From Haplodiscus bocki (taxonomy: Eukaryota): a stretch of 64,000 nt of DNA. Below, piece after piece: positions 1 to 64,000 of this stretch. The stretch covers positions 41,354,001-41,418,000 of the forward strand of contig OZ296648.1 of NCBI GenBank assembly GCA_965655095.1, in the 5' to 3' direction. Below the pieces are notes generated by a model. It did no database searches and was not told where the DNA came from. It was given only the letters and a program-made list of their open reading frames with translations. Within the stretch, counting starts at the first letter, position 1, and every line of letters starts with the position of its first letter. The position numbers and the translations under genes were made by a program.

Positions 1-600
1 CAGGTTTTAAATCAGTGTGTTCATTTGGTCTACCATTTTGTTTGTAATGATTACTTCCTTTTGAATCGAAATCTCATTGGATTTCAATTCGGGTTGTTTT
101 GGCCAGGTACGTAACGAAACTTAATTCGTTAAATATATCCTTAAGCAGTTTCGGATCTCTTTTTGCTTCATTTCAACAAAATCAACTGCTCTTTTTACAT
201 CCTGCAATCGAATTGGTTGCAGCTGATAGGTTTGGATCTGGATTAGTAACAGCTGGCTTTTCTTCTGCAGGTGCGTTTGAAATCTTTTTCAATTATTACC
301 TTCAATTGCTTCAGTTGTAGCCTTGGAGTGGACTGTTGTTTCATATGAATCCTAAGTGATTTTATTATCGGTTCGACAAGATCTGACGCATCATAGAGAA
401 AAACCCGCTCACCTAATTTCTCTGAGAATCGTAAGTGTTTCATTTTTGGAGGAGAGGTTGTTAGTCTTTCTGAATGTGCTCATTTTTCAGTTTCTTTTTT
501 TTGAAAGAATTAAAAAGGATTCGTTTCTGGTATGCGCACGTTAATCAATTCCTTTTAAAAAAATTTAATACATTTATAAAGTTTTCAATAGATGAATATT
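1..600 (-). pseudogene. Polinton-type conserved uncharacterised ORF remnant
   Basis: ORF 243-443 reads KHLRFSEKLGERVFLYDASDLVEPIIKSL, resembling the RLxxKLGxQxFHxDxxxxFEPxTKxL motif I recall from Polinton genes next to the ATPase. Confidence 0.5.
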
Positions 601-689
601 AGAGTAATTTTATAGTTGAACCTTTTAAGATCATCTTCTCTTAAAAAATCGCATACAATATTAGAAACAGTTCGTTTCTGGCAGACAAT

Positions 690-1180
690 CCGTGTTTTTT
701 TCCGGGGTTTCTTGTATTAGCAGAACTAGATTTTCATTTTGTTTTCTCCTTAGAAAAATCAATGGAAAGAACAATCTAGTCTCTGTCTTTCCATGCCTTT
801 TTAAGAAGATTCTGAATTTGATTTTCAGTCATATCAAATCCAGCATTATCTCCAAAAAAATTTTCGACCTCTTTTACAAACTTCTTTCACTGAAACGTTT
901 TTGTTGCCGCTATATCTTATAGTTCTTTTTGGTAAATGGAAGTGGGATTTGGACAAGCAATAAATAAATAAACCTGTAGGTCCCCGTCTTTTGAAAGATG
1001 GAACCATTGATTTTTGGTTGTAACCTAAGATATCATCAGAAGGTTCAACACAACAATGGTATACGTCAACTTGGTTATTCTAAAAATGTCTTTCATATTA
1101 CTGCTTTTCACTTTCTTCATCAAAAGATACATTTCACCAGAAAAAGGATGACCAGCAAACAAACTCTTTTTTAAGATGCG
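690..1180 (-). pseudogene. A32/FtsK-HerA-family genome-packaging ATPase (Polinton-type), degraded
   Basis: Manual translation: degenerate Walker A FAGHPFSGEMYL (~1127-1160), Walker B region SDDILG (~1027-1043), IYCLSKSHFHLPKRTIRYSGN (906-965; cf. YLSQSYFDLPKRTIRNN) and GDNAGFDMTENQIQNLLKKAWKD (~790-853). Confidence 0.8.
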
Positions 1181-1329
1181 TTTATATTTCACATTTATGT
1201 TTTAGTAAGGATTTTTTAAATGAAAAACTTCAACCAAACTGGGCTTCAGTTTTTTTTTCGGCATTTAATTTACTTCTTACAAAAAATATTTCTCATCGCC
1301 TAAAATGTTCAATTGGTTTGACCATCCTG

Positions 1330-1960
1330 ACAAAAAAATTGGTTCATTCTTAAAATATAGAACTTGTGAAAAATATTGTTCTACAAAAAGTTCTTGGTTA
1401 ATTTCTGTAAAAATCTAGGTTCATTTTTTTTAATGCCAAAACTTTTCCGTTTATCAATTTCATTTTGATTCTAAGAAAGAAACATTAGTGTTTTTTCATC
1501 AACAAAACTAAGAAAAAATGTACACAAAAAAACAAATTCTTTCTCGTCAGTTACTTTATCCGGTGAGCATTTTCCATGGATCTTCTCAAAGGAATTGTTA
1601 ATTTGCTGAGCTGGCTCATATTTTTTTGTGCTTCCAATTTTTATCTCTAACTATTACACGAATCATTTTTCATTCATTGATAAAGTACAAGCTGTAACAG
1701 TTAACGTTAATACTATTATCAACCCACAACCAGTAACAAACAAAGACACAGAAGTCGGAACTGTAGCGAAAATAGCAAAAATGTCGACTGTTTTTAAAAT
1801 TGCACATAAGACGTCATGTTTTTTTTTCAAAGAATTTTTTATTTAAGTTTTTCTTCTCTGAAGTTGGCGATAAGTTATTTAAGATTAGTAAATTCATAAT
1901 TGAAACTATTTTTTTCAATGCTTTTCTTTTCTATTGTATGTTCAAAATCGATAGATGACT
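1330..1960 (-). pseudogene. Polinton-associated predicted transmembrane ORF remnant
   Basis: Minus-strand LKTVDIFAIFATVPTSVSLFVTGCGLIIVLTLTVTACTLS, a hydrophobic SLxxTGxGLI segment of the kind seen in these elements. Confidence 0.45.
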
Positions 1961-1994
1961 CTAAAGTTGCTGATGCTTGTGATTTAGTAGTAAA

Positions 1995-2400
1995 CATTTA
2001 CATATACATATTTTCCAAGATGTAACCCCTTACCAGTCTGAGAGAACTTTTAAACATCTGGATTAGCAGATAAAGCTGCTTTTAGACTTTTAGATAGAGC
2101 TGGACTACCAGTTTTTGCTCCAACTTTGATTGCTATTTCAGATGTTTGCTTTGCTTTTGTAGCCATGTTTTTACCAGCCTCAGGAAAAGGTTTTCCATTT
2201 TTTCTAAAAGAAGTCTTAATTTTTCAAGCTCTTTTTGTATTATCATGGGAAGGCTCTGGTTTCTTTTTTCTACTTCATCTGTTTTCATCGACTGATCTTC
2301 TCCGACCGTTTTTTTTTCATCAACTTCAAAACTGGTGTCTAAGAAACTTGACGCCTCCAACACAGTATCAACAAACTTTGAGATGTTCAAGAGACACAAT
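1995..2400 (-). pseudogene. Small basic Polinton ORF remnant ending TGKGLHLGKYV (possible core/cement-like protein)
   Basis: Minus-strand GKNMATKAKQ..AIKVGAKTGSPALSKSLKAALSANPDV*KFSQTGKGLHLGKYV. The GxGL end resembles an adenain cleavage-type motif. Confidence 0.45.
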
Positions 2401-2479
2401 TTTTATTCTAAATTTTTGACTTCAATATCTTTTTGATAATTTTGGAAACTCTGATACTCAAAGTTGCACGTAAGTATGT

Positions 2480-4950
2480 ACCTAAGTTTTTCCTCCATCA
2501 AAGTAACTGTCAAAATTTCACTATTGAAATCAGCTCAGTATTTCTAATTGTCCAAAAAAATGTGATTTCATGCAAAACAGAAAATTTGATTTTTCATATT
2601 GTATTGATTCTGGTTCATGAAACTTTTGTATGAAGCTAGGTTCTCTAAATTGAAACGGAAAGGTTTCAGTTTTCTTGTGTCATTTGAAAAAGGTCCATTT
2701 ATACACTTACGTTTTGAATGGTTTTTGTGTATTGGAGTTTTATACCCGTTTTTGACATAAGCATAGTTGTTTAGGGACAACATTCCAAATTGAAGAGAAG
2801 TGTAGAACATTATTAAAAAAGGATTTTGATTAAACTTCACGATGTTACCCTTTTTTTCATGTTTTCATTGTAACACCATCAGTAACCGAACTTACATTTA
2901 TTAATATACATTTATTTTTATCTGGCGGTATCTCAACATTAAAAGAAACAGATTTACTGTTTCTCAAAAAAATTACTGTTTTCTTCTGAAACCTTTTTTT
3001 GCCCAAGATTTGTTTCGAAGTCCCGAAAAACGGTTGTGACAATTTTTTGTGAGAAACGTTCAAAACTGGACCTTGATGTGAAAGAGAATTTCTTCCTCCA
3101 TTTTTTGATTTTATCATGTTTTCCATTTTGTTGTCATCGTTAGGTCCCATTGGTGCGATTCAATTAGCAAAAGGTGGTGTTAGTGTTTCATTTTTTAAAT
3201 CTTCTTCCAAATTAAATCAACTTTTTTCAAACAAAACGACCTACTTGTTTCCTTTGGCATTTACTTGTTCTTTGCGAAAACAAATTTGGATTTTGTTTTT
3301 TTTTTCAACTTTTTTAAAGATAAAACTCCATATCAGAACCGGTTAGAACAAATATCCGTTTTCCATGTTCTTTTATACTCAAAAAAATAACAAAGAAGAT
3401 AGTATTTGTTGGTCAATTCCTTTTTTTTGCCATTGCTTCTTGCTGTTTTTTTGTCTGTTGAACAAAATTAACTGATTTTTGTACTTGAAAAAAATATTTC
3501 TTTTTATTTCTTCATGTGTGTATGCATTCGATTATACATTTGTTATAAATGTTATTCTGTATTAAAATGAAAACCTGCCGATAAAATCCATTCCAAAGTT
3601 TTCGTTAGTTGCAGAGTCATGTTTTTTGTTTCATCATCAAAATCAACTTTTCCTTTTTTTAAAGTCAACAACCTGAAATTTATCTGGAAGCACCTCCAAT
3701 ACTTGTATGTCAGAATCATTACATAATATGTCTGATATTTTTTTCAATTTCATTGTTTGTTAACTCCCTTTTAGAACCATGTTTCCAAGAGTAATATTTC
3801 TAAGGTTTTTAAACACTCAATTATACCAGTTCTCAGAGAAATTTCTTCAAATTCTTTTTTTTAGAGGAGTTTGAATCTATCTCTTTTTATTTCTGTCTTT
3901 CCGGCTTCCTTTACATGTAACTCACAATCATTTATTTCTCGTAGTTTTCTTGTTCTTTTTCATAGTTGTAGGATCAGTCTAATAACCTGGAGTAAAACGC
4001 GAAAGTTCAGTGGTGTGTTCAGTTCTAATGAAAGCAGCTCCATATACATCTGAGCTAGTTGTTCCTAACAACCAACTATCTGCTTCTGGTTTTAAGGGAA
4101 GTTTGAAGGGAAAAGCTTTTATTGGTTTGTTTACTTTAATATAGAGTACTTCCTGGGGGTTCTTTTTGTTTGACCATCAGGATTATGTGTTTTTCCAATA
4201 AAAAATTAAATGTGATAACCCATCATGCAATTTTCTCACTTTATGTTCCTATCAATAAAAACGCAAAAATAATTGCTTCACCATTAAAATCGACAAAACA
4301 AAGTAACATTTATCTTCTCTTCTCAAAAAAAATCTTTCAAAACAGACTTTATGTTAGTTTTTACATAACGCCAGATGAACACTTGTCGATTAGTTTGAAG
4401 GTAGAACTTCTTTTAATGGGTAAAAGTCATAGTTTAACTAACCACTAAAATCAAATGTGCATCCCTCATCATTCGCAAAAATTTCATGTTTTTTCTAGAA
4501 AAAACCTGTTTCTCCACCTAAATTGTATGGCTTCGGGATTTTTAAATGTTTCCTGTTCAAGTGGTTTTTCTTTTGCAAAGCTACTTTATATGTTTTTTCT
4601 AACATCAGTTATAAAATTTCCAATCGCACAATTTTGTTCAAACTGAATTTTCTAAGTTTTTGTTTCATTGACAAGTTTTCGAATCACAGTTTTTTTTCTT
4701 GAGCTTTTGTTATTTTTGTGTTCAATTAAGGAGTTTAACTACCATTCAAAACAAAACCAAGAACTTCTTTTTCGTTCCATTGGTGTCTGAAAAATACTTC
4801 CAATCTAATCTATTTTCATCAGCTCTAAATGTCGTGATTGACTGTAAAGCGTTATCAATTTCTGTTCTCTTATTCTCAAGTGGTAAGTGAAAATCTTGCA
4901 ATGATGGGTTAATAAAATTTAGAAGTTTAACATACTTAATTTAGTCAAAT
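2480..4950 (-). pseudogene. Two to three tandem minor-capsid (penton)-like gene remnants
   Basis: C-terminal motif twice: ADFNSEILTVTL (~2500) and VDFNGEAIIFAF (~4260). KCINGPFSND..FRFNLE (2568-2840). N-terminal motif PFKLPLKPEADSWLLGTTSSDVY (~4040-4120). FNVEIPP..INVSSVTDGVTMKT (2857-2950). Confidence 0.6.
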
Positions 4951-5559
4951 CCCAAGTTCCCTTCAAACAAAATCTCCAATATGTTGACGATTCTTGTACC
5001 CTAAGCCTTTAATTTTTTCCATTATCAAATTCAAAATCATTTTTAAAAAAGTATGTTCATTCGTTTTTTTTTTCATACCATGTTTAAATTCATTTTCTTT
5101 TGAATCAATTGTTTTTTTTCTAAAATTTGTTTCAAAAATTCCTGAATAACGTTTCCCTTCAATTGAAAACCTATTATTTCCTTCTGTTGTTTGAAAGTTG
5201 AGTTTTGTTCGTCGAACTTAAATACACATAGCACCCAATTTTCATCGCTTTTCGAAATTAGGAGAAAATTGAATGAGAGAGACGCCATTGTTTGATTTCA
5301 ATTTAAACTATAAAGTTTCTTGTGGTTTTGTTTGAGTTTGTTGAAAAAGCACACCAAGGTGTCTTAAAATTGGAAGCACGACCTCTCCGTTAACTAATTT
5401 GGAAAAATTTTGAAAACTTTATTTGATATATTCGTTAACACTTTTTTCTACTCTTTAGAGAAGTAATGTTTTGACAGTTTCAGTTTGGTGGGCAAAAGTT
5501 TTGATTCTTACGTATCTCAAACTGTTATGTATTTTTAGTTTTCTCGTTACCGTTTTTTG

Positions 5560-5970
5560 CTCCTACATAAAAGTATTACTGCTGATATTAAATCGTTTTT
5601 GAGTTTTTCCTAGGTAGAAGATATATACACAATTAGCCGCACAGTATCCTTCCACTTCTTAGTATATTATATTCGGGGAGAACGTTTTTTCCCTTTCTTA
5701 TTATAAAAAAATCAGTTGATAATTTCGGCGGCGCACAACCTTAAGAAACAAAAACTTCTTTGATGTATATCACACAATGTGTACATTTAGTATGTTGAAG
5801 ATTAGCAATATCATTTTTCTTCTATTTTTGCTGTTCACGGAGTCAACAAAATTTCAAGAGTCATCATCTCCCAAGCATTATAAACAGCTCCCGATTCATT
5901 CAGTACTTCTTTTGATTTTGAATTTGGTGTAGCTCTGTTTTTCAAAATATAAAGTTGAGTGATATTTTTT
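5560..5970 (-). pseudogene. Adenain (adenovirus-type maturation cysteine protease), degraded
   Basis: Minus-strand LKNRATPNSKSKEVL..DIANLQHTKCTHCVIYIKEVFVS*GCAPPKLS..GYCAANCVYIFYL, matching the GTHWV / FDSYG.xPP / CxxYCLY catalytic motifs. Confidence 0.8.
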
Positions 5971-8679
5971 TCTGCTTTTAAGACTAAATTTTGGCTACCT
6001 TCTCTTTCGATTTTGTTAAAGTTCAATTAAACTTTTAGTACTTCATCTGGTTCATTCTAATTCTCAAATGTTCCTTAATCTTACTTTCTTTGTTTTGTAG
6101 CTTTAGTAGAATCGTCTATAAAATTATCGTCTTATAAGTGTAAGTCTGTAATGGTAATTCATTTTTTATAATTCCATCCACTTTTTTTCAACAAAGTTTC
6201 TTTTATCAAACGCTTTATAAGTTTTTTGTTTCAATGTTTTTCTCCCATTTAATTCGGCCTTCTCCCAACTGATTTTTTGATTGAATTCATTCAATTCATT
6301 TTCTGGAGTTTAGGCCTCATTTTGATAAGATTCTAACCGAAATCTTTCATTCTATTTTCGCGAAGACAAAATTGAAAAATTAATTTGTCCAAAAATTGTC
6401 GCCACTTTTGTAGCTCGTTTCCTGTTGTTCTCCTTTTCAAATAAATGTGTGTTCCTTCCTTCCATCGGAAAATAGGGCAGTTTTCATCGTTTTTTTCTTT
6501 ATTTTGTTGTACTTTGGTTTCTTCTAACCATTTTTCGTTTTAACCACGTATTGAGTCTTTGAAGTCATCATTATATTAGATAATTCCATGTTCTCATCTA
6601 CCTTTCTATGAAAACATTTTTAAGGGCTGATAACATTGCTTTTTACCTTTTGCTTCTTTTACCTGGTGTTATTAATGATTAAGACCTACATTCCAGCAAA
6701 TCTTGTTTTGTTTCCCTCTCGTTCGAGTTCATCATTTATTGCAAAATGTATTGCCAACTCCATTTTTTACACTTTAATGCTTCTTATTAATTTTATCTAT
6801 GTAGTCTTCATAAAAAGGTGTAAAATCCTCAGTTTCAATTTTAACTAGGAGAGCAAGGCCACATTTCACCTTGAATTTGGTCATAAAAGATTTCTGTGAG
6901 GTCTTTTTCTGAGCCTAATTTGATTTTATGGGACTTCTATATTTACGTCATTTCGATATCTTTTAAAAATTGACTCTGGAACTCTCATTTCTTTCGAAAT
7001 TTGCTTTTGAATAATCTATGGTTTTTTGTTTCTGTTTCCATAAGTTTCAGCAAAGAATTTGTTTTTTAGATCGTGGTATTCTGCATTAAAAACAGAGAAA
7101 TTTAACTATGAAGGAAAGAAAGATTCTCAACTTGATTTATAAACAAACGGAGTTCACGATCAGGGTTTGGGGGCCGTTTGAACGTTTCCTCAGCCTTTGT
7201 TCCTTACTCAGTAAAAAACACTGAAAATGAATGCGAATAGGCGTTGCAGTATCAAAAAGAATAGACCGTGTCACACACAATGTTTTAATTGAGGTCAGCG
7301 TTTTTTTTGTCGCATTTCCTCGGAAAACAATTGATCGTCTACAAATACTTTCCAAAAGATTAATTTTTTGTGAAATCGATGGATCATGGTAATTTTAGTC
7401 AAAAGAGGACGGAAAGATTTCCTTGTTTCTCGAAATTTCTTCAGACGTGAGCTTTTAATGTGTATGTATTTTCTTCGCTGCCGGTTCTTGGCAGGTCCAT
7501 ATTGCCATAAATGTTACTTTTAGTTTTCAGGATGTTCTTTACTTTCAGGTTCTTCTCTACAACTAAGAGCTTGAAATCTTCTATCGAAGATTGATTCTAC
7601 ATCTCTTGGCTGGAAGAGAACCATTCAATTGATATTAGGTGGTTGTTTACCCTTGTGTTGGAGTCGTGACAGTTCAAAAATGCCAAATATGATAACAGTT
7701 TTGACAATTGCCCCTTTTTTCGATTCTCATTTCTCCGTAACTTTTGGCTTGACTTCTTCCGTCGAGGTTTTGGTTGAGATCTTTTTCTCTGTAGACGCGT
7801 CTTAAGAAGGAATTTCATTGATAAGTGGACAATGATGTGATTTTTCATGATAAGGCAAAAATGGAGTAAACGGCATATATTTTTGTGAATTTGTAGTTTT
7901 TCACTTTCATTATTTCCTGAAGTTCTTTTGCGATATAGCAAGTGTTTTGTGCAAGTATTTCAATTTTTAAAAAAACATGAAAATGAAATTTTCCAAATCA
8001 ATCAATCAAAGAAGGAAATAGAAGCTTGAAGTCTTCCGACAACGTCTCAGTCATTAACTTTCTTTTTATTCAAGAATGTTGTGAAAACACTGTGTTAATT
8101 GTTCCATCAATTAATTCGACACCCTTTTGACTACAATTGTCGCAATGCGATTGTGCCTCTTGCTAAGATTTGGCTGCACTTGTCAAACTTTCTGATCGTT
8201 TGACACTGTCTGTCAACCAGTTCCTTATTCCTTTGCACCAGCCTGCGTCTGTCTCTTTCATCCGGTTTTCCGGTGGACCAATAATGATTGCCAGAGCTTT
8301 CTGTTTTTAAATGTGGTTGTCGCTGTTACGCGGTTTTTATTCTATCACTGGCTAGTTTCTTAGATGCTCGAGAACTATTGCACATTTGAATTACTGTCAA
8401 AATTTGATCACTACGGGTAGTATTCGATTATGTGATCTACTTCGGCCAGATCTTTTGGTTTCCCATTTTAGCGGGCTCTTTTGAGTGACTGATTTTCGCG
8501 ATGATTCTGGAAGTTTCCTTTTTCTTATTTTCTTCAGTGCTCTGCTTCGCCGTTTGGAGCTAAAGTTTTCAGTGCTGCTCCCGTTAACTGTAGAACCTTT
8601 ATACCAGGTCATTTTTGCCGATCTCACGTTGCTCAACTAACGCTTCAATTACCTTTTCTTCACCCAAAAGCGTTTCACT

Positions 8680-9450
8680 GACTTGTTTTTTAATTTAGGC
8701 TGAGGCTCAGCTAGTCCGTCAATTGAATTTTTGACTGGCTGTGTTTTCTTCGTCTTTCACATATTAACGTAATAGTCTGTTTAACCAGCGCTATAGTCGG
8801 GTGCTGTAACCTTCACTGCTACGGTTTGTTTTCAACACTGGTTGACTGCAGTGATGAGTGGCTGACGGGCTTGCTACATTTGCGTAGATATATTATCTAA
8901 AAACTTCTAGTACACACTCTTTTTGGAAATTTCGTAATCTCCGGTTGCCGGTAGTTTCCCATTAAGCATGAGTATCTACTCGTGAACGCTATAGGCAATA
9001 ACTTGAAATCTGTGTCTCTGCCCTAGTAACGTTCCCCACTCTCGTATGGCTTGCATACTTTGCTACTGTTTTTCCTCGTCATTCGGTATATTGAGATTGA
9101 AGTCTAATTCGAACGATTTCTTTTTTTGATCGAAGTACTTTTGGGTTTCTTGATCTCGAGACCACTCTGTGTTCTTTTGCAAATTGTTTTCCTCAATCGT
9201 TTCTCTTGTTTGACAGATATTTGGTAAATTCAGCAAAATTTTTGTGCTGCTCCCACTTGAGTTTTCAAAAAATTCTGTGTTATCGGAGACTCCGATTTTG
9301 CTACTGCTTCGGTGTTTTCAGTATTGAGTCCGAAACTGTAGTTTGATGCATGATATCCAATCCTAAACAGTCTCTTCCAAACAAAGTTCCGTTTTTGTTT
9401 TATATGTTTTATGTCCGTCTTCTTCTGGCTATCTGATCGACGTTTCTTCA
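8680..9450 (-). mobile_element. Degraded, internally deleted Ty3/Gypsy remnant (gag zinc-knuckle-like + RNase H)
   Basis: Minus-strand RIGYHASNY (knuckle-like, ~9340), ASHTRVG..LPIAFTSRY, KTNRSSEGYSTRL*RWLNRLL, LTD*LS (Gypsy RNase H motifs). The element probably extends further on both sides. Confidence 0.65.
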
Positions 9451-10443
9451 TCTTGAAACCTTTAGGCTTTCGGTCGAACTTTTGAAACGGTAATGTCGTG
9501 CAGTCACAACGCTGTCACACTTTAAAGAGTTCTTTTAATTTTTGCTTCAAAACCTGTGTTTGCTTCTGCCAGACAGTACAAGAACTTTTTTCAAACAAAA
9601 TCTTCTTTCAATATAACGCCCAATACCTTGAATACGACAAGCTTCTTTGCTCCTTCATCCAGTTATCCGCCGTAAGCGCACTCTGCGTCGATTGTTCATA
9701 TCGTTAACTCAGTTTCGTTCTTGGTTGTTTTCAAATCTCTTCATTGACTCTTCCTAGTCTATCACTTGTGGTTGTCAATTCATTACAGTTATCGTTAAAT
9801 TTCCTTCAATCCAAGTCCATTTTTAACTGTTTTTAACTGATTTCTCGAAATTCACTGTTAAAAACGCTTCTGGGAGGAAAATGTTTTTTCGACTCATTTG
9901 TAGTTATTCAATTTATCCCTCGGTTTGTAACCGGTTTTCTATGTGCAAATTGCATTTTAAAAATGTATGGGTGGCGCCCTAGTTTTTTTGTTTTAGCGGT
10001 TGTTTGTGACAGTTCCAGGTAATATTTAGTTTCATAGATATAAATTTTTGTTACCGTCAAAGAAGCCTTGAAACTTTCATTATAAGCGCAGTTCAATGCT
10101 TCTTTCTGTTAGACTGGCCATTTCTAACAAAGCCATTTTACTGGTTGCTAGGTTAAAATTCAAAACAATAGCCCAATTTAAGCTCAGTAGATATTTGAAA
10201 TCGTCTCGCCATGCACTATTTTTTGGTAATTGTTCGATGCAATTTCTGGTTTTACCTGTTGCTATCTTTCAGCTCTCAGTTACATCTTTCTTCCGGTTTA
10301 CATCAAAGTGTTTAGTTTTTAATTTCCCCACTTCTGTTAATTTTCTATCCACGTCCGGTGATTTCACTTTTTTGTATAGTAGCAATCGGTGAACAACTTT
10401 TCATTACGAAGTCGGTTCTCCTGCTTGTATTTTGCAATACAGT

Positions 10444-12177
10444 TGTCGCAGCACACCTGCGAGGCATGCGGCCAACCCTTACTAGCCAAAAAGACACCCT
10501 GATGCTCGGGAGAAACTCAAACATTATATACTTTTAACTAGACTCTAACTTTAATTATATCATGTATTTTAACTGTTGTGCATATATACGGATACGAATA
10601 TAATACGTATTCTTAACAATGCACATATATATAGGTACGTATTTACACGGAACCAAACTGGTCCGGACTAGGACGGAACCGCTAGGGAACAAACAAGTAC
10701 TCAAAGAGTATTATTAACCTAAAAGGTGCTATTTTTATATTAATATAAATATTTAATTATCAAATATAAATCCACTTTTTTTCAATGAAATCTGACGGTT
10801 CGATAGATTGCAAGAAGTGGAATTTAATTAGAAATTACGATTAAATTGATGCTATAAGCACAACAACTGATTTCAAGTGTATTGACACTCGGAGTGAATA
10901 TTTGTTCCGTACGTGTTCCGTCGGTACTAGTCTGGTGACGTCACTAATACTATTCTTACTATGCCGTGCTGTAGTGAATACGGAAAGATTCCGGAATCAC
11001 TCCTCATTTGAGCACAGACTACTACCACTACTAATGAATACGGAAATATCCGGAAACCACTAGTTGCTACTCGTACGAATGAGGAGTAAAGTAGTAGTTC
11101 TACAAATTTCTCCTCATTTCCAGGGAGTAAAGACTAATGAACCGTTACTAATAATGATGAATTGAGCACGAGGGTGATGATTATTTATATTTTTTCATAT
11201 CATTCACAAATTTCAAGTTATGAATTTTGTATTTTTATTTTATTTTTATTTCACTTTTCTAATTAAAGAAATACCTTTCCTTCGTCCAAATATGGAATAT
11301 ACATTTTTAGAATGTGAACAAAACGTCGGCGCGGGAATAAACGATTTTAATGTCCATCTGTGACGGATTAGGACTGTCCATTTTCTGTCGGAAGATGGAA
11401 AAGGCGCCGCGTCCGGCAAGGGAAGAGATGGATGGAAAAGTTGTTTGTTTCCCACCAGAGCCGGCACTTTTTACCTTTGGAGCTATACTTCAAAAACTAC
11501 TTTTCCCTATTTGTACCTTGACTTGGCGTGTAAACAATTGTGTTTCCCGCCGGAAAAAGGTATAAATAGAAGAAGAGATGAAAGTATAAATTTGAAACCT
11601 TTGAGAACCTGTTCAGAATCTTATACTCTTAACTTGTGTTCTGTTGTACTGACGATATTAACCAGTATTCATACATTACTTTATTTTCCGCTACTGAAAA
11701 CTGTAAAAACTCCAATTTGAATTTCCCTTGAGAAAAGATATTCAATTAATTATCACTGGAAATACACTTTTCCCGTAGAAATGGCAACTGTTAAAAACAT
11801 GAGAAAACTGGCAGCCTTAAACAAGGAAAATTGTGAGGAGCATCCTAGGAGCAATGTGGCACGAAACTTGAGTCTTCACAGATCACAAGAAGACTAGATA
11901 ACTCAAGTTTCTGAGGAAATTGAAGGAAGGGTCACTAAAAAGTTGTCGCAAGAATTTAGCAGAACAGAAAACCGCATACTAGGCGATCTAGCACAACTTG
12001 ACGACTTTCTAATGAACCCGCTAATTCAGGGCCACTCCGCTCCAGAGACGTCCCGGAACGTATTTAGTATAAGCCAAGGAACGAACGAGGATGATTCCCA
12101 GAGTAACCCTCATCCTGAAGCGGGCTTCTTCAACACACAGATGACACAAACCTCTGGCCCAGAAGATGACCACGACA
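10444..12177 (+). mobile_element. Solo LTR (1734 bp), probably Gypsy, containing a gag-like ORF start
   Basis: TGTCG...CGACA inverted termini; perfect 5-bp TSD ACAGT at 10439-10443 and 12178-12182; homologous to 14530-15794. Confidence 0.88.
11781..12177 (+). pseudogene. LTR-internal ORF (MATVKNMRKLAALNKE...QVSEEIEGRVTKKLSQEFSRTENRILG...), one TAG
   Basis: ATG at 11781 follows a polypyrimidine-AG. Homologues at ~15493-15794 and 62180-62585. The frame stays open across the LTR end. Confidence 0.65.
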
Positions 12178-13107
12178 ACAGTTGTCATGTAGTCACTTGT
12201 TTTCAGAACTGGATTGAGCTTGGTGATTAAATATTTGAATTGGTTCCTATTCATTGACTTTTTCTTCGCTTTAATTTCGCTTGATTTGCTTCATCTTGCA
12301 AACTCAAGCCGCAAAAAAGCTTTTCTGTCCAAGTCTATTGCAAGTACTTTGTTTTGCCGGACATTTGTGTTTGGTTGTAGTGATTTTTATCTCTGTAAAA
12401 ATGACAATTTTTGTTATTACTGTTTTCTGATTTTGTTTCTTGATTTTTTTTGTGGCAGGGCTTCTTTTCCTTTTTCCGTTTTTCAGAATAAAGTCTTCCT
12501 GTGGGCCTTGTATAGAAATCTACGAGTGTTTGATTCTTGACTGTCTTCACCGTAATTGCTTTTCTCGTTCAAAATTTTGTCGTTTGATCTGGTATACATA
12601 GTGGAGGCTATAACTTTTACAATTATCAATTCTGACGATATGATATCTTTAAAATCGCATTCTTTCTCTCATTCGATTTTTTCCAGAATTTCTCTGGTTT
12701 CCTGGGCATAAGAAACCTGTGTTGTGGTGAAAATTTTGTACCACTGGCTTTTAGGCGTGCTATCAAAATTCAATTGTTCACTTTGTAAATATCAGTTGTT
12801 AATATATCATATTCTGAGAAAAATTTATTCTCAATATTAGAACAGAAATGCCAACTACCCGGTATGCTTTCCACTTAGGGAGTCAACAAATGTGGAAGAA
12901 ACAGTGTTCGATGAAACGGGTCCGTCAGCAGTGAGGTTGAAGGAAAACTCCACTGTAATCGTCGGCCACTTCATATTTCGCGAACAACGAATGAAAAACG
13001 AACTCAACCAAAGAGAACGTTTTTCATTTTTGCCCCAATTCAAAAAAATGGAAAAAGTTATGCATTCGAGAATAACTTTCACGCCTGAAGCAAAAGGCCA
13101 TCCAACA

Positions 13108-13570
13108 TTCTATCTTTGAATTTTTATCAGCAAAATATAGCAAATCAGCCGTAGAATGAGGATAAAATGGTACGTTTTCTTCTAAAACGCATCTTTTGAC
13201 TAAAAACTTCACTATTGTTCCACATTGCTGAGTTGGAGTTAGAACTTCAATGAATGAAGTTGTTTCCAATAAAAACTTTCCAAGACCTTTGTTGTTTGAA
13301 ACAAAAATTTGTGTCTATATATTTTGAATGATTCAAGCAGCAAAATCTACAAGACTTTTCCATGCAACTTAGTAAATTAATATGAAAGTTGTCAGATACC
13401 TAAAAACATAGAAGCAGCGGCTCTATTAATTTAGCAACATTTTATGTCCATCATTTAAAGTTTTTATCAACCTTTTCTAACTGATCTGTGCAATCAAGGT
13501 TTTTTTATGATAAAAGTTTATTTACTTCGTAGATTTTCAATTGTTACCGCTCAAAGGTTTCATATGTCAT
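13108..13570 (+). repeat. Dispersed direct repeat, copy 1 (copy 2 at 15795-16235)
   Basis: Shared blocks such as tttgaatttttatc, ataaaatggtacgttttc, tgctgagttggagttagaactt and gcaacttagtaaattaatatgaaagttgtcagatacctaaaaac. Confidence 0.8.
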
Positions 13571-13599
13571 AATTACTTAATTTTCGTTTGACCGATTTG

Positions 13600-15794
13600 T
13601 CTGCCAGCAATGACGTCAACATGATATTTCAAGGATAAATTGAGGAGGAAAACTCAAAGTTTCGTCATTCCTAAATTTCATTCTTTGATTTGTTTACCAT
13701 TCATCAACTTCAGTTATACCGCCAATTAAGTGAACTTCATACTTCTAACGCAACTGCGGGAACTTCAAAGCATCTCCCGCTAGAAGACGCGCGCCGACTT
13801 ACTTTAGTTTACATCATCACTTCTTGAAGTCACTTTGTTGATCTTAGCAGCTCAGTAATATTTTCAATTTTCCTCAACCCTAATCATTAATTGCATTAAA
13901 ACGAACTCTCTCCTGGGATTCTTCGTCCTCAGAATCCGACAGTTTCTAATGTGGAGCGTTCAACAGAGGCAGATAGTCCAGCTCTAAATAATAGAGCAGT
14001 AGTCTTAAAGTCTACGGTACTATCCGGAACCCATGAAAAGGGGGTCATCACAATGTCATTCGTGGCATCACCAGAGCTGCAAATTTTGACCCTTGAGTCA
14101 AATCCAAAGGAATTAACAACTTTTTATGGATATGGGCATCAACAACCGACTATTTCCCCGAGTCTGAATCATCTCAACCTGCCGCCCAACCCATTCAACG
14201 TATTGTCTACTATGGCCGTGATTCAACAAGATAAAGAATACAGTCCCCAATCACCGGAGCCGTCCCTCCCGTCTCCAATATCTACGCCCCCATTGAATTT
14301 GATTACCACTGAAAGCTGGGAGACACCGCACACAGCTACAGATGAAAATATATTTTATTCCGAGGATGAGCCTAGACGAGTCTATTGGGATATTTCTCCT
14401 AGTGAAACTTTTGACTCTAACGAGCCCAGACAAATATCCATCACGTCGAGCCCGTCCTCTACACCACTGCCTCCACGACGACAAAAGAAAAAACTGAGCA
14501 TGGGGATGTCTTTTCCCAAAACGCGGGATTGTCGCTGCACACCTGCGAGGCATGCGGTCAGTCCCTACCAGTAAGAATGACACCCTAATGCTCAGGGAAA
14601 AACTCAAACACTAACACCATTAACCAACTCTTAACTATTTACTCTTAGACTACCTTGACTATTGTGCATATATAAAGATACGTATCGAATAGGTATCAAT
14701 AACAACTGTACATAAATATAGTGGTACGTATGCTATACGGAACATTTTACTTAACTGATCCAGACTAAGACGGAACCGTTACCGAGTAAATCAATATTCA
14801 CAGAGTAATATTAACCTAAAAAGTGCTTTGTTGTAATATTCTATCTATTTATTCATTAAATATAAAACCACCGTTTCGGTATAAATATGTTGATTGATGG
14901 CAATAAGTGCAGTTTACAGCGATCTTCAATTTAGGTTTGTTCTAGAAATAGCCTGACTTGCTTGCAATAAAATTGACTCTCGAAGTGAATGTTTGTTCCA
15001 TACCTGTTCCGTTGTCACTAGTCCGGCGACGTCATTAATACTATTCTAACTATGCCGTGCTGCGGTCCTGTGGTGAATACGAAGTGAATCCGTATTCACT
15101 CTTGATTTGAGCACGGCTTACTTAATTTCAACTAATACTACTAGTGGCTACGGAGCCGTTCCGGATATCACTAGTAGCTACTTGTTGGAATGAGGAGTAA
15201 ACTGGTAGTGCTACTATTTTTTGCCTCATTTTTTAAAAAAGTAGAAGACGCAAAAATTAAGTGATACAGAAATGAGAATGAAGACGATGATTAAATTTAT
15301 TTTTGTAACAAAGTCATGTATTCTGTATTTTTAATTTTCTATTTTAGTTATTCTATTTTACTTTCCTAATTAATGAAGTTTTTAGTATTTTCATTTATGG
15401 GTTAAACAATCTTTCAAAACTGTAAACATTATGTCGGCTCTTCAGTAAAACAATCAATTATAAACCACCGACAATCACTTTTCCCGTAGAAAATGGCAAC
15501 TTTTGGAAACAAGAGGAAGTTGGCAGCGTTAAAGAAGGAAAATTGTGAAGAACATCCTAGGAGCAATGTGGCACGAAACTTGAGTGTTCCCAGATCACAA
15601 GTAGACTAGATAACTCAAGTTTCTGAAGAAATTAAGGGAAGGGTCACAAAGAAGTTGTTTCAAGAATTTAGCAGGACAGAAAGCCGCATATTAGGCGCAT
15701 TATCACGTCTTGAGGATCAGTGATCCTCATCCTGAAGCAGGCATCTTCTACAACCAGACGACACGATATTCTGCCACAGAAGAAGGCCACGACA
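13600..15794 (+). mobile_element. 3' internal region + 3' LTR (14530-15794) of the same LTR family as 10444-12177
   Basis: LTR starts TGTCGCTGCACACCTGCGAGG at 14530 after purine-rich aaaacgcggga and ends CACGACA at 15794; it lacks about 470 bp relative to copy 1. Confidence 0.8.
13951..14574 (+). CDS. Ser/Pro-rich 3'-terminal ORF of the LTR element, reading into the 3' LTR
   Basis: 207-aa ORF, low complexity, with basic PPRRQKKK; its stop lies 45 nt inside the LTR. Confidence 0.45.
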   Translation: MERSTEADSPALNNRAVVLKSTVLSGTHEKGVITMSFVASPELQILTLESNPKELTTFYGYGHQQPTISPSLNHLNLPPNPFNVLSTMAVIQQDKEYSPQSPEPSLPSPISTPPLNLITTESWETPHTATDENIFYSEDEPRRVYWDISPSETFDSNEPRQISITSSPSSTPLPPRRQKKKLSMGMSFPKTRDCRCTPARHAVSPYQ

Positions 15795-16235
15795 TCTGTT
15801 TTTGAATTTTTATCAACAGAATTTAGGAAATGCATTCAGCAGTAGAATGCGAATAAAATGGTACGTTTTCTTTAAAATGCATTTTTTGGCTGAAAGCTTG
15901 ATTCTTGTTTCACACTGCTGAGTTGGAGTTAGAACTTAAATGAATGAACGAACTTTTTTCCAATGAAACTTTCCAAGACCTTTCTTGATTGAAACAAAAA
16001 CTTACGTCTAGATATTTGGCATGACTTTTTCTTGCAACTTAGTAAATTAATATGAAAGTTGTCAGATACCTAAAAACTTAGCAACAGCGGCTGTGTTAAT
16101 TTTGCAACATTTTATGTGTATCATGGAAATTTTTCCCCACTCTTTTTTAATCGATACGCACAATCAATTGCCGTAATATTTCATTCATTTTGTGGTTTTT
16201 CAATTATTACCTGCTCAAAAGTTTCATATGCAACA
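15795..16235 (+). repeat. Dispersed direct repeat, copy 2 of 13108-13570
   Basis: See copy 1. Confidence 0.8.
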
Positions 16236-16389
16236 TATGTGTACAAGTACGTAAAAATAGCACTTCTAACAATGTGCCACAAAGTTTTCCATGTCGCAAG
16301 CAACTTCGCGCAAATTTTTAAAGCCTGCCTAAACCTTCCGTTCGAAAATTTCATGCAAGAACCCAGAAAATTCCATGTTTTCCAAAAAG

Positions 16390-16836
16390 TTTGCATGCAT
16401 AGTTTAAATTTCAGTTTTTCCCTTCATTTGGGCTTAGAAAAAGTAAAAGGTTGCTATAGAGTGCAATCAAATTTGCAGTTTTGTGTTAAATTGCCTTTGT
16501 TCGAGCAAAATGTGGATGAAGGATCTGATATCGGAACAACTGGCTATTCTGTTTCCCGTTGACAGTCTGCAAAGCAATTATGTTTTCAATTCTGCTGAAA
16601 ATTTGGCAACCCCGTATTTTGCATGCATAGGTTAAACTTTCAGTTTTTCCCTTCATTTGGGTTTAAAAAAAGTAAAAGTTTCCTATAGAGTGCAATCAAA
16701 TTTGCAGTTTTGTGTTAAATTGCCTTTTTTCGAGCTAAATGTGGATGAAGGATCTGATATCGGAACAACTGGCTATTCTGTTTCCCGTTGACAGTCTGCC
16801 AAGCAATTATGTTTTCAATTCTGCTGAAAATTTGGC
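16390..16836. repeat. Recent tandem duplication, ~228-bp period, 2 copies
   Basis: tttgcatgcatag...gctgaaaatttggc at 16390-16607 and 16618-16836, nearly identical. Confidence 0.92.
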
Positions 16837-17344
16837 CAAATAATGAGTTGAGGCTGTGGCCAAAGAAGCGATTGGACCTGTACCCCACATACTCTTTTGT
16901 CTCTCAAAGTGGTAAAAAAAATAAAATTCGTTCTCAAACAGATAACTTTGTTGGATTTTGACAGTATTGGAATTGTTGTTCACATCATCAAAATGTTCGA
17001 ATTAGAATCATTCGAATACTCCTGTGACTTTCTTCACATTTTTGCTTTCTCCTGCAACCTCAACTTGTATTTCATATGTGATTGACATTCATTTTTTTAT
17101 TCAATTGAGTTCAATCTGAAACATTTAAATTTTTTTTCAAGGAAACGAAAATTAGTGTCATACATTGAATGGCCGTAATCGTTGAGTTTTGAAAAAGTTT
17201 CAAATTTTGATCGATATTTGAAAATTCAAATGGTTGTTATTTGTCGGTGCATATGTAATATGCAAGAAAAATTATTCATTCAGTAGGGTCGTTTTTCTTT
17301 TTTTTTTCAATCCAAAATTGCCAACACTTTTTATTCAAAAATGA

Positions 17345-17530
17345 ATGATAGCAGTGGCGTTAGGACAACAGGGTTCTGAAGCGACAGCTCAAGGTTCGAG
17401 TCTCAGTCGTGGCAAATATTTTTATGATTTCACAGATATTTGTTAGAAATTCTATTCCTATGGTTCCTATGGCACAGGGGTAGGACAACAAGGTTCTTAA
17501 GCGGTAGGTGCGGGCTCGAATCCCAGCTTT
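17345..17530 (+). ncRNA. Two degenerate tRNA-derived (SINE-head-like) units
   Basis: A-box/B-box-like pairs (tagcagtggcgttagg...ggttcgagtc; tggcacaggggtagg...ggctcgaatccc) sharing the core taggacaaca.ggttct.aagcg. No intact cloverleaf. Confidence 0.5.
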
Positions 17531-17559
17531 TACCTAAGTTTTTTAACCTAATTATTAAG

Positions 17560-20380
17560 ACGCAAAATCGTGATACCCCCTCTTTTGCATGAAAAGTTTC
17601 GTTACCATAAATTATGTAAAACCAGGAAGTGTTCCCCTACGATGTATTTCGGCATTAAGAAACAAAACAATTTCGACGGAAAATAATGATACCCGACCCC
17701 ATCATATCCCTAATTTTCTTTCATACCAGGTGTTTCCTGAAACACAGAAGGTTTCCCCGACCAAGTTTTTCGGTACTGTGAGACAAACAAGCTCCGAAAA
17801 GAAGTCATGATATCAGCCCCTTATGCATAACTTTTCGATACCGAAAAGTTCCGAAACACCAAAAGGTTCCACCGAGAAGTTTTTCCGTATTGTCAGACAA
17901 AAAATTTTCGACAGAAATTCGAGCAAGCCCCTCTCTTTCGTATCCATTAATTCTTTTCGATGCCAGAATTTTTTCTGCAAAACAGAACTGTTTCTCCAAG
18001 AAATGTTTCGGTACTGTCAGACCAAAAATTTTCGACGGAAGGCCGTGATAGGCTCCTCTTCGCCTCTATTCCTTGAATTTTTCTCGATACCGGAATGTTT
18101 CTGGAGCACTGAAGTTTTCCCTCACGAAAAGTTGCGGTACCATGAGGTAACAAGGAATCGACAGAAAATACTGCCAAACCCCTCTTATCCATAAGATTTT
18201 TCGGTTTCAGGACTTTTGTGAAATACGAAAAGTTTCCCTTACAGAGTTTTTAGTTACCAGGAGACAATATTTTTCCGTTGGAAAATCGTGATACTCCCTC
18301 CCTCCCCGTATTATCCAAAAAAACTTTTTGATGCCAGATTTTTTCTGAAACACAGAAAGGTTCCCCTTTGGAGTTTTTGGTAATGTGAAACAAAAAATTT
18401 TCGACTGAAATTCGTGCTACCCCGCTCTCTCGGTCTTATGCCTAGAATGTTCCGATGCCAGAAATGTTTGGAAAAACAGAGACTTTCATCTACGAAGCGT
18501 TTCGGTACCGTGGGACTGAAACATTTCGACAGAAGATCATGAAAGGCGGCCCTCGCTTCTAATCCTTGACATTCTCTTGATACCAGAGAATTTCTGAAGC
18601 ATCGAAGTGTTCTCCCACTAAATTTTTGGTACCACGAAACATGAATTAACCGACAGAAAGAACTTCCAGTCCCCTCCTATTCACAAATTTTACCGCTTTC
18701 AGAAAATATATGAGACACAGAAAGTCTCCCTTAGGAAGTTTTTAGTTACCAGGCGACAACAAGTTTCCGATGGAAATTCGTGATACTCCCTCCCTCCCTT
18801 CTATTATCCGTTTGAAACGTCGAAGTGTTCTCTACGAAAAGTTATGGTACCATGGGGCAAAAATTTTTGACAGGAAAAAGTGCCAACCCCGCTATTATCA
18901 ACAAGATTTTTCGTTTTCAGGAAATTTGTGAAATACAAAATGTTTCCCTTAAAGAGTTTTTAGTTACCAGGAGACAATAGTTTTTCCTTGGAAAATCGAG
19001 ATACTCCCTCCCTCCCCCCTATCATCCAAAAAAAAATTTAATGCCAGAAATTTTCTGAAACACAGAAGGGTTCCTCAACGATGTTTTTCGGTACTGTGAG
19101 TTGAGAAAACTTTGACACAAAACCGTGCTAGCCCCCTCGCTCTCTCTCTCTCTCTGTTATGCAAAAAGTTTTTCGATACCAGAAACTTTTTGAATTACAA
19201 AAACTTTCCTCTACGAAACATTCCGGTATCAAGGGACAGAAAAGTTCCGTTTGAAAATCGGAATGGGCGTCCCCTTCACTCTCTTACTTGGAATTTTCTC
19301 GACACCAGAATTTTTGTGAAGCATCGAAGTATTTCCTAACTAAAAGTATCGGTACCATGAGACAAAAATTAACTGGCAGAAAGAAGTGCCCTCCCCTCTC
19401 TCTTCTCTATAAAATTTTTCGATGCTATAATCTTTTTGAAATACAGAAACGTTCCTCCAAGAAAAATTTCTGTACCCTGAGACAGAAAATAATCGACGGA
19501 AATTACTCATACACCCCACCTCTTATTCAAAAAAGTTTTCGGTTTCGAAAAAATTTTGAAACACAGAAGGGTTCCCCAATGAAGTTTTTTGGTGATGTGA
19601 AACAAACAAGCTCCGACGGAAAATCTTGATATCACCCCCTTACGCAAAAAACATTTCGATACTGAAAACTTCTGAAACACCAAAAGTTTGCCCTACGAAA
19701 TCTTCCGATAGTTTGAGACAAAAATTTTTCCGAAGGAAAATCGTCATACTCCCTCCTTCCCCCTCCCTCTCATCAATAAAGTTTTTCGGCACAGAAATTT
19801 TAGGAAACACAGCAAGGTTCCACAACGAAGTTTTTCCGTAGTATGAGACAAATATGCTCCGATAGAAAGTCGTGATAACACCTTCTTATGCATGAAACTT
19901 TTCGATACAGAAAATTTCCTAAGCACCAAAGGGTTCCACTACGAAGTGTTCGCAAGTGCGAGACAAACAATTTTGATAAAAGAACCCTGCTAACCCCCTC
20001 CCTCTCTTATCCATAAGTTTTTTCGATGCTTGAAACTTCTTGAAACTTAGAAGCGTTCCTCAACAAAAAATTTCGGTACCCTGAGACAAAAAATATTCGA
20101 CAGAAAATACTGATGCTCCCACCACTTTTCCAAAAAAAGTTTACGGTTTCGCAAAATTTCTGAAACACATAAGGTTTCCCCTACCAAGTTTTTCGTTACT
20201 GTGACACCAATAATTTTCAACAGAAGATCATGACAGGCGCCCCCTCGCCTCTAATCCTTGAACTTTTCTCGATACCAAAAATTTTTTGAAACGTCGATGT
20301 GCTCTCTACGAAAAGTTTTGGTACCATGAGACAAAAATAATCGACAGAAAAAACTGCCACCCCCTCCTATCCAAACTTTT
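17560..20380. repeat. Degenerate tandem satellite, ~100-110-bp unit, roughly 25 copies
   Basis: Recurrent ttttcgatacc.gaaa.ttt.tgaaacacagaagg.ttccc.tacgaa.ttttcggtactgtgagacaaaaa..ttcgac.gaaaatcgtgata.ccccc. Confidence 0.92.
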
Positions 20381-20389
20381 TTTGGTTTT

Positions 20390-21230
20390 TTTCATTGTTT
20401 CAGAATCTTGAGGACCGGTAATGCGAAAAAATTGCCATTAGTTTTGAAAAAGCTCGATTTCCGAGCGTTTTATTTCTCCAATAACTACTTGCTCGATATG
20501 TTCCATCAAGGTCTCAAACGAAAGCTCTCAGCGAGCGGCAAATCATTCCCCTGAGAAATTGTCCGATTTGGTCTTTGCATCAGAATCCTAATAGTCCAAA
20601 GAATCCGAAAAAGTGCTATGATTTTTGATTCATGTCGGCATTCGAACTGCCATTTTTCAGTAACTACAGTTTTGATTTCGTCCATTGAGATCTCAGTCGA
20701 AAACTTCACACTTTTAGCGGTGGATTCGGTGGGAAGATACTTTACTGTGAACCTTGCATCAGAATTCACGGGGAGATGCGTTGTTCGACGCTGGAACGTT
20801 CCATCTTTCATCTTTTTCTGTTCCGTTTGGAAGCGAATTGTCTCGTACACGCATTCGTTTGAACGATAGATACAATCCGTTACACGCAACCTGGAATTGG
20901 TGATGAAACGAAAACTGCTCATCGGTTAGTTTTTGCTCATTTTCCATGTTGTGGACTTTTTTCGGCTTCTAGATCTTCCTTCCAAAGGTTGACATTCCTA
21001 TGTAGCAGTGTAAAATTAAATTTTCGCTGGACGTCAGGACAAGTGAAACGATTTTTGTGATTTTTGAATATGTTTTGTTGACTTGCATTAATTTCTTCAG
21101 GGGGTCTACGACTAAGAGCTCCTAGTGATTTCAGTCGTTCAGTGATGTAAGGGATACTCGATACTCGAACGTTAACCTTAAATAATATCAAAGAATCTGC
21201 ATTAGCTTTTTTCACAATTACCAAAATCTG
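20390..21230 (-). repeat. Degenerate ~180-bp coding-like repeat; same family as 40900-42950
   Basis: Shared motifs tcagaatcct.atagtc..aa.aatccgaaaaa and ccatcaagg. Confidence 0.5.
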
Positions 21231-21277
21231 AGGCGATCATTTTGACTGCAGGGTAATTAGTTGTTTGAGTGATTCTT

Positions 21278-21477
21278 NNNNNNNNNNNNNNNNNNNNNNN
21301 NNNNNNNNNNNNNNNNNNNNNNNNNNNNNNNNNNNNNNNNNNNNNNNNNNNNNNNNNNNNNNNNNNNNNNNNNNNNNNNNNNNNNNNNNNNNNNNNNNNN
21401 NNNNNNNNNNNNNNNNNNNNNNNNNNNNNNNNNNNNNNNNNNNNNNNNNNNNNNNNNNNNNNNNNNNNNNNNNNNNN
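21278..21477. other. Assembly gap (200 N)
   Basis: Run of N. Confidence 1.
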
Positions 21478-23158
21478 CTAATGGCACTGTAAAACTTTGG
21501 TGTCCTATGATTATATGTGAAGTGAGGCAACTCAATTACTGGGTCAAAGTGACCTGTATAAGCACATGTTATGTTGACTGGCATGACTAACGTAATAGGG
21601 GGAAGTTTCATGTCATTAGGACTTTTTATTTCTACATAATTTCAAATATAATTCATTACTAGTGTTAATTGGTACTCCAAAGTAAAAATAATGCCACAGA
21701 CGGTATTGTTTGCCTATGTTTGAGGGATTGGGGTATTGTTCTTGTCTTGCGGTCAAAAGTGGTCACTAGAACCGTTTTGTGTGTGACCAACAAAAATTGT
21801 CTTTGAAGAGCTAGCTAATAGCAATGAGCAGTGGTTGATGAGGCATGAAATAATTTTTAGTTGCATGCTCATATATTTTGATTTGTAAACAATATTCAAG
21901 GCGTCATTCAAACAGTAGTGATTAAATTGCGGTCGTTTGTACTTCGTTTTGCCGTCTTCCCTCTTTTGTTGGAGGCGACTGCTTGATTTGAGCCAACAGG
22001 CCAAAAGTAGGTCTCAGTGACCAAATTGACGACTTTGTTTTGTAGCGCTGTTAGGTGGTCAACAATTTGGCAAAATTAGTTTTTTGGACCAATCAGTACC
22101 ATTCTGCGCGTCGATTAAGCACTGTAAACATTTGTTTTGACTGATTTTCCGTTTGACACTAACGGAATTGTTGATAGTGTGGATTTTATTACGTACAATT
22201 ATATAAATTAAATTATATGTATGTATATACGTAGGAATTTTAGGTAGGTCTGGTGGATTTTGTTAAATTTTAGGGAGCATCTTTTATACAGCACTTTTAA
22301 ATTCAAATTTGGCTCCACTAATGTTTTATTCCTGAAAAGGGGGCAGAGGATTGGCTTGCGTGCCCGTGCAAGGTCTGCCAATAGTAACTGTGTTTGTCTT
22401 GCCGTCACAGGCGGCAGCGTGAGACACTAAATAATTTGAGTTGATAAGTTTCGGTCCTCTGTAACTAAAAAGAAGTTGAACGTGGTCTTTTAAAAAATAA
22501 GAGTAATGATGTCAAACAAGAGTTTTCTTTTTTTCCCATATCAAAAAATGCTTTCCGGTTTGCAAGAAAAATTGTCAAGCAATTAACAGCAATCATAAAC
22601 ATCGACTGAATGAGAAGGGTATGAGTATTTGGTTCGACTTTGTGGAGCTTCATTATGTTAACAATGCATCCAGAACTCGTCAGATTTCAAAACTGTTTTT
22701 TTAAACAACTTTCTATTTTCTCATCTTTAATTCCACAAACTAATGTTTGTTGATTTCAACACCCAAGAAGGATGGTCAAAAGTTGCTTCAGAACGCAACA
22801 ATTGATCTCAATAAGTTCGATGATAAAACCCGCCAATGGTTCGACTGGGGGTCTACGTTTTTTAGGGCTTCGAGTGCAACTAAATTGCCCTTGTGGCAAC
22901 ATTTTGTTTCTATTTTGTGTTTTATTTTCATTTCAATTTTTCGCAGATTACGTGACATCTGCCAGAAATTCTTTTTAAACGCTCAAATCTCAGAACCTAT
23001 GGAACCTACCGAAAAAGTTATTCCTGATTCAACTCCAGAAGACTCTGCACTAACTTTTTGCCGAAAAATTCCGATATTTTTTGCCTTCATGTTTTTCTGG
23101 CCGAAATTTTCTGAGAAAATGACTTTTAACCTATATTTAGTATTTTCAGTTTAAAAAC

Positions 23159-23161
<3 letters not shown>

Positions 23162-23210
<49 letters not shown>
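23162..23210. repeat. (CT)n microsatellite
   Basis: About 24 CT units. Confidence 0.98.
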
Positions 23211-23219
<9 letters not shown>

Positions 23220-23433
23220 CCTTTCAGACCACTCTCATTTCTGTAGTGTAAATTGCAGTCAGGGTCTGGTCGACCAGTGTTCTTGGTTTTTCTAATGTTT
23301 GAAACATCCGCTGAAAAGTTACACTTTTTCCGACTGATTTTTTTTGCATTTTTTGTAGTTGTTCTGCAAAATTCTCTCACTCATTTCTTCTCAAGTAATG
23401 GAAAGTCTAGAACAGAGTGAATTGTCTTTTTGT

Positions 23434-25060
23434 ACTTACCACCACATCAAATTAATGATTTGCCGGCAACCGAAAAATGCCTTCGTGATTTCTTCGCTTA
23501 TAATTTATTTTTTTTGTAAACCTTAGTTTTCTTGATTTCCAAAGAACTTCTACCTCGAAAGTACTTGCAATCAGTCTCTTTAGTCCCTCATAAATGTTTC
23601 AAATGAAATTTGGGGAAGCCTGAGCTGCACAAACGTTTTTTCCTCTGTTAAAGACTTCACGGAGAAAAATAATTTTTTTGCTCCTTGGAATTTTTCGTGA
23701 TAATTCATTTTATTGACTATCATTTTGCTGTTGAAAGCTGCACCAAAATCTTGAATAATTTCTGATAATTGGAATCACCAGACAACCCTGAATCAGACCC
23801 ATAAGCAAAAGTACTTCTGAACAGTGTTACGTCATCTCTGCATGTTACGTAATCGAGTTGGTTTACATGCAAACATGATTTGATTGACTTTATTCCCGTA
23901 AAAGTTAATTAGACATAATTCCCGCAACTTTTCAACCCACGTTTGGTGTAATTCTAGCATAGATGTTTTCAGGATTATAATTTCTATCGTTGGGGGTATC
24001 CAGTTGCTAAGTAGGAAGGGAATGTGCCTCCGACATCCCCTGACCGGCAGTGCAAAAATAAAAACTAATCAAAATCTGCAGACGAGGTCTTAAAAGTTGA
24101 AACATAAGGATACTATCCAAGCAGAGGAGTGCTGTCTTTTTTTCTAGTGAAATTCTTAAATTGCGTTCATTATTTTGACAACTTGCCGTCTTGCTAAAAG
24201 TGACTCAAGTTCAAACCTCGACCAACGCGTTGCAACAATTACGTAAGTTTAAGGTGTCTAAAAGGAATTATCAATTGGAGTTTGATTTCACGCTTGACAT
24301 TTTATTGAAAAATTTGATTAAACAAGAAAAAAATATCGTACCGAAATCAGATTGTACAAAAAAACCTTAGGTTAGTTTTTTCAGCATGTTTGAAAAAAAC
24401 TTAAACTTAGGCAGCATCGACCATTTGAATAATCACTAAACTGTGCCTGAAGGGGTTGTTTTTGCATCATCGTATTAAGCCTTAGCGATTTACACAAAAA
24501 ATAGGCCCAAATTGATGCGGAATAGCTCTCTCAATTGGGTTCAAATTGTTTTTCTGTAGCAAAGCCATTCATATCAAACTTTTGGCGATGCATTCCAAAA
24601 TGACATGCAAGACTCATTTCCCGTATACAAGGAGTGCAGTGCCATAGATTTCAATTGGAAATGTTGGCTGCAATGGTGTTTTTTTTAACATTTTCAAGTC
24701 TTTTGCATCAACAAATTTTGGTAGCGTTTTCATCAATTTTTTAGTACGTTGTCAAATTTTGATTATTTATATTTCAATTTATAAGAGCTGTGTAAGAGCT
24801 GAACCCAATTTCTCAGAGGTAAAAAGTCAATGCTGAATAGCGCTAATTCAACGCTGAAAAAACACGACATCTCTTTTATATCTCTGGAACTTCCATCCGG
24901 ATATGATCATGTCACAGCTAAACAAGTAAAATGCTTATGTTGCTGTACTATTAGCAGATTTTGGTCACAGGTGATGGAAATTGCTCACCTTCGAAGCAAA
25001 ATTTGAATTTCGGTCTTGCCATAAAATGGAGCCTCGTTAATTTCCTCAAAAGCATACTAG
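23434..25060 (-). pseudogene. Fragments of an unidentified spliced gene, frameshifted
   Basis: Minus-strand intron 24918-24988 (GTGAGC...TTTAG) joins YAFEEINEAPFYGKTEIQILLR to (S)CDMIISGWKFQRYKRDVVFF in frame. GTAAGT donor at 23434-23439. Frames are broken at homopolymers. Confidence 0.3.
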
Positions 25061-26079
25061 AATTTGATTGAATGAATCCATGAAGGCGATGTTGTCATGC
25101 TCGCATGAGGGAAATATAACTACATAGATATCAATATGCAACTAGCCTATGTCCAATAATCAAGCCCTTACTCTATCTATGATAACTTAAGAGATAAATA
25201 ATTAATTCAGCAACCTATATGAACCGATATAAGAGCCATTATGTTCTATTACTTTTTTTTGATTAAACGCAAGTTTTCAAATAACGCTATGATAGTTTTG
25301 TTGCTGTTTCGGATACGCGTTTTAGCTATTTACAGTATATTCGAGTACGTTTATTCTCCACTGTTCACTCAATCATCGCTAAAAAATGTTGCCATGGGAA
25401 TTTCACTGCAAAGGGATATCTTATTTCTTTTTAAAAAAACCTCATAAATGATACAGTCAAGCCTTGATATTCAGAAATTCAGTTCTAGAACAAGACAGTT
25501 TTAGATGTTTTTCGGCAAAAGTATAAAATTGAAGAATATGTTGATATACTCAACTAGGGTAATCAGTTCATATCCAGCGGCACATATTCTTGACTTTTTT
25601 CATTCTATCCAAAATGTGACCAAAATTTCTAAGCTTTCCCTGACATCCTAATTTTGCTTTTTTCATTTGTCGTTCATTTTGTCCCTTGTGTAAAACGTAC
25701 TTGGAGCAAACGCTCAATGGGAAAATAAACTGTAGTGCCCAGACACCCAGACACCCAGACCATGAAATTTCAAGGTCCTCGGGGAGATAAAACAAATAAT
25801 CTCTCACTTTAAATTATCATCCATCCAAGGAATTCGTCCTCTGCGAGGACCTTGGAAGATTTGTAGATTGTATTAGATTTACGCTTCTCTCATTGATGCT
25901 TTCAATAAAAACTGAGCTAATCAAATCGTTGAAATTTGTCAAGATTCTCACGAAATCAATTTTTAGCAATTTTTGAGAAAAATGGGTGCTCATAGGTTTC
26001 TGCAGATGCAAATCTGCAATTGATGAGAAAAAACGTTGCACGGACCGTTGCACGGACTACCAGGGTTGACTACCACACA

Positions 26080-29050
26080 AGGAAAGGAAGGGAAAGGAAA
26101 GGAAAGTTTAATTAATTGAATACAATATTGGTACAATAACATATGGATATCGAGAAACTTCCGTTTAAATGTATTCAATAAGGACAGAGAATGAAGTTTT
26201 GCACCTCTTCGAGCCTCTGCCCTGCCGGAATCAATTAAGAAACCTAAGCTTAACTAAATGATAACTAAATGGAACTCGGGAAAGGCCTTTTGAAGACAGG
26301 TTTGACGAAAAAATTTATGGCCCCTATTGAAGATGTATTGGTATGAAGGAGTTATTTGGCGTAATTATTCCGGATGGAAAAACCTTCCTAGCGTCGTCCC
26401 GCCAACTAACGTGACAAATATCTTTTTGAATCAATTTTTTACATGTTGTTTTGATATTCAAGTTTTCGGCTATTAGATCGAATTCTTTCATCAAGTTGTA
26501 GCCTTTTCAGATATTTTCAGTAGACGTTGACTTTATTTTCGCTCGGCTAAATTCAACGAGCAGCATTCATACTCTGTTCTACGAGTATCATATGTGCATC
26601 GGTTATTAACTTTCATTAGTAAATCAAGCGGGGACTCGTGTTTCAGGTTTTCTATAGCCTCACTGAAAATATCTAATGCATACAGTTCGAAAACAGTGAG
26701 AACTTTGTGTTTCTCAATTGTTTCTTTGAGAGTATCAACCTTTTGAAAAAAATTGCTGGCCAGAATCTTCACTGTGCTTTTTCAGTTTTTTCGAAAATGA
26801 TTTTGGCTGCACTACCGTAAACTAACAATCCATACCTATTCACCGATTCTGAACATGAATTATAAAACAGGAGTAAACAGTTTCATGGATGAAGATGTCT
26901 CACTTAATAAAGCAGGCCATTGAATCGATTCAGTTCTCTGACTAGGTAGTCGATACGATCTGTGAATCTCATTTTAGCATCAACGCGAAGTCCCAAATAC
27001 TTAAACGTAGCTTTTTGCGGTGTTTTTTGTTTCATTAGCTTGATACATTGTTGTTCTCCTAGCCCAAAAGTCATAACATTGCATTTTGAAGCATTCACAG
27101 TCAATCTATTTGATGTGAACCAAACCACCATTTTGTCTATGTCCTCTTGTACTTGACATTCTTTGCTTTGCCAGCTTTCACCAGAGATGAGTCATCGGCG
27201 AGCGTTGCCATTTGGTTGTGTTTTTTTCGCATAATCAGGTGAATCATTGATGAAAATTAGGAGGAAAGGTCGTAAAACTGACCTTTGGGGTACCCTCTGT
27301 GGTAATTTTCAAACGTGTTATCTTTTCTGATCCCAAAAGACTTATTGCAATCTATCTTTCAAATATTCATCAATTGAATCATAAATTGATTCCAAATAAC
27401 CATTAGTCCAGATTTTCTGAAGCAAAACGTTATGATCAATAAAGTCAAAAGTTTTTTTAAATCAAAAAAACATGCTTGGCCGCCGAGTTTAATATCAATT
27501 TGAATTTTCATTTATTCTACTATTGTGGAAACCGAATGCGCGCATGAGCGCTTCGATCTGAAGCCAAACTGTATTGGTGAAGAAAATTTTTTCTTTTGGA
27601 AAAAACGTTTCATGCACTTATATAACAATTTTTTGAAAAGCTTACTCCAGAGGTTAGAAGGCTACTCGGACGATATTTTTCAAGATTATTCCGATCTCCC
27701 TTCTTGAAAAGCAGAAAAACGTTAGCAATTTTCAAGCAATGCGTATCTTTGCATTCTTCCAAAGAGATAATAAAGGCTTTTACTAAATATTTTTTCAGAT
27801 TTTGCTGAACAACATTTCAATTTTTTCTTCCTGATTTCATCTTGGCCAGTACTTTTTTGTTTCCAACTGTTTCATCAATTTACAAATTTCATTTTCACCT
27901 GTTTGTTACGAAATACTTTTTCAAGGTTTTAATATCCTGTGGCGGAACACTATCCCGATTTTTTGCGAAGTGTGTCATCAGAGTTCTGTATATAGATTTT
28001 GCGGCAGGATTTATACCTAATTTTTGGTAAGTACAGGATTGCGTTTGATATCAAAGACGTGACTAAGTTAAGTTGGCGGCTATAAAACTCTCGGTTTTCT
28101 TGTTTTCGATTGATAATACTTTGCTGGATCAGACTATCTTTTTTTGGTTATCGCAATTTGATCCTTTTGTTTAGCCAATCGTTCGACGACGACTTTTTTT
28201 AGAAAGCGTATCGCTTCGGTGCAAATCGATAAACACCGTCAAGAATGGTTCAGGAAAGGTTATGAATTGTTATATTTTCTTTTTCGAGTTTCATCAATTT
28301 TTGATCGAATGAGAACAAAAAGTTAACAACTTTTTCTCCTTCGATGTTCTTCAGGTTTCTAGTTTTGAATAAATTTTGCTGTTTTTACTGGGAACTTTCA
28401 GTGTCTCCATGTATTTCGCCAACAACTGTATAATGATCACTGAAGGTTGTTTTAATTGTTTTGTGTTTGACGGGAAAGTTTGTTAAAAGATGATCCAAGC
28501 ATGTTGATGATGTTGGTGTGACTCTAATGGGCTCTAAATTCCGGAGCTTGATACAACAAGTGTTAATGAGTCTCTCGTAATCCGACTTATTTTTGCTTTC
28601 CTATTTTGTATCAATGTTAAAGTAACCAAACATTATTGTGTCATGTTTGAGAATTCTTTAGAATTGCAGCAAGTCTTCGAAGTCGGGTAAAAAATCTTTC
28701 ATTTCATTCGATTGTGATCTATACACAACACAAAAATTTCACAATATTTTCCTCCGAAATCTACTTAGATTATCGTGCATACTATTTCAGTTTTGAAGTG
28801 GCGCAGAGTGTTTTTCAGTGATTTCTCTACGTAAAAAGCAACTCTGCCTCTGGTAATTTTCTAAGTCAAGACTTTGGTTAGTTGTTTTTTCCTCTTTTTG
28901 TTGTCTTTTCTGTATCGTTCTTTGTCAGCCATTTTTCTGCTTAATTTATCACTTTCATTGGTTGTCTAAAGTTTTTAACTCTATCTGAGTTTTGTCAAAA
29001 TGACAACGAAGTGATTGGATATTCAAGCCTAAAAAGAAGTTCTTGTTATC
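26080..29050 (-). mobile_element. Degraded CR1/L2-clade LINE ORF2 (APE endonuclease + RT) with 3' UTR and (TTTCC)n tail
   Basis: APE motifs: LNIQSL, EKWLT, RGRVAFYV, CVVYR, FGYFNID, IRVTPTSSTCLDH, SDHY. RT motifs: YRPSSLL, QFGFR, FDFIDH, VPQRSVLRP, LADD, FKYLGLRVDAKMRF. ATTAAA + TTTCC repeats at ~26080-26115. Confidence 0.9.
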
Positions 29051-30639
29051 AGCTGAGAAATCAGATCTTAATTGATTCGCAAAAAATAAGTGATTCGCTT
29101 CCTAATCATGCTACGTCCTAATTGGTGTAGTATCAGAACAATTGAATCAGACAATACTTGACTGATTTTACCTGTGGAAATCAGGAAGAGACCAAAACAT
29201 AGCAAAATTCCATTCCAGGGAAGTCAAAATCTGTACCATATTATAGCCATAGTGCGTGTCTTTTAATAACAAAATCCCAAAAACAAAAATGTTAGTTTAC
29301 ATGCTTATGAAATACTATTCAGTTTCAAATTTTTGCCAATGGCATCCCTGTGTAGAAGGAAAATATCAAAAAGGTTTGTTTTCTACTAGATTATAGAGTC
29401 TCCAGTAATAAAGACCTCCTCTGTTATATGATTGCAGAAACATTGAAAACTTTCAGAAAAAGTACACAAACATTGCCGTCACAAAAATTTACTGGTATAT
29501 CTTGAAAGCTTTCAATATCATTGAGCAATTAGAAAGAAAACACAAGGAAAAGTGAAAAGTCAAAAAGACCGTTCGCAGTCTTTTTTTAAAAATATACTTC
29601 AAACCATTTTGTATCATTGTATGATACCATTTGCGCCGAATCCAGGCAAGTAAAAAACATAAAAACAAAATTCTTTACGCTAGGCTCGCAAAAAGCAAAG
29701 CGCAAAGCACTATAAATAAACACTTCTCATAACGAAAGCGTTTTTGAAGGCGTGGGTAGAAAAACGGACTAAAATTCAAGTTTTCCACAATCCTATGGTG
29801 AAATTTCGCCAAAAATGAGCTATTCTGCTCAACTCAAACTTGATAAAAACTTGGCAAGCTTCTTGCCGATCGATCATATCCGTGGCATGATTACGAAATT
29901 CCATTCATGCCATAACGCAGAAGGCACTTAATACCGGAAAAAGTGGACTTCTGAGAAATGTGGATTTTCTACGCCAAATTTTCATTTGTTGCCCAACAAA
30001 AGGAATTTTTCGACACTATAAAACTTTCATATAGCTGTGTTGCTGCAATGGTAATGCAATTAGGTAAAATGGGAGCTTTTGAACGTCTATTTCAGATTTA
30101 CTGGAGAAAATAAAAAATCGGAAAAAATGGGAAACTGTGATAAAATGCAATTTCGGATTCTTTCTCGCTAAAACTGAACCAAAAACACAATTCTTTTATC
30201 CAAGAAACATGATAATGCCAAATTGCGCTTTGCAAAGCAGCTGGCAAAACCAGCTTTTAACTATAACAGAATAACCATACAAAAATTGCATTCAATTTTT
30301 TTGTTTGAGTTTTTTGAGGAAACTTGATTTTTCAAGTTCGTCGTGTAACAATTCAAAGAAAAGAGTCCACGGAAATGCGGTTCGACTTTTGCGATCGTGC
30401 ACTAGTTTTGAATCTTTTTGAGCTCATTCGACAGGATATCGAAACGAACCAAGCCTTTTGCAGTCATTGGAGCTGACAAAAAATTGAGAAAATTTGAGAG
30501 TTTTTATATTTCGGAAAGAGTTCGCCAAAACTGCAATAAACACGTGCCAATCTTTTCCGCAATTTTCGCAAAGAATGAACTTTCGCTGCGTTTTTGATTG
30601 TAAATGAACTTTCAAACAAAATCTGGTATTCTTAGAAAT

Positions 30640-31160
30640 GTTTTCCAGAGGAACTTTGAATTTTTTTTCGACAAAATTCGAAATTTTAGATTTTTATTCG
30701 AGCTTTGAGCAAAAAAATTCGACTGTTTGGCTGGTATTCCCAAAATGGTTGTTACAGCTCCAGACTTTCATTTTCGGACTGAAAATTTATTTTGCAGACT
30801 TTCTAATACTTCTTTTTTTTGATCTGTTAGTGACAGATTTTTTGCCCGGTGCTCTCAAAACGTGTCCAAAGGAACATTTTGGGAAAAAATTGGTAAAAAT
30901 CCATATGTTTTTTGGTCTTTGATTGAAAATTTTTTACTTGGAGCAAAAAACTTTCGGCAGGGTTGTCAAAACAAAATTATTCGCCTCCAAAGGAACAATT
31001 TTGGGGGAAACTGAACAAAATTGTTGTACATTGTTCGAACTTTCAGTGAAATATTTTCATACTTTGAGCAAAAATTTTTAGAATTTGAACAAAATATTTT
31101 CGGCAGGGTTGCCAAACCTGTTTTCTAAGTGTCCGGTTGAACAAGTTGTACAATTTTTTT
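30640..31160. repeat. Short degenerate tandem repeat cluster
   Basis: Recurrent ttgagcaaaaa..tttcggcagggttg.caaa.c and gtgtcc motifs. Confidence 0.6.
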
Positions 31161-31269
31161 TCGAAGTTTTCGCAGTTGACGCAACTAGAAGGGCAGTTCA
31201 TTTGGCAAAAAAGGTCTACATTCTGAGGGACTGTTTTTTTCGTATTACACAAAGCGACTGAAAGAAACA

Positions 31270-31638
31270 AGCGATAAGGAACCAGTTATAGTAAACGTAG
31301 AGATTTGGAAAATTGGAGTCAAATTATCAAAAGCCGTGGACAATGAGGTATGTTACAAAGCTGGAACCGGAAAGAAGGAGAAACTTAGTCACGACGATAG
31401 GCTCTCAGTCCACCGAGAAAAAAAACACATCACCATTGGATTTCTGAAAAGAAAAGTATTTTATGTATCTGAAAACGCAATTGTGATGTAATGCCGTTGA
31501 TTTCACAAAGAAACTAAGAAACCACCAATATATAAAATGACACATCGCATCTCAATCTGTCTACCAACATCATGGAGTCTGTAAGGTTGATACTAACTTG
31601 ATAGGACGAGCTTGAGGAAAAAAAGCCACCAGAGGGGG
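31270..31638 (+). mobile_element. Gypsy integrase C-terminal remnant and PPT
   Basis: GKLESNYQKPWT and SHDDRLS (cf. KLxxxWxGPY..VHxDRL); purine tract agaggggg at 31631-31638. Confidence 0.4.
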
Positions 31639-32622
31639 TGTAGAATTTTCAGGAATTTAACTTCCAACTCGATTAAACCGTAGTACCACTGTCCACGAGA
31701 CGGGGGACGGGCCGAGATCCACAAAATAATTATAACTCCAAAATCAATCAAAGGAGGATTCAACTTCGGAGGCGGTGGGGTTCTTCTGCAAAGTATATGC
31801 CTAACTCTGTAATTTTTATCGTTCAACTGAGAAGGGTGTCTCGTAGCTCTTTGACTGTTAGTTACGTAAATTGAAGAAGTTTGTGTCTGGCAAAGATTGT
31901 GAATTACTTTCTCACAGACAAATTTTCTCCGTCAATAAATACACTAATAATAAGATAATAATTGTCAACACAATAACTGCAGATAATATAGTTGGTTCAG
32001 ACTCACACATCCAATAATATCAGTTTAAATATCTCAATAAATACGTTTTATTTCATTAATAGCATCGAATAATTTGGAGACAATTTAATACTATAACTTT
32101 CCGTTGATAGTCAGTAAATCTCTCACTTCTACCGGAATTGGATCGAACACCAAAACCACAACTCAACAATTAATAAACGAAGAATTTCAAGTCTCACTAG
32201 ATTTTCGAGCGAAGAACTAATCGAATCTAACAGTCCCGGACTCTCCAACAACACTTCTCAAAATTACGATTTCCCAACTTCAGACCTCGACTAAGTTGAA
32301 GAAAACAACAAACGGCTTTAAGCAAAGTAGCAACTGCCCGGCAATTCAACTCACTTTCTTTTGGCAGCGTTTCGGGACGCTCCTTTCGCTTACGGCACTC
32401 TTGGTTTCGTATTTTTACCGCTAGGGCTATTTTCGGCCTTGTTATTATTCATCCGGTTAATCGCATCCAATAATTCGTAAAATGACTTATCAATTTTTCG
32501 CTAATTAATTCGTTTATTTCACTTCGGTGCAAATTTCATCAGTTTTGGTACTACTCGGTGTTTATTTTCTCTGCTTACATCAGTTATGATTAATTGATTT
32601 TGGTCGTATCCACTGGCAAAAC
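31639..32622. mobile_element. Candidate solo LTR (~980 bp) inserted in the G-tract
   Basis: Begins TGTAG, is flanked by GGGGG on both sides (31634-31638, 32623-32627) and contains AATAAA. The right end is AAAAC, lacking the terminal A. Confidence 0.4.
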
Positions 32623-34480
32623 GGGGGTGGTAAAACTGAGTAAGAAAATACCTCTTCGTTTCCATTCGTTTATGTCACCATTTTGATTGACAACCTCTTT
32701 CGGCTGATGTGTCAGCTATTATATTCGTCGCGAGTGACCAAGTACTTCCAAAATAAGTGGTTAAAATATCTTCCCTGACCATTCCCATCGTAATATCCAT
32801 GCAAAAATAAATGTCCGAAAAAAGGCGTAATTTTTGTCTAAAATTCAAAAATTAATTGTGTCTATCCTATACGTCCTAAATATAAAATGAGCACATCATT
32901 ACACGCGGTATTTAATGTAGTTTTTGGCAATGTATACTTTGTTATAGTTATTTTCAATATTCATGGTCGAAAAATTCGATTTTCTGAAAGTACTCAAAAT
33001 TTCATATCCGAAAAATCGATTTTTGGTCACTTTGAGGTCATTTTTCTCAACTTATAATTTTTTGCCAGGGCGGGGGTGATATTTTCCTGTTAGTAAATTT
33101 AAGTTAAAGTATTTTAACGCAAAGATGAGCTCTCTAGCTGGTCTCAAAAAAAAGTTATTCAATTTTCCGCAAAAGTACCGATTTTGGCCATTTTTGACTA
33201 CCTGGGTCCACATTCAAAGTCAATTTTCTCAACGTACAGGCAAAATTTCGAAAAATCCTCGATCTATTTCCTGGGGGAGGTTATTATGAACATTGTGTTA
33301 AATTTTCAGCTTTCTATCTTCAAAAAGGTGCGGGGGGGTTAGCCGTTTTGCAAGTCGACATTTTCCAAAAGCCGTGATTTTAGTCAGTTGCAATTTTGTG
33401 GGGCGGCCATTTGTAGCTTGCTTGTTCTATTGTTATTCTTCATTCCTCCCAATAATAAGCTTTCATTCGCTGTTAATATGGTCGATTTTTATTGGATATT
33501 CGTTAACTAATAAGCGAAAAACTGCGATTTTTGACGATTTTAGGCTATTTTGGGCGTTTTTTGGCGATTTCTTACTGAGTTCTCCAAAATGACAGATTAT
33601 AATCGATTCTTTTTTTCAAGGACATTAGTCCATTCAAATATCTTTCGTTTAAGACTAATACGAGCCATTTCTGATGCGTGATTCACTCAGAATAAATTTT
33701 TAACTGAAGTCAATTTGGCCATTTCCGGAGTGCACTTTTCGGTTACTACAATTTTTCAATATCTTAAATTCGTCCGATTTTGCTGATATTCCAAACTTAA
33801 GTTTTCCTATGGATGTAGTTTACAATGTTGAAAACCGTTTGTCGATATCTTTCTTCATCTTTGAGAAATAAGCAAGCAAACATTGGGGAACATTAAAAAA
33901 ACAGGTCTAATTTTGAGCAGCGAGAGCGTAAATATGCTAATACGTGGGGTGGTGGCGGCCGTGTGCGTGGTCAAAATTCACTCCAAAAGCACTCCTATTG
34001 TATTCTTTTTGTATTCATAACACTTTGTTTCCACTCCGCTTTCACTTTTATGCGCTTCTAAAGTTGCAACTGAACTGCGAAATCACAATTTTACCATTTT
34101 CCGGACCGTAATAATTTTCGTTTTAATTTTTCGACAACTTTTAATTTTCAGAATGCGGTGAAAATCATCCAACTTGTTTGTCTTGGAATGTAGTTTTTAT
34201 TGCTGAAAACCGTTTTGCTCTATCTACAATAGTCTTTGAGAAAATGGACGTCAAAGTTGGGGTTCGAATTAGACCAACTTTTAAAACTTATGCTGCTGTT
34301 GCTTTTCTATGTTAATACACGTGACAAGGTCGTTCCAAAATAACTAATACTTGCTCCGCGGCTTGTGCACATTCCAACGTAGTGCTTATTCAGTTCAATA
34401 TCATTTTTCACGTATCATTCTCACTGCTAAATTTCACTCAGTTCACGTGCACTGACACAGCAAATTTCAATATTGCAAAA

Positions 34481-35560
34481 ATGGCAAATATGATTGATTT
34501 GGGTTCTAAACGTAAACTCTCTTATTATTCTAATTTCGAAACACGTAGTTTAAATGTTTTAGAGCTTATGGAAGGCATTTTTGGCCCTCCTCCTATTAAT
34601 CCCGTTAATATTGAAGATTCCCTTATTAATGAAAATTGGCCCCGTTTTAATGTTATTTCCGATGTTAATTTTACTGTTAATTCCCCCCTTGTCCCTTGTA
34701 TCTTGTCTGGTGTTAATGTAAAGCCTACGGGCGTATTAAAAGTGTTCTGTGATCATCCTAATTTAACTTGGAACCATTTAACTAACATTCCCTCGCGTCC
34801 CTTAACCGGTATTACCAAAGGTCCCGAGTATGCCGTTACCCGTAGTTTTATAAATTCCATCCAGGCCGATATGAACTTCAGCCATTGTTTAACCCCGTAT
34901 TGTTTTGTTGATCAGATAATTACTAGTTGTATGGGATTGTTAATAAAAGGACCGTGGTTCAGGTACGCTCATACAGAAATCGGCGGCGGCGCTTCATTTG
35001 CTTTACTGAACACGGGAATCAAAATTTGGTGCGCTTCAACTTCATCTACCGGTACTCGCTTCTTCGAACGGTGTTGCCACTCCCCCGAAGGCTTTATAGA
35101 ATTAATGCAGCGGGGTCCCCGTGAACGAGAGTCGCGCTATCTGCAGTTTACTTTTCAACGTCCCGGCGATTTAATTTACATTCCTCACCTCCTTGCTCAT
35201 GCCGTATTAACCTTGGATACTGGTTCGCCGACGATTTTATCTGGATGGGACGCCGCCACCACTACAAATCAGGAGATTATCATACAGATTTTGGATGAGT
35301 ATACTTTTGGTGTGCGTCGTGGTAATTGGCGCGAAATTTTCCGTGAAAAGGGTTTAGTAGCATTACGTGAATGGGTGTTTTCTCCAGCAACGGGCCCTCA
35401 GGAAAGTAAAAACAAGTTAGTAAAACATTGGCAATATTGGGAAAAATATAGTCCGGACTTATTAAACACGTTATCTATCGAGGGGCCTGTCACTAACAAA
35501 AAGGTAAAACGGCGTCCGCCTATTCATACAAAGGAATTTCGCTCCGCGCATTCTTCTTAA
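34481..35560 (+). CDS. Intronless JmjC-domain Fe(II)/2-oxoglutarate dioxygenase (KDM2/KDM7-like motif pattern), 359 aa
   Basis: HTEIGGG (HxE, His at 34970), GIKIW (2-OG Lys), QRPGDLIYIPHLLAHAV (distal His at 35198); basic C-terminus KKVKRR; AATAAA at 35702. Confidence 0.9.
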   Translation: MANMIDLGSKRKLSYYSNFETRSLNVLELMEGIFGPPPINPVNIEDSLINENWPRFNVISDVNFTVNSPLVPCILSGVNVKPTGVLKVFCDHPNLTWNHLTNIPSRPLTGITKGPEYAVTRSFINSIQADMNFSHCLTPYCFVDQIITSCMGLLIKGPWFRYAHTEIGGGASFALLNTGIKIWCASTSSTGTRFFERCCHSPEGFIELMQRGPRERESRYLQFTFQRPGDLIYIPHLLAHAVLTLDTGSPTILSGWDAATTTNQEIIIQILDEYTFGVRRGNWREIFREKGLVALREWVFSPATGPQESKNKLVKHWQYWEKYSPDLLNTLSIEGPVTNKKVKRRPPIHTKEFRSAHSS

Positions 35561-35927
35561 TCATCACACACAGGTTATTATCAACGTTATTATTTTGTTT
35601 GTAGCCTCCCCTCTGACTATCAACGCAGAAAAATATTGGAATTAAAGCGGTTAATTTTAAACAGTGATTAATAGTGACAGTAAATACCAGGTTTGAAAAT
35701 TAATAAATTAATAAGGTCATAAATACATTTTCTAAAAATTTCTTTTTGTTTTTTTTTATGAATCCCATATCCCCCCCAATTGGACTACTACTCTCCCGAT
35801 TAGTTGCTAAAGCGGATATATAATATTTTATTCAATTTTACACGCACATAACAACAAAAATTACCCCGCAATGTTACACAAATTTACTTTTACGTCTTTC
35901 AGTGCCCGTTATTCTTTCGTTCCGCGC

Positions 35928-36808
35928 TTATTGGGTTGAGCTAGACTGCCCCGACGCCATGGCCAATGCCTTTCTTTTCTCTATTGCCTTCTTCATTTTA
36001 TTCGCCGGTGAAAACACAACAGCGGCGGTGGTATCCACACTCTCGGCATCACTGTCCACTGTTACATCTTGATCTGGGGCGCTCGATCCAGCCGCCACTC
36101 CTGGGGTCTGCGAAGCTGTAGAAGGGGGCGCGTTGTCAACCCTGAGGGAAACAGTACTCCCCGTGAAGGTAGAGGCTGCACTCGAGATTGAGGGCTGAAT
36201 ATGGGATAGCATTGCCCTTTGGAATCGAGCAATGTCCACTCTCTGCCTCTGCGGCGGTTGAGGATATAGCTGAAAGTGGGGTGTCTCGGGTATCTCCCCT
36301 TGCTGAAGGTCCCTCCATAGGTATTGATGGAGTGGCGCCCGCCAGTGGAAGGGGGTGCTCATGGGGTTCCCCTCTGCTGCAGGAGCTTCGTCCGGCAATG
36401 CTAATATCCTGGTCATCGTCAACATGAAATTGGCCCTTTCTGGCATTTCCAAAGAAGCTCTGATTACCCCAAACATGACTTCCCGGAACATTTCACAATA
36501 TAGACTCAGCTTCATCCACTGTGGATACCAGAGGGCATCAAGGGCGCAATACTTCTCCATATGTAGGAAAACGTGGTCGGAGTTAGGATGGGGACTTTCA
36601 ATTTTGTTTAACTTATAGGTTGCTATTGGGTTCCCCACGCGTAGAGTCAGGGGCAGAATCCCAACAGTCGTTGGCATATTGGCCTCTCGCACCTCCTCGG
36701 GGCTTCGTTGTAAAATCTGTTGGCGTGTGGGTATCCCGGAAAATTTCGGAGCATCGAATCATTCACGGAAGGTGCAGTGCTCACGGGTGTTGGAGTGTAC
36801 GGCAACAT
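35928..36808 (-). CDS. Orphan protein convergent with JmjC (254-aa open frame; probable true ATG at 36808 via one frameshift near 36759)
   Basis: GC-richer open frame with a globular-looking N-half, a Ser/Ala/Asp-rich tail and basic KMKKAIEKRK; minus-strand AATAAA at 35827-35832. Confidence 0.65.
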
Positions 36809-37299
36809 TTTTCTTCGTTTCTTTTTCTTTTAAAACTTTACTTTTCTTCAAGAGGCTTAGCAAGACGTTAGAATTTTCGGTTTTAAGCAAGAGAGGATTT
36901 CAACTGGACGCAACAAAAACTGAGTAACAACTGACGGCGAAAATAAATTCTCTCTCTACCGCGGCGGTTATTTATCCAGGGAACATGATTCACGTTTTGA
37001 CGGTTCGACGCAAATGTTTTACTTCCTTTCATCTTACGTAACATCGAAAAAACTAATTTAGCAACCCATTGTCTTCATGTTCCTATTTAGTTTGTACGTG
37101 AAAATGCATCAATTTTTTTATTGGCACAATAATAAAAGAGTACGATTTGACCTGTTGATGGCTATTTAAAGTTAAAATAACTTCTCTAGCGCAGTTAGTG
37201 ATATATCAGAAACAACCAAGTGACGAACATTACAACAATGCAATGAACAGTCAATTAAGGGGCCAGAACCGCGAACAGCAGGCAATCAATTTTTTTTCG

Positions 37300-39500
37300 G
37301 CCGTTAGTCAAATACAAGCGAGAATGATTTTTCACATGAACCAATTTTCAACTGGAATCGCGAAATATTCGCAATCCACTGTAACAACAAATTCGAACAA
37401 TTTGAAAACAACTCAATTCAAGACTAGAACAAATTTTTAACGAATATTGTGTCAAACTCATTATGTGTCAAAGTTACTGTGATGTCAACTACATTCCACT
37501 CGAATATTTTGGTAAAAAGGTCTTAAATTGGAGAGAAATCGCGAACGGAAGCCAACTTAGAACCCTTATAGGAACTAGACAGGACTTAATCGAATTTGGA
37601 CCTATCTATTGTCTCTGTATAACTAGAAACGATTTTTCCGACTGCGTTATACAGAGTGTTGAGAGCCAGTATCCCGAACATGTTACAACAATGGAACCAC
37701 AGCTTGTTGAAAAGTATGAAAAGTTTTTTAAAAACACAGTCACATATTAAAGAGTTATTGTTGATATCCAGTTGAAACCAGGCTTACAGATTCTTCACGA
37801 GAAGGCACACACCATCCAGATATATTTACAAAATGCTGTGTCGATCGAGACCGAGAAGCTAATAAAGTCTGAACATGTTGAGTCAGCATAGAAAAAAATG
37901 AGAGTTGCGCCGCAACAACAAAAATATACATGAAAAAATTTCAGAACTGCCCTCTTTTCCAAAAAAAACTTAATATGAACTGCATTAACAGAAAATCAAC
38001 CATGCAGAAAAGTAAAACTCCAAAAACAAGTTTCAAAATTTTACTCGATGAAGTCAGACGCTACGGATTTCCAAAAAAGACTTAGATAATGCGCATCGAC
38101 AAGTGAATTTGACAGCGGAAGCAAAAAAAATGATGCAAATTTTCTATAGCTAGCGAAAAATTTACCGGTTAATATCAGACCAGGAGAAAGTTGCAGCTTG
38201 TAGCAACCAACAATATCCAAGCACGGTCTTACAACTCGCCCAGGAAGTAATAAACTGCCAGAAGGCTCTGTAGCTGGATGACATCATCACTGAAATTCGT
38301 CGGAGCTTACTTCCATATAGAAAGGTTTGGAAAAACTCCAAATTTTTTTCCAAAACAAACGTTATAAAGCAAACCAATCGAATTGAAAGTTTTTCTAGCA
38401 AAGGAAGAAAAGTTTTGGGACACATCATCCATGAGAACTGAATATTCCCAACAAATGGCAAAAACAAAGTTCGAAAAATCTGCGTACTCTAAAATCAGAA
38501 AGAGTTGAAGTCTTCCCCGGGCGGAGAAGAAAGCCTTGGACTAAAGAAGTATAGGGCGCCTAGTTAAAAAATGTGAACAACAGGTCGACTAAAAGCGAAT
38601 AACTAGGGAACTAATGAAGTCAAACATCAGTTGAAAACAGAGCGCAGTAACACAACAAGATTATGCTAACACTTAAATGTATTTGGAAAGAAATTCTCAA
38701 CTGGTACACAGTCCAGTGTTCGTCGAAAAAGTCTTCATAAAGCACGCGTGCACAGACTGCGCATTGCTGCCTTTGTATGGCATGAAAAGAGAATCAAATC
38801 TTGAAATCGATCTTTTAGCTAATTAACAGCTAATTAACAACAGTTAACTAATTAACTAGCCGACAGTGAGTCGAATTCAACTACGTGATGAATGAAACAA
38901 AAAACGGTTGAGAGTTAAAACTAACAATTGACACCAATTTAGGAACTGATCATAAAACCATGCCACGAGACTATTTTTGAATAAAAGATCAGTTGTTCAC
39001 GAGAATTGTTCTCTTATTGTTTGAAGCTTGCGTTGTAATCCCAAAAATCTGAGAGAGATCAATAATGACTTTTACATGTTGGTCGAAGCAAGTACCAAAA
39101 ATTCAAGGAGAGCCGTAAGTTTCTTGCCCTCATTACATGTACCGTTTCATAAAAGACAAAGTTTGCAAAATTCGTTCGATGCATTCTGATTTCGGTAGAT
39201 CGGTGCAGCAAATAGCATGCGTATTATTCTTCAAAACTTTCGAGAACAACCTAACCAGCAATGACACGAACGGGAAAACGAGAGCACTGTGGTGACAAAA
39301 GGTTTTTTGACAGTTGCAGCCATTTTATGCAATGTGGAGCTGACAGGAAGAAGAAAATTGCAAACATTCTTACTGAAGCCAGTACACCTGAGGAGAGTCT
39401 TCAAACACGGCCGAATGGCAGGACGCTCAAAATTTTACCCAGGAGCAGGTTGTATTTGTAAAATATGGAGCGATTCATTATTTCATTTTTCAAAAATAAA
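37300..39500 (+). mobile_element. Highly degraded Ty3/Gypsy pol remnant
   Basis: DIQLKPGLQILHEKAHTIQIYLQNAVSIETEKLIKSEHVE (37763-37882, pre-RT motif), LDDII (~38274) and VLGHII. Confidence 0.65.
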
Positions 39501-40899
39501 CAGGAGGAATGTGGCCTAAAAATATTATGGGTCAGTTAATGACTTAATCAATGTTACGCACGTCGACATGCCTTCTACCACCCACTCGCCGATTAATGTA
39601 AAAGACTGATTTTATGACTATGACGTAAGTCGTTTCGGCTACTGTATTTTTGCCGCTTTTACTTTCATAGCATAATTTAAATTTTTCTCTGCTGAATAGT
39701 CGATTTCTATCTTCAGTCTTCTAATATTCCATGATGGTTTTTACGGATATTTCAGAATATTTCAGAATATTTCAAAGTGAACGGTTAAATTGATTGAAGA
39801 GGAAGCGGACAACTTTGTTGGCAGTTAGATTAACGAAATGCCACAAGCCGACAATAAATTTTGCGGTATTTGTTCTGCTTTGTCGTACTGGAAAGATGAC
39901 AGGAAAATTCTCATCCATTCAGTGTGGTTTTCTTCCTGCATTTCGTCTGAAATCTGGCGTAAACTCCGCCAATGCGCTTGAAACAACTAAATCAGGTCCA
40001 TTTTGGCGCTCAAGGAAATGTTTGCTATGACTAGATACGGTTCCGAATGTAACTTTGGCTATATATAAATCTTTAATTTTTGCGAATCCATCCTTTTCAA
40101 GACTTGTGCTTGCTGCTTTTCAATTTCCGTCGAAAAATTTTTTCCGAAACGAAAATTTTCATTTCAGTAGTCGGCGATTTTTCCTTTTCCTGAAACTGCC
40201 CATGATGCCGCGCAGAGTTCAAGTCTGCAGAGTTGTCGTGTCTTGAATAATACATGTGTCGAGTGTCACCGCGGTTCAGAAGCCAGAAGTCACAGATTCG
40301 AATCCCGCTATTGACCATAAGTTTTACGTCTTTTTAGACACTCGTTAACACGTGCAAGTTTTTAACAGCAAAAATCATGGATTTTTTCGACAAAAATTAA
40401 AGGTTTTTTAAAGGTGGGCTTTTTTCTCAAAAAACACCCTTTTCGGACAGAACTGAAACCATTTATTCATTTACAGTAATTTTTGAAAATTTCACAAAAA
40501 ATTTCGGTTTTCCTCAAAAAACCGAAAAAAAGTTAATCAGCCAAACTTTTGGGGTATCACTAAAAGTATCACTATAAGTCAGTTGAAAAGCGTGTTGAAG
40601 TTTAATTATGAAATTATATAAATCTACAAAACTTTCCAGTTTTATTTTATTAGTTTTTTCAATATCCTAATTTATCCACAGGCAAAAATGCATACTTTTA
40701 TCGAAAATATGTCTGTTGCATCACATCGTTTTGTGATATTGACATTGAGATAATGCCAAAACGCCCGGTTAGTATTGAAATTCCTTGATTTTGAAACTCA
40801 CTTTTCTACAAAAAAGAACAGGTTTAAATCTCGAATGTAGATCTCAATCGGATAATTTTCACCAGTGATGAACTGTTTTATTGGAGGAGTATCGATTTT

Positions 40900-42950
40900 G
40901 TTAATTGCATTAGAATCCTGATTGTCATAAAAAAATAAAAAGTGCTTGTTATAATGATTTTTATCGAAATTTCAACAATTATTTCCCCACAAATATAAGC
41001 TTGATTTCATCCATCAAGGTCCCATTTAAAAACTTGATGTTTGTGCTGGATGGTTTGATTGACAAACCAATTTTCTGATCCTTCCTTCACAATCTTGATT
41101 GTTAGCAGATTGAAGAAAATGAAAATTATTGATTTGTTTCGATAATTAAACTCATATTTCTCAGTAACTACAGATTTCTCCAAACAAGGTCTCCATCAAA
41201 AACATTCTGTTTGTGGAAGACAATTCAATTGACAGTTCTTTTGTTTTAATTCACGCAGAAGATTCGTGAAAGTTCAAAAAATTCACAAAATGCTATTCAT
41301 ATTGATGTCGATGGATATTCATTCTTATTGATATCGATGGATATTCAAACTTTTAATTCTCAGCCACAGCATTTTCGATTTCCTCCATCAAGATCCTTAT
41401 GGAAAACGAAGCCTTTCTAGACAATTATGCAACTAAAAAAACATTGTTTTTCCTTTGGATCAGAATCCTGATAGTCTGAAAAATCCGAAAAAAATTTCTA
41501 CTTTTGATTTTGCTCGTCTTCAAACTCTTCTTTCACCAAAACTACAAGCTTTTTCTCTTCCATCAGGGTCGCATTCGTAAAAATACTACTTGTAGAAAGT
41601 TTTTCGGTAGAAGAAATGTCGATTGTGTTCTTTGCATTAGAGTTTTGACAGTGCGAAAATTCCACCAGTGCTAATTTTGGTCATTTCGCTGGAAATTCAA
41701 ACTTGTATTCATCAGCCACTACAAGTTCGAACTCCTGTAACAAGTATTCAATCTAAAAGCTAGCACTTTTAGATGAGTATTGAAGTGAGAAACCGTTGTT
41801 TTTATCTGTTGGATCAGAGTCCTGAAAGTCCGAAACTTCCGAAAAAAACCATGATACTGTTTCTCGATATTCAAACTCATCTTCATTTGTCACCCTTAAC
41901 TACAGGCTTCTTTTTTTTCCATCAAGGTATCAAAAAAACCTTTTAGTTGGGAAAACATTGCTGATGGAGATTTTGTCAATTTGGTTCCCTGCATTGGAAT
42001 ACTGACAGTCCAATATTCCAAGTAATGCTCTTCATGAAATTTCATTTCGGTATCGGAACCCCTAATTCTCCCTAACTAGAGGCTTGGTTTCTTCCGTCTT
42101 AGTTTTCGCCAAGCATTTGAAACTTGTGGAGCATAGTTGTCAACTCAAATCATTGGTCTTTTTGTCGCACGGATTTTTGACGGTCCCAGGTTTCCAAAAA
42201 AAGCTTTCACTTTTGATATATCTCGGCATTCAAAGTCATCTTTGTCCACAACTGCAGTCTTCATTTCTTCCACCAAGGTGGCAATCGAAATATTTCGGCC
42301 GCTGACGAATTTTGGTGGTAGTAACTATTCTTTGCGTTCCTTTCGTATGACTTCTGATAAACCAAAAATGTCAAGATTTTTTTTCAATATGGAGTCTTCT
42401 CGATTTTCTAACCCAGGTTTTTCCATAACTACTAACCTGATGTCTTTTTCAGAATCACAATCCAAAGTTTCTTGCTTGAGTTAGACATTTTGATGAGGAA
42501 ATCTTTGAATAAGTACCCTTATGTGGAATCTTGATGGACAGATTTGCCAAAGAATTGTTTGAATCCTGACACACCTCGGTATTCAAACTAATACTTCTTC
42601 AACTTTTCCCTACTTTATTTTATTTCCATCAAGGTGCCAATCTCGATAGTTTTTTGCTTGAAGCAGATTGTTCGTTTCTAATTATCTTTAAATATGATCT
42701 CTACATCGGACTTGGGATCCTGAATGGCCAGAAGTGGCAAAAGTGCTTTTAGTTTAGACATATGTCGAAGTTCCACCTCATCCTTCTCGAAAAGACCAGT
42801 TTAAATTCTTGTATCAAGTTCCGAATTGACGCTGTCATATACTACATGACTCTTATACTGAAAATTCTCTGGTTTTTTCCTTAGGTTAACTTGAATTCTT
42901 CCATCAAGATCTCCATCTACAAAGTCTTTGGGTCTTTTTCGAAATCAATT
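40900..42950 (-). repeat. Degenerate ~180-bp tandem repeat with coding-like pattern
   Basis: ccatca.g recurs near 41011, 41194, 41385, 41560, 41920, 42627 and 42901; g(g)atcaga.tcctga..gtc near 41460 and 41815. Confidence 0.55.
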
Positions 42951-43749
42951 GTTTTGTGTTCAATCTATTATTTCTGTGCCACCTTGTCCAAAAACATCGT
43001 AGTGCGACCGCGCTTCTTGTTTAGAACTTTCTGCTAAGCATTCACAACTTTCTGATTTTTTCAGGAAGGTGCAAATGAGCATTTGCAAATATTACGTAAC
43101 ACTTTTGACTTGAATTTCTGGCTATTTTTGAGAAATAAAAGTTTTGGCATATTTTTAGGATTTTTTGAGTACCTTTTGGAAAATCTGTCAAATTGCTACA
43201 AAGATTATCTATTTTGTGGAACATTCAAAAGTTGGGTAATTTTTTGGGACCTTTTCGAATTTCACCAAACATTTTTCAGTTGCAGTCAAATTTTTCGCTA
43301 TTGTCTTAGTAATTTGGTTCAAAAACTAAAAGTACCCTCAGAAAAAGCGCTGACACTTTTTGGCAATTCGCAAATTTTCAAATTAGGTATTACCGAGTTT
43401 CTTTCAGTACTTTTTGAAAGTTTAATAAAATCCCCGTCGTACAAAATTCATGGCTTTTTGAATTGTACTCGACACGGGTGTCAGAATTTGAAATAACTTT
43501 CGACCTCGTTGGAACTTAATGAATGTTCTGACCGAAACTTCAAATTTGTGACTACAGTTTGCTTTTTGGAGGAGAGGCGATGCTTTTCTGGCTATGATTT
43601 CAATCATTTTGAGCATCAGTTGCCAAAAGCTCTTGGTGACTGAAAATTTTGATTGTCAGGTTATTTCGTCCGAGGCCGTTTCAACCGATGAAATTTCATT
43701 TTATGTAATTTCAATATTCCTAATTTCAACCGACAGTTTTAGAAGCACA

Positions 43750-44648
43750 GGACAAAACCGCTGATTTTAAGTGAGACAAAACCGCCGACTTCAATATTGA
43801 GACAAAACCGCCGTTTTTTAAAATGAGACAAAACCACCGATTTCGTAAAAAAGACAATACCGTCGTTTTCGTAAATGAGAGCGAATTGCCATCAAATATG
43901 CTTCTCTACTAAAAGATTCTTGGCCTAATTATTAATAATTAGCAAAAGTTCTACCAATTACTAATTGAAACTGAAATACTACTAACCTAAAGGCAATTTA
44001 TTTCAATTTTTGCGTCAAATAAAATTTCGAATATCCCAACACCAAAAGTTTTAATGAAACCCTTTCTTTCATAGACCTAAACTTTTAGTACTCGACCCCC
44101 TATTTTTGTGCACCAACTTCCTCAAAATACCTAAAACTTCTCCTTCTGTAAAAACTAAAACACCATTAACAAAATATTGGAAAATGGTCTTTTCGGATAA
44201 TTTCGGTTCATTCAGGGTCTTCAAGAAAAAATCAAGTTAAAATTATATGCCGCAAAAATTCAAATAGGCTATTTTTGTAGTGGTATTTCAGTTTCATTGT
44301 TTTTGTATTACGTGATAGAAATTTTGGTTTTGCAGATATTGGAATCATCGTGACCGTCCAAATTTTCAAGATTGGCTTTTTACAAAAGCTCCAATTTTGG
44401 CCGAAAAAAATGTCTGGACATTTTGGGATTGGTTAGTTTTGGTTTTGGTGGTTTGGGGTAGAACCAGTTCATTACTATATTCGTACTTGATATGCTAATT
44501 ATCAAAGTTTAGACCACTTTTTTTCTTGAACACCTTTTATCATTGGAAGGACTGAAAGAACTGGCTATCTGCATCACTCCAAATCGGCAATTTTGTCTCT
44601 TTCAAGTCGGCAGCTTTGTACCGCTCTAAAATCGGCGGTTTTGTCTGG
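43750..44648. mobile_element. MITE-like element with ~30-bp subterminal tandem repeats in inverted orientation
   Basis: Left (ga)gacaaaaccgccg x5 (43750-43880); right cggc(gg)ttttgtct copies (44585-44648). Confidence 0.6.
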
Positions 44649-45206
44649 CATCCTACAATTTCGACCAGTAGTTAAACAGATTACGCGCTGAAAGAATATA
44701 GATTGACGTTATCTGCTTGTGTAAATAAAAATTAAACTAATCCTTCGCTTTCGTATAGCAGTTTCAATTGTCGATGATACAATTTTTCGTTTTTCAATGT
44801 AGTTGATACCAGCTAACAAGACGTCGTCTGACGAGCATCAAAAATGACTCCCCCCTAATTCCTCTCGAATCGTGAAAAGGGCCATTTCTTATTCAGGTTG
44901 AGAGAAATGTCAAGATCTACCAGGTGACTCACAAAAAACAGTATGAGCAAAAAATTTGGAGTACTCAAAATAATTGATATTTTCAACAACTTTTACAAAA
45001 TTCGAATTCATTTCAAAAAAAATAATTTGAAAATGTTGGAAAAAAGTGTTCGAACTTTCGATGATTGAGAAAGTTTTGGAGTATTTTGAAGCTTGTTTAC
45101 TAATGCCGACAGCTTCAATAGCCCAAAATTTCAACGTGTATTGTTTTAGGGTTAACTCAGTTTATGTAAGTTCACAAGATCTAACTCAGTTTTCACGAAT
45201 TTAGAT

Positions 45207-45725
45207 CAGGGTTTCTCTCGTCTTCATACTTGTTCATCCAAGTCGTAACCCCTTACCGTTCGTATACATAATGTCAAAAAGAAGTTTTCAAAAACACAAC
45301 GTCGAACGCTGATGAGTATTGCAACCTACGCCCCAGGATCCTTAAGTTTAATTGAACCTTCGACAAAAATNNNNNNNNNNNNNNNNNNNNNNNNNNNNNN
45401 NNNNNNNNNNNNNNNNNNNNNNNNNNNNNNNNNNNNNNNNNNNNNNNNNNNNNNNNNNNNNNNNNNNNNNNNNNNNNNNNNNNNNNNNNNNNNNNNNNNN
45501 NNNNNNNNNNNNNNNNNNNNNNNNNNNNNNNNNNNNNNNNNNNNNNNNNNNNNNNNNNNNNNNNNNNNNNNNNNNNNAAGTGTCAAGTAAGAATCCTCGG
45601 GCATAGGTTGCAATACTGATCAGCATTCAACGTTGCGCTTACAGAAACTTACTTTTCACGTTGTGTATACGAACGGTAAGGGATTACGTCTTCGATGAAC
45701 AACTCTTAAAACCAGAGAAACTCTG
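45207..45725. mobile_element. hAT-like MITE with ~140-bp imperfect TIRs spanning the N-gap
   Basis: CAGGGTTTCTC ... GAGAAACTCTG; inverted blocks cccttaccgttcgtatac and gtattgcaaccta; 8-bp TSD is degenerate (atttagat/attaaaag). Confidence 0.65.
45371..45577. other. Assembly gap (207 N)
   Basis: Run of N. Confidence 1.
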
Positions 45726-46011
45726 ATTAAAAGTTTCAAGGTTGTACTAAAAGAACAATTTTTTTTTCGCAAATTATATAGTAGGGTCAACACTTTCACC
45801 ATTTTTTTAAGAACGGGACCAGAATAGACTAATTAAACGTGGCACAATACTTCAGGCTGCTCAGACTCGAAACAATATTGAACTGCGTGGAAACAATAAC
45901 TGGAACACTAATGAAAGTACCAATCGTCCCTTCTGGCCCCCGTTGTATGAATACATTTTGATAAAGTGGAAAGCAATGCAAACAAAATTGAGGCATCTTT
46001 TAATGGCTTAC

Positions 46012-46200
46012 CGATGTTGTCATAGTCCAAAATGAAGAACACGACACCTGTTGAGTACAAAGCCAAAGTGATCCAAATTGACGTCACTATTTTCATGCTT
46101 TTCTCGCGTCCACATGCGTGCAATGAAGCCAAGGGGTCTCGAATCACTTTGTAGCGCTCCATAGTGAACACCATCACTGTTGTCACACAGGCAAACAGTC
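46012..46200 (-). CDS. Internal exon of a class A (rhodopsin-like) GPCR, TM3-TM4
   Basis: LFACVTTVMVFTMERYKVIRDPL (ERY motif) and KIVTSIWITLALYS (TM4 Trp); acceptor ttttatttgtttag and donor GTAAGC; 189 nt, phase 1-1. Confidence 0.8.
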
Positions 46201-46889
46201 CTAAACAAATAAAATATTCGTAAAAAAATGTTATAGTGCAATTAAATGGGCGGCAAATTATGAGCCCGTTATGCTGCCCAGCTCCGATTAAGGAATTCTC
46301 TTCTCGACGTAAAACCATTAAATTTTCTTGAAATATACAAAAGGCAGCGAGTAGTGATTTTCTGTTAAAAGACTTTGAGACCACAAACCATCACTCGAAA
46401 TACAATTTTTCCAATCGAGTGTGCCCATGAATCACTGACGTCCCAGAAAAATGCCAAAGATGAGATTTTTCAAGAAAAAATTTCACTTTTTTGGAAACAT
46501 GTTCCCACGTTCTGCTCAAATGAGGCTGATTTTACTCAAATTTGACTTGGTTGCTCAAAAATTTGACTTGGTTGCCTTTATACACAAAACTTTTGATCAA
46601 AATATTGACATGTGTATTTCTTGATCGGTTTTTAGCAATGAGGCTGTGACACAGAGTTGAGAGGTGGTATGCAATCATCTTTTGGAAAGTCTCGAAAACT
46701 CTCAGTTATCCTAAAAGGTAAATTTGAAAAGCACTAGTCAAAAACTCATGCTTTTCAATTCGGATAGGCAATTTGCGTCTCCTTTACGTCCTTAGATAAG
46801 TTCCTTATAAGTAAAAAAGTGAAACCATTGAGACTTTGACATCTCCACATGTGTTAAATCAAAAAGTTCTTGCGTTTGATGACAAAATT

Positions 46890-47290
46890 GGACAAAGTTT
46901 CCCTCGCGGTATATCAAGAATCAAATTTGTTGCGCATTCTCTAGTTAAACTAGAAGACTCCTATCTTTGTCCGAAAGGCGGCTACGGCTAAGCTAAGCAA
47001 ATCTTGCAAAGGCATGCAATGAACTAATTAGGAAATCATTTTGGAAGCCTGATAAAATTTAGTCAAGTTGGGGTGGAGTTTTTCAATATAACTTTCCTGT
47101 ATTATCTGAAAAAGACGGGCGTACAATTATGCTCGACTAATAGTGATCTGGAAGCTGTTTACATTGATCGATTCATCCGGAGTGTGCTTGATCTTGTCAA
47201 GGAGATCTTTTACAGTGAAAAGTTTGTTACTTGGATCATCCCGCTGAGCTCCTGGGTGTTCGTAACAATAGATAACGTAGTCCGAGAAGG
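46890..47290 (+). pseudogene. Polinton-type retroviral-like (RVE) integrase remnant
   Basis: KPDKI*S..G / VEFFNITFLYYLKKTGVQLCSTNSDLEAVYIDRFIRSVL (cf. PxKIWSDxGxEFYN..YSTxSxxKAxxxERFNRTL). Confidence 0.65.
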
Positions 47291-48357
47291 ATGTATCATG
47301 TTGTTGCCTCAAAAGACAGAACTATTGTAACTTACAGCAGTTTTCTTCTAGAACTTGTTGGACCGAAATTAGAAAACGTATCTCCGAAGTCGAACATAAT
47401 TGAGCGGTAATTCAGTGATGCCTATGTTTTAATTACCTATTCAGAAGTTTTTAATCACTCTTGCGTTTGTATTTTTACATGCGAAGAAAATTCAAGTATT
47501 TTGCTTGAAATTCAAGTTTAGCTCAAATTAAAACCGTGGAAAATTCCTTTTTAAAGGGCGGCAGTTCAAAATGCCATCTGAGGTCCCTCAGACTTTCATG
47601 TAGGAAGTTTCTTCGGACACGCCACACATTCTTCTTCTAGCATATGACTTTGACGCAAAAATAGCTGAGTCAAATTTTCCTGCCGACTTGACGTCAAAAA
47701 TCTTCAAATGATACTTAAATTTTCCATGGAGACTTCAACTGGCGGATTTTTTGTGATCATTCACATCAAATTCTTGAATGTTTCTATGGTTCATGGGTTT
47801 AGGGGTTAGTTTGAATAAATTGTTTCAACGCACAGCAAGCCAATTCAGTTCTAATTATTTTTCAGAAATCGGTTGGTTGGTCAAAAGCTTCTTGCGGCGG
47901 TGACTTGAAAGTTCAGCTTGAGAATATGTTAATAAGTCTTAGTATCTTTTAGTACAACTGTTGAGCCAAAATAACTAAATTCAGTTTAACCATCAAAGCG
48001 ATTAAATGCAATTTTAGTCTCTAAACTGAATTGATTAGTCATTGAAAGAGCATGAGATTCTAACGATTTATTCAGTGAGGTGCGATTTTGAAGCCTCAGT
48101 TCATTGCCGTCTCAGTTTTTTTGCAGAATTTCCGTCAAACTTTTTAGAAGGCAGTTTTGTAAAAAAAGCCGATTTGCTTTGTAATTTTAATTTTTGAAGA
48201 GCACAGCGAAGTTTTCGCTCTTTTTTCAACTCTTTAATAAAAATTGCTTCACGTCCGTTCTTCTATATTATGTAATTCTTTTCAGCAAAACATATAAGTT
48301 TTCAAAAACAGCAAGGGGTTCCGTATACGAATTTTTTGGCAATGTAAGACAAAATCA

Positions 48358-48609
48358 GGATCTTGTTAAGATTAAACCCCCCACATAGGCCTTGTTAACT
48401 TTAAACCCCCCAGTTTAGACCAACTAAAGTTAACACCCCCCAATTTTGACCAACTTAAGTATCCACCCCCCAACTTATGTAATATAAGTTAGAATTGAGG
48501 CCAAATTGAGGCAACAATTTATAATCTCTAAAAGTTAACACCCCCCAAATCTGACCAACTTAAATTTGCACCCCCATCCTGGTTTGGGGGTTTAATCTTA
48601 ACAAGATCC
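48358..48609. mobile_element. 252-bp MITE with 24-bp perfect TIRs and 8-bp TSD (Merlin- or hAT-like)
   Basis: TIR GGATCTTGTTAAGATTAAACCCCC; TSD CAAAATCA at 48350-48357 and 48610-48617; internal ~30-bp gaccaacttaa..cccccc repeats. Confidence 0.9.
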
Positions 48610-50075
48610 CAAAATCATTTGAAAAAAAACTGAAATGCGTCTGTTTTGTTCAACCAGGTTTCCACATTTTGCGCGTCAGCGCAATGAGCAGCACCGAATC
48701 TCAGCTGTTCTTGGCCTGTTAATACCTATGCACGCCTTATGCACAAAAAGATTTGGGCATTTTGAAACTCTGACTGCTTATAACCAAAGTGTAAGTCAAA
48801 GTAGCTTTCAACTTAATAATCAAAGTATATCGTCGAATACAATCAAAATCTATCGACGTTCGATTTTCATTTTCCCTAAGTCTTGTGTAATCCGACCGAA
48901 ATATTAACCTTTTGGGAAAAATAAGATTGAAATTTCAACTTCATTTCTGATAAAAAAAATAGCATTATGCTGGAAAAAATGGAATGAGTTGAATCCATCC
49001 CCCTCGACAATAATATAATTTGACTGGCATTCGCAGATATGCTATTATTCAGGATCAGGGAAACAGATTTATGTCCGTAGCATCAAAGAGTTTTAGTAGC
49101 AAAAACCTCATCCTATGGCATAATATTCCCGAGTAGATCAGTGGGGGAATGATCGTGCATAGATTAAAAAACTGGAAAAATTGAATCCTTGTTCAATTTT
49201 TTGAAATCCCTATTTTTTGTTAATGTTTGAGAAAATTTGTATAGTTTTGTGCATTCAACCAGCAATTTGGGACTTCTTCATGCCGAGGGTATGAGCCTCG
49301 TCCATTCTGTTTACTCAAAACTTGACATGCTCGCGTTGAGGAAACCTGGGTTGACCACCCAGGGACGACACAGGTCATTCTTACTAAGACAGGGATGGGG
49401 TACATGGAAACCAGAGATGACTTAGTAAAGTCCCAGGGATGCACCCATAGGGTTTACTAAGTTATCCTTGGGTGCAGCCCTGGGACCGTAGTAAGTTATC
49501 CTTGGGCACAGTGCGTACACGTTTCATAATTGTGTAACGTTCTGATAATTTATGCATTTCACCAAAAATCAAGAAGAATCAACAATTGGAGATGAAATCT
49601 GATGAACTTTATACCTGTGGAAGGTATTTTGTCAACGAACATGTTTAAAAATATCAGTAATAAGGAATTTGCTATTATCATGTTTTTTAATGAAAAATTT
49701 GTTTGAAAAAAAGTAAAAAATGAAACAATTATTTTTCCAAATTACCTTATCTCGTCCTTTTGGATAAGATTATTCTTGTCGTTATCTCAACCGCCGCAAA
49801 ACGCTTGGTTCTGAATAGACTGTTTGATTCTTTTTAAATTTTTGTAGAGATCAGATCTGAAATTTCTGCAATCGGGTGCAGAGCATTCTTACGACGGTGC
49901 CTCGCTGGACACAAGGCATTCTTACTAAGGCCATCCCTGGACAAAGGGCGTTCTTACTAAGACCATCCCTGGGTACAGGGCTTTCTTACCAAGGCCATCC
50001 AAGGAACCAGGGCTTTCTTAACAAATTCTTGTCACGGGTTTTGTCAGGGACAGGGCTGGGGTACAGGGTGGTGCC

Positions 50076-50849
50076 TGTCGCGTACGCGGATTAAACCGTC
50101 GCGCGTGTCTACTTAGCGAGCTCGTAACCGGCGTTACCGTAGCAATGGTGGCGCAACGGTATCCGTCCGGGACTCGTAAACGAAACGTCCGGCGATCGAT
50201 CGTAATCAAGCTCTTGCAGGATTGAGGACGAAAACAACGTGTCGCCATAAGGAAAATCCCAATTGAAGGAGATCCGGAAATCTTTTAGGTAACTTTATTT
50301 TCCAAGAGAATGAATAGGCTTCTTGTCGCGTACGCGAATTAAATCAAGTAAACGGTCACGCACGCGGATTAAACCGTCGCGTGTGTCTATTTAGCGAACT
50401 CGTAACCCGCGTTACCGTAGCAATGGTGGCGCAACGGTATGCGTCCGGGTCTCGTAAGCGAATGGTCCAGCGATCGATTCCCGACCGGACCGAACCTTTT
50501 TCACTCCGGTTTTTGAACTTCGAAGTTGTTAATCGGCTGAAATTTGCATATGAAAGTTTGTTTTGCCAATCAGAGCCGATTATGCAAATTTCTTCCGAAA
50601 GCATGAACAGACGCCCTCTAGCGGATGAAATTGAAACCGGCTAAACTAAGAAAAACTGAACATAGGAGCTTGTTTCATCGACACCGAACAGACGGTTCAA
50701 AGAAATACGTTCGGACAAAGTGTTAATTTGTTAATAATTCCGCTGAATTCAAGCCATTTCTGTTGGAATAAACTCTCTGTTGGTAATTCAAACTTGGATC
50801 TAACAGCTTTATTTCCACGGATTTAACCGGTTTATCGGGCCACGCCACA
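50076..50849 (+). repeat. 5' LTR
   Basis: TGTCGCG...GCCACA; one mismatch seen versus the 3' LTR (ctacttag vs ctatttag); AATAAA at ~50768. Confidence 0.98.
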
Positions 50850-50852
50850 TTT

Positions 50853-50870
50853 TGGCGCCCCACAAGGGAC
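50853..50870 (+). promoter_or_regulatory. Primer-binding site, tRNA-Lys-like
   Basis: TGGCGCCCCACAAGGGAC(TTGA), 3 nt after the LTR; cf. the tRNA-Lys(UUU) complement TGGCGCCCGAACAGGGAC(TTGA). Confidence 0.8.
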
Positions 50871-51626
50871 TTGATTACCTTGTTACTCCGATTATCGGCG
50901 TTAGCTCAGCCGTCAACTCAAACTTCTCACCAGCTCACCGGAAGATTCAGAGGCTCATCGGCAGATCGAGAGAGTTATTCGATAGATCAACCCGCAGAAG
51001 CAACTTGTCGGTGATAACTTGGACAGATTTTCGGCAAACCCGAAAGCAGAGACAGTGCATCGGCCAAGCCGGACGAAATAAAGCGGAACGACCCCAGTTT
51101 GCAAGACACCTTCGCAGAACGTGCAGTGCAACCAGGATAGTCAGAGTCGTGGCTTCGAGGAGTGCGAACAGTTGCGTCTGAGAGCTCACCGGTGATGTCT
51201 GCGGCTGTGTGATTGGTTGGGTAGCTTTCTGGGTGCGGGTCAACAGCGCTAGGTGCTGTAGTGCGAGCTGTTGTGTGCGGGGACGCTGGTGTTTGCTGTA
51301 GTGGAGCAAGATGTTCGCCATCCCATCGGCAGTCACCAGTTAGGCATGGTCGACACAACCGGTTAGAGAGGTGAATCGGGGTTGCATAGCCAACTCAGAA
51401 AGGACATCGGCTTGAGAGTGAACTACACTTATAAACTCAAACTGAACTCTTGTATTGGTTAATTGATGTCAACACTTTGCCCGTAGGATTTTTGGCCTTA
51501 GCCGATTGTGTATTAGCGAGTAACCGTACACTTATTTTTGGGAACGGGTTTTTGGAAACTTTCACAACTGTTTGCTCGCTAGAAAGGGTAAATTGAAATT
51601 GGGGCAGCAAAACGGCCAAAAGTCCA

Positions 51627-52246
51627 ATGGTCTATGTAATCGGCGCTAGTTCACTTCGGTACGCAGTTGACGATTCACCGTTTAAGTTTGGCGGAGGTTG
51701 CTTGCGAGAACTTTTGCGACTCCCGGGTTGAGTTTCAACCCGAACGCGCGAAACTACTTGAAAAATCTAGACAATTTGCTAAGCACCGGTTGCTTGCGGC
51801 ATCGAGCCGATATCGTGATTTGGCACGATCTGATTAATAACACGCTTTCAAGTCACCGTAGCAACAACTATAACGCGTGTTCCGTTCAGCAGCTCTTGCA
51901 CATACTAGCAAGACATAGACACCGGATAGCCGCCATTGTCTATATTCAGCGTGAAAAAACTCCATACGTGTTTCGGCAGCTGTGCTCATCGGGCATTTTG
52001 ATCTTACCGGTGGGAAAACTACTGTCACCGAAGAAACGAACTAACTTCGCTTTTCGAAGTGACCTCACGACCGTTCATCCTCGTTCCGATACTGAACGAA
52101 GTTTATTACGGACCGTACTCCGGAACGGAACCGATCTGCGAAAGCTGTTGAATCGACGTTCACAGACTAAACGGTCGTCGCAAGATCAATGTCCTGCAGG
52201 ACGGATTGCCCAGAGTAACATTACCGTTACTGTTACTTTCAATTAA
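51627..52246 (+). pseudogene. SGNH/GDSL-hydrolase-like accessory ORF inside the BEL element (one frameshift near 51690)
   Basis: MVYVIGASSLR (block I, ATG 51627), TPGLS (block II), IVIWHDLINN (block III), SDLTTVHP (block V). Confidence 0.65.
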
Positions 52247-52677
52247 ATTTTCTTTCACTGTGTTTTCTTTAGTTTTCAGTCGTTTGGTTCTAACGGAACT
52301 TGACGAGCCTCTAGAACTTTCAGTAGTTCGTGGCACGGAAAGTTTCCGGTTCAGGCCAAAAGTAGTGAAGGTAAACGGATACGCAGTCGATCGCTAAATC
52401 ATATTGATTTGAGTGAACCGTTCGGTCCGGTGTCACTACCGAACGTCCGAAGATAGCATTACCGCAATCTAATCATCGAGTGTGAACTCCTGTTTGAGGA
52501 GTTGCATCCTAGACATCCTCGAATACCCGTCCCTTAGTCTTGACCGGAGCCCAAAGGGCCTCTAGAACTTTGATTAGTTTGTGGCACGGAAAGTTTCGGA
52601 ACAGACCAATTCCCTGGGGGTGCGCGACATTAGAACTTTCGGTAGTTCCTGACGCAAAACCCAATCCCCAGCTCGCC

Positions 52678-55600
52678 ATGGAGGAAAAGTTGCAGAAGCT
52701 CTACGCTAGCAGAACAAAACTGCAGAAGGAGCTCAATATCTGTCATGAATTGATAGATGAAGCGATTGATCGAAAAGATAGGCGCGTGAAAGTGGAAAAG
52801 CTCGTCAACGACTCGAAGTCTACATTCCAGGCTGCGTTTGAGAAGAATGAAGACCGTCTCAAATTGGCAGCGAAAACCGAAAACCCGACGGACCTCACAA
52901 GAATTCCCGAGGAGTGGTCGGAAGGCTTAATTGCTCTAAACGATGAGTACTTGAGTGAAGCACGAGCCTATATCAATTCAATCGGTGAAACTGAAGAGGG
53001 AGGATCCCGGCATTCTGATTCGCAAAGCACAGCGAAGCGATCCAGCAAACATTCAAAGAGCAGGGCAACCAGCAAGAGCCAAGTTTCTGTTTCCTCTAGC
53101 CAACGACGTCTTCAACAGAAAATTGCCAGGTTAAAGCACGAGGAAGTAGAATTCCAAAACGCAGCTGAACTACGAATTGCTCAGGAAAAAGCAGAACAAG
53201 AAAGATTGGAGGCCGAACACCATGCGAGGCAGACCGAACAGCGGGCTGAGCAGGAAGCTGTGGAAACTCAGCGGCGGGCGCAGCAAGAATCTTCCCTGGC
53301 GTGTCAAAAAGCCGAGCATGAAGCTGAGCTTGCCAGGCGAAAGGCTATGCTCGCAGTGTCTGAGCTGCAGAAGAAAAATCGGCAACGACTTGAGCAAGCA
53401 AAGTTGGATGAAGTTGCGGTAGAAGATCTGGAGAGCTCCGACGATGAAGAAGAGGCCGACGGCGATCGGTTTGAGGGACTTCTCGACAATGCGACAAATG
53501 GTTCCGAACGAACGGAGGCTTGGGTTAATAGCGCTGGTGCCACTGGGGCCGTTGGCTTGCAAGCTGGTTCAGAGGTCGCCGTTGCTTAGACCCTCAACGA
53601 CGATGCTCTCCCGAGACTTGTCGAGACTTCATCGCAAGGTCCTGCGGCACCTGATCAATTTCCCAAGACCGTTGATTCCGATAACCAACCTGATTTTCTT
53701 GAAGATCCACAGCCGAATGTTCGCTTCCATGTTCGGAATCGAAACCAGCCCAAACCAAATGTGGCTTCAGCACTTGCTCCATCATCAGTTGCGGTTCCCA
53801 AGGCTTCGAAGAAGTTAGACGAACTCTTTCATAATTTTCTCAAGACACCTGCTTCCTCCAAGAACCTAACAACTGTTGTCACCGATAACACGCTTCAAAC
53901 GCAAAACACTCAGAAGCACTACTCATGTAGTATCGGAGGCACTACGTACTACCACCAGACCCCTTACATGACATCCTCGGTTTTTCCGACCTATCAACCT
54001 GCAACGACGGCTGAAAATACTTGCAGTTACGCACCGGCTACATCGATTGCACTCGGAGTTGAGAACACGGAGTCTCATCGGCCGGTAGAAGATTTGTCCT
54101 CGTGGAACGCCACTTTGACCATGAATGATCTTGCCAAACTTCTAACCGTTTCGCGGAAAGATCCACTGCCCGAGTAGAAACTTTCAACCTTCGATGGCAA
54201 CCCACTTCAGTGGCATGAGTGGTACGGACAATTCAAGAGTGCAGTCGACCAAGCAGCGATAACTGTCGAGGTAAAGATGACGTATTTGAAGACGTTAGTC
54301 TCCGGAAAGGCGAAAATTGCCTTTCAGGGATTTGCGTATAGTGGTGCGCTGAACCGTGACGCTCTGAAGGCGCTTGAACGAAAGTTCGGGCAGCCCCGAG
54401 CAGTTGTCACCGCTCATCTGGAAAAGTTGAGCCACTACCCCGCTGTAAAGATCCACAATTCAGAAAGCATAATCAATTATACTTGTGCAATCTCCAGCCT
54501 TATTGCAGTTTTCCAGTCTCTGAAGTATGATGCTGATCTCTTCAGTTCTGCGCTCTTGAACCAGGCTGTTCAAAAGCTTCCACCGAACCTCAAAGAGTCT
54601 TGGTAGCTTCAAATGGTCAAACAAGGATGGCTACGTCCAAGCCTCCTCGATTTCAACCTGTGGTTGCAGGAGAAAGCCGAAGCACATGATCGGATGCAAT
54701 TTGGCTCTGCAACAAAACCAAAAGGAGAACCAAATTCAACGACAACAAAAGTGAAGACCGCGACAAAGACTTTCGCTTCCGCATCCGAATCGACAACGCC
54801 GTCATCCGGGACCAATGAATTGTGTCCTGTCTGCAAGGGAAAACACCCTCTCTTCAGATGTAAAGTGTTTTGCGAAAAGACTCCCAATCAAAGAGCAAAG
54901 ATTGTTGCCGACAACAAGCTTTGCTTCTCCTGCTTCGGAAAGGGTCATAATGCACGTAATTGTTCCCGTGCTCGAACTTGCGGCAAAGACAATTGCAAAT
55001 TGACTCACAATAGTCTCCTTCACGGCGCTGATCGCGTGTTCCCGCCAAAAGGATTGGAACAAAACTCTCCCTTTACCACGTCGCAGCAGACCACTCAAGA
55101 TACATCAGCTGCAAAACCGAAAGCTGTTTCGACAGCTCACAACAGCACCTCAAGTAGAAAGACGTCTACAACGGGTATGAAAGGCCTGCTACAAATCGTC
55201 GAACTCGAAGTTTTCTCGCCTACTAAAGCAATCAACGTTTTCGCTCTTTGTGACTCCGGATGTAGTCACACGTGGATCTCAGACGACTTGGCGCAGAAGT
55301 TGTCCCTAGATGGAAAAGTGACTTCCATCACCGTAAACGGGATCAATTGCCAAGAAGTGGTCCAAACCCGAACGGTTGAGGTGAACTTTTGCTCGATCTT
55401 ATCCGACGAAGGACGAGAGGTTTTCACAGTCAACGCGTTCACAAAATCTTCGATTAATGTTGGCAGAGACTTCATCGACGTTGCAGCCTTGAAATCCAAA
55501 CAACCTCACCTGAATCCAGTGCCAGGTACGCAAATCGACTACTCCAGCGTGAGTATGATACTTGGGCAGGATGCATACGAAGCCATCCGTCCAATCGAGT

Positions 55601-58600
55601 ACTTCGTATCAAGTACTGACAAATCGTCAACCGTAGCAGTACGATTGCCAATCGGATGGGTCCTCAGTGGTCCCTTGCCTTCAACATCGAACTTGTCGGC
55701 TTCTTGCTTCGAGGCGAGTAGCGAAGAATACTTAACTCTTGCTCGAGAAGTTAAACTTTGGTACCATATGGAAACCTTCGGAGCTGTGAAAAACGTAGAT
55801 CCCAGTTCGACGGAGGAATCACGTGCCAAGGAAATCCTGCACTCAACCACGTTCCATGATGGAAAAAAGTACGTGGTGGGAATGTTGTGGCGAGAACCCG
55901 ACATCGAGTTGCCGAACAACTACTATGCCGCTCTCGCTCAACTGAAGTCCCTCGAAAATCGCCTGGGCAAGGACGCAGACCTGCGGGAAAGGTACGCTCA
56001 GACAATCAAAGATGATCTTGAGAAGGGATATGTGAAAACAGTTGAACCTAGTGAGTCGCAGAAGCGTTCAAAACGTGAATGGTACTTGCCTCACCACCCG
56101 GTGCTCAATCCGAACGAGCCCGGGAAAGTCCGGAGAGTCCTCAACGGTGCTGCATTGTTTCACAAACAGTCCCTGAACTCTGCATTGATGGCTGGACCGG
56201 ACCTATTGCAAAACCTAATGTACATCATCTTGAAGTTTCGCCAACACCGATACGCAGTCTCGGCGGACATCGAAGGGATGTTCCTGCAGGTAGGCGTGCC
56301 AGACCAGGACCAAACTTCAATTCGTTTTTTGTGGCGGGAGGACCCCACTCAAAAAGTGGTTGTGCACCAGTACACCCGTCACATATTCGGTGCCAAAGAC
56401 TCCGTCACCCGTCATCCGTCAAAGACCTGCGCAAACTATGCGCTACAAAGAACCGCAGACGACAATTGCAAGGAGTTCCCCCGAGAAGGCGGAAGTGTTC
56501 GGAATAATTTTTACATGGACGACTACTTGGAATCCTTTGCTACGTCCGAAGAAGCAACGGAAAGGTGCCAAGACCTTGTGACTCTGCTGAAGCGAGGTGG
56601 CTTCAAGCTAACGAAGTTTGTTAGCAACTTCAATCTGCCACCAAGTCTGCCACCGTTACAAGATCAGTCACCAGGCACACCGGAAGTCTGTGAACTGTCT
56701 TCACACGTTCTTGGATTGAAATGGAATCAACGCAGCGACACATTAGTAGTAAGCCATGGAGTGAACAGATCGGTTACTGAACCAGTTACACAGCGGTTAT
56801 TGTTGAGTCGCGTTGCCAGTATCTTCGATCCCATTGGTTTAGTTGCACCCTACACAATCAAAGCTCGACTTATGCTCAAGGAAGTGTGGCGATTGCATGG
56901 CCAGCAGTGGGATGAAGCCCTCTCAGAAGAACTGATCGAAGAATTCCTGCATTGGAGCAAAGCATTACCAGAACTCAGTACGCTAGAACTGCAAAGATGC
57001 TACTTCAGTGAGCCTGTGGAATCCCTTGAGCTTCATGTTTTTGGTGACAGTTCAAAGGAAGTGTTTGGAGCGGTCGCATTTCTTCGTGCCCGGCAAAAGA
57101 GCGACGGCTCAACGCAACTGGCATTTGTGATCGGAAAAGGACGCGTTGCGCCAATGAAGTCTTTGACAATCCCCAAGTTAGAGCTGCAAGCTGCACTGCT
57201 AGCTTCCCGCTTAAAACGCCACGTCGAGGCAGCGCTTACGCTTGCGGTTGAAAAGGTTTACATGTGGTCCGGTAGTAGCACGGTCCTCCAGTGGCTTCAC
57301 TCGCCCGAAAAGCAACCGGTCTTCGTCGCGAACCGCGTATCGGAGATTTTAGACGCATCAACCGTGGATGAATGGAATCATGTGTCTTCAACGAACAACC
57401 CCGCCGATGTGGTCATGAGGGGAATATCGATTGATGAACTGAAGAGCAGTGCGTGGATAACCGGTCCCGAGTTTCTTGGTACTGATGATTGGCCATTCCA
57501 ACCGCCAACTCAACGCGTCCCAGTGAAGTCACCGAAGTTGATACAGGATCCGCCGGTTGCTCAGCAGACGACGATGTCAAGTGCATCTAAATGCGTCGAG
57601 CCATTCATCATATGGACTAAGTACAGCTCCTACACGAAATTAGTGCGCACGGTTGCCTACATGCTGCGGGTCAACCCCAAGTTTCGAGATTCGGTCAGAA
57701 CGTCAACAATCGATCCCGGAGAATTTCGTCGAGCTGAAGCAAAGCTACTGTTGTTGGCACAAAGTGACATATTCCCAAAAGAACAAAAAGCGCTCGCAAA
57801 AAGAGAATACTTTGCTTCCAACAGTATCATAGCTGCGTTCGTTCCTTTTGTGGGACAAAATGGATTGATTCGAGCAGCGGGACGACTGAAACGGCTATCT
57901 GCTGTTCCGTATGAAACAAAACATCCGGTAGTTCTTGATGATCGTCACCCGCTTGCTCGGCTCTACTTGAAGCACGTTCATGACAGCAACCACCACCAAG
58001 GCGTTGATTTCCTGCGTGCTCATGTACAGAAAACTTTCGCAGTGCTAAAACTCCGTTCAACTCTGCGCTCCATCACCTCGTGTTGTGTCACTTGTCGAAA
58101 ACATCGCGCAACGCCAGTGACGCCTTTGATGGCCGATCTCCCAAAAGAGCGTTTAGGGTACCAAGAACGCCCATTCACGTATACGGGGGTGGACTATTTT
58201 GGTCCCTTCCACGTCTCCGTTAGACGAAGTACCGAAAAACGTTGGGGGTTCCTATTTACCTGCATGACGACGCGCGCCGTTCACAGAGAGATTGTGCCTA
58301 AAATGGACACCAGCTCATGTGTCATGGGCATTGAGCGGTTTGCGGCGCGTCGTGGACATCCACATACGATCTGGTCTGACAACGGCACCAACTTTGTTGG
58401 TGCTGACAAAGAGTTGGCTCTGTGTTTCGCGAACCTTGATCCCGACAAGGTAGCGCAAACGTCTGCGTCCAAAAGCATTAAATGGAAGCTCAACCCGCCG
58501 TCAGCACCCCATCACGGAGGGGTTTGGGAGCGCCTTGTTCAGAGCTGTGAGCGTCTCTTCTACAAAATACTTGGAAATCGAAGGCTTACGGACGAAGTGT

Positions 58601-59106
58601 TGAGAACTACGTTTTGCTTGGTTGAGCAGTTTCTGAATTCAAGGCCGTTAACGGCGGCTAGCTCCGATCCAAAGGATCTAGAAGCGCTCACCCCAAATCA
58701 CTTTCTCTTCGGTGGTCCAAGCGCTGCATCATTGTTTCATGTGCCAGAGAAAGCTCAACCTGACGATCACCGGCAACGGTATCGAAAGTCAATCGCGTAC
58801 GCCAATGCAATTTGGCATCGGTGGTTGACAGAGTATGCCCCAACCCTTAATGTTCGATCGAAGTGGAACCGGCAAGACCCTACCACACTGAAGACTGGAG
58901 ACTTAGTTTGGATCGTTGAACCAACAAGTCCCCGCGGGTTCTACCCGCTCGCTCGAGTTAAAGAACTCCATTACGGATGCGACAGCATTACTCGTTCAGC
59001 TGTCATCCGATCTTCGGCCGGCGTATTCACTCGACCGACCACAAAACTTGTTTCTGTTTTCAACTCGTCTTCTCCCAGGCGGGAGGATGTCGCGTACGCG
59101 GATTAA
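52678..59106 (+). CDS. BEL/Pao Gag-Pol polyprotein frame with three in-frame TAGs (53587, 54175, 54604)
   Basis: Coiled coil; DUF1759-like LPE*KLSTFDGNPLQWHEW; three zinc knuckles; protease ALCDSG; RT YMDD; RNase H LHVFGDSS/TIPKLELQAA; integrase HHCC, GVDYFGP, SDNGTNF, GGVWE. All segments are in one frame and the stop lies inside the 3' LTR. Confidence 0.95.
59077..59087 (+). promoter_or_regulatory. Polypurine tract
   Basis: AGGCGGGAGGA immediately before the 3' LTR. Confidence 0.85.
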
Positions 59107-59861
59107 ACCGTCGCGCGTGTCTATTTAGCGAGCTCGTAACCGGCGTTACCGTAGCAATGGTGGCGCAACGGTATCCGTCCGGGACTCGTAAACGAAACGT
59201 CCGGCGATCGATCGTAATCAAGCTCTTGCAGGATTGAGGACGAAAACAACGTGTCGCCATAAGGAAAATCCCAATTGAAGGAGATCCGGAAATCTTTTAG
59301 GTAACTTTATTTTCCAAGAGAATGAATAGGCTTCTTGTCGCGTACGCGAATTAAATCAAGTAAACGGTCACGCACGCGGATTAAACCGTCGCGTGTGTCT
59401 ATTTAGCGAACTCGTAACCCGCGTTACCGTAGCAATGGTGGCGCAACGGTATGCGTCCGGGTCTCGTAAGCGAATGGTCCAGCGATCGATTCCCGACCGG
59501 ACCGAACCTTTTTCACTCCGGTTTTTGAACTTCGAAGTTGTTAATCGGCTGAAATTTGCATATGAAAGTTTGTTTTGCCAATCAGAGCCGATTATGCAAA
59601 TTTCTTCCGAAAGCATGAACAGACGCCCTCTAGCGGATGAAATTGAAACCGGCTAAACTAAGAAAAACTGAACATAGGAGCTTGTTTCATCGACACCGAA
59701 CAGACGGTTCAAAGAAATACGTTCGGACAAAGTGTTAATTTGTTAATAATTCCGCTGAATTCAAGCCATTTCTGTTGGAATAAACTCTCTGTTGGTAATT
59801 CAAACTTGGATCTAACAGCTTTATTTCCACGGATTTAACCGGTTTATCGGGCCACGCCACA
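59088..59861 (+). repeat. 3' LTR
   Basis: 774-bp copy of 50076-50849. Confidence 0.98.
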
Positions 59862-60166
59862 GTGCCCTGTGAGTTATCACTTGGGTGGTCAATCCGGGAA
59901 TATCTTCGCGGAAGTGGATTAATTCACAAAATGCAATTTGAAGCTTTAACTTTGTCCAGAGCAGCAAAAAGCGTGATTTTTCAACTTCGGCAACAGAAAT
60001 GACCGTATATGGCAGCAAAAATCTGCGTCAACCGCTTAAAATTGTGTAATGGCACTAAGTTCATCTTCTGGTTGGAGAATTAATGAGGCTTTCTAACGAG
60101 ATATTTTGAACTTCAGAATATACAAATGGCAAAGAAGCAAAAATGCATTGTATGCTCAGTTCTAAC

Positions 60167-60579
60167 CGGGCATACTATAAAATCACGCTAAAATTCACGC
60201 TTAATTTGAATAAATTTCTGATTTCACGCGATTTTTAAAAAATATTGCTTTCTTTCAATAAAATTGACCAATTTTGTGTCACCGGAGACTTTTTATTCGA
60301 GTAGCCAAAGATGAGAATGTGAATTCGCAAATTCTCCTGAGTTGACCTTTTTGATAGCTTGGTTTCACCTGAAGCCTCAAAAAATCATTTTTTCGCTCAA
60401 ATTTTTCTAATTAGACATCTGATATTGAAAACAAAAGCGTAAAATATGTGAAAAACACGTAATTTTACTCTTTTTTGTTGTTTTTCACGCTGATCTCGTT
60501 AATTTCACGCCGTGACACGAGCTCTTTGAATTGCCCGAAATTCACGCTAGTTTCACGGCGTGATTTTATAGTATGCCTG
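60167..60579. mobile_element. hAT-like MITE (~413 bp)
   Basis: 22-bp TIR C(G/A)GGCATACTATAAAATCACGC, internal ttcacgc repeats, degenerate 8-bp TSD (gttctaac/gttttgaa). Confidence 0.75.
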
Positions 60580-61829
60580 GTTTTGAAACATATTTTCGAT
60601 TATGCATATTAACTAATATTTGGCAGAGTCATTTAGTAAAAACTTTAGAGGCATGATTGTTTGCCTCTGAGCCATGGAGGATTTAATATTTTCCGTTCAT
60701 TCAAATTCGAAGAACTTGAATTCACACTGATCATCTTTCCTCAGCCAAATTTTCACTAAGATCCAAACAATGCCTTATGGTCCGATTCCGAGCTGGAAGT
60801 ACATATACTTACTTAAAGAACTCTATAATATTGGAAATAGCATAAACATGCTACTAGACAAGACAGTTATGGTTTTATACTGTTCTATTAGGTTGCATCA
60901 TGCTTAAACATAAAAACCATTAGCGCAAGAAACTTGAGTTAAATTGAATTATTTCTCTGTTTTTTGGAAAGAACTATTTTTGTTGATTTCTGATTGTTGA
61001 GCCTGTTTGTGATCTCATACTGAACAGATGTCGCTCGAGTACATACAGAAGATGTTTCAGTTTTTGAAACCCAGTAGGAATGCGAACCCGGCATTGCAAT
61101 AAAAATTTACATGAATCTTTTTTCCTTCTTCATTTGTTTCCGTCGATACAGTCGTTTTTGATGCTTATGTTAAAGATACTCCAGTGTAACCGAATTTTTG
61201 CACTTGTCGACCAAACAGCTGAAAGTTACAAACGTTGCTTGACCTAAAACTCGAAGTATGCCTGATTTTAGGCTGCGTGAAAATTCAAAGCACTCACTTT
61301 TTTCGGAATTACAATGCAATGGCTGCTTTTAAAACTTTAAAATCCTCCTGTTTTGAATTTAGTTGAAGTTTTATACTTTGTTTTTGAGAAGTTAGCAGAT
61401 ACCTATAAATTGTTTCAAAAAAATTATTACACTAAAATGTTGTCTTACAGTGCCGAAAGTTGTCTCGTGAACCGTTTCGCGTTTCCCTGAACTTGTTAAT
61501 CCTTTGTACCCAGTGTAATGGGGGAACTATTTTTATTAGGACAAGTTTGTATACAACATCTATTCATTTTTAGTGAGATTCTGTCAAAAGGGTTAAAAAT
61601 GCAAATTTTACATCAAATTCATTGTAAAACGACGGAACGGCAAGTTTAAGATAGAGTCGCTTATAAAAATGAGCCCCTAAAATTTATAAAACAGCTGAGA
61701 TGAAATGCATAAAAAAGTCACGATTGTTTTTCCATTATTCTTCTCTGATTTTGATGCCTGATTGGGAAATATTTATAATCTCCATTTGAGGAAATTTAAA
61801 AAGTTGTTTGTAGTTGTAAACAGTATATC

Positions 61830-62585
61830 TCTGCGGGAAAAGCACTTTGATGTCCACTTCCGACGGATTAGGTCCGTATTTCTGTTGAAAGATGGAAAGG
61901 ACCCGTCCTTTGAGAAAGGAAATGGTTAGAAAGATGTGTACTTCTCTGATGTTCAAAGTACTTTTCCCTATCAGTACCTTGACTTGGCGTGTAAACAAAT
62001 TTCTCGCCAAGGAAGAGGTAAAAATAGGAGAAATCAGAGTACCAAAAAACACAATTGTACTCACGTTAATATCCAGTAATTCTCTTTTCTGCGATACTCA
62101 CTATATTTATTCGCCCGTGGAAAATATAAATAAAAGATTCATTCAGTTTTAAACGCTATTTAATTTTTTCCCTTTGAAAATGGCTACACTGAGAAGCAAA
62201 AGAAAGCTAGCAGTCATCAATAGAGACAAACACGAGGGAAGTTTCAAGAGCAACCAGTCACGGAACACAATTGTTCCCGGAACTAAAGAGGAAATTTTCT
62301 CTCAGGTGTCAGAGGAAATAGACGGGAGAGTTACAAAGAATTTGTCTCAGGAGATCAGTAGGAAAGAGAGTCGTAGTCTGGGCGCTCTTTCGAAGTTAGG
62401 AGAATTCCTTCTAAACCCACAAGTTCGGGTGCACTCCGGATCCGATCCGGAGACATCCCGGAAATCCTATGGAGAAAACCAAGAAACGAATGATCATCGT
62501 TCCCAAAATCATTTTCATCCTGAAGTCGGTACCTCTTTCACAAAGTCTTCACAGAATTCGGACCCAGAAGAGACATCGTTCACCA
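61830..62585 (+). mobile_element. Diverged partial copy of the ORF-containing LTR family (ORF 62180-62647)
   Basis: MATLRSKRKLAVINRD...QVSEEIDGRVTKNLSQEISRKESRSLGALSKLGEFLLNP; upstream block gtacct-tgacttggcgtgtaaacaa shared with ~11513-11538. Confidence 0.8.
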
Positions 62586-63229
62586 GCCAATCTATAATAT
62601 CTCAATCTCTTTATTTATCAGATCGACAAATCCTACTTATCTTCTAAAATTTTGGGGGCCTGAAGTGAATATTTTTTGTAAGATGCTCATTAGACAAGTT
62701 AGACTAAATAGTGAGGCTATCAGTAATTGAATATGCAAATAAGGCTCTCTACTCTATGATCGGTTCTGAAAATCGGCCTTGAGCATTCCGAAAGTCTTTT
62801 TTAGGAACAACGTCACTATTTCAATTAATGTTTTCTAAATTCAACCTTTTCTAATTAGATAGACTGTCAAGTTGCTCCGAGGAAGTAGAAATAATTTCAC
62901 GGTTGTATGATGTGATCATCAGTTTACCGATCTGGCAAAGCTTCAAAAAATTTTCGCGTTGAAGGTACCGCGTTCACTTTCTACTTATTTGTCTGCTAAA
63001 ATTTCCAATCGTTGAACGGCGGAAGTAACTTTTTGCATACTAGAAAATGTTATTGTTCGCAATTGAGTTTTTAAGTAGCACGTTTGGAGTTATGTTTGGT
63101 TTTTGTGGTAAATTTACAAAAATTTAGATGCATGATAGTTTTTTGTAGTTTTTGTTGAGATTATCGTGCCTTGTCATCTTAAAAAAAATTTGAAAAATAT
63201 CAACACGAATATCCGAATGATGAAGTACG

Positions 63230-64000
63230 GGGGGATATTTTACGGAGGGTATTTTGGTGTTTTGGTGAAAAAAAATTCATCGAGCCATGTGACAAACAAG
63301 AAAAATCCTCAGCAACGCTATTCAAAATCTCAATTGATTATCACGAGAAAAATAAAATAAACAAGAAATGCAGAACTTTTTTTATCGACATGAACCTAAT
63401 CTGGTTGAGGAAAAACAAAATTATGCAAGATTCTTGCAAAATCTCTCAAAAAATTTTGCAAAGTATTGAATGATGATTCATCATTATTCCTTACACTTGC
63501 AAAGCCCTGGCAAGAATTGTGCTTCTTACAAGATTTTTACAAAAAATAAATTTCTTGCAAGAAAGTTTTTGTCCTGAAGGATCTTGTAACTAATGTACTG
63601 ACTTACAAGAATCTTACAAAGCTTGCATTATCTTGCAAAAATACTGCAAAAAGTAGATTTCTGAACGAATTCCTGCAAAAAATGCATTTTTCCTCGACTA
63701 GAGTATAGGCGAACACTCAAAAATAAAGATGTCACTTCCATCAGGGAAAATATTGGCCCATTATCGAAATATGAACTTGAATTAATAATTTTCATGTTGC
63801 AGAAAAGCAAAATAAAATGAAGATAAAAAAGATGGATTACCCAAAATACTTTGGTTGTAAAAAGTTTGAAGTCATTAAAAAAAGCAATTTTCTTGTACTC
63901 CATCAAAAAATAAATTGAAGCGATACAGTTTTTTGTGATTGAAAAAATTTTCTACAAAAATTGCAAACATTTTTCAGAAAGTCAAAAAACGATGTAAGAA
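63230..64000 (+). pseudogene. Possible heavily decayed protein-primed PolB (Polinton) remnant
   Basis: YGGYFGV (cf. RGG.S.V); FIDMNL continuing as ..G after removing the MITE (cf. YxDxNxLYG); KKSNFLV (cf. KKNYLVH). Confidence 0.3.
63399..63703. mobile_element. MITE with TA TSD and internal palindromic cttgcaag repeats
   Basis: TIRs atctggttgaggaaaaa / ctctagtcgaggaaaaa; TA at 63397-63398 and 63704-63705. Confidence 0.6.

Follow-up and report, generated by a model that had tools for sequence, protein, structure and literature searches.

The sequence examined here is a 64,000-nucleotide stretch from Haplodiscus bocki (assembly GCA_965655095.1, contig OZ296648.1, positions 41,354,001 to 41,418,000, forward strand), referred to below as the window. 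It contains a single-exon open reading frame of 359 amino acids with motifs resembling those of JmjC-type iron/2-oxoglutarate (2OG) oxygenases, lying inside a long terminal repeat (LTR) of a Ty3/gypsy retrotransposon and antisense to the genes of that element. The retroelement fragment covers 31639-37068 and comprises one complete LTR plus part of the internal region; the coordinates of its features are collected in the table. The protein contains AHTEIGGG, GIKIW, QRPGDLIYIP, HAV, and a basic tail (KKVKRRPP), and no PHD, CXXC, or F-box domain was found by Pfam. An earlier note made from the sequence alone had listed these motifs, the absence of partner domains, and a second ORF arranged tail-to-tail with the first, each followed by its own AATAAA, and what it observed at the locus is confirmed. 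Two details of that note need correction. The upstream DNA that it described as 1.6 kb of transposon-arm-like sequence is the remainder of the LTR and measures 2.84 kb, and the ORF is not an island between unrelated decayed retroelements, but belongs to a retroelement fragment whose right flank is single-copy DNA and whose left flank holds only an old short repeat.

Features of the retroelement fragment, in window coordinates
Position	Strand	Feature	Observations
31639..35769	-	Complete 4.1-kb LTR (the 3' LTR in the element's own sense, which is the window's minus strand)	On the + strand starts TGTAGAATTT and ends GAATCCCATA; other copies end ..CACA; 94% identical over its full length to both LTRs of the reference element
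34481..35560	+	JmjC-like ORF, 359 aa plus stop, single exon, antisense to the element	Open frame 34382..35560 with the ATG at 34481; positions about 209-1288 of the sense-oriented LTR, on the U3 side
34970..34978	+	Codons for H164-T-E166, proposed first two Fe(II) ligands	E166 invariant and H164 conserved in all but one relative across 19-100% identity; align with the HxD of a host JMJD4-like exon
35021..35023	+	Codon for K181 in GIKIW, proposed 2OG-binding lysine	Invariant in the protein alignment A5; aligns with the Lys of the host JmjC exon
35198..35200	+	Codon for H240 in HAVLT, proposed third Fe(II) ligand	Invariant in A5; aligns with the His of the host JmjC exon
35702..35707	+	AATAAA, candidate poly(A) signal for the antisense gene	141 nt after the JmjC stop and still inside the LTR; an AATAAA lies 79-141 nt after the stop in 20 of 20 copies examined
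35770..35783	-	Polypurine tract (PPT) next to the 3' LTR	Minus strand reads ..AATTGGGGGGGA; the reference element has AAGTGGGGGGAA in the same place
35827	-	TTTATT (AATAAA on the minus strand)	After the ORF2 stop
35928..36692	-	ORF2, last sense-strand gene of the element, 254 aa here	Open frame of 297-306 aa in most copies; dN/dS 0.17 in its own frame; no match in Pfam, NCBIfam, or the ESM Atlas
35770..37068	-	Remaining 1.3 kb of the internal region	Breaks off at 37068, after which unique DNA follows

The genome holds at least 113 near-full copies of the ORF with 92-100% amino acid identity, and 93 of these have no stop; this set of intact copies is biased, since only the best-scoring 113 of 2,647 candidates were scored. 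The copies occur in same-strand pairs about 14.5 kb apart because the ORF lies wholly inside the LTR of an 18.7-kb element. In the reference element (C1:113575706-113594374), the LTRs are 4,139 bp and 99.6% identical, with TGT..ACA ends and the target duplication GATTA. The primer binding site (PBS) is TGGCGTTCTGGGTGGG, and Pfam finds zf-CCHC, Asp_protease_2, RVT_1, RT_RNaseH, Integrase_H2C2, and rve in that order on the strand opposite to the JmjC-like ORF, so that the end structure and gene order are those of a Ty3/gypsy (Metaviridae) element. Positions 1-5440 of the reference align to window 31639-37068 at 94% identity and nothing else in the window matches; the window copy is a truncated one set in mostly unique DNA. 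A second subfamily, in which the JmjC-like protein is only 36% identical, has 3.2-kb LTRs, the target duplication GAAGG, and the same antisense-in-LTR layout, with gag at 32% and pol at 45-59% identity. The layout is also the same in other ENA assemblies, and one contig holds a solo LTR with an intact ORF.

Among copies, which were compared without building a consensus or repaired element, dN/dS is 0.15 in the frame of the ORF, against 0.9-3.0 in four of the five control frames and 0.22 in the complementary frame that shares the wobble position. Between subfamilies and other assemblies it is 0.17-0.21. This frame-specific constraint rules out a chance ORF, and the retention of the gene at 36% identity indicates that it is an old, selected part of the element.

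Assignment of the protein to the JmjC enzymes depends on several signals that agree but are individually weak. The window protein scores E 0.038 and 14 bits in Pfam against a cut-off of 22, and the best family member scores E 7e-4, also below the gathering score; sub-threshold hits to JmjC or JmjC_2 (PF02373 and PF08007, cupin clan) were obtained for 10 and 28 of 43 members, respectively. Language-model features score 0.97 to JmjC clusters, with JMJD4 clusters among the rows, for two members that are only 36% identical to each other. H164, E166, K181, and H240 are conserved at the canonical spacing down to 19-36% identity and align in register with the HxD, K, and H of a host JMJD4-like exon that passes the Pfam threshold, although hhalign against single host JmjC exons gave only E 0.019 with a probability of 2%, and an alignment of four host exons (A4) was too poorly aligned to use. 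Both AlphaFold2 models are poor (pLDDT 37 and 47), so structure searches are only suggestive. Nearly all of the top 50 Foldseek hits in the PDB are JmjC enzymes, but at E of 8e-3 or worse and TM about 0.17; VIA gives Z of 5.4 or less to generic cupins over residues 157-253 and Z 4.0-4.1 to JMJD6; and a shape search of the Atlas gives TM of 0.33 or less, with 8 of 10 rows being JmjC or Cupin_8 clusters. No search reaches a curated or conventional significance threshold for JmjC.

Other searches did not connect the family to a named one. Sequence and profile searches of PDB chains found only chance immunoglobulin matches, and no named relative turned up in searches of 5.8 and 1.8 billion proteins. 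Word-indexed homology searches and an exhaustive search of representatives returned only unnamed family members and fragments, including one hit (P0122) filed under a cyanobacterial MAG, while a further word-indexed search with the sequence P0268 found only two additional relatives (P0271 and P0272). ORF2 and the env-position ORF matched nothing in Pfam, NCBIfam, PDB, or the Atlas. Searches of sequencing runs found none on record as RNA, and the short Logan contigs that were recovered derive from runs of unknown kind and cannot show transcripts. Literature searches found no transposon-encoded JmjC.

The ORF is best explained as an accessory gene of a young, high-copy Ty3/gypsy retrotransposon that has an ORF in the env position. 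Anatomy, copy number, the young age of the insertions, purifying selection, and co-divergence with the element are established by the analysis, and that this is a selected retroelement gene carried in the LTR is close to certain. Because of its position, reverse transcription duplicates the gene, so that each provirus carries two copies and each solo LTR keeps one. The nature of the protein is inferred from sequence and weak structural similarity: it is probably a very divergent Fe(II)/2OG oxygenase of the JmjC/cupin fold with an intact HxE...H triad and a 2OG-binding lysine, and the fold can be regarded as likely, while catalytic activity is only somewhat more likely than not. The protein is small, has no reader domains, and ends in a basic tail resembling a nuclear localization signal. 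The mechanism is hypothetical; in this view the gene would be transcribed from an antisense promoter in the LTR, and the protein would enter the nucleus and act in trans for the benefit of the element by oxidative removal of a methyl mark or by hydroxylation of a chromatin or host-restriction protein. The preferred single guess is that it counters heterochromatic silencing of the family, but a role as an anti-silencing histone demethylase remains doubtful on present evidence. As a whole, this explanation is held with moderate confidence.

The interpretation in the earlier note, that a mobile element had captured a stand-alone JmjC, possibly to erase heterochromatin on its own copies, is supported only in part. 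Many dispersed copies with sharp shared ends and evidence of purifying selection, the outcome that had been proposed in advance as diagnostic, show that the gene is mobile-element cargo, and the motif resemblance to KDM2/KDM7/JMJD6-type enzymes is echoed by the top Foldseek hits, though only at E about 0.01. However, the second ORF is the last sense-strand gene of the element and not a paired cargo gene. Capture is not shown, since no host or named relative was found and the gene has co-diverged with gag and pol down to 36% identity.

Among the alternatives, the one most worth considering, although tentative, is a protein or RNA hydroxylase of the JMJD6, JMJD4, JMJD5, or TYW5 kind rather than a histone demethylase, which would modify a host factor (splicing, translation, or restriction) or one of the element's own proteins to help replication. 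The GxKxWC and P..xxHxVL motifs align best with the host JMJD4-like exon, JMJD6 is the structural hit with the highest sequence identity (22-25% over about 90 residues), there are no chromatin-reader domains, and the same element carries a TARG1-type macrodomain in Pol, another eraser of a protein or nucleic-acid modification. Foldseek nevertheless ranks PHF2, KDM2A, and KDM7A slightly above JMJD6, and all of these similarities are too weak to assign a subfamily. It is unlikely, but possible, that the protein is not a JmjC enzyme and is instead a novel fold sharing short motifs by chance; every JmjC signal is sub-threshold and the models are poor, but four different kinds of search (Pfam, language-model features, Foldseek, and shape) agree and the H, E, K, and H residues are conserved.

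A self-regulatory role is less likely still. Transcription of a gene antisense within U3 would collide with or pair to sense RNA, antisense RNA regulation has been raised as one possible role for plant antisense extra ORFs (PMC7264820), and non-enzymatic action has been described for the JmjC protein Epe1 of fission yeast (PMC7192584); either the gene or its transcript could limit or tune sense transcription (copy-number control), or the protein could work non-catalytically. The strong codon-level constraint and the conservation of metal and 2OG residues point to a selected, probably catalytic protein and not just an RNA. An ordinary host retrogene or host JmjC gene lying among transposons would be consistent with an intact, intronless ORF flanked by mostly unique DNA, but is refuted by the hundreds of copies with identical sharp LTR ends and target duplications, the constant position inside the LTR, and the co-divergence with gag and pol. 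The recognizable JmjC genes of the host are different loci that pass the Pfam threshold.

Several known systems share some of these features. JmjC-domain oxygenases, especially the KDM2/KDM7/PHF and JMJD6/JMJD4 groups, have the HxE...H triad, a lysine 17 residues after the first His in a GxKxW motif, a PxxxxHxV motif at the second His, and a cupin-like core, which is only weakly suggested here, by low-confidence models, for residues 157-253; the present protein falls below every family threshold, is only 359 aa long, and is encoded by a retrotransposon. In KDM2/KDM7 (JHDM1/PHF8) demethylases the JmjC domain is followed by a JHD helical domain (PF17811) with PHD, CXXC, F-box, or LRR partners, and Pfam finds none of these in the window protein or in any of the 43 members; the resemblance to this group is limited to motifs and weak Foldseek ranks. 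A large lineage of Ty3/gypsy elements of the orchid Phalaenopsis also has fixed an additional ORF for an Fe/2OG dioxygenase, proposed to counter host surveillance (PMC9289625); that domain is of the AlkB type, has m6A RNA demethylase activity in vitro, and is described as an additional ORF without being placed in the LTR, while activity here is inferred from sequence. The antisense ORFs of the plant retrotransposons Grande (gene23), RIRE2, and Retand are conserved and lie near the 3' end of the element, that of Grande is reported to be driven by its own promoter, and some of the proteins are nuclear (PMC7264820). Those ORFs (aORF-3R) lie between pol and the 3' LTR as one copy per element and resemble no known protein, while the present ORF is inside the LTR, is present in both LTRs, and has a recognizable enzyme signature. 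The VANC proteins of Arabidopsis VANDAL elements counteract silencing of their own family (PMC5735166, PMC10398659), but are encoded by DNA transposons and described as sequence-specific binding proteins, not dioxygenases; the anti-silencing role is demonstrated for VANC and only hypothesized here. In retroviruses, sag of MMTV lies in the U3 of the LTR but is sense-oriented, and HBZ of HTLV-1 is expressed from an antisense promoter in the 3' LTR but its coding sequence lies outside the LTR; neither is an oxygenase. HTLV is also noted in PMC7264820.

Transposons are usually seen as passive targets of chromatin silencing, and very few are known to encode enzymes that could fight back. This recently active family has kept a JmjC-like gene in the LTR, the one part that survives as solo LTRs. 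If the protein removes repressive marks or disables a restriction factor, it would be a directly testable retrotransposon counter-defence system in an early-branching animal, and would show that LTRs can act as gene carriers and not only as regulatory sequence. A broader reading, which is speculative and rather unlikely, is that a lineage of reef-animal Ty3/gypsy elements has for a long time carried its own chromatin or host-defence erasers, the JmjC-type oxygenase in the LTR and the TARG1-type ADP-ribose hydrolase in Pol. Solo LTRs could then still supply the enzyme in trans, and even dead insertions might help the family escape heterochromatic silencing; this would be the first retrotransposon-encoded histone demethylase or anti-silencing system and a new use of LTR space. 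The protein family itself is unannotated, with no names or Pfam domains in billions of database proteins, and so extends the known range of JmjC-like sequences. In addition to the pairs about 14.5 kb apart, there are LTR copies spaced 4.6-4.7 kb apart.

The open frame described in the earlier note is present in the window and, read from its first ATG, encodes a 359-aa protein with the expected motifs AHTEIGGG (H164, E166), GIKIW (K181), QRPGDLIYIP, HAVLT (H240), and a basic tail KKVKRRPP, with a second ORF placed tail-to-tail; the observation made in the note therefore holds. Pfam gives only a sub-threshold JmjC_2 hit (E 0.038) and no partner domains. A six-frame search of the same genome (G000; 1.5 Gb with 12 large scaffolds) found at least 113 near-full copies at 92-100% aa identity, of which 93 have no stop, although these were drawn from 2,647 first-look candidates and only the best candidates were scored, so that the intact fraction is biased upward. 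The copies occur in same-strand pairs about 14.5 kb apart. One pair, used here as the reference element, delimits 18,669 bp with 4,139-bp direct terminal repeats that are 99.6% identical, TGT..ACA ends, a 5-bp target duplication (GATTA), a primer-binding site (TGGCGTTCTGGGTGGG) after the 5' LTR, and a polypurine tract (AAGTGGGGGGAA) before the 3' LTR. The internal genes lie on the strand opposite to the JmjC-like ORF and consist, in order, of gag (zf-CCHC) and protease-RT-RNaseH-integrase, which is the Ty3/gypsy order, followed by a large ORF in the env position that has no Pfam or PDB sequence match, and an ORF of roughly 300 aa that corresponds to the second ORF of the note. The JmjC-like ORF is wholly inside the LTR, antisense and on the U3 side, and every element therefore has two copies.

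Locations of the features discussed (G000, genome of the window; C, its contigs; L, individual stretches of sequence)
Feature	Location	Strand	Detail
Open frame of the JmjC-like protein	window 34382..35560	+	first ATG at 34481
JmjC-like ORF within the LTR	sense-LTR positions about 209-1288	antisense
Second ORF (ORF2)	window 35928..36692	-
Element fragment in the window	window 31639-37068		breaks off at 37068
Complete LTR in the window	window 31639-35769
Reference element	G000 C1:113575706-113594374
Pol insert of the reference element	L036:3434-4501, equal to G000 C1:113585434-113586501	-	350 aa; not in the window
ORF in the env position	L060:7835-9997 and L032:6496-8613	-	826 aa in one subfamily; split 360 + 345 aa in the reference element
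LTR part upstream of the ORF, compared for word depth	window 32544-34353
ORF region, compared for word depth	window 34535-35800
Internal region, compared for word depth	window 35802-37068
Closely spaced same-strand pairs of the LTR part upstream of the ORF	G000 C10:9302272/9306946, C3:60051201/60055902, C1:183305496/183310225, C6:78019937/78024666, C155:24449/29156		4.6-4.7 kb apart
Three JmjC-bearing LTR copies	G000 C8:16649465, 16663949 and 16666867 (L014, L008, L015)	one strand	spaced 14.5 kb and 2.9 kb apart
Best host JmjC match	G000 C2:42462552-42462902 (L039)		KDM5-like
Separate LTR element	window 50064-59375
Intact ORF of the separate element	window 54613-59106		1,497 aa

Reference positions 1-5440 align to the window at 94% identity and nothing else in the window matches, so that the window holds one complete LTR, the PPT, ORF2, and 1.3 kb of internal sequence. 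The right flank of this copy is single copy, while the left flank contains only an old short repeat; the 1.6 kb of TE-arm-like DNA that the note placed before the ORF is the rest of the LTR. The LTR part upstream of the ORF also occurs in closely spaced same-strand pairs, which may be LTR-short internal-LTR derivatives or tandem LTRs, and the three JmjC-bearing LTR copies on C8 could be an element plus an adjacent or nested LTR, or a recombinant. In the Logan contigs of three runs of the source organism, summed word depth is about 10 times higher over the LTR part upstream of the ORF than over the ORF, and depth over the ORF is in turn about 10-20 times higher than over the internal region; this suggests many LTR-only or ORF-less derivatives, but depth is a poor measure in these data.

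Among 18 copies, mean dN is 0.017 and mean dS is 0.111, a ratio of 0.15, whereas the same calculation in the other five frames gives 0.9-3.0, with the one exception of the complementary frame that shares the wobble position (0.22). Between subfamilies and assemblies at 57-82% aa identity the ratio is 0.17-0.21, and ORF2 behaves the same way, at 0.17. LTR pairs within one element are 98.9-99.6% identical, whereas different elements differ by about 4-5%; most differences therefore arose in replicating lineages, where selection can act. The genome holds several subfamilies with open frames of 392, 376, and 354 aa, all in pairs 14.2-14.7 kb apart. The 354-aa type is only 36% identical to the window protein, but its element (on C4, with 3.2-kb LTRs at 99.3% identity and target duplication GAAGG) has the ORF in the same antisense position in the LTR. 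Against the reference element, gag of this subfamily is 32% identical, pol 45-59%, the env-position ORF 29-53%, and ORF2 24%, and the JmjC-like gene has therefore diverged in step with the rest of the element. Related proteins at 50-70% identity are found in other ENA assemblies next to gypsy genes on the opposite strand, either upstream of gag (L037) or downstream of the ORF2-like gene (L063 and L064), and one contig holds a solo LTR with an intact ORF. Runs labelled coral or coral-reef metagenome share 6-13% of the 31-mers of the window, from which the host was inferred to be probably a reef cnidarian.

No single test identifies the protein as a JmjC enzyme with significance, but the tests agree. 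In Pfam, 28 of 43 family members give sub-threshold JmjC_2 hits and 10 give JmjC hits (best E 7e-4). Language-model features score 0.97, with 198 shared features, to clusters named JmjC domain-containing protein, both for the window protein and for the 36%-identity subfamily. The 50 best Foldseek matches in the PDB are almost all JmjC enzymes (PHF2, KDM2A, KDM7A, JMJD6, JMJD3, NO66, PHF8, and TYW5), although with weak scores (E of 8e-3 or worse and TM about 0.17), and a shape search of the ESM Atlas returns JmjC or Cupin_8 clusters in 8 of 10 rows at TM of 0.33 or less. VIA-align finds a cupin-like core at residues 157-253 with Z of 5.4 or less. Alignment by hhalign against a host JMJD4-like exon that itself passes the Pfam threshold places H164/E166, K181, and H240 with the HxD, K, and H of that exon, at E 0.019. 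E166, K181, and H240 are invariant, and H164 is nearly so, down to 19% identity. Conversely, both AlphaFold models were poor (pLDDT 37 and 47) and sequence searches of the PDB found nothing. A JmjC fold is considered likely on this evidence, but the KDM2/KDM7-like motif pattern seen in the earlier note is shared equally with JMJD6-type hydroxylases and does not indicate a subfamily. The best JmjC match of the host, which is KDM5-like (Pfam E 5.7e-42), lies in an uninterrupted open frame of 1,464 aa, so long intronless stretches also occur in the recognisable JmjC genes of this genome.

Homology searches for relatives outside the element found only unnamed proteins, and no host-gene donor was found. 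A distant relative, P0272 (19% identity, with the first metal His replaced), lies in a 14-kb contig (L038, from ENA ERZ17099311) beside an adenovirus-type protease (Peptidase_C5) and a 1,446-aa zinc-finger/endonuclease-VII-like protein; this context looks like a Polinton-type or viral element and hints that the wider family travels with other mobile or viral elements. A 225-aa fragment that is 59% identical to the JmjC-like protein (P0122, from a 1.9-kb NCBI contig) is filed under a metagenome-assembled genome of 'Cyanobacteria bacterium J06629_18', but it is most likely a stray host-animal contig binned into that assembly. The reference element carries a further domain in Pol, where the linker between RNase H and integrase matches human TARG1/OARD1 macrodomain chains (PDB 2l8r and 4j5q) at E 1.4e-14 and the DarG macrodomain model at E 3e-6, corresponding to an ADP-ribose-removing domain inside a gypsy Pol.

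The analysis itself shows a selected, LTR-embedded antisense gene with an AATAAA 79-141 nt after the stop in 20 of 20 copies, still inside the LTR, while its expression and mode of action are inferred. In this view, an antisense promoter in the remaining 2.8 kb of the LTR would drive the gene, the basic tail would take the protein to the nucleus, and there it would oxidise a methylated or hydroxylatable substrate to the advantage of the element. The proposal in the earlier note that a mobile element captured a stand-alone JmjC gene, possibly to erase heterochromatin on its own copies, is thus supported only in part: carriage by a mobile element is supported, whereas histone demethylation against silencing is an attractive hypothesis that remains doubtful on present evidence, with a protein-hydroxylase role about as likely.

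Extra ORFs in LTR retrotransposons are known, including antisense examples, but the latter lie between pol and the 3' LTR and resemble no known protein (PMC7264820). An orchid gypsy lineage encodes an AlkB-type 2OG dioxygenase with demonstrated m6A demethylase activity (PMC9289625), and VANDAL DNA transposons encode the anti-silencing protein VANC (PMC5735166). Literature searches, in a library that is incomplete and so cannot prove absence, found no report of a retrotransposon-encoded JmjC or of a macrodomain in gypsy Pol. The window also contains a separate, G+C-richer (48%) LTR element with 300-bp LTRs at 98% identity, 9,012 bp apart, which has an intact ORF and is unrelated to the JmjC-bearing family.
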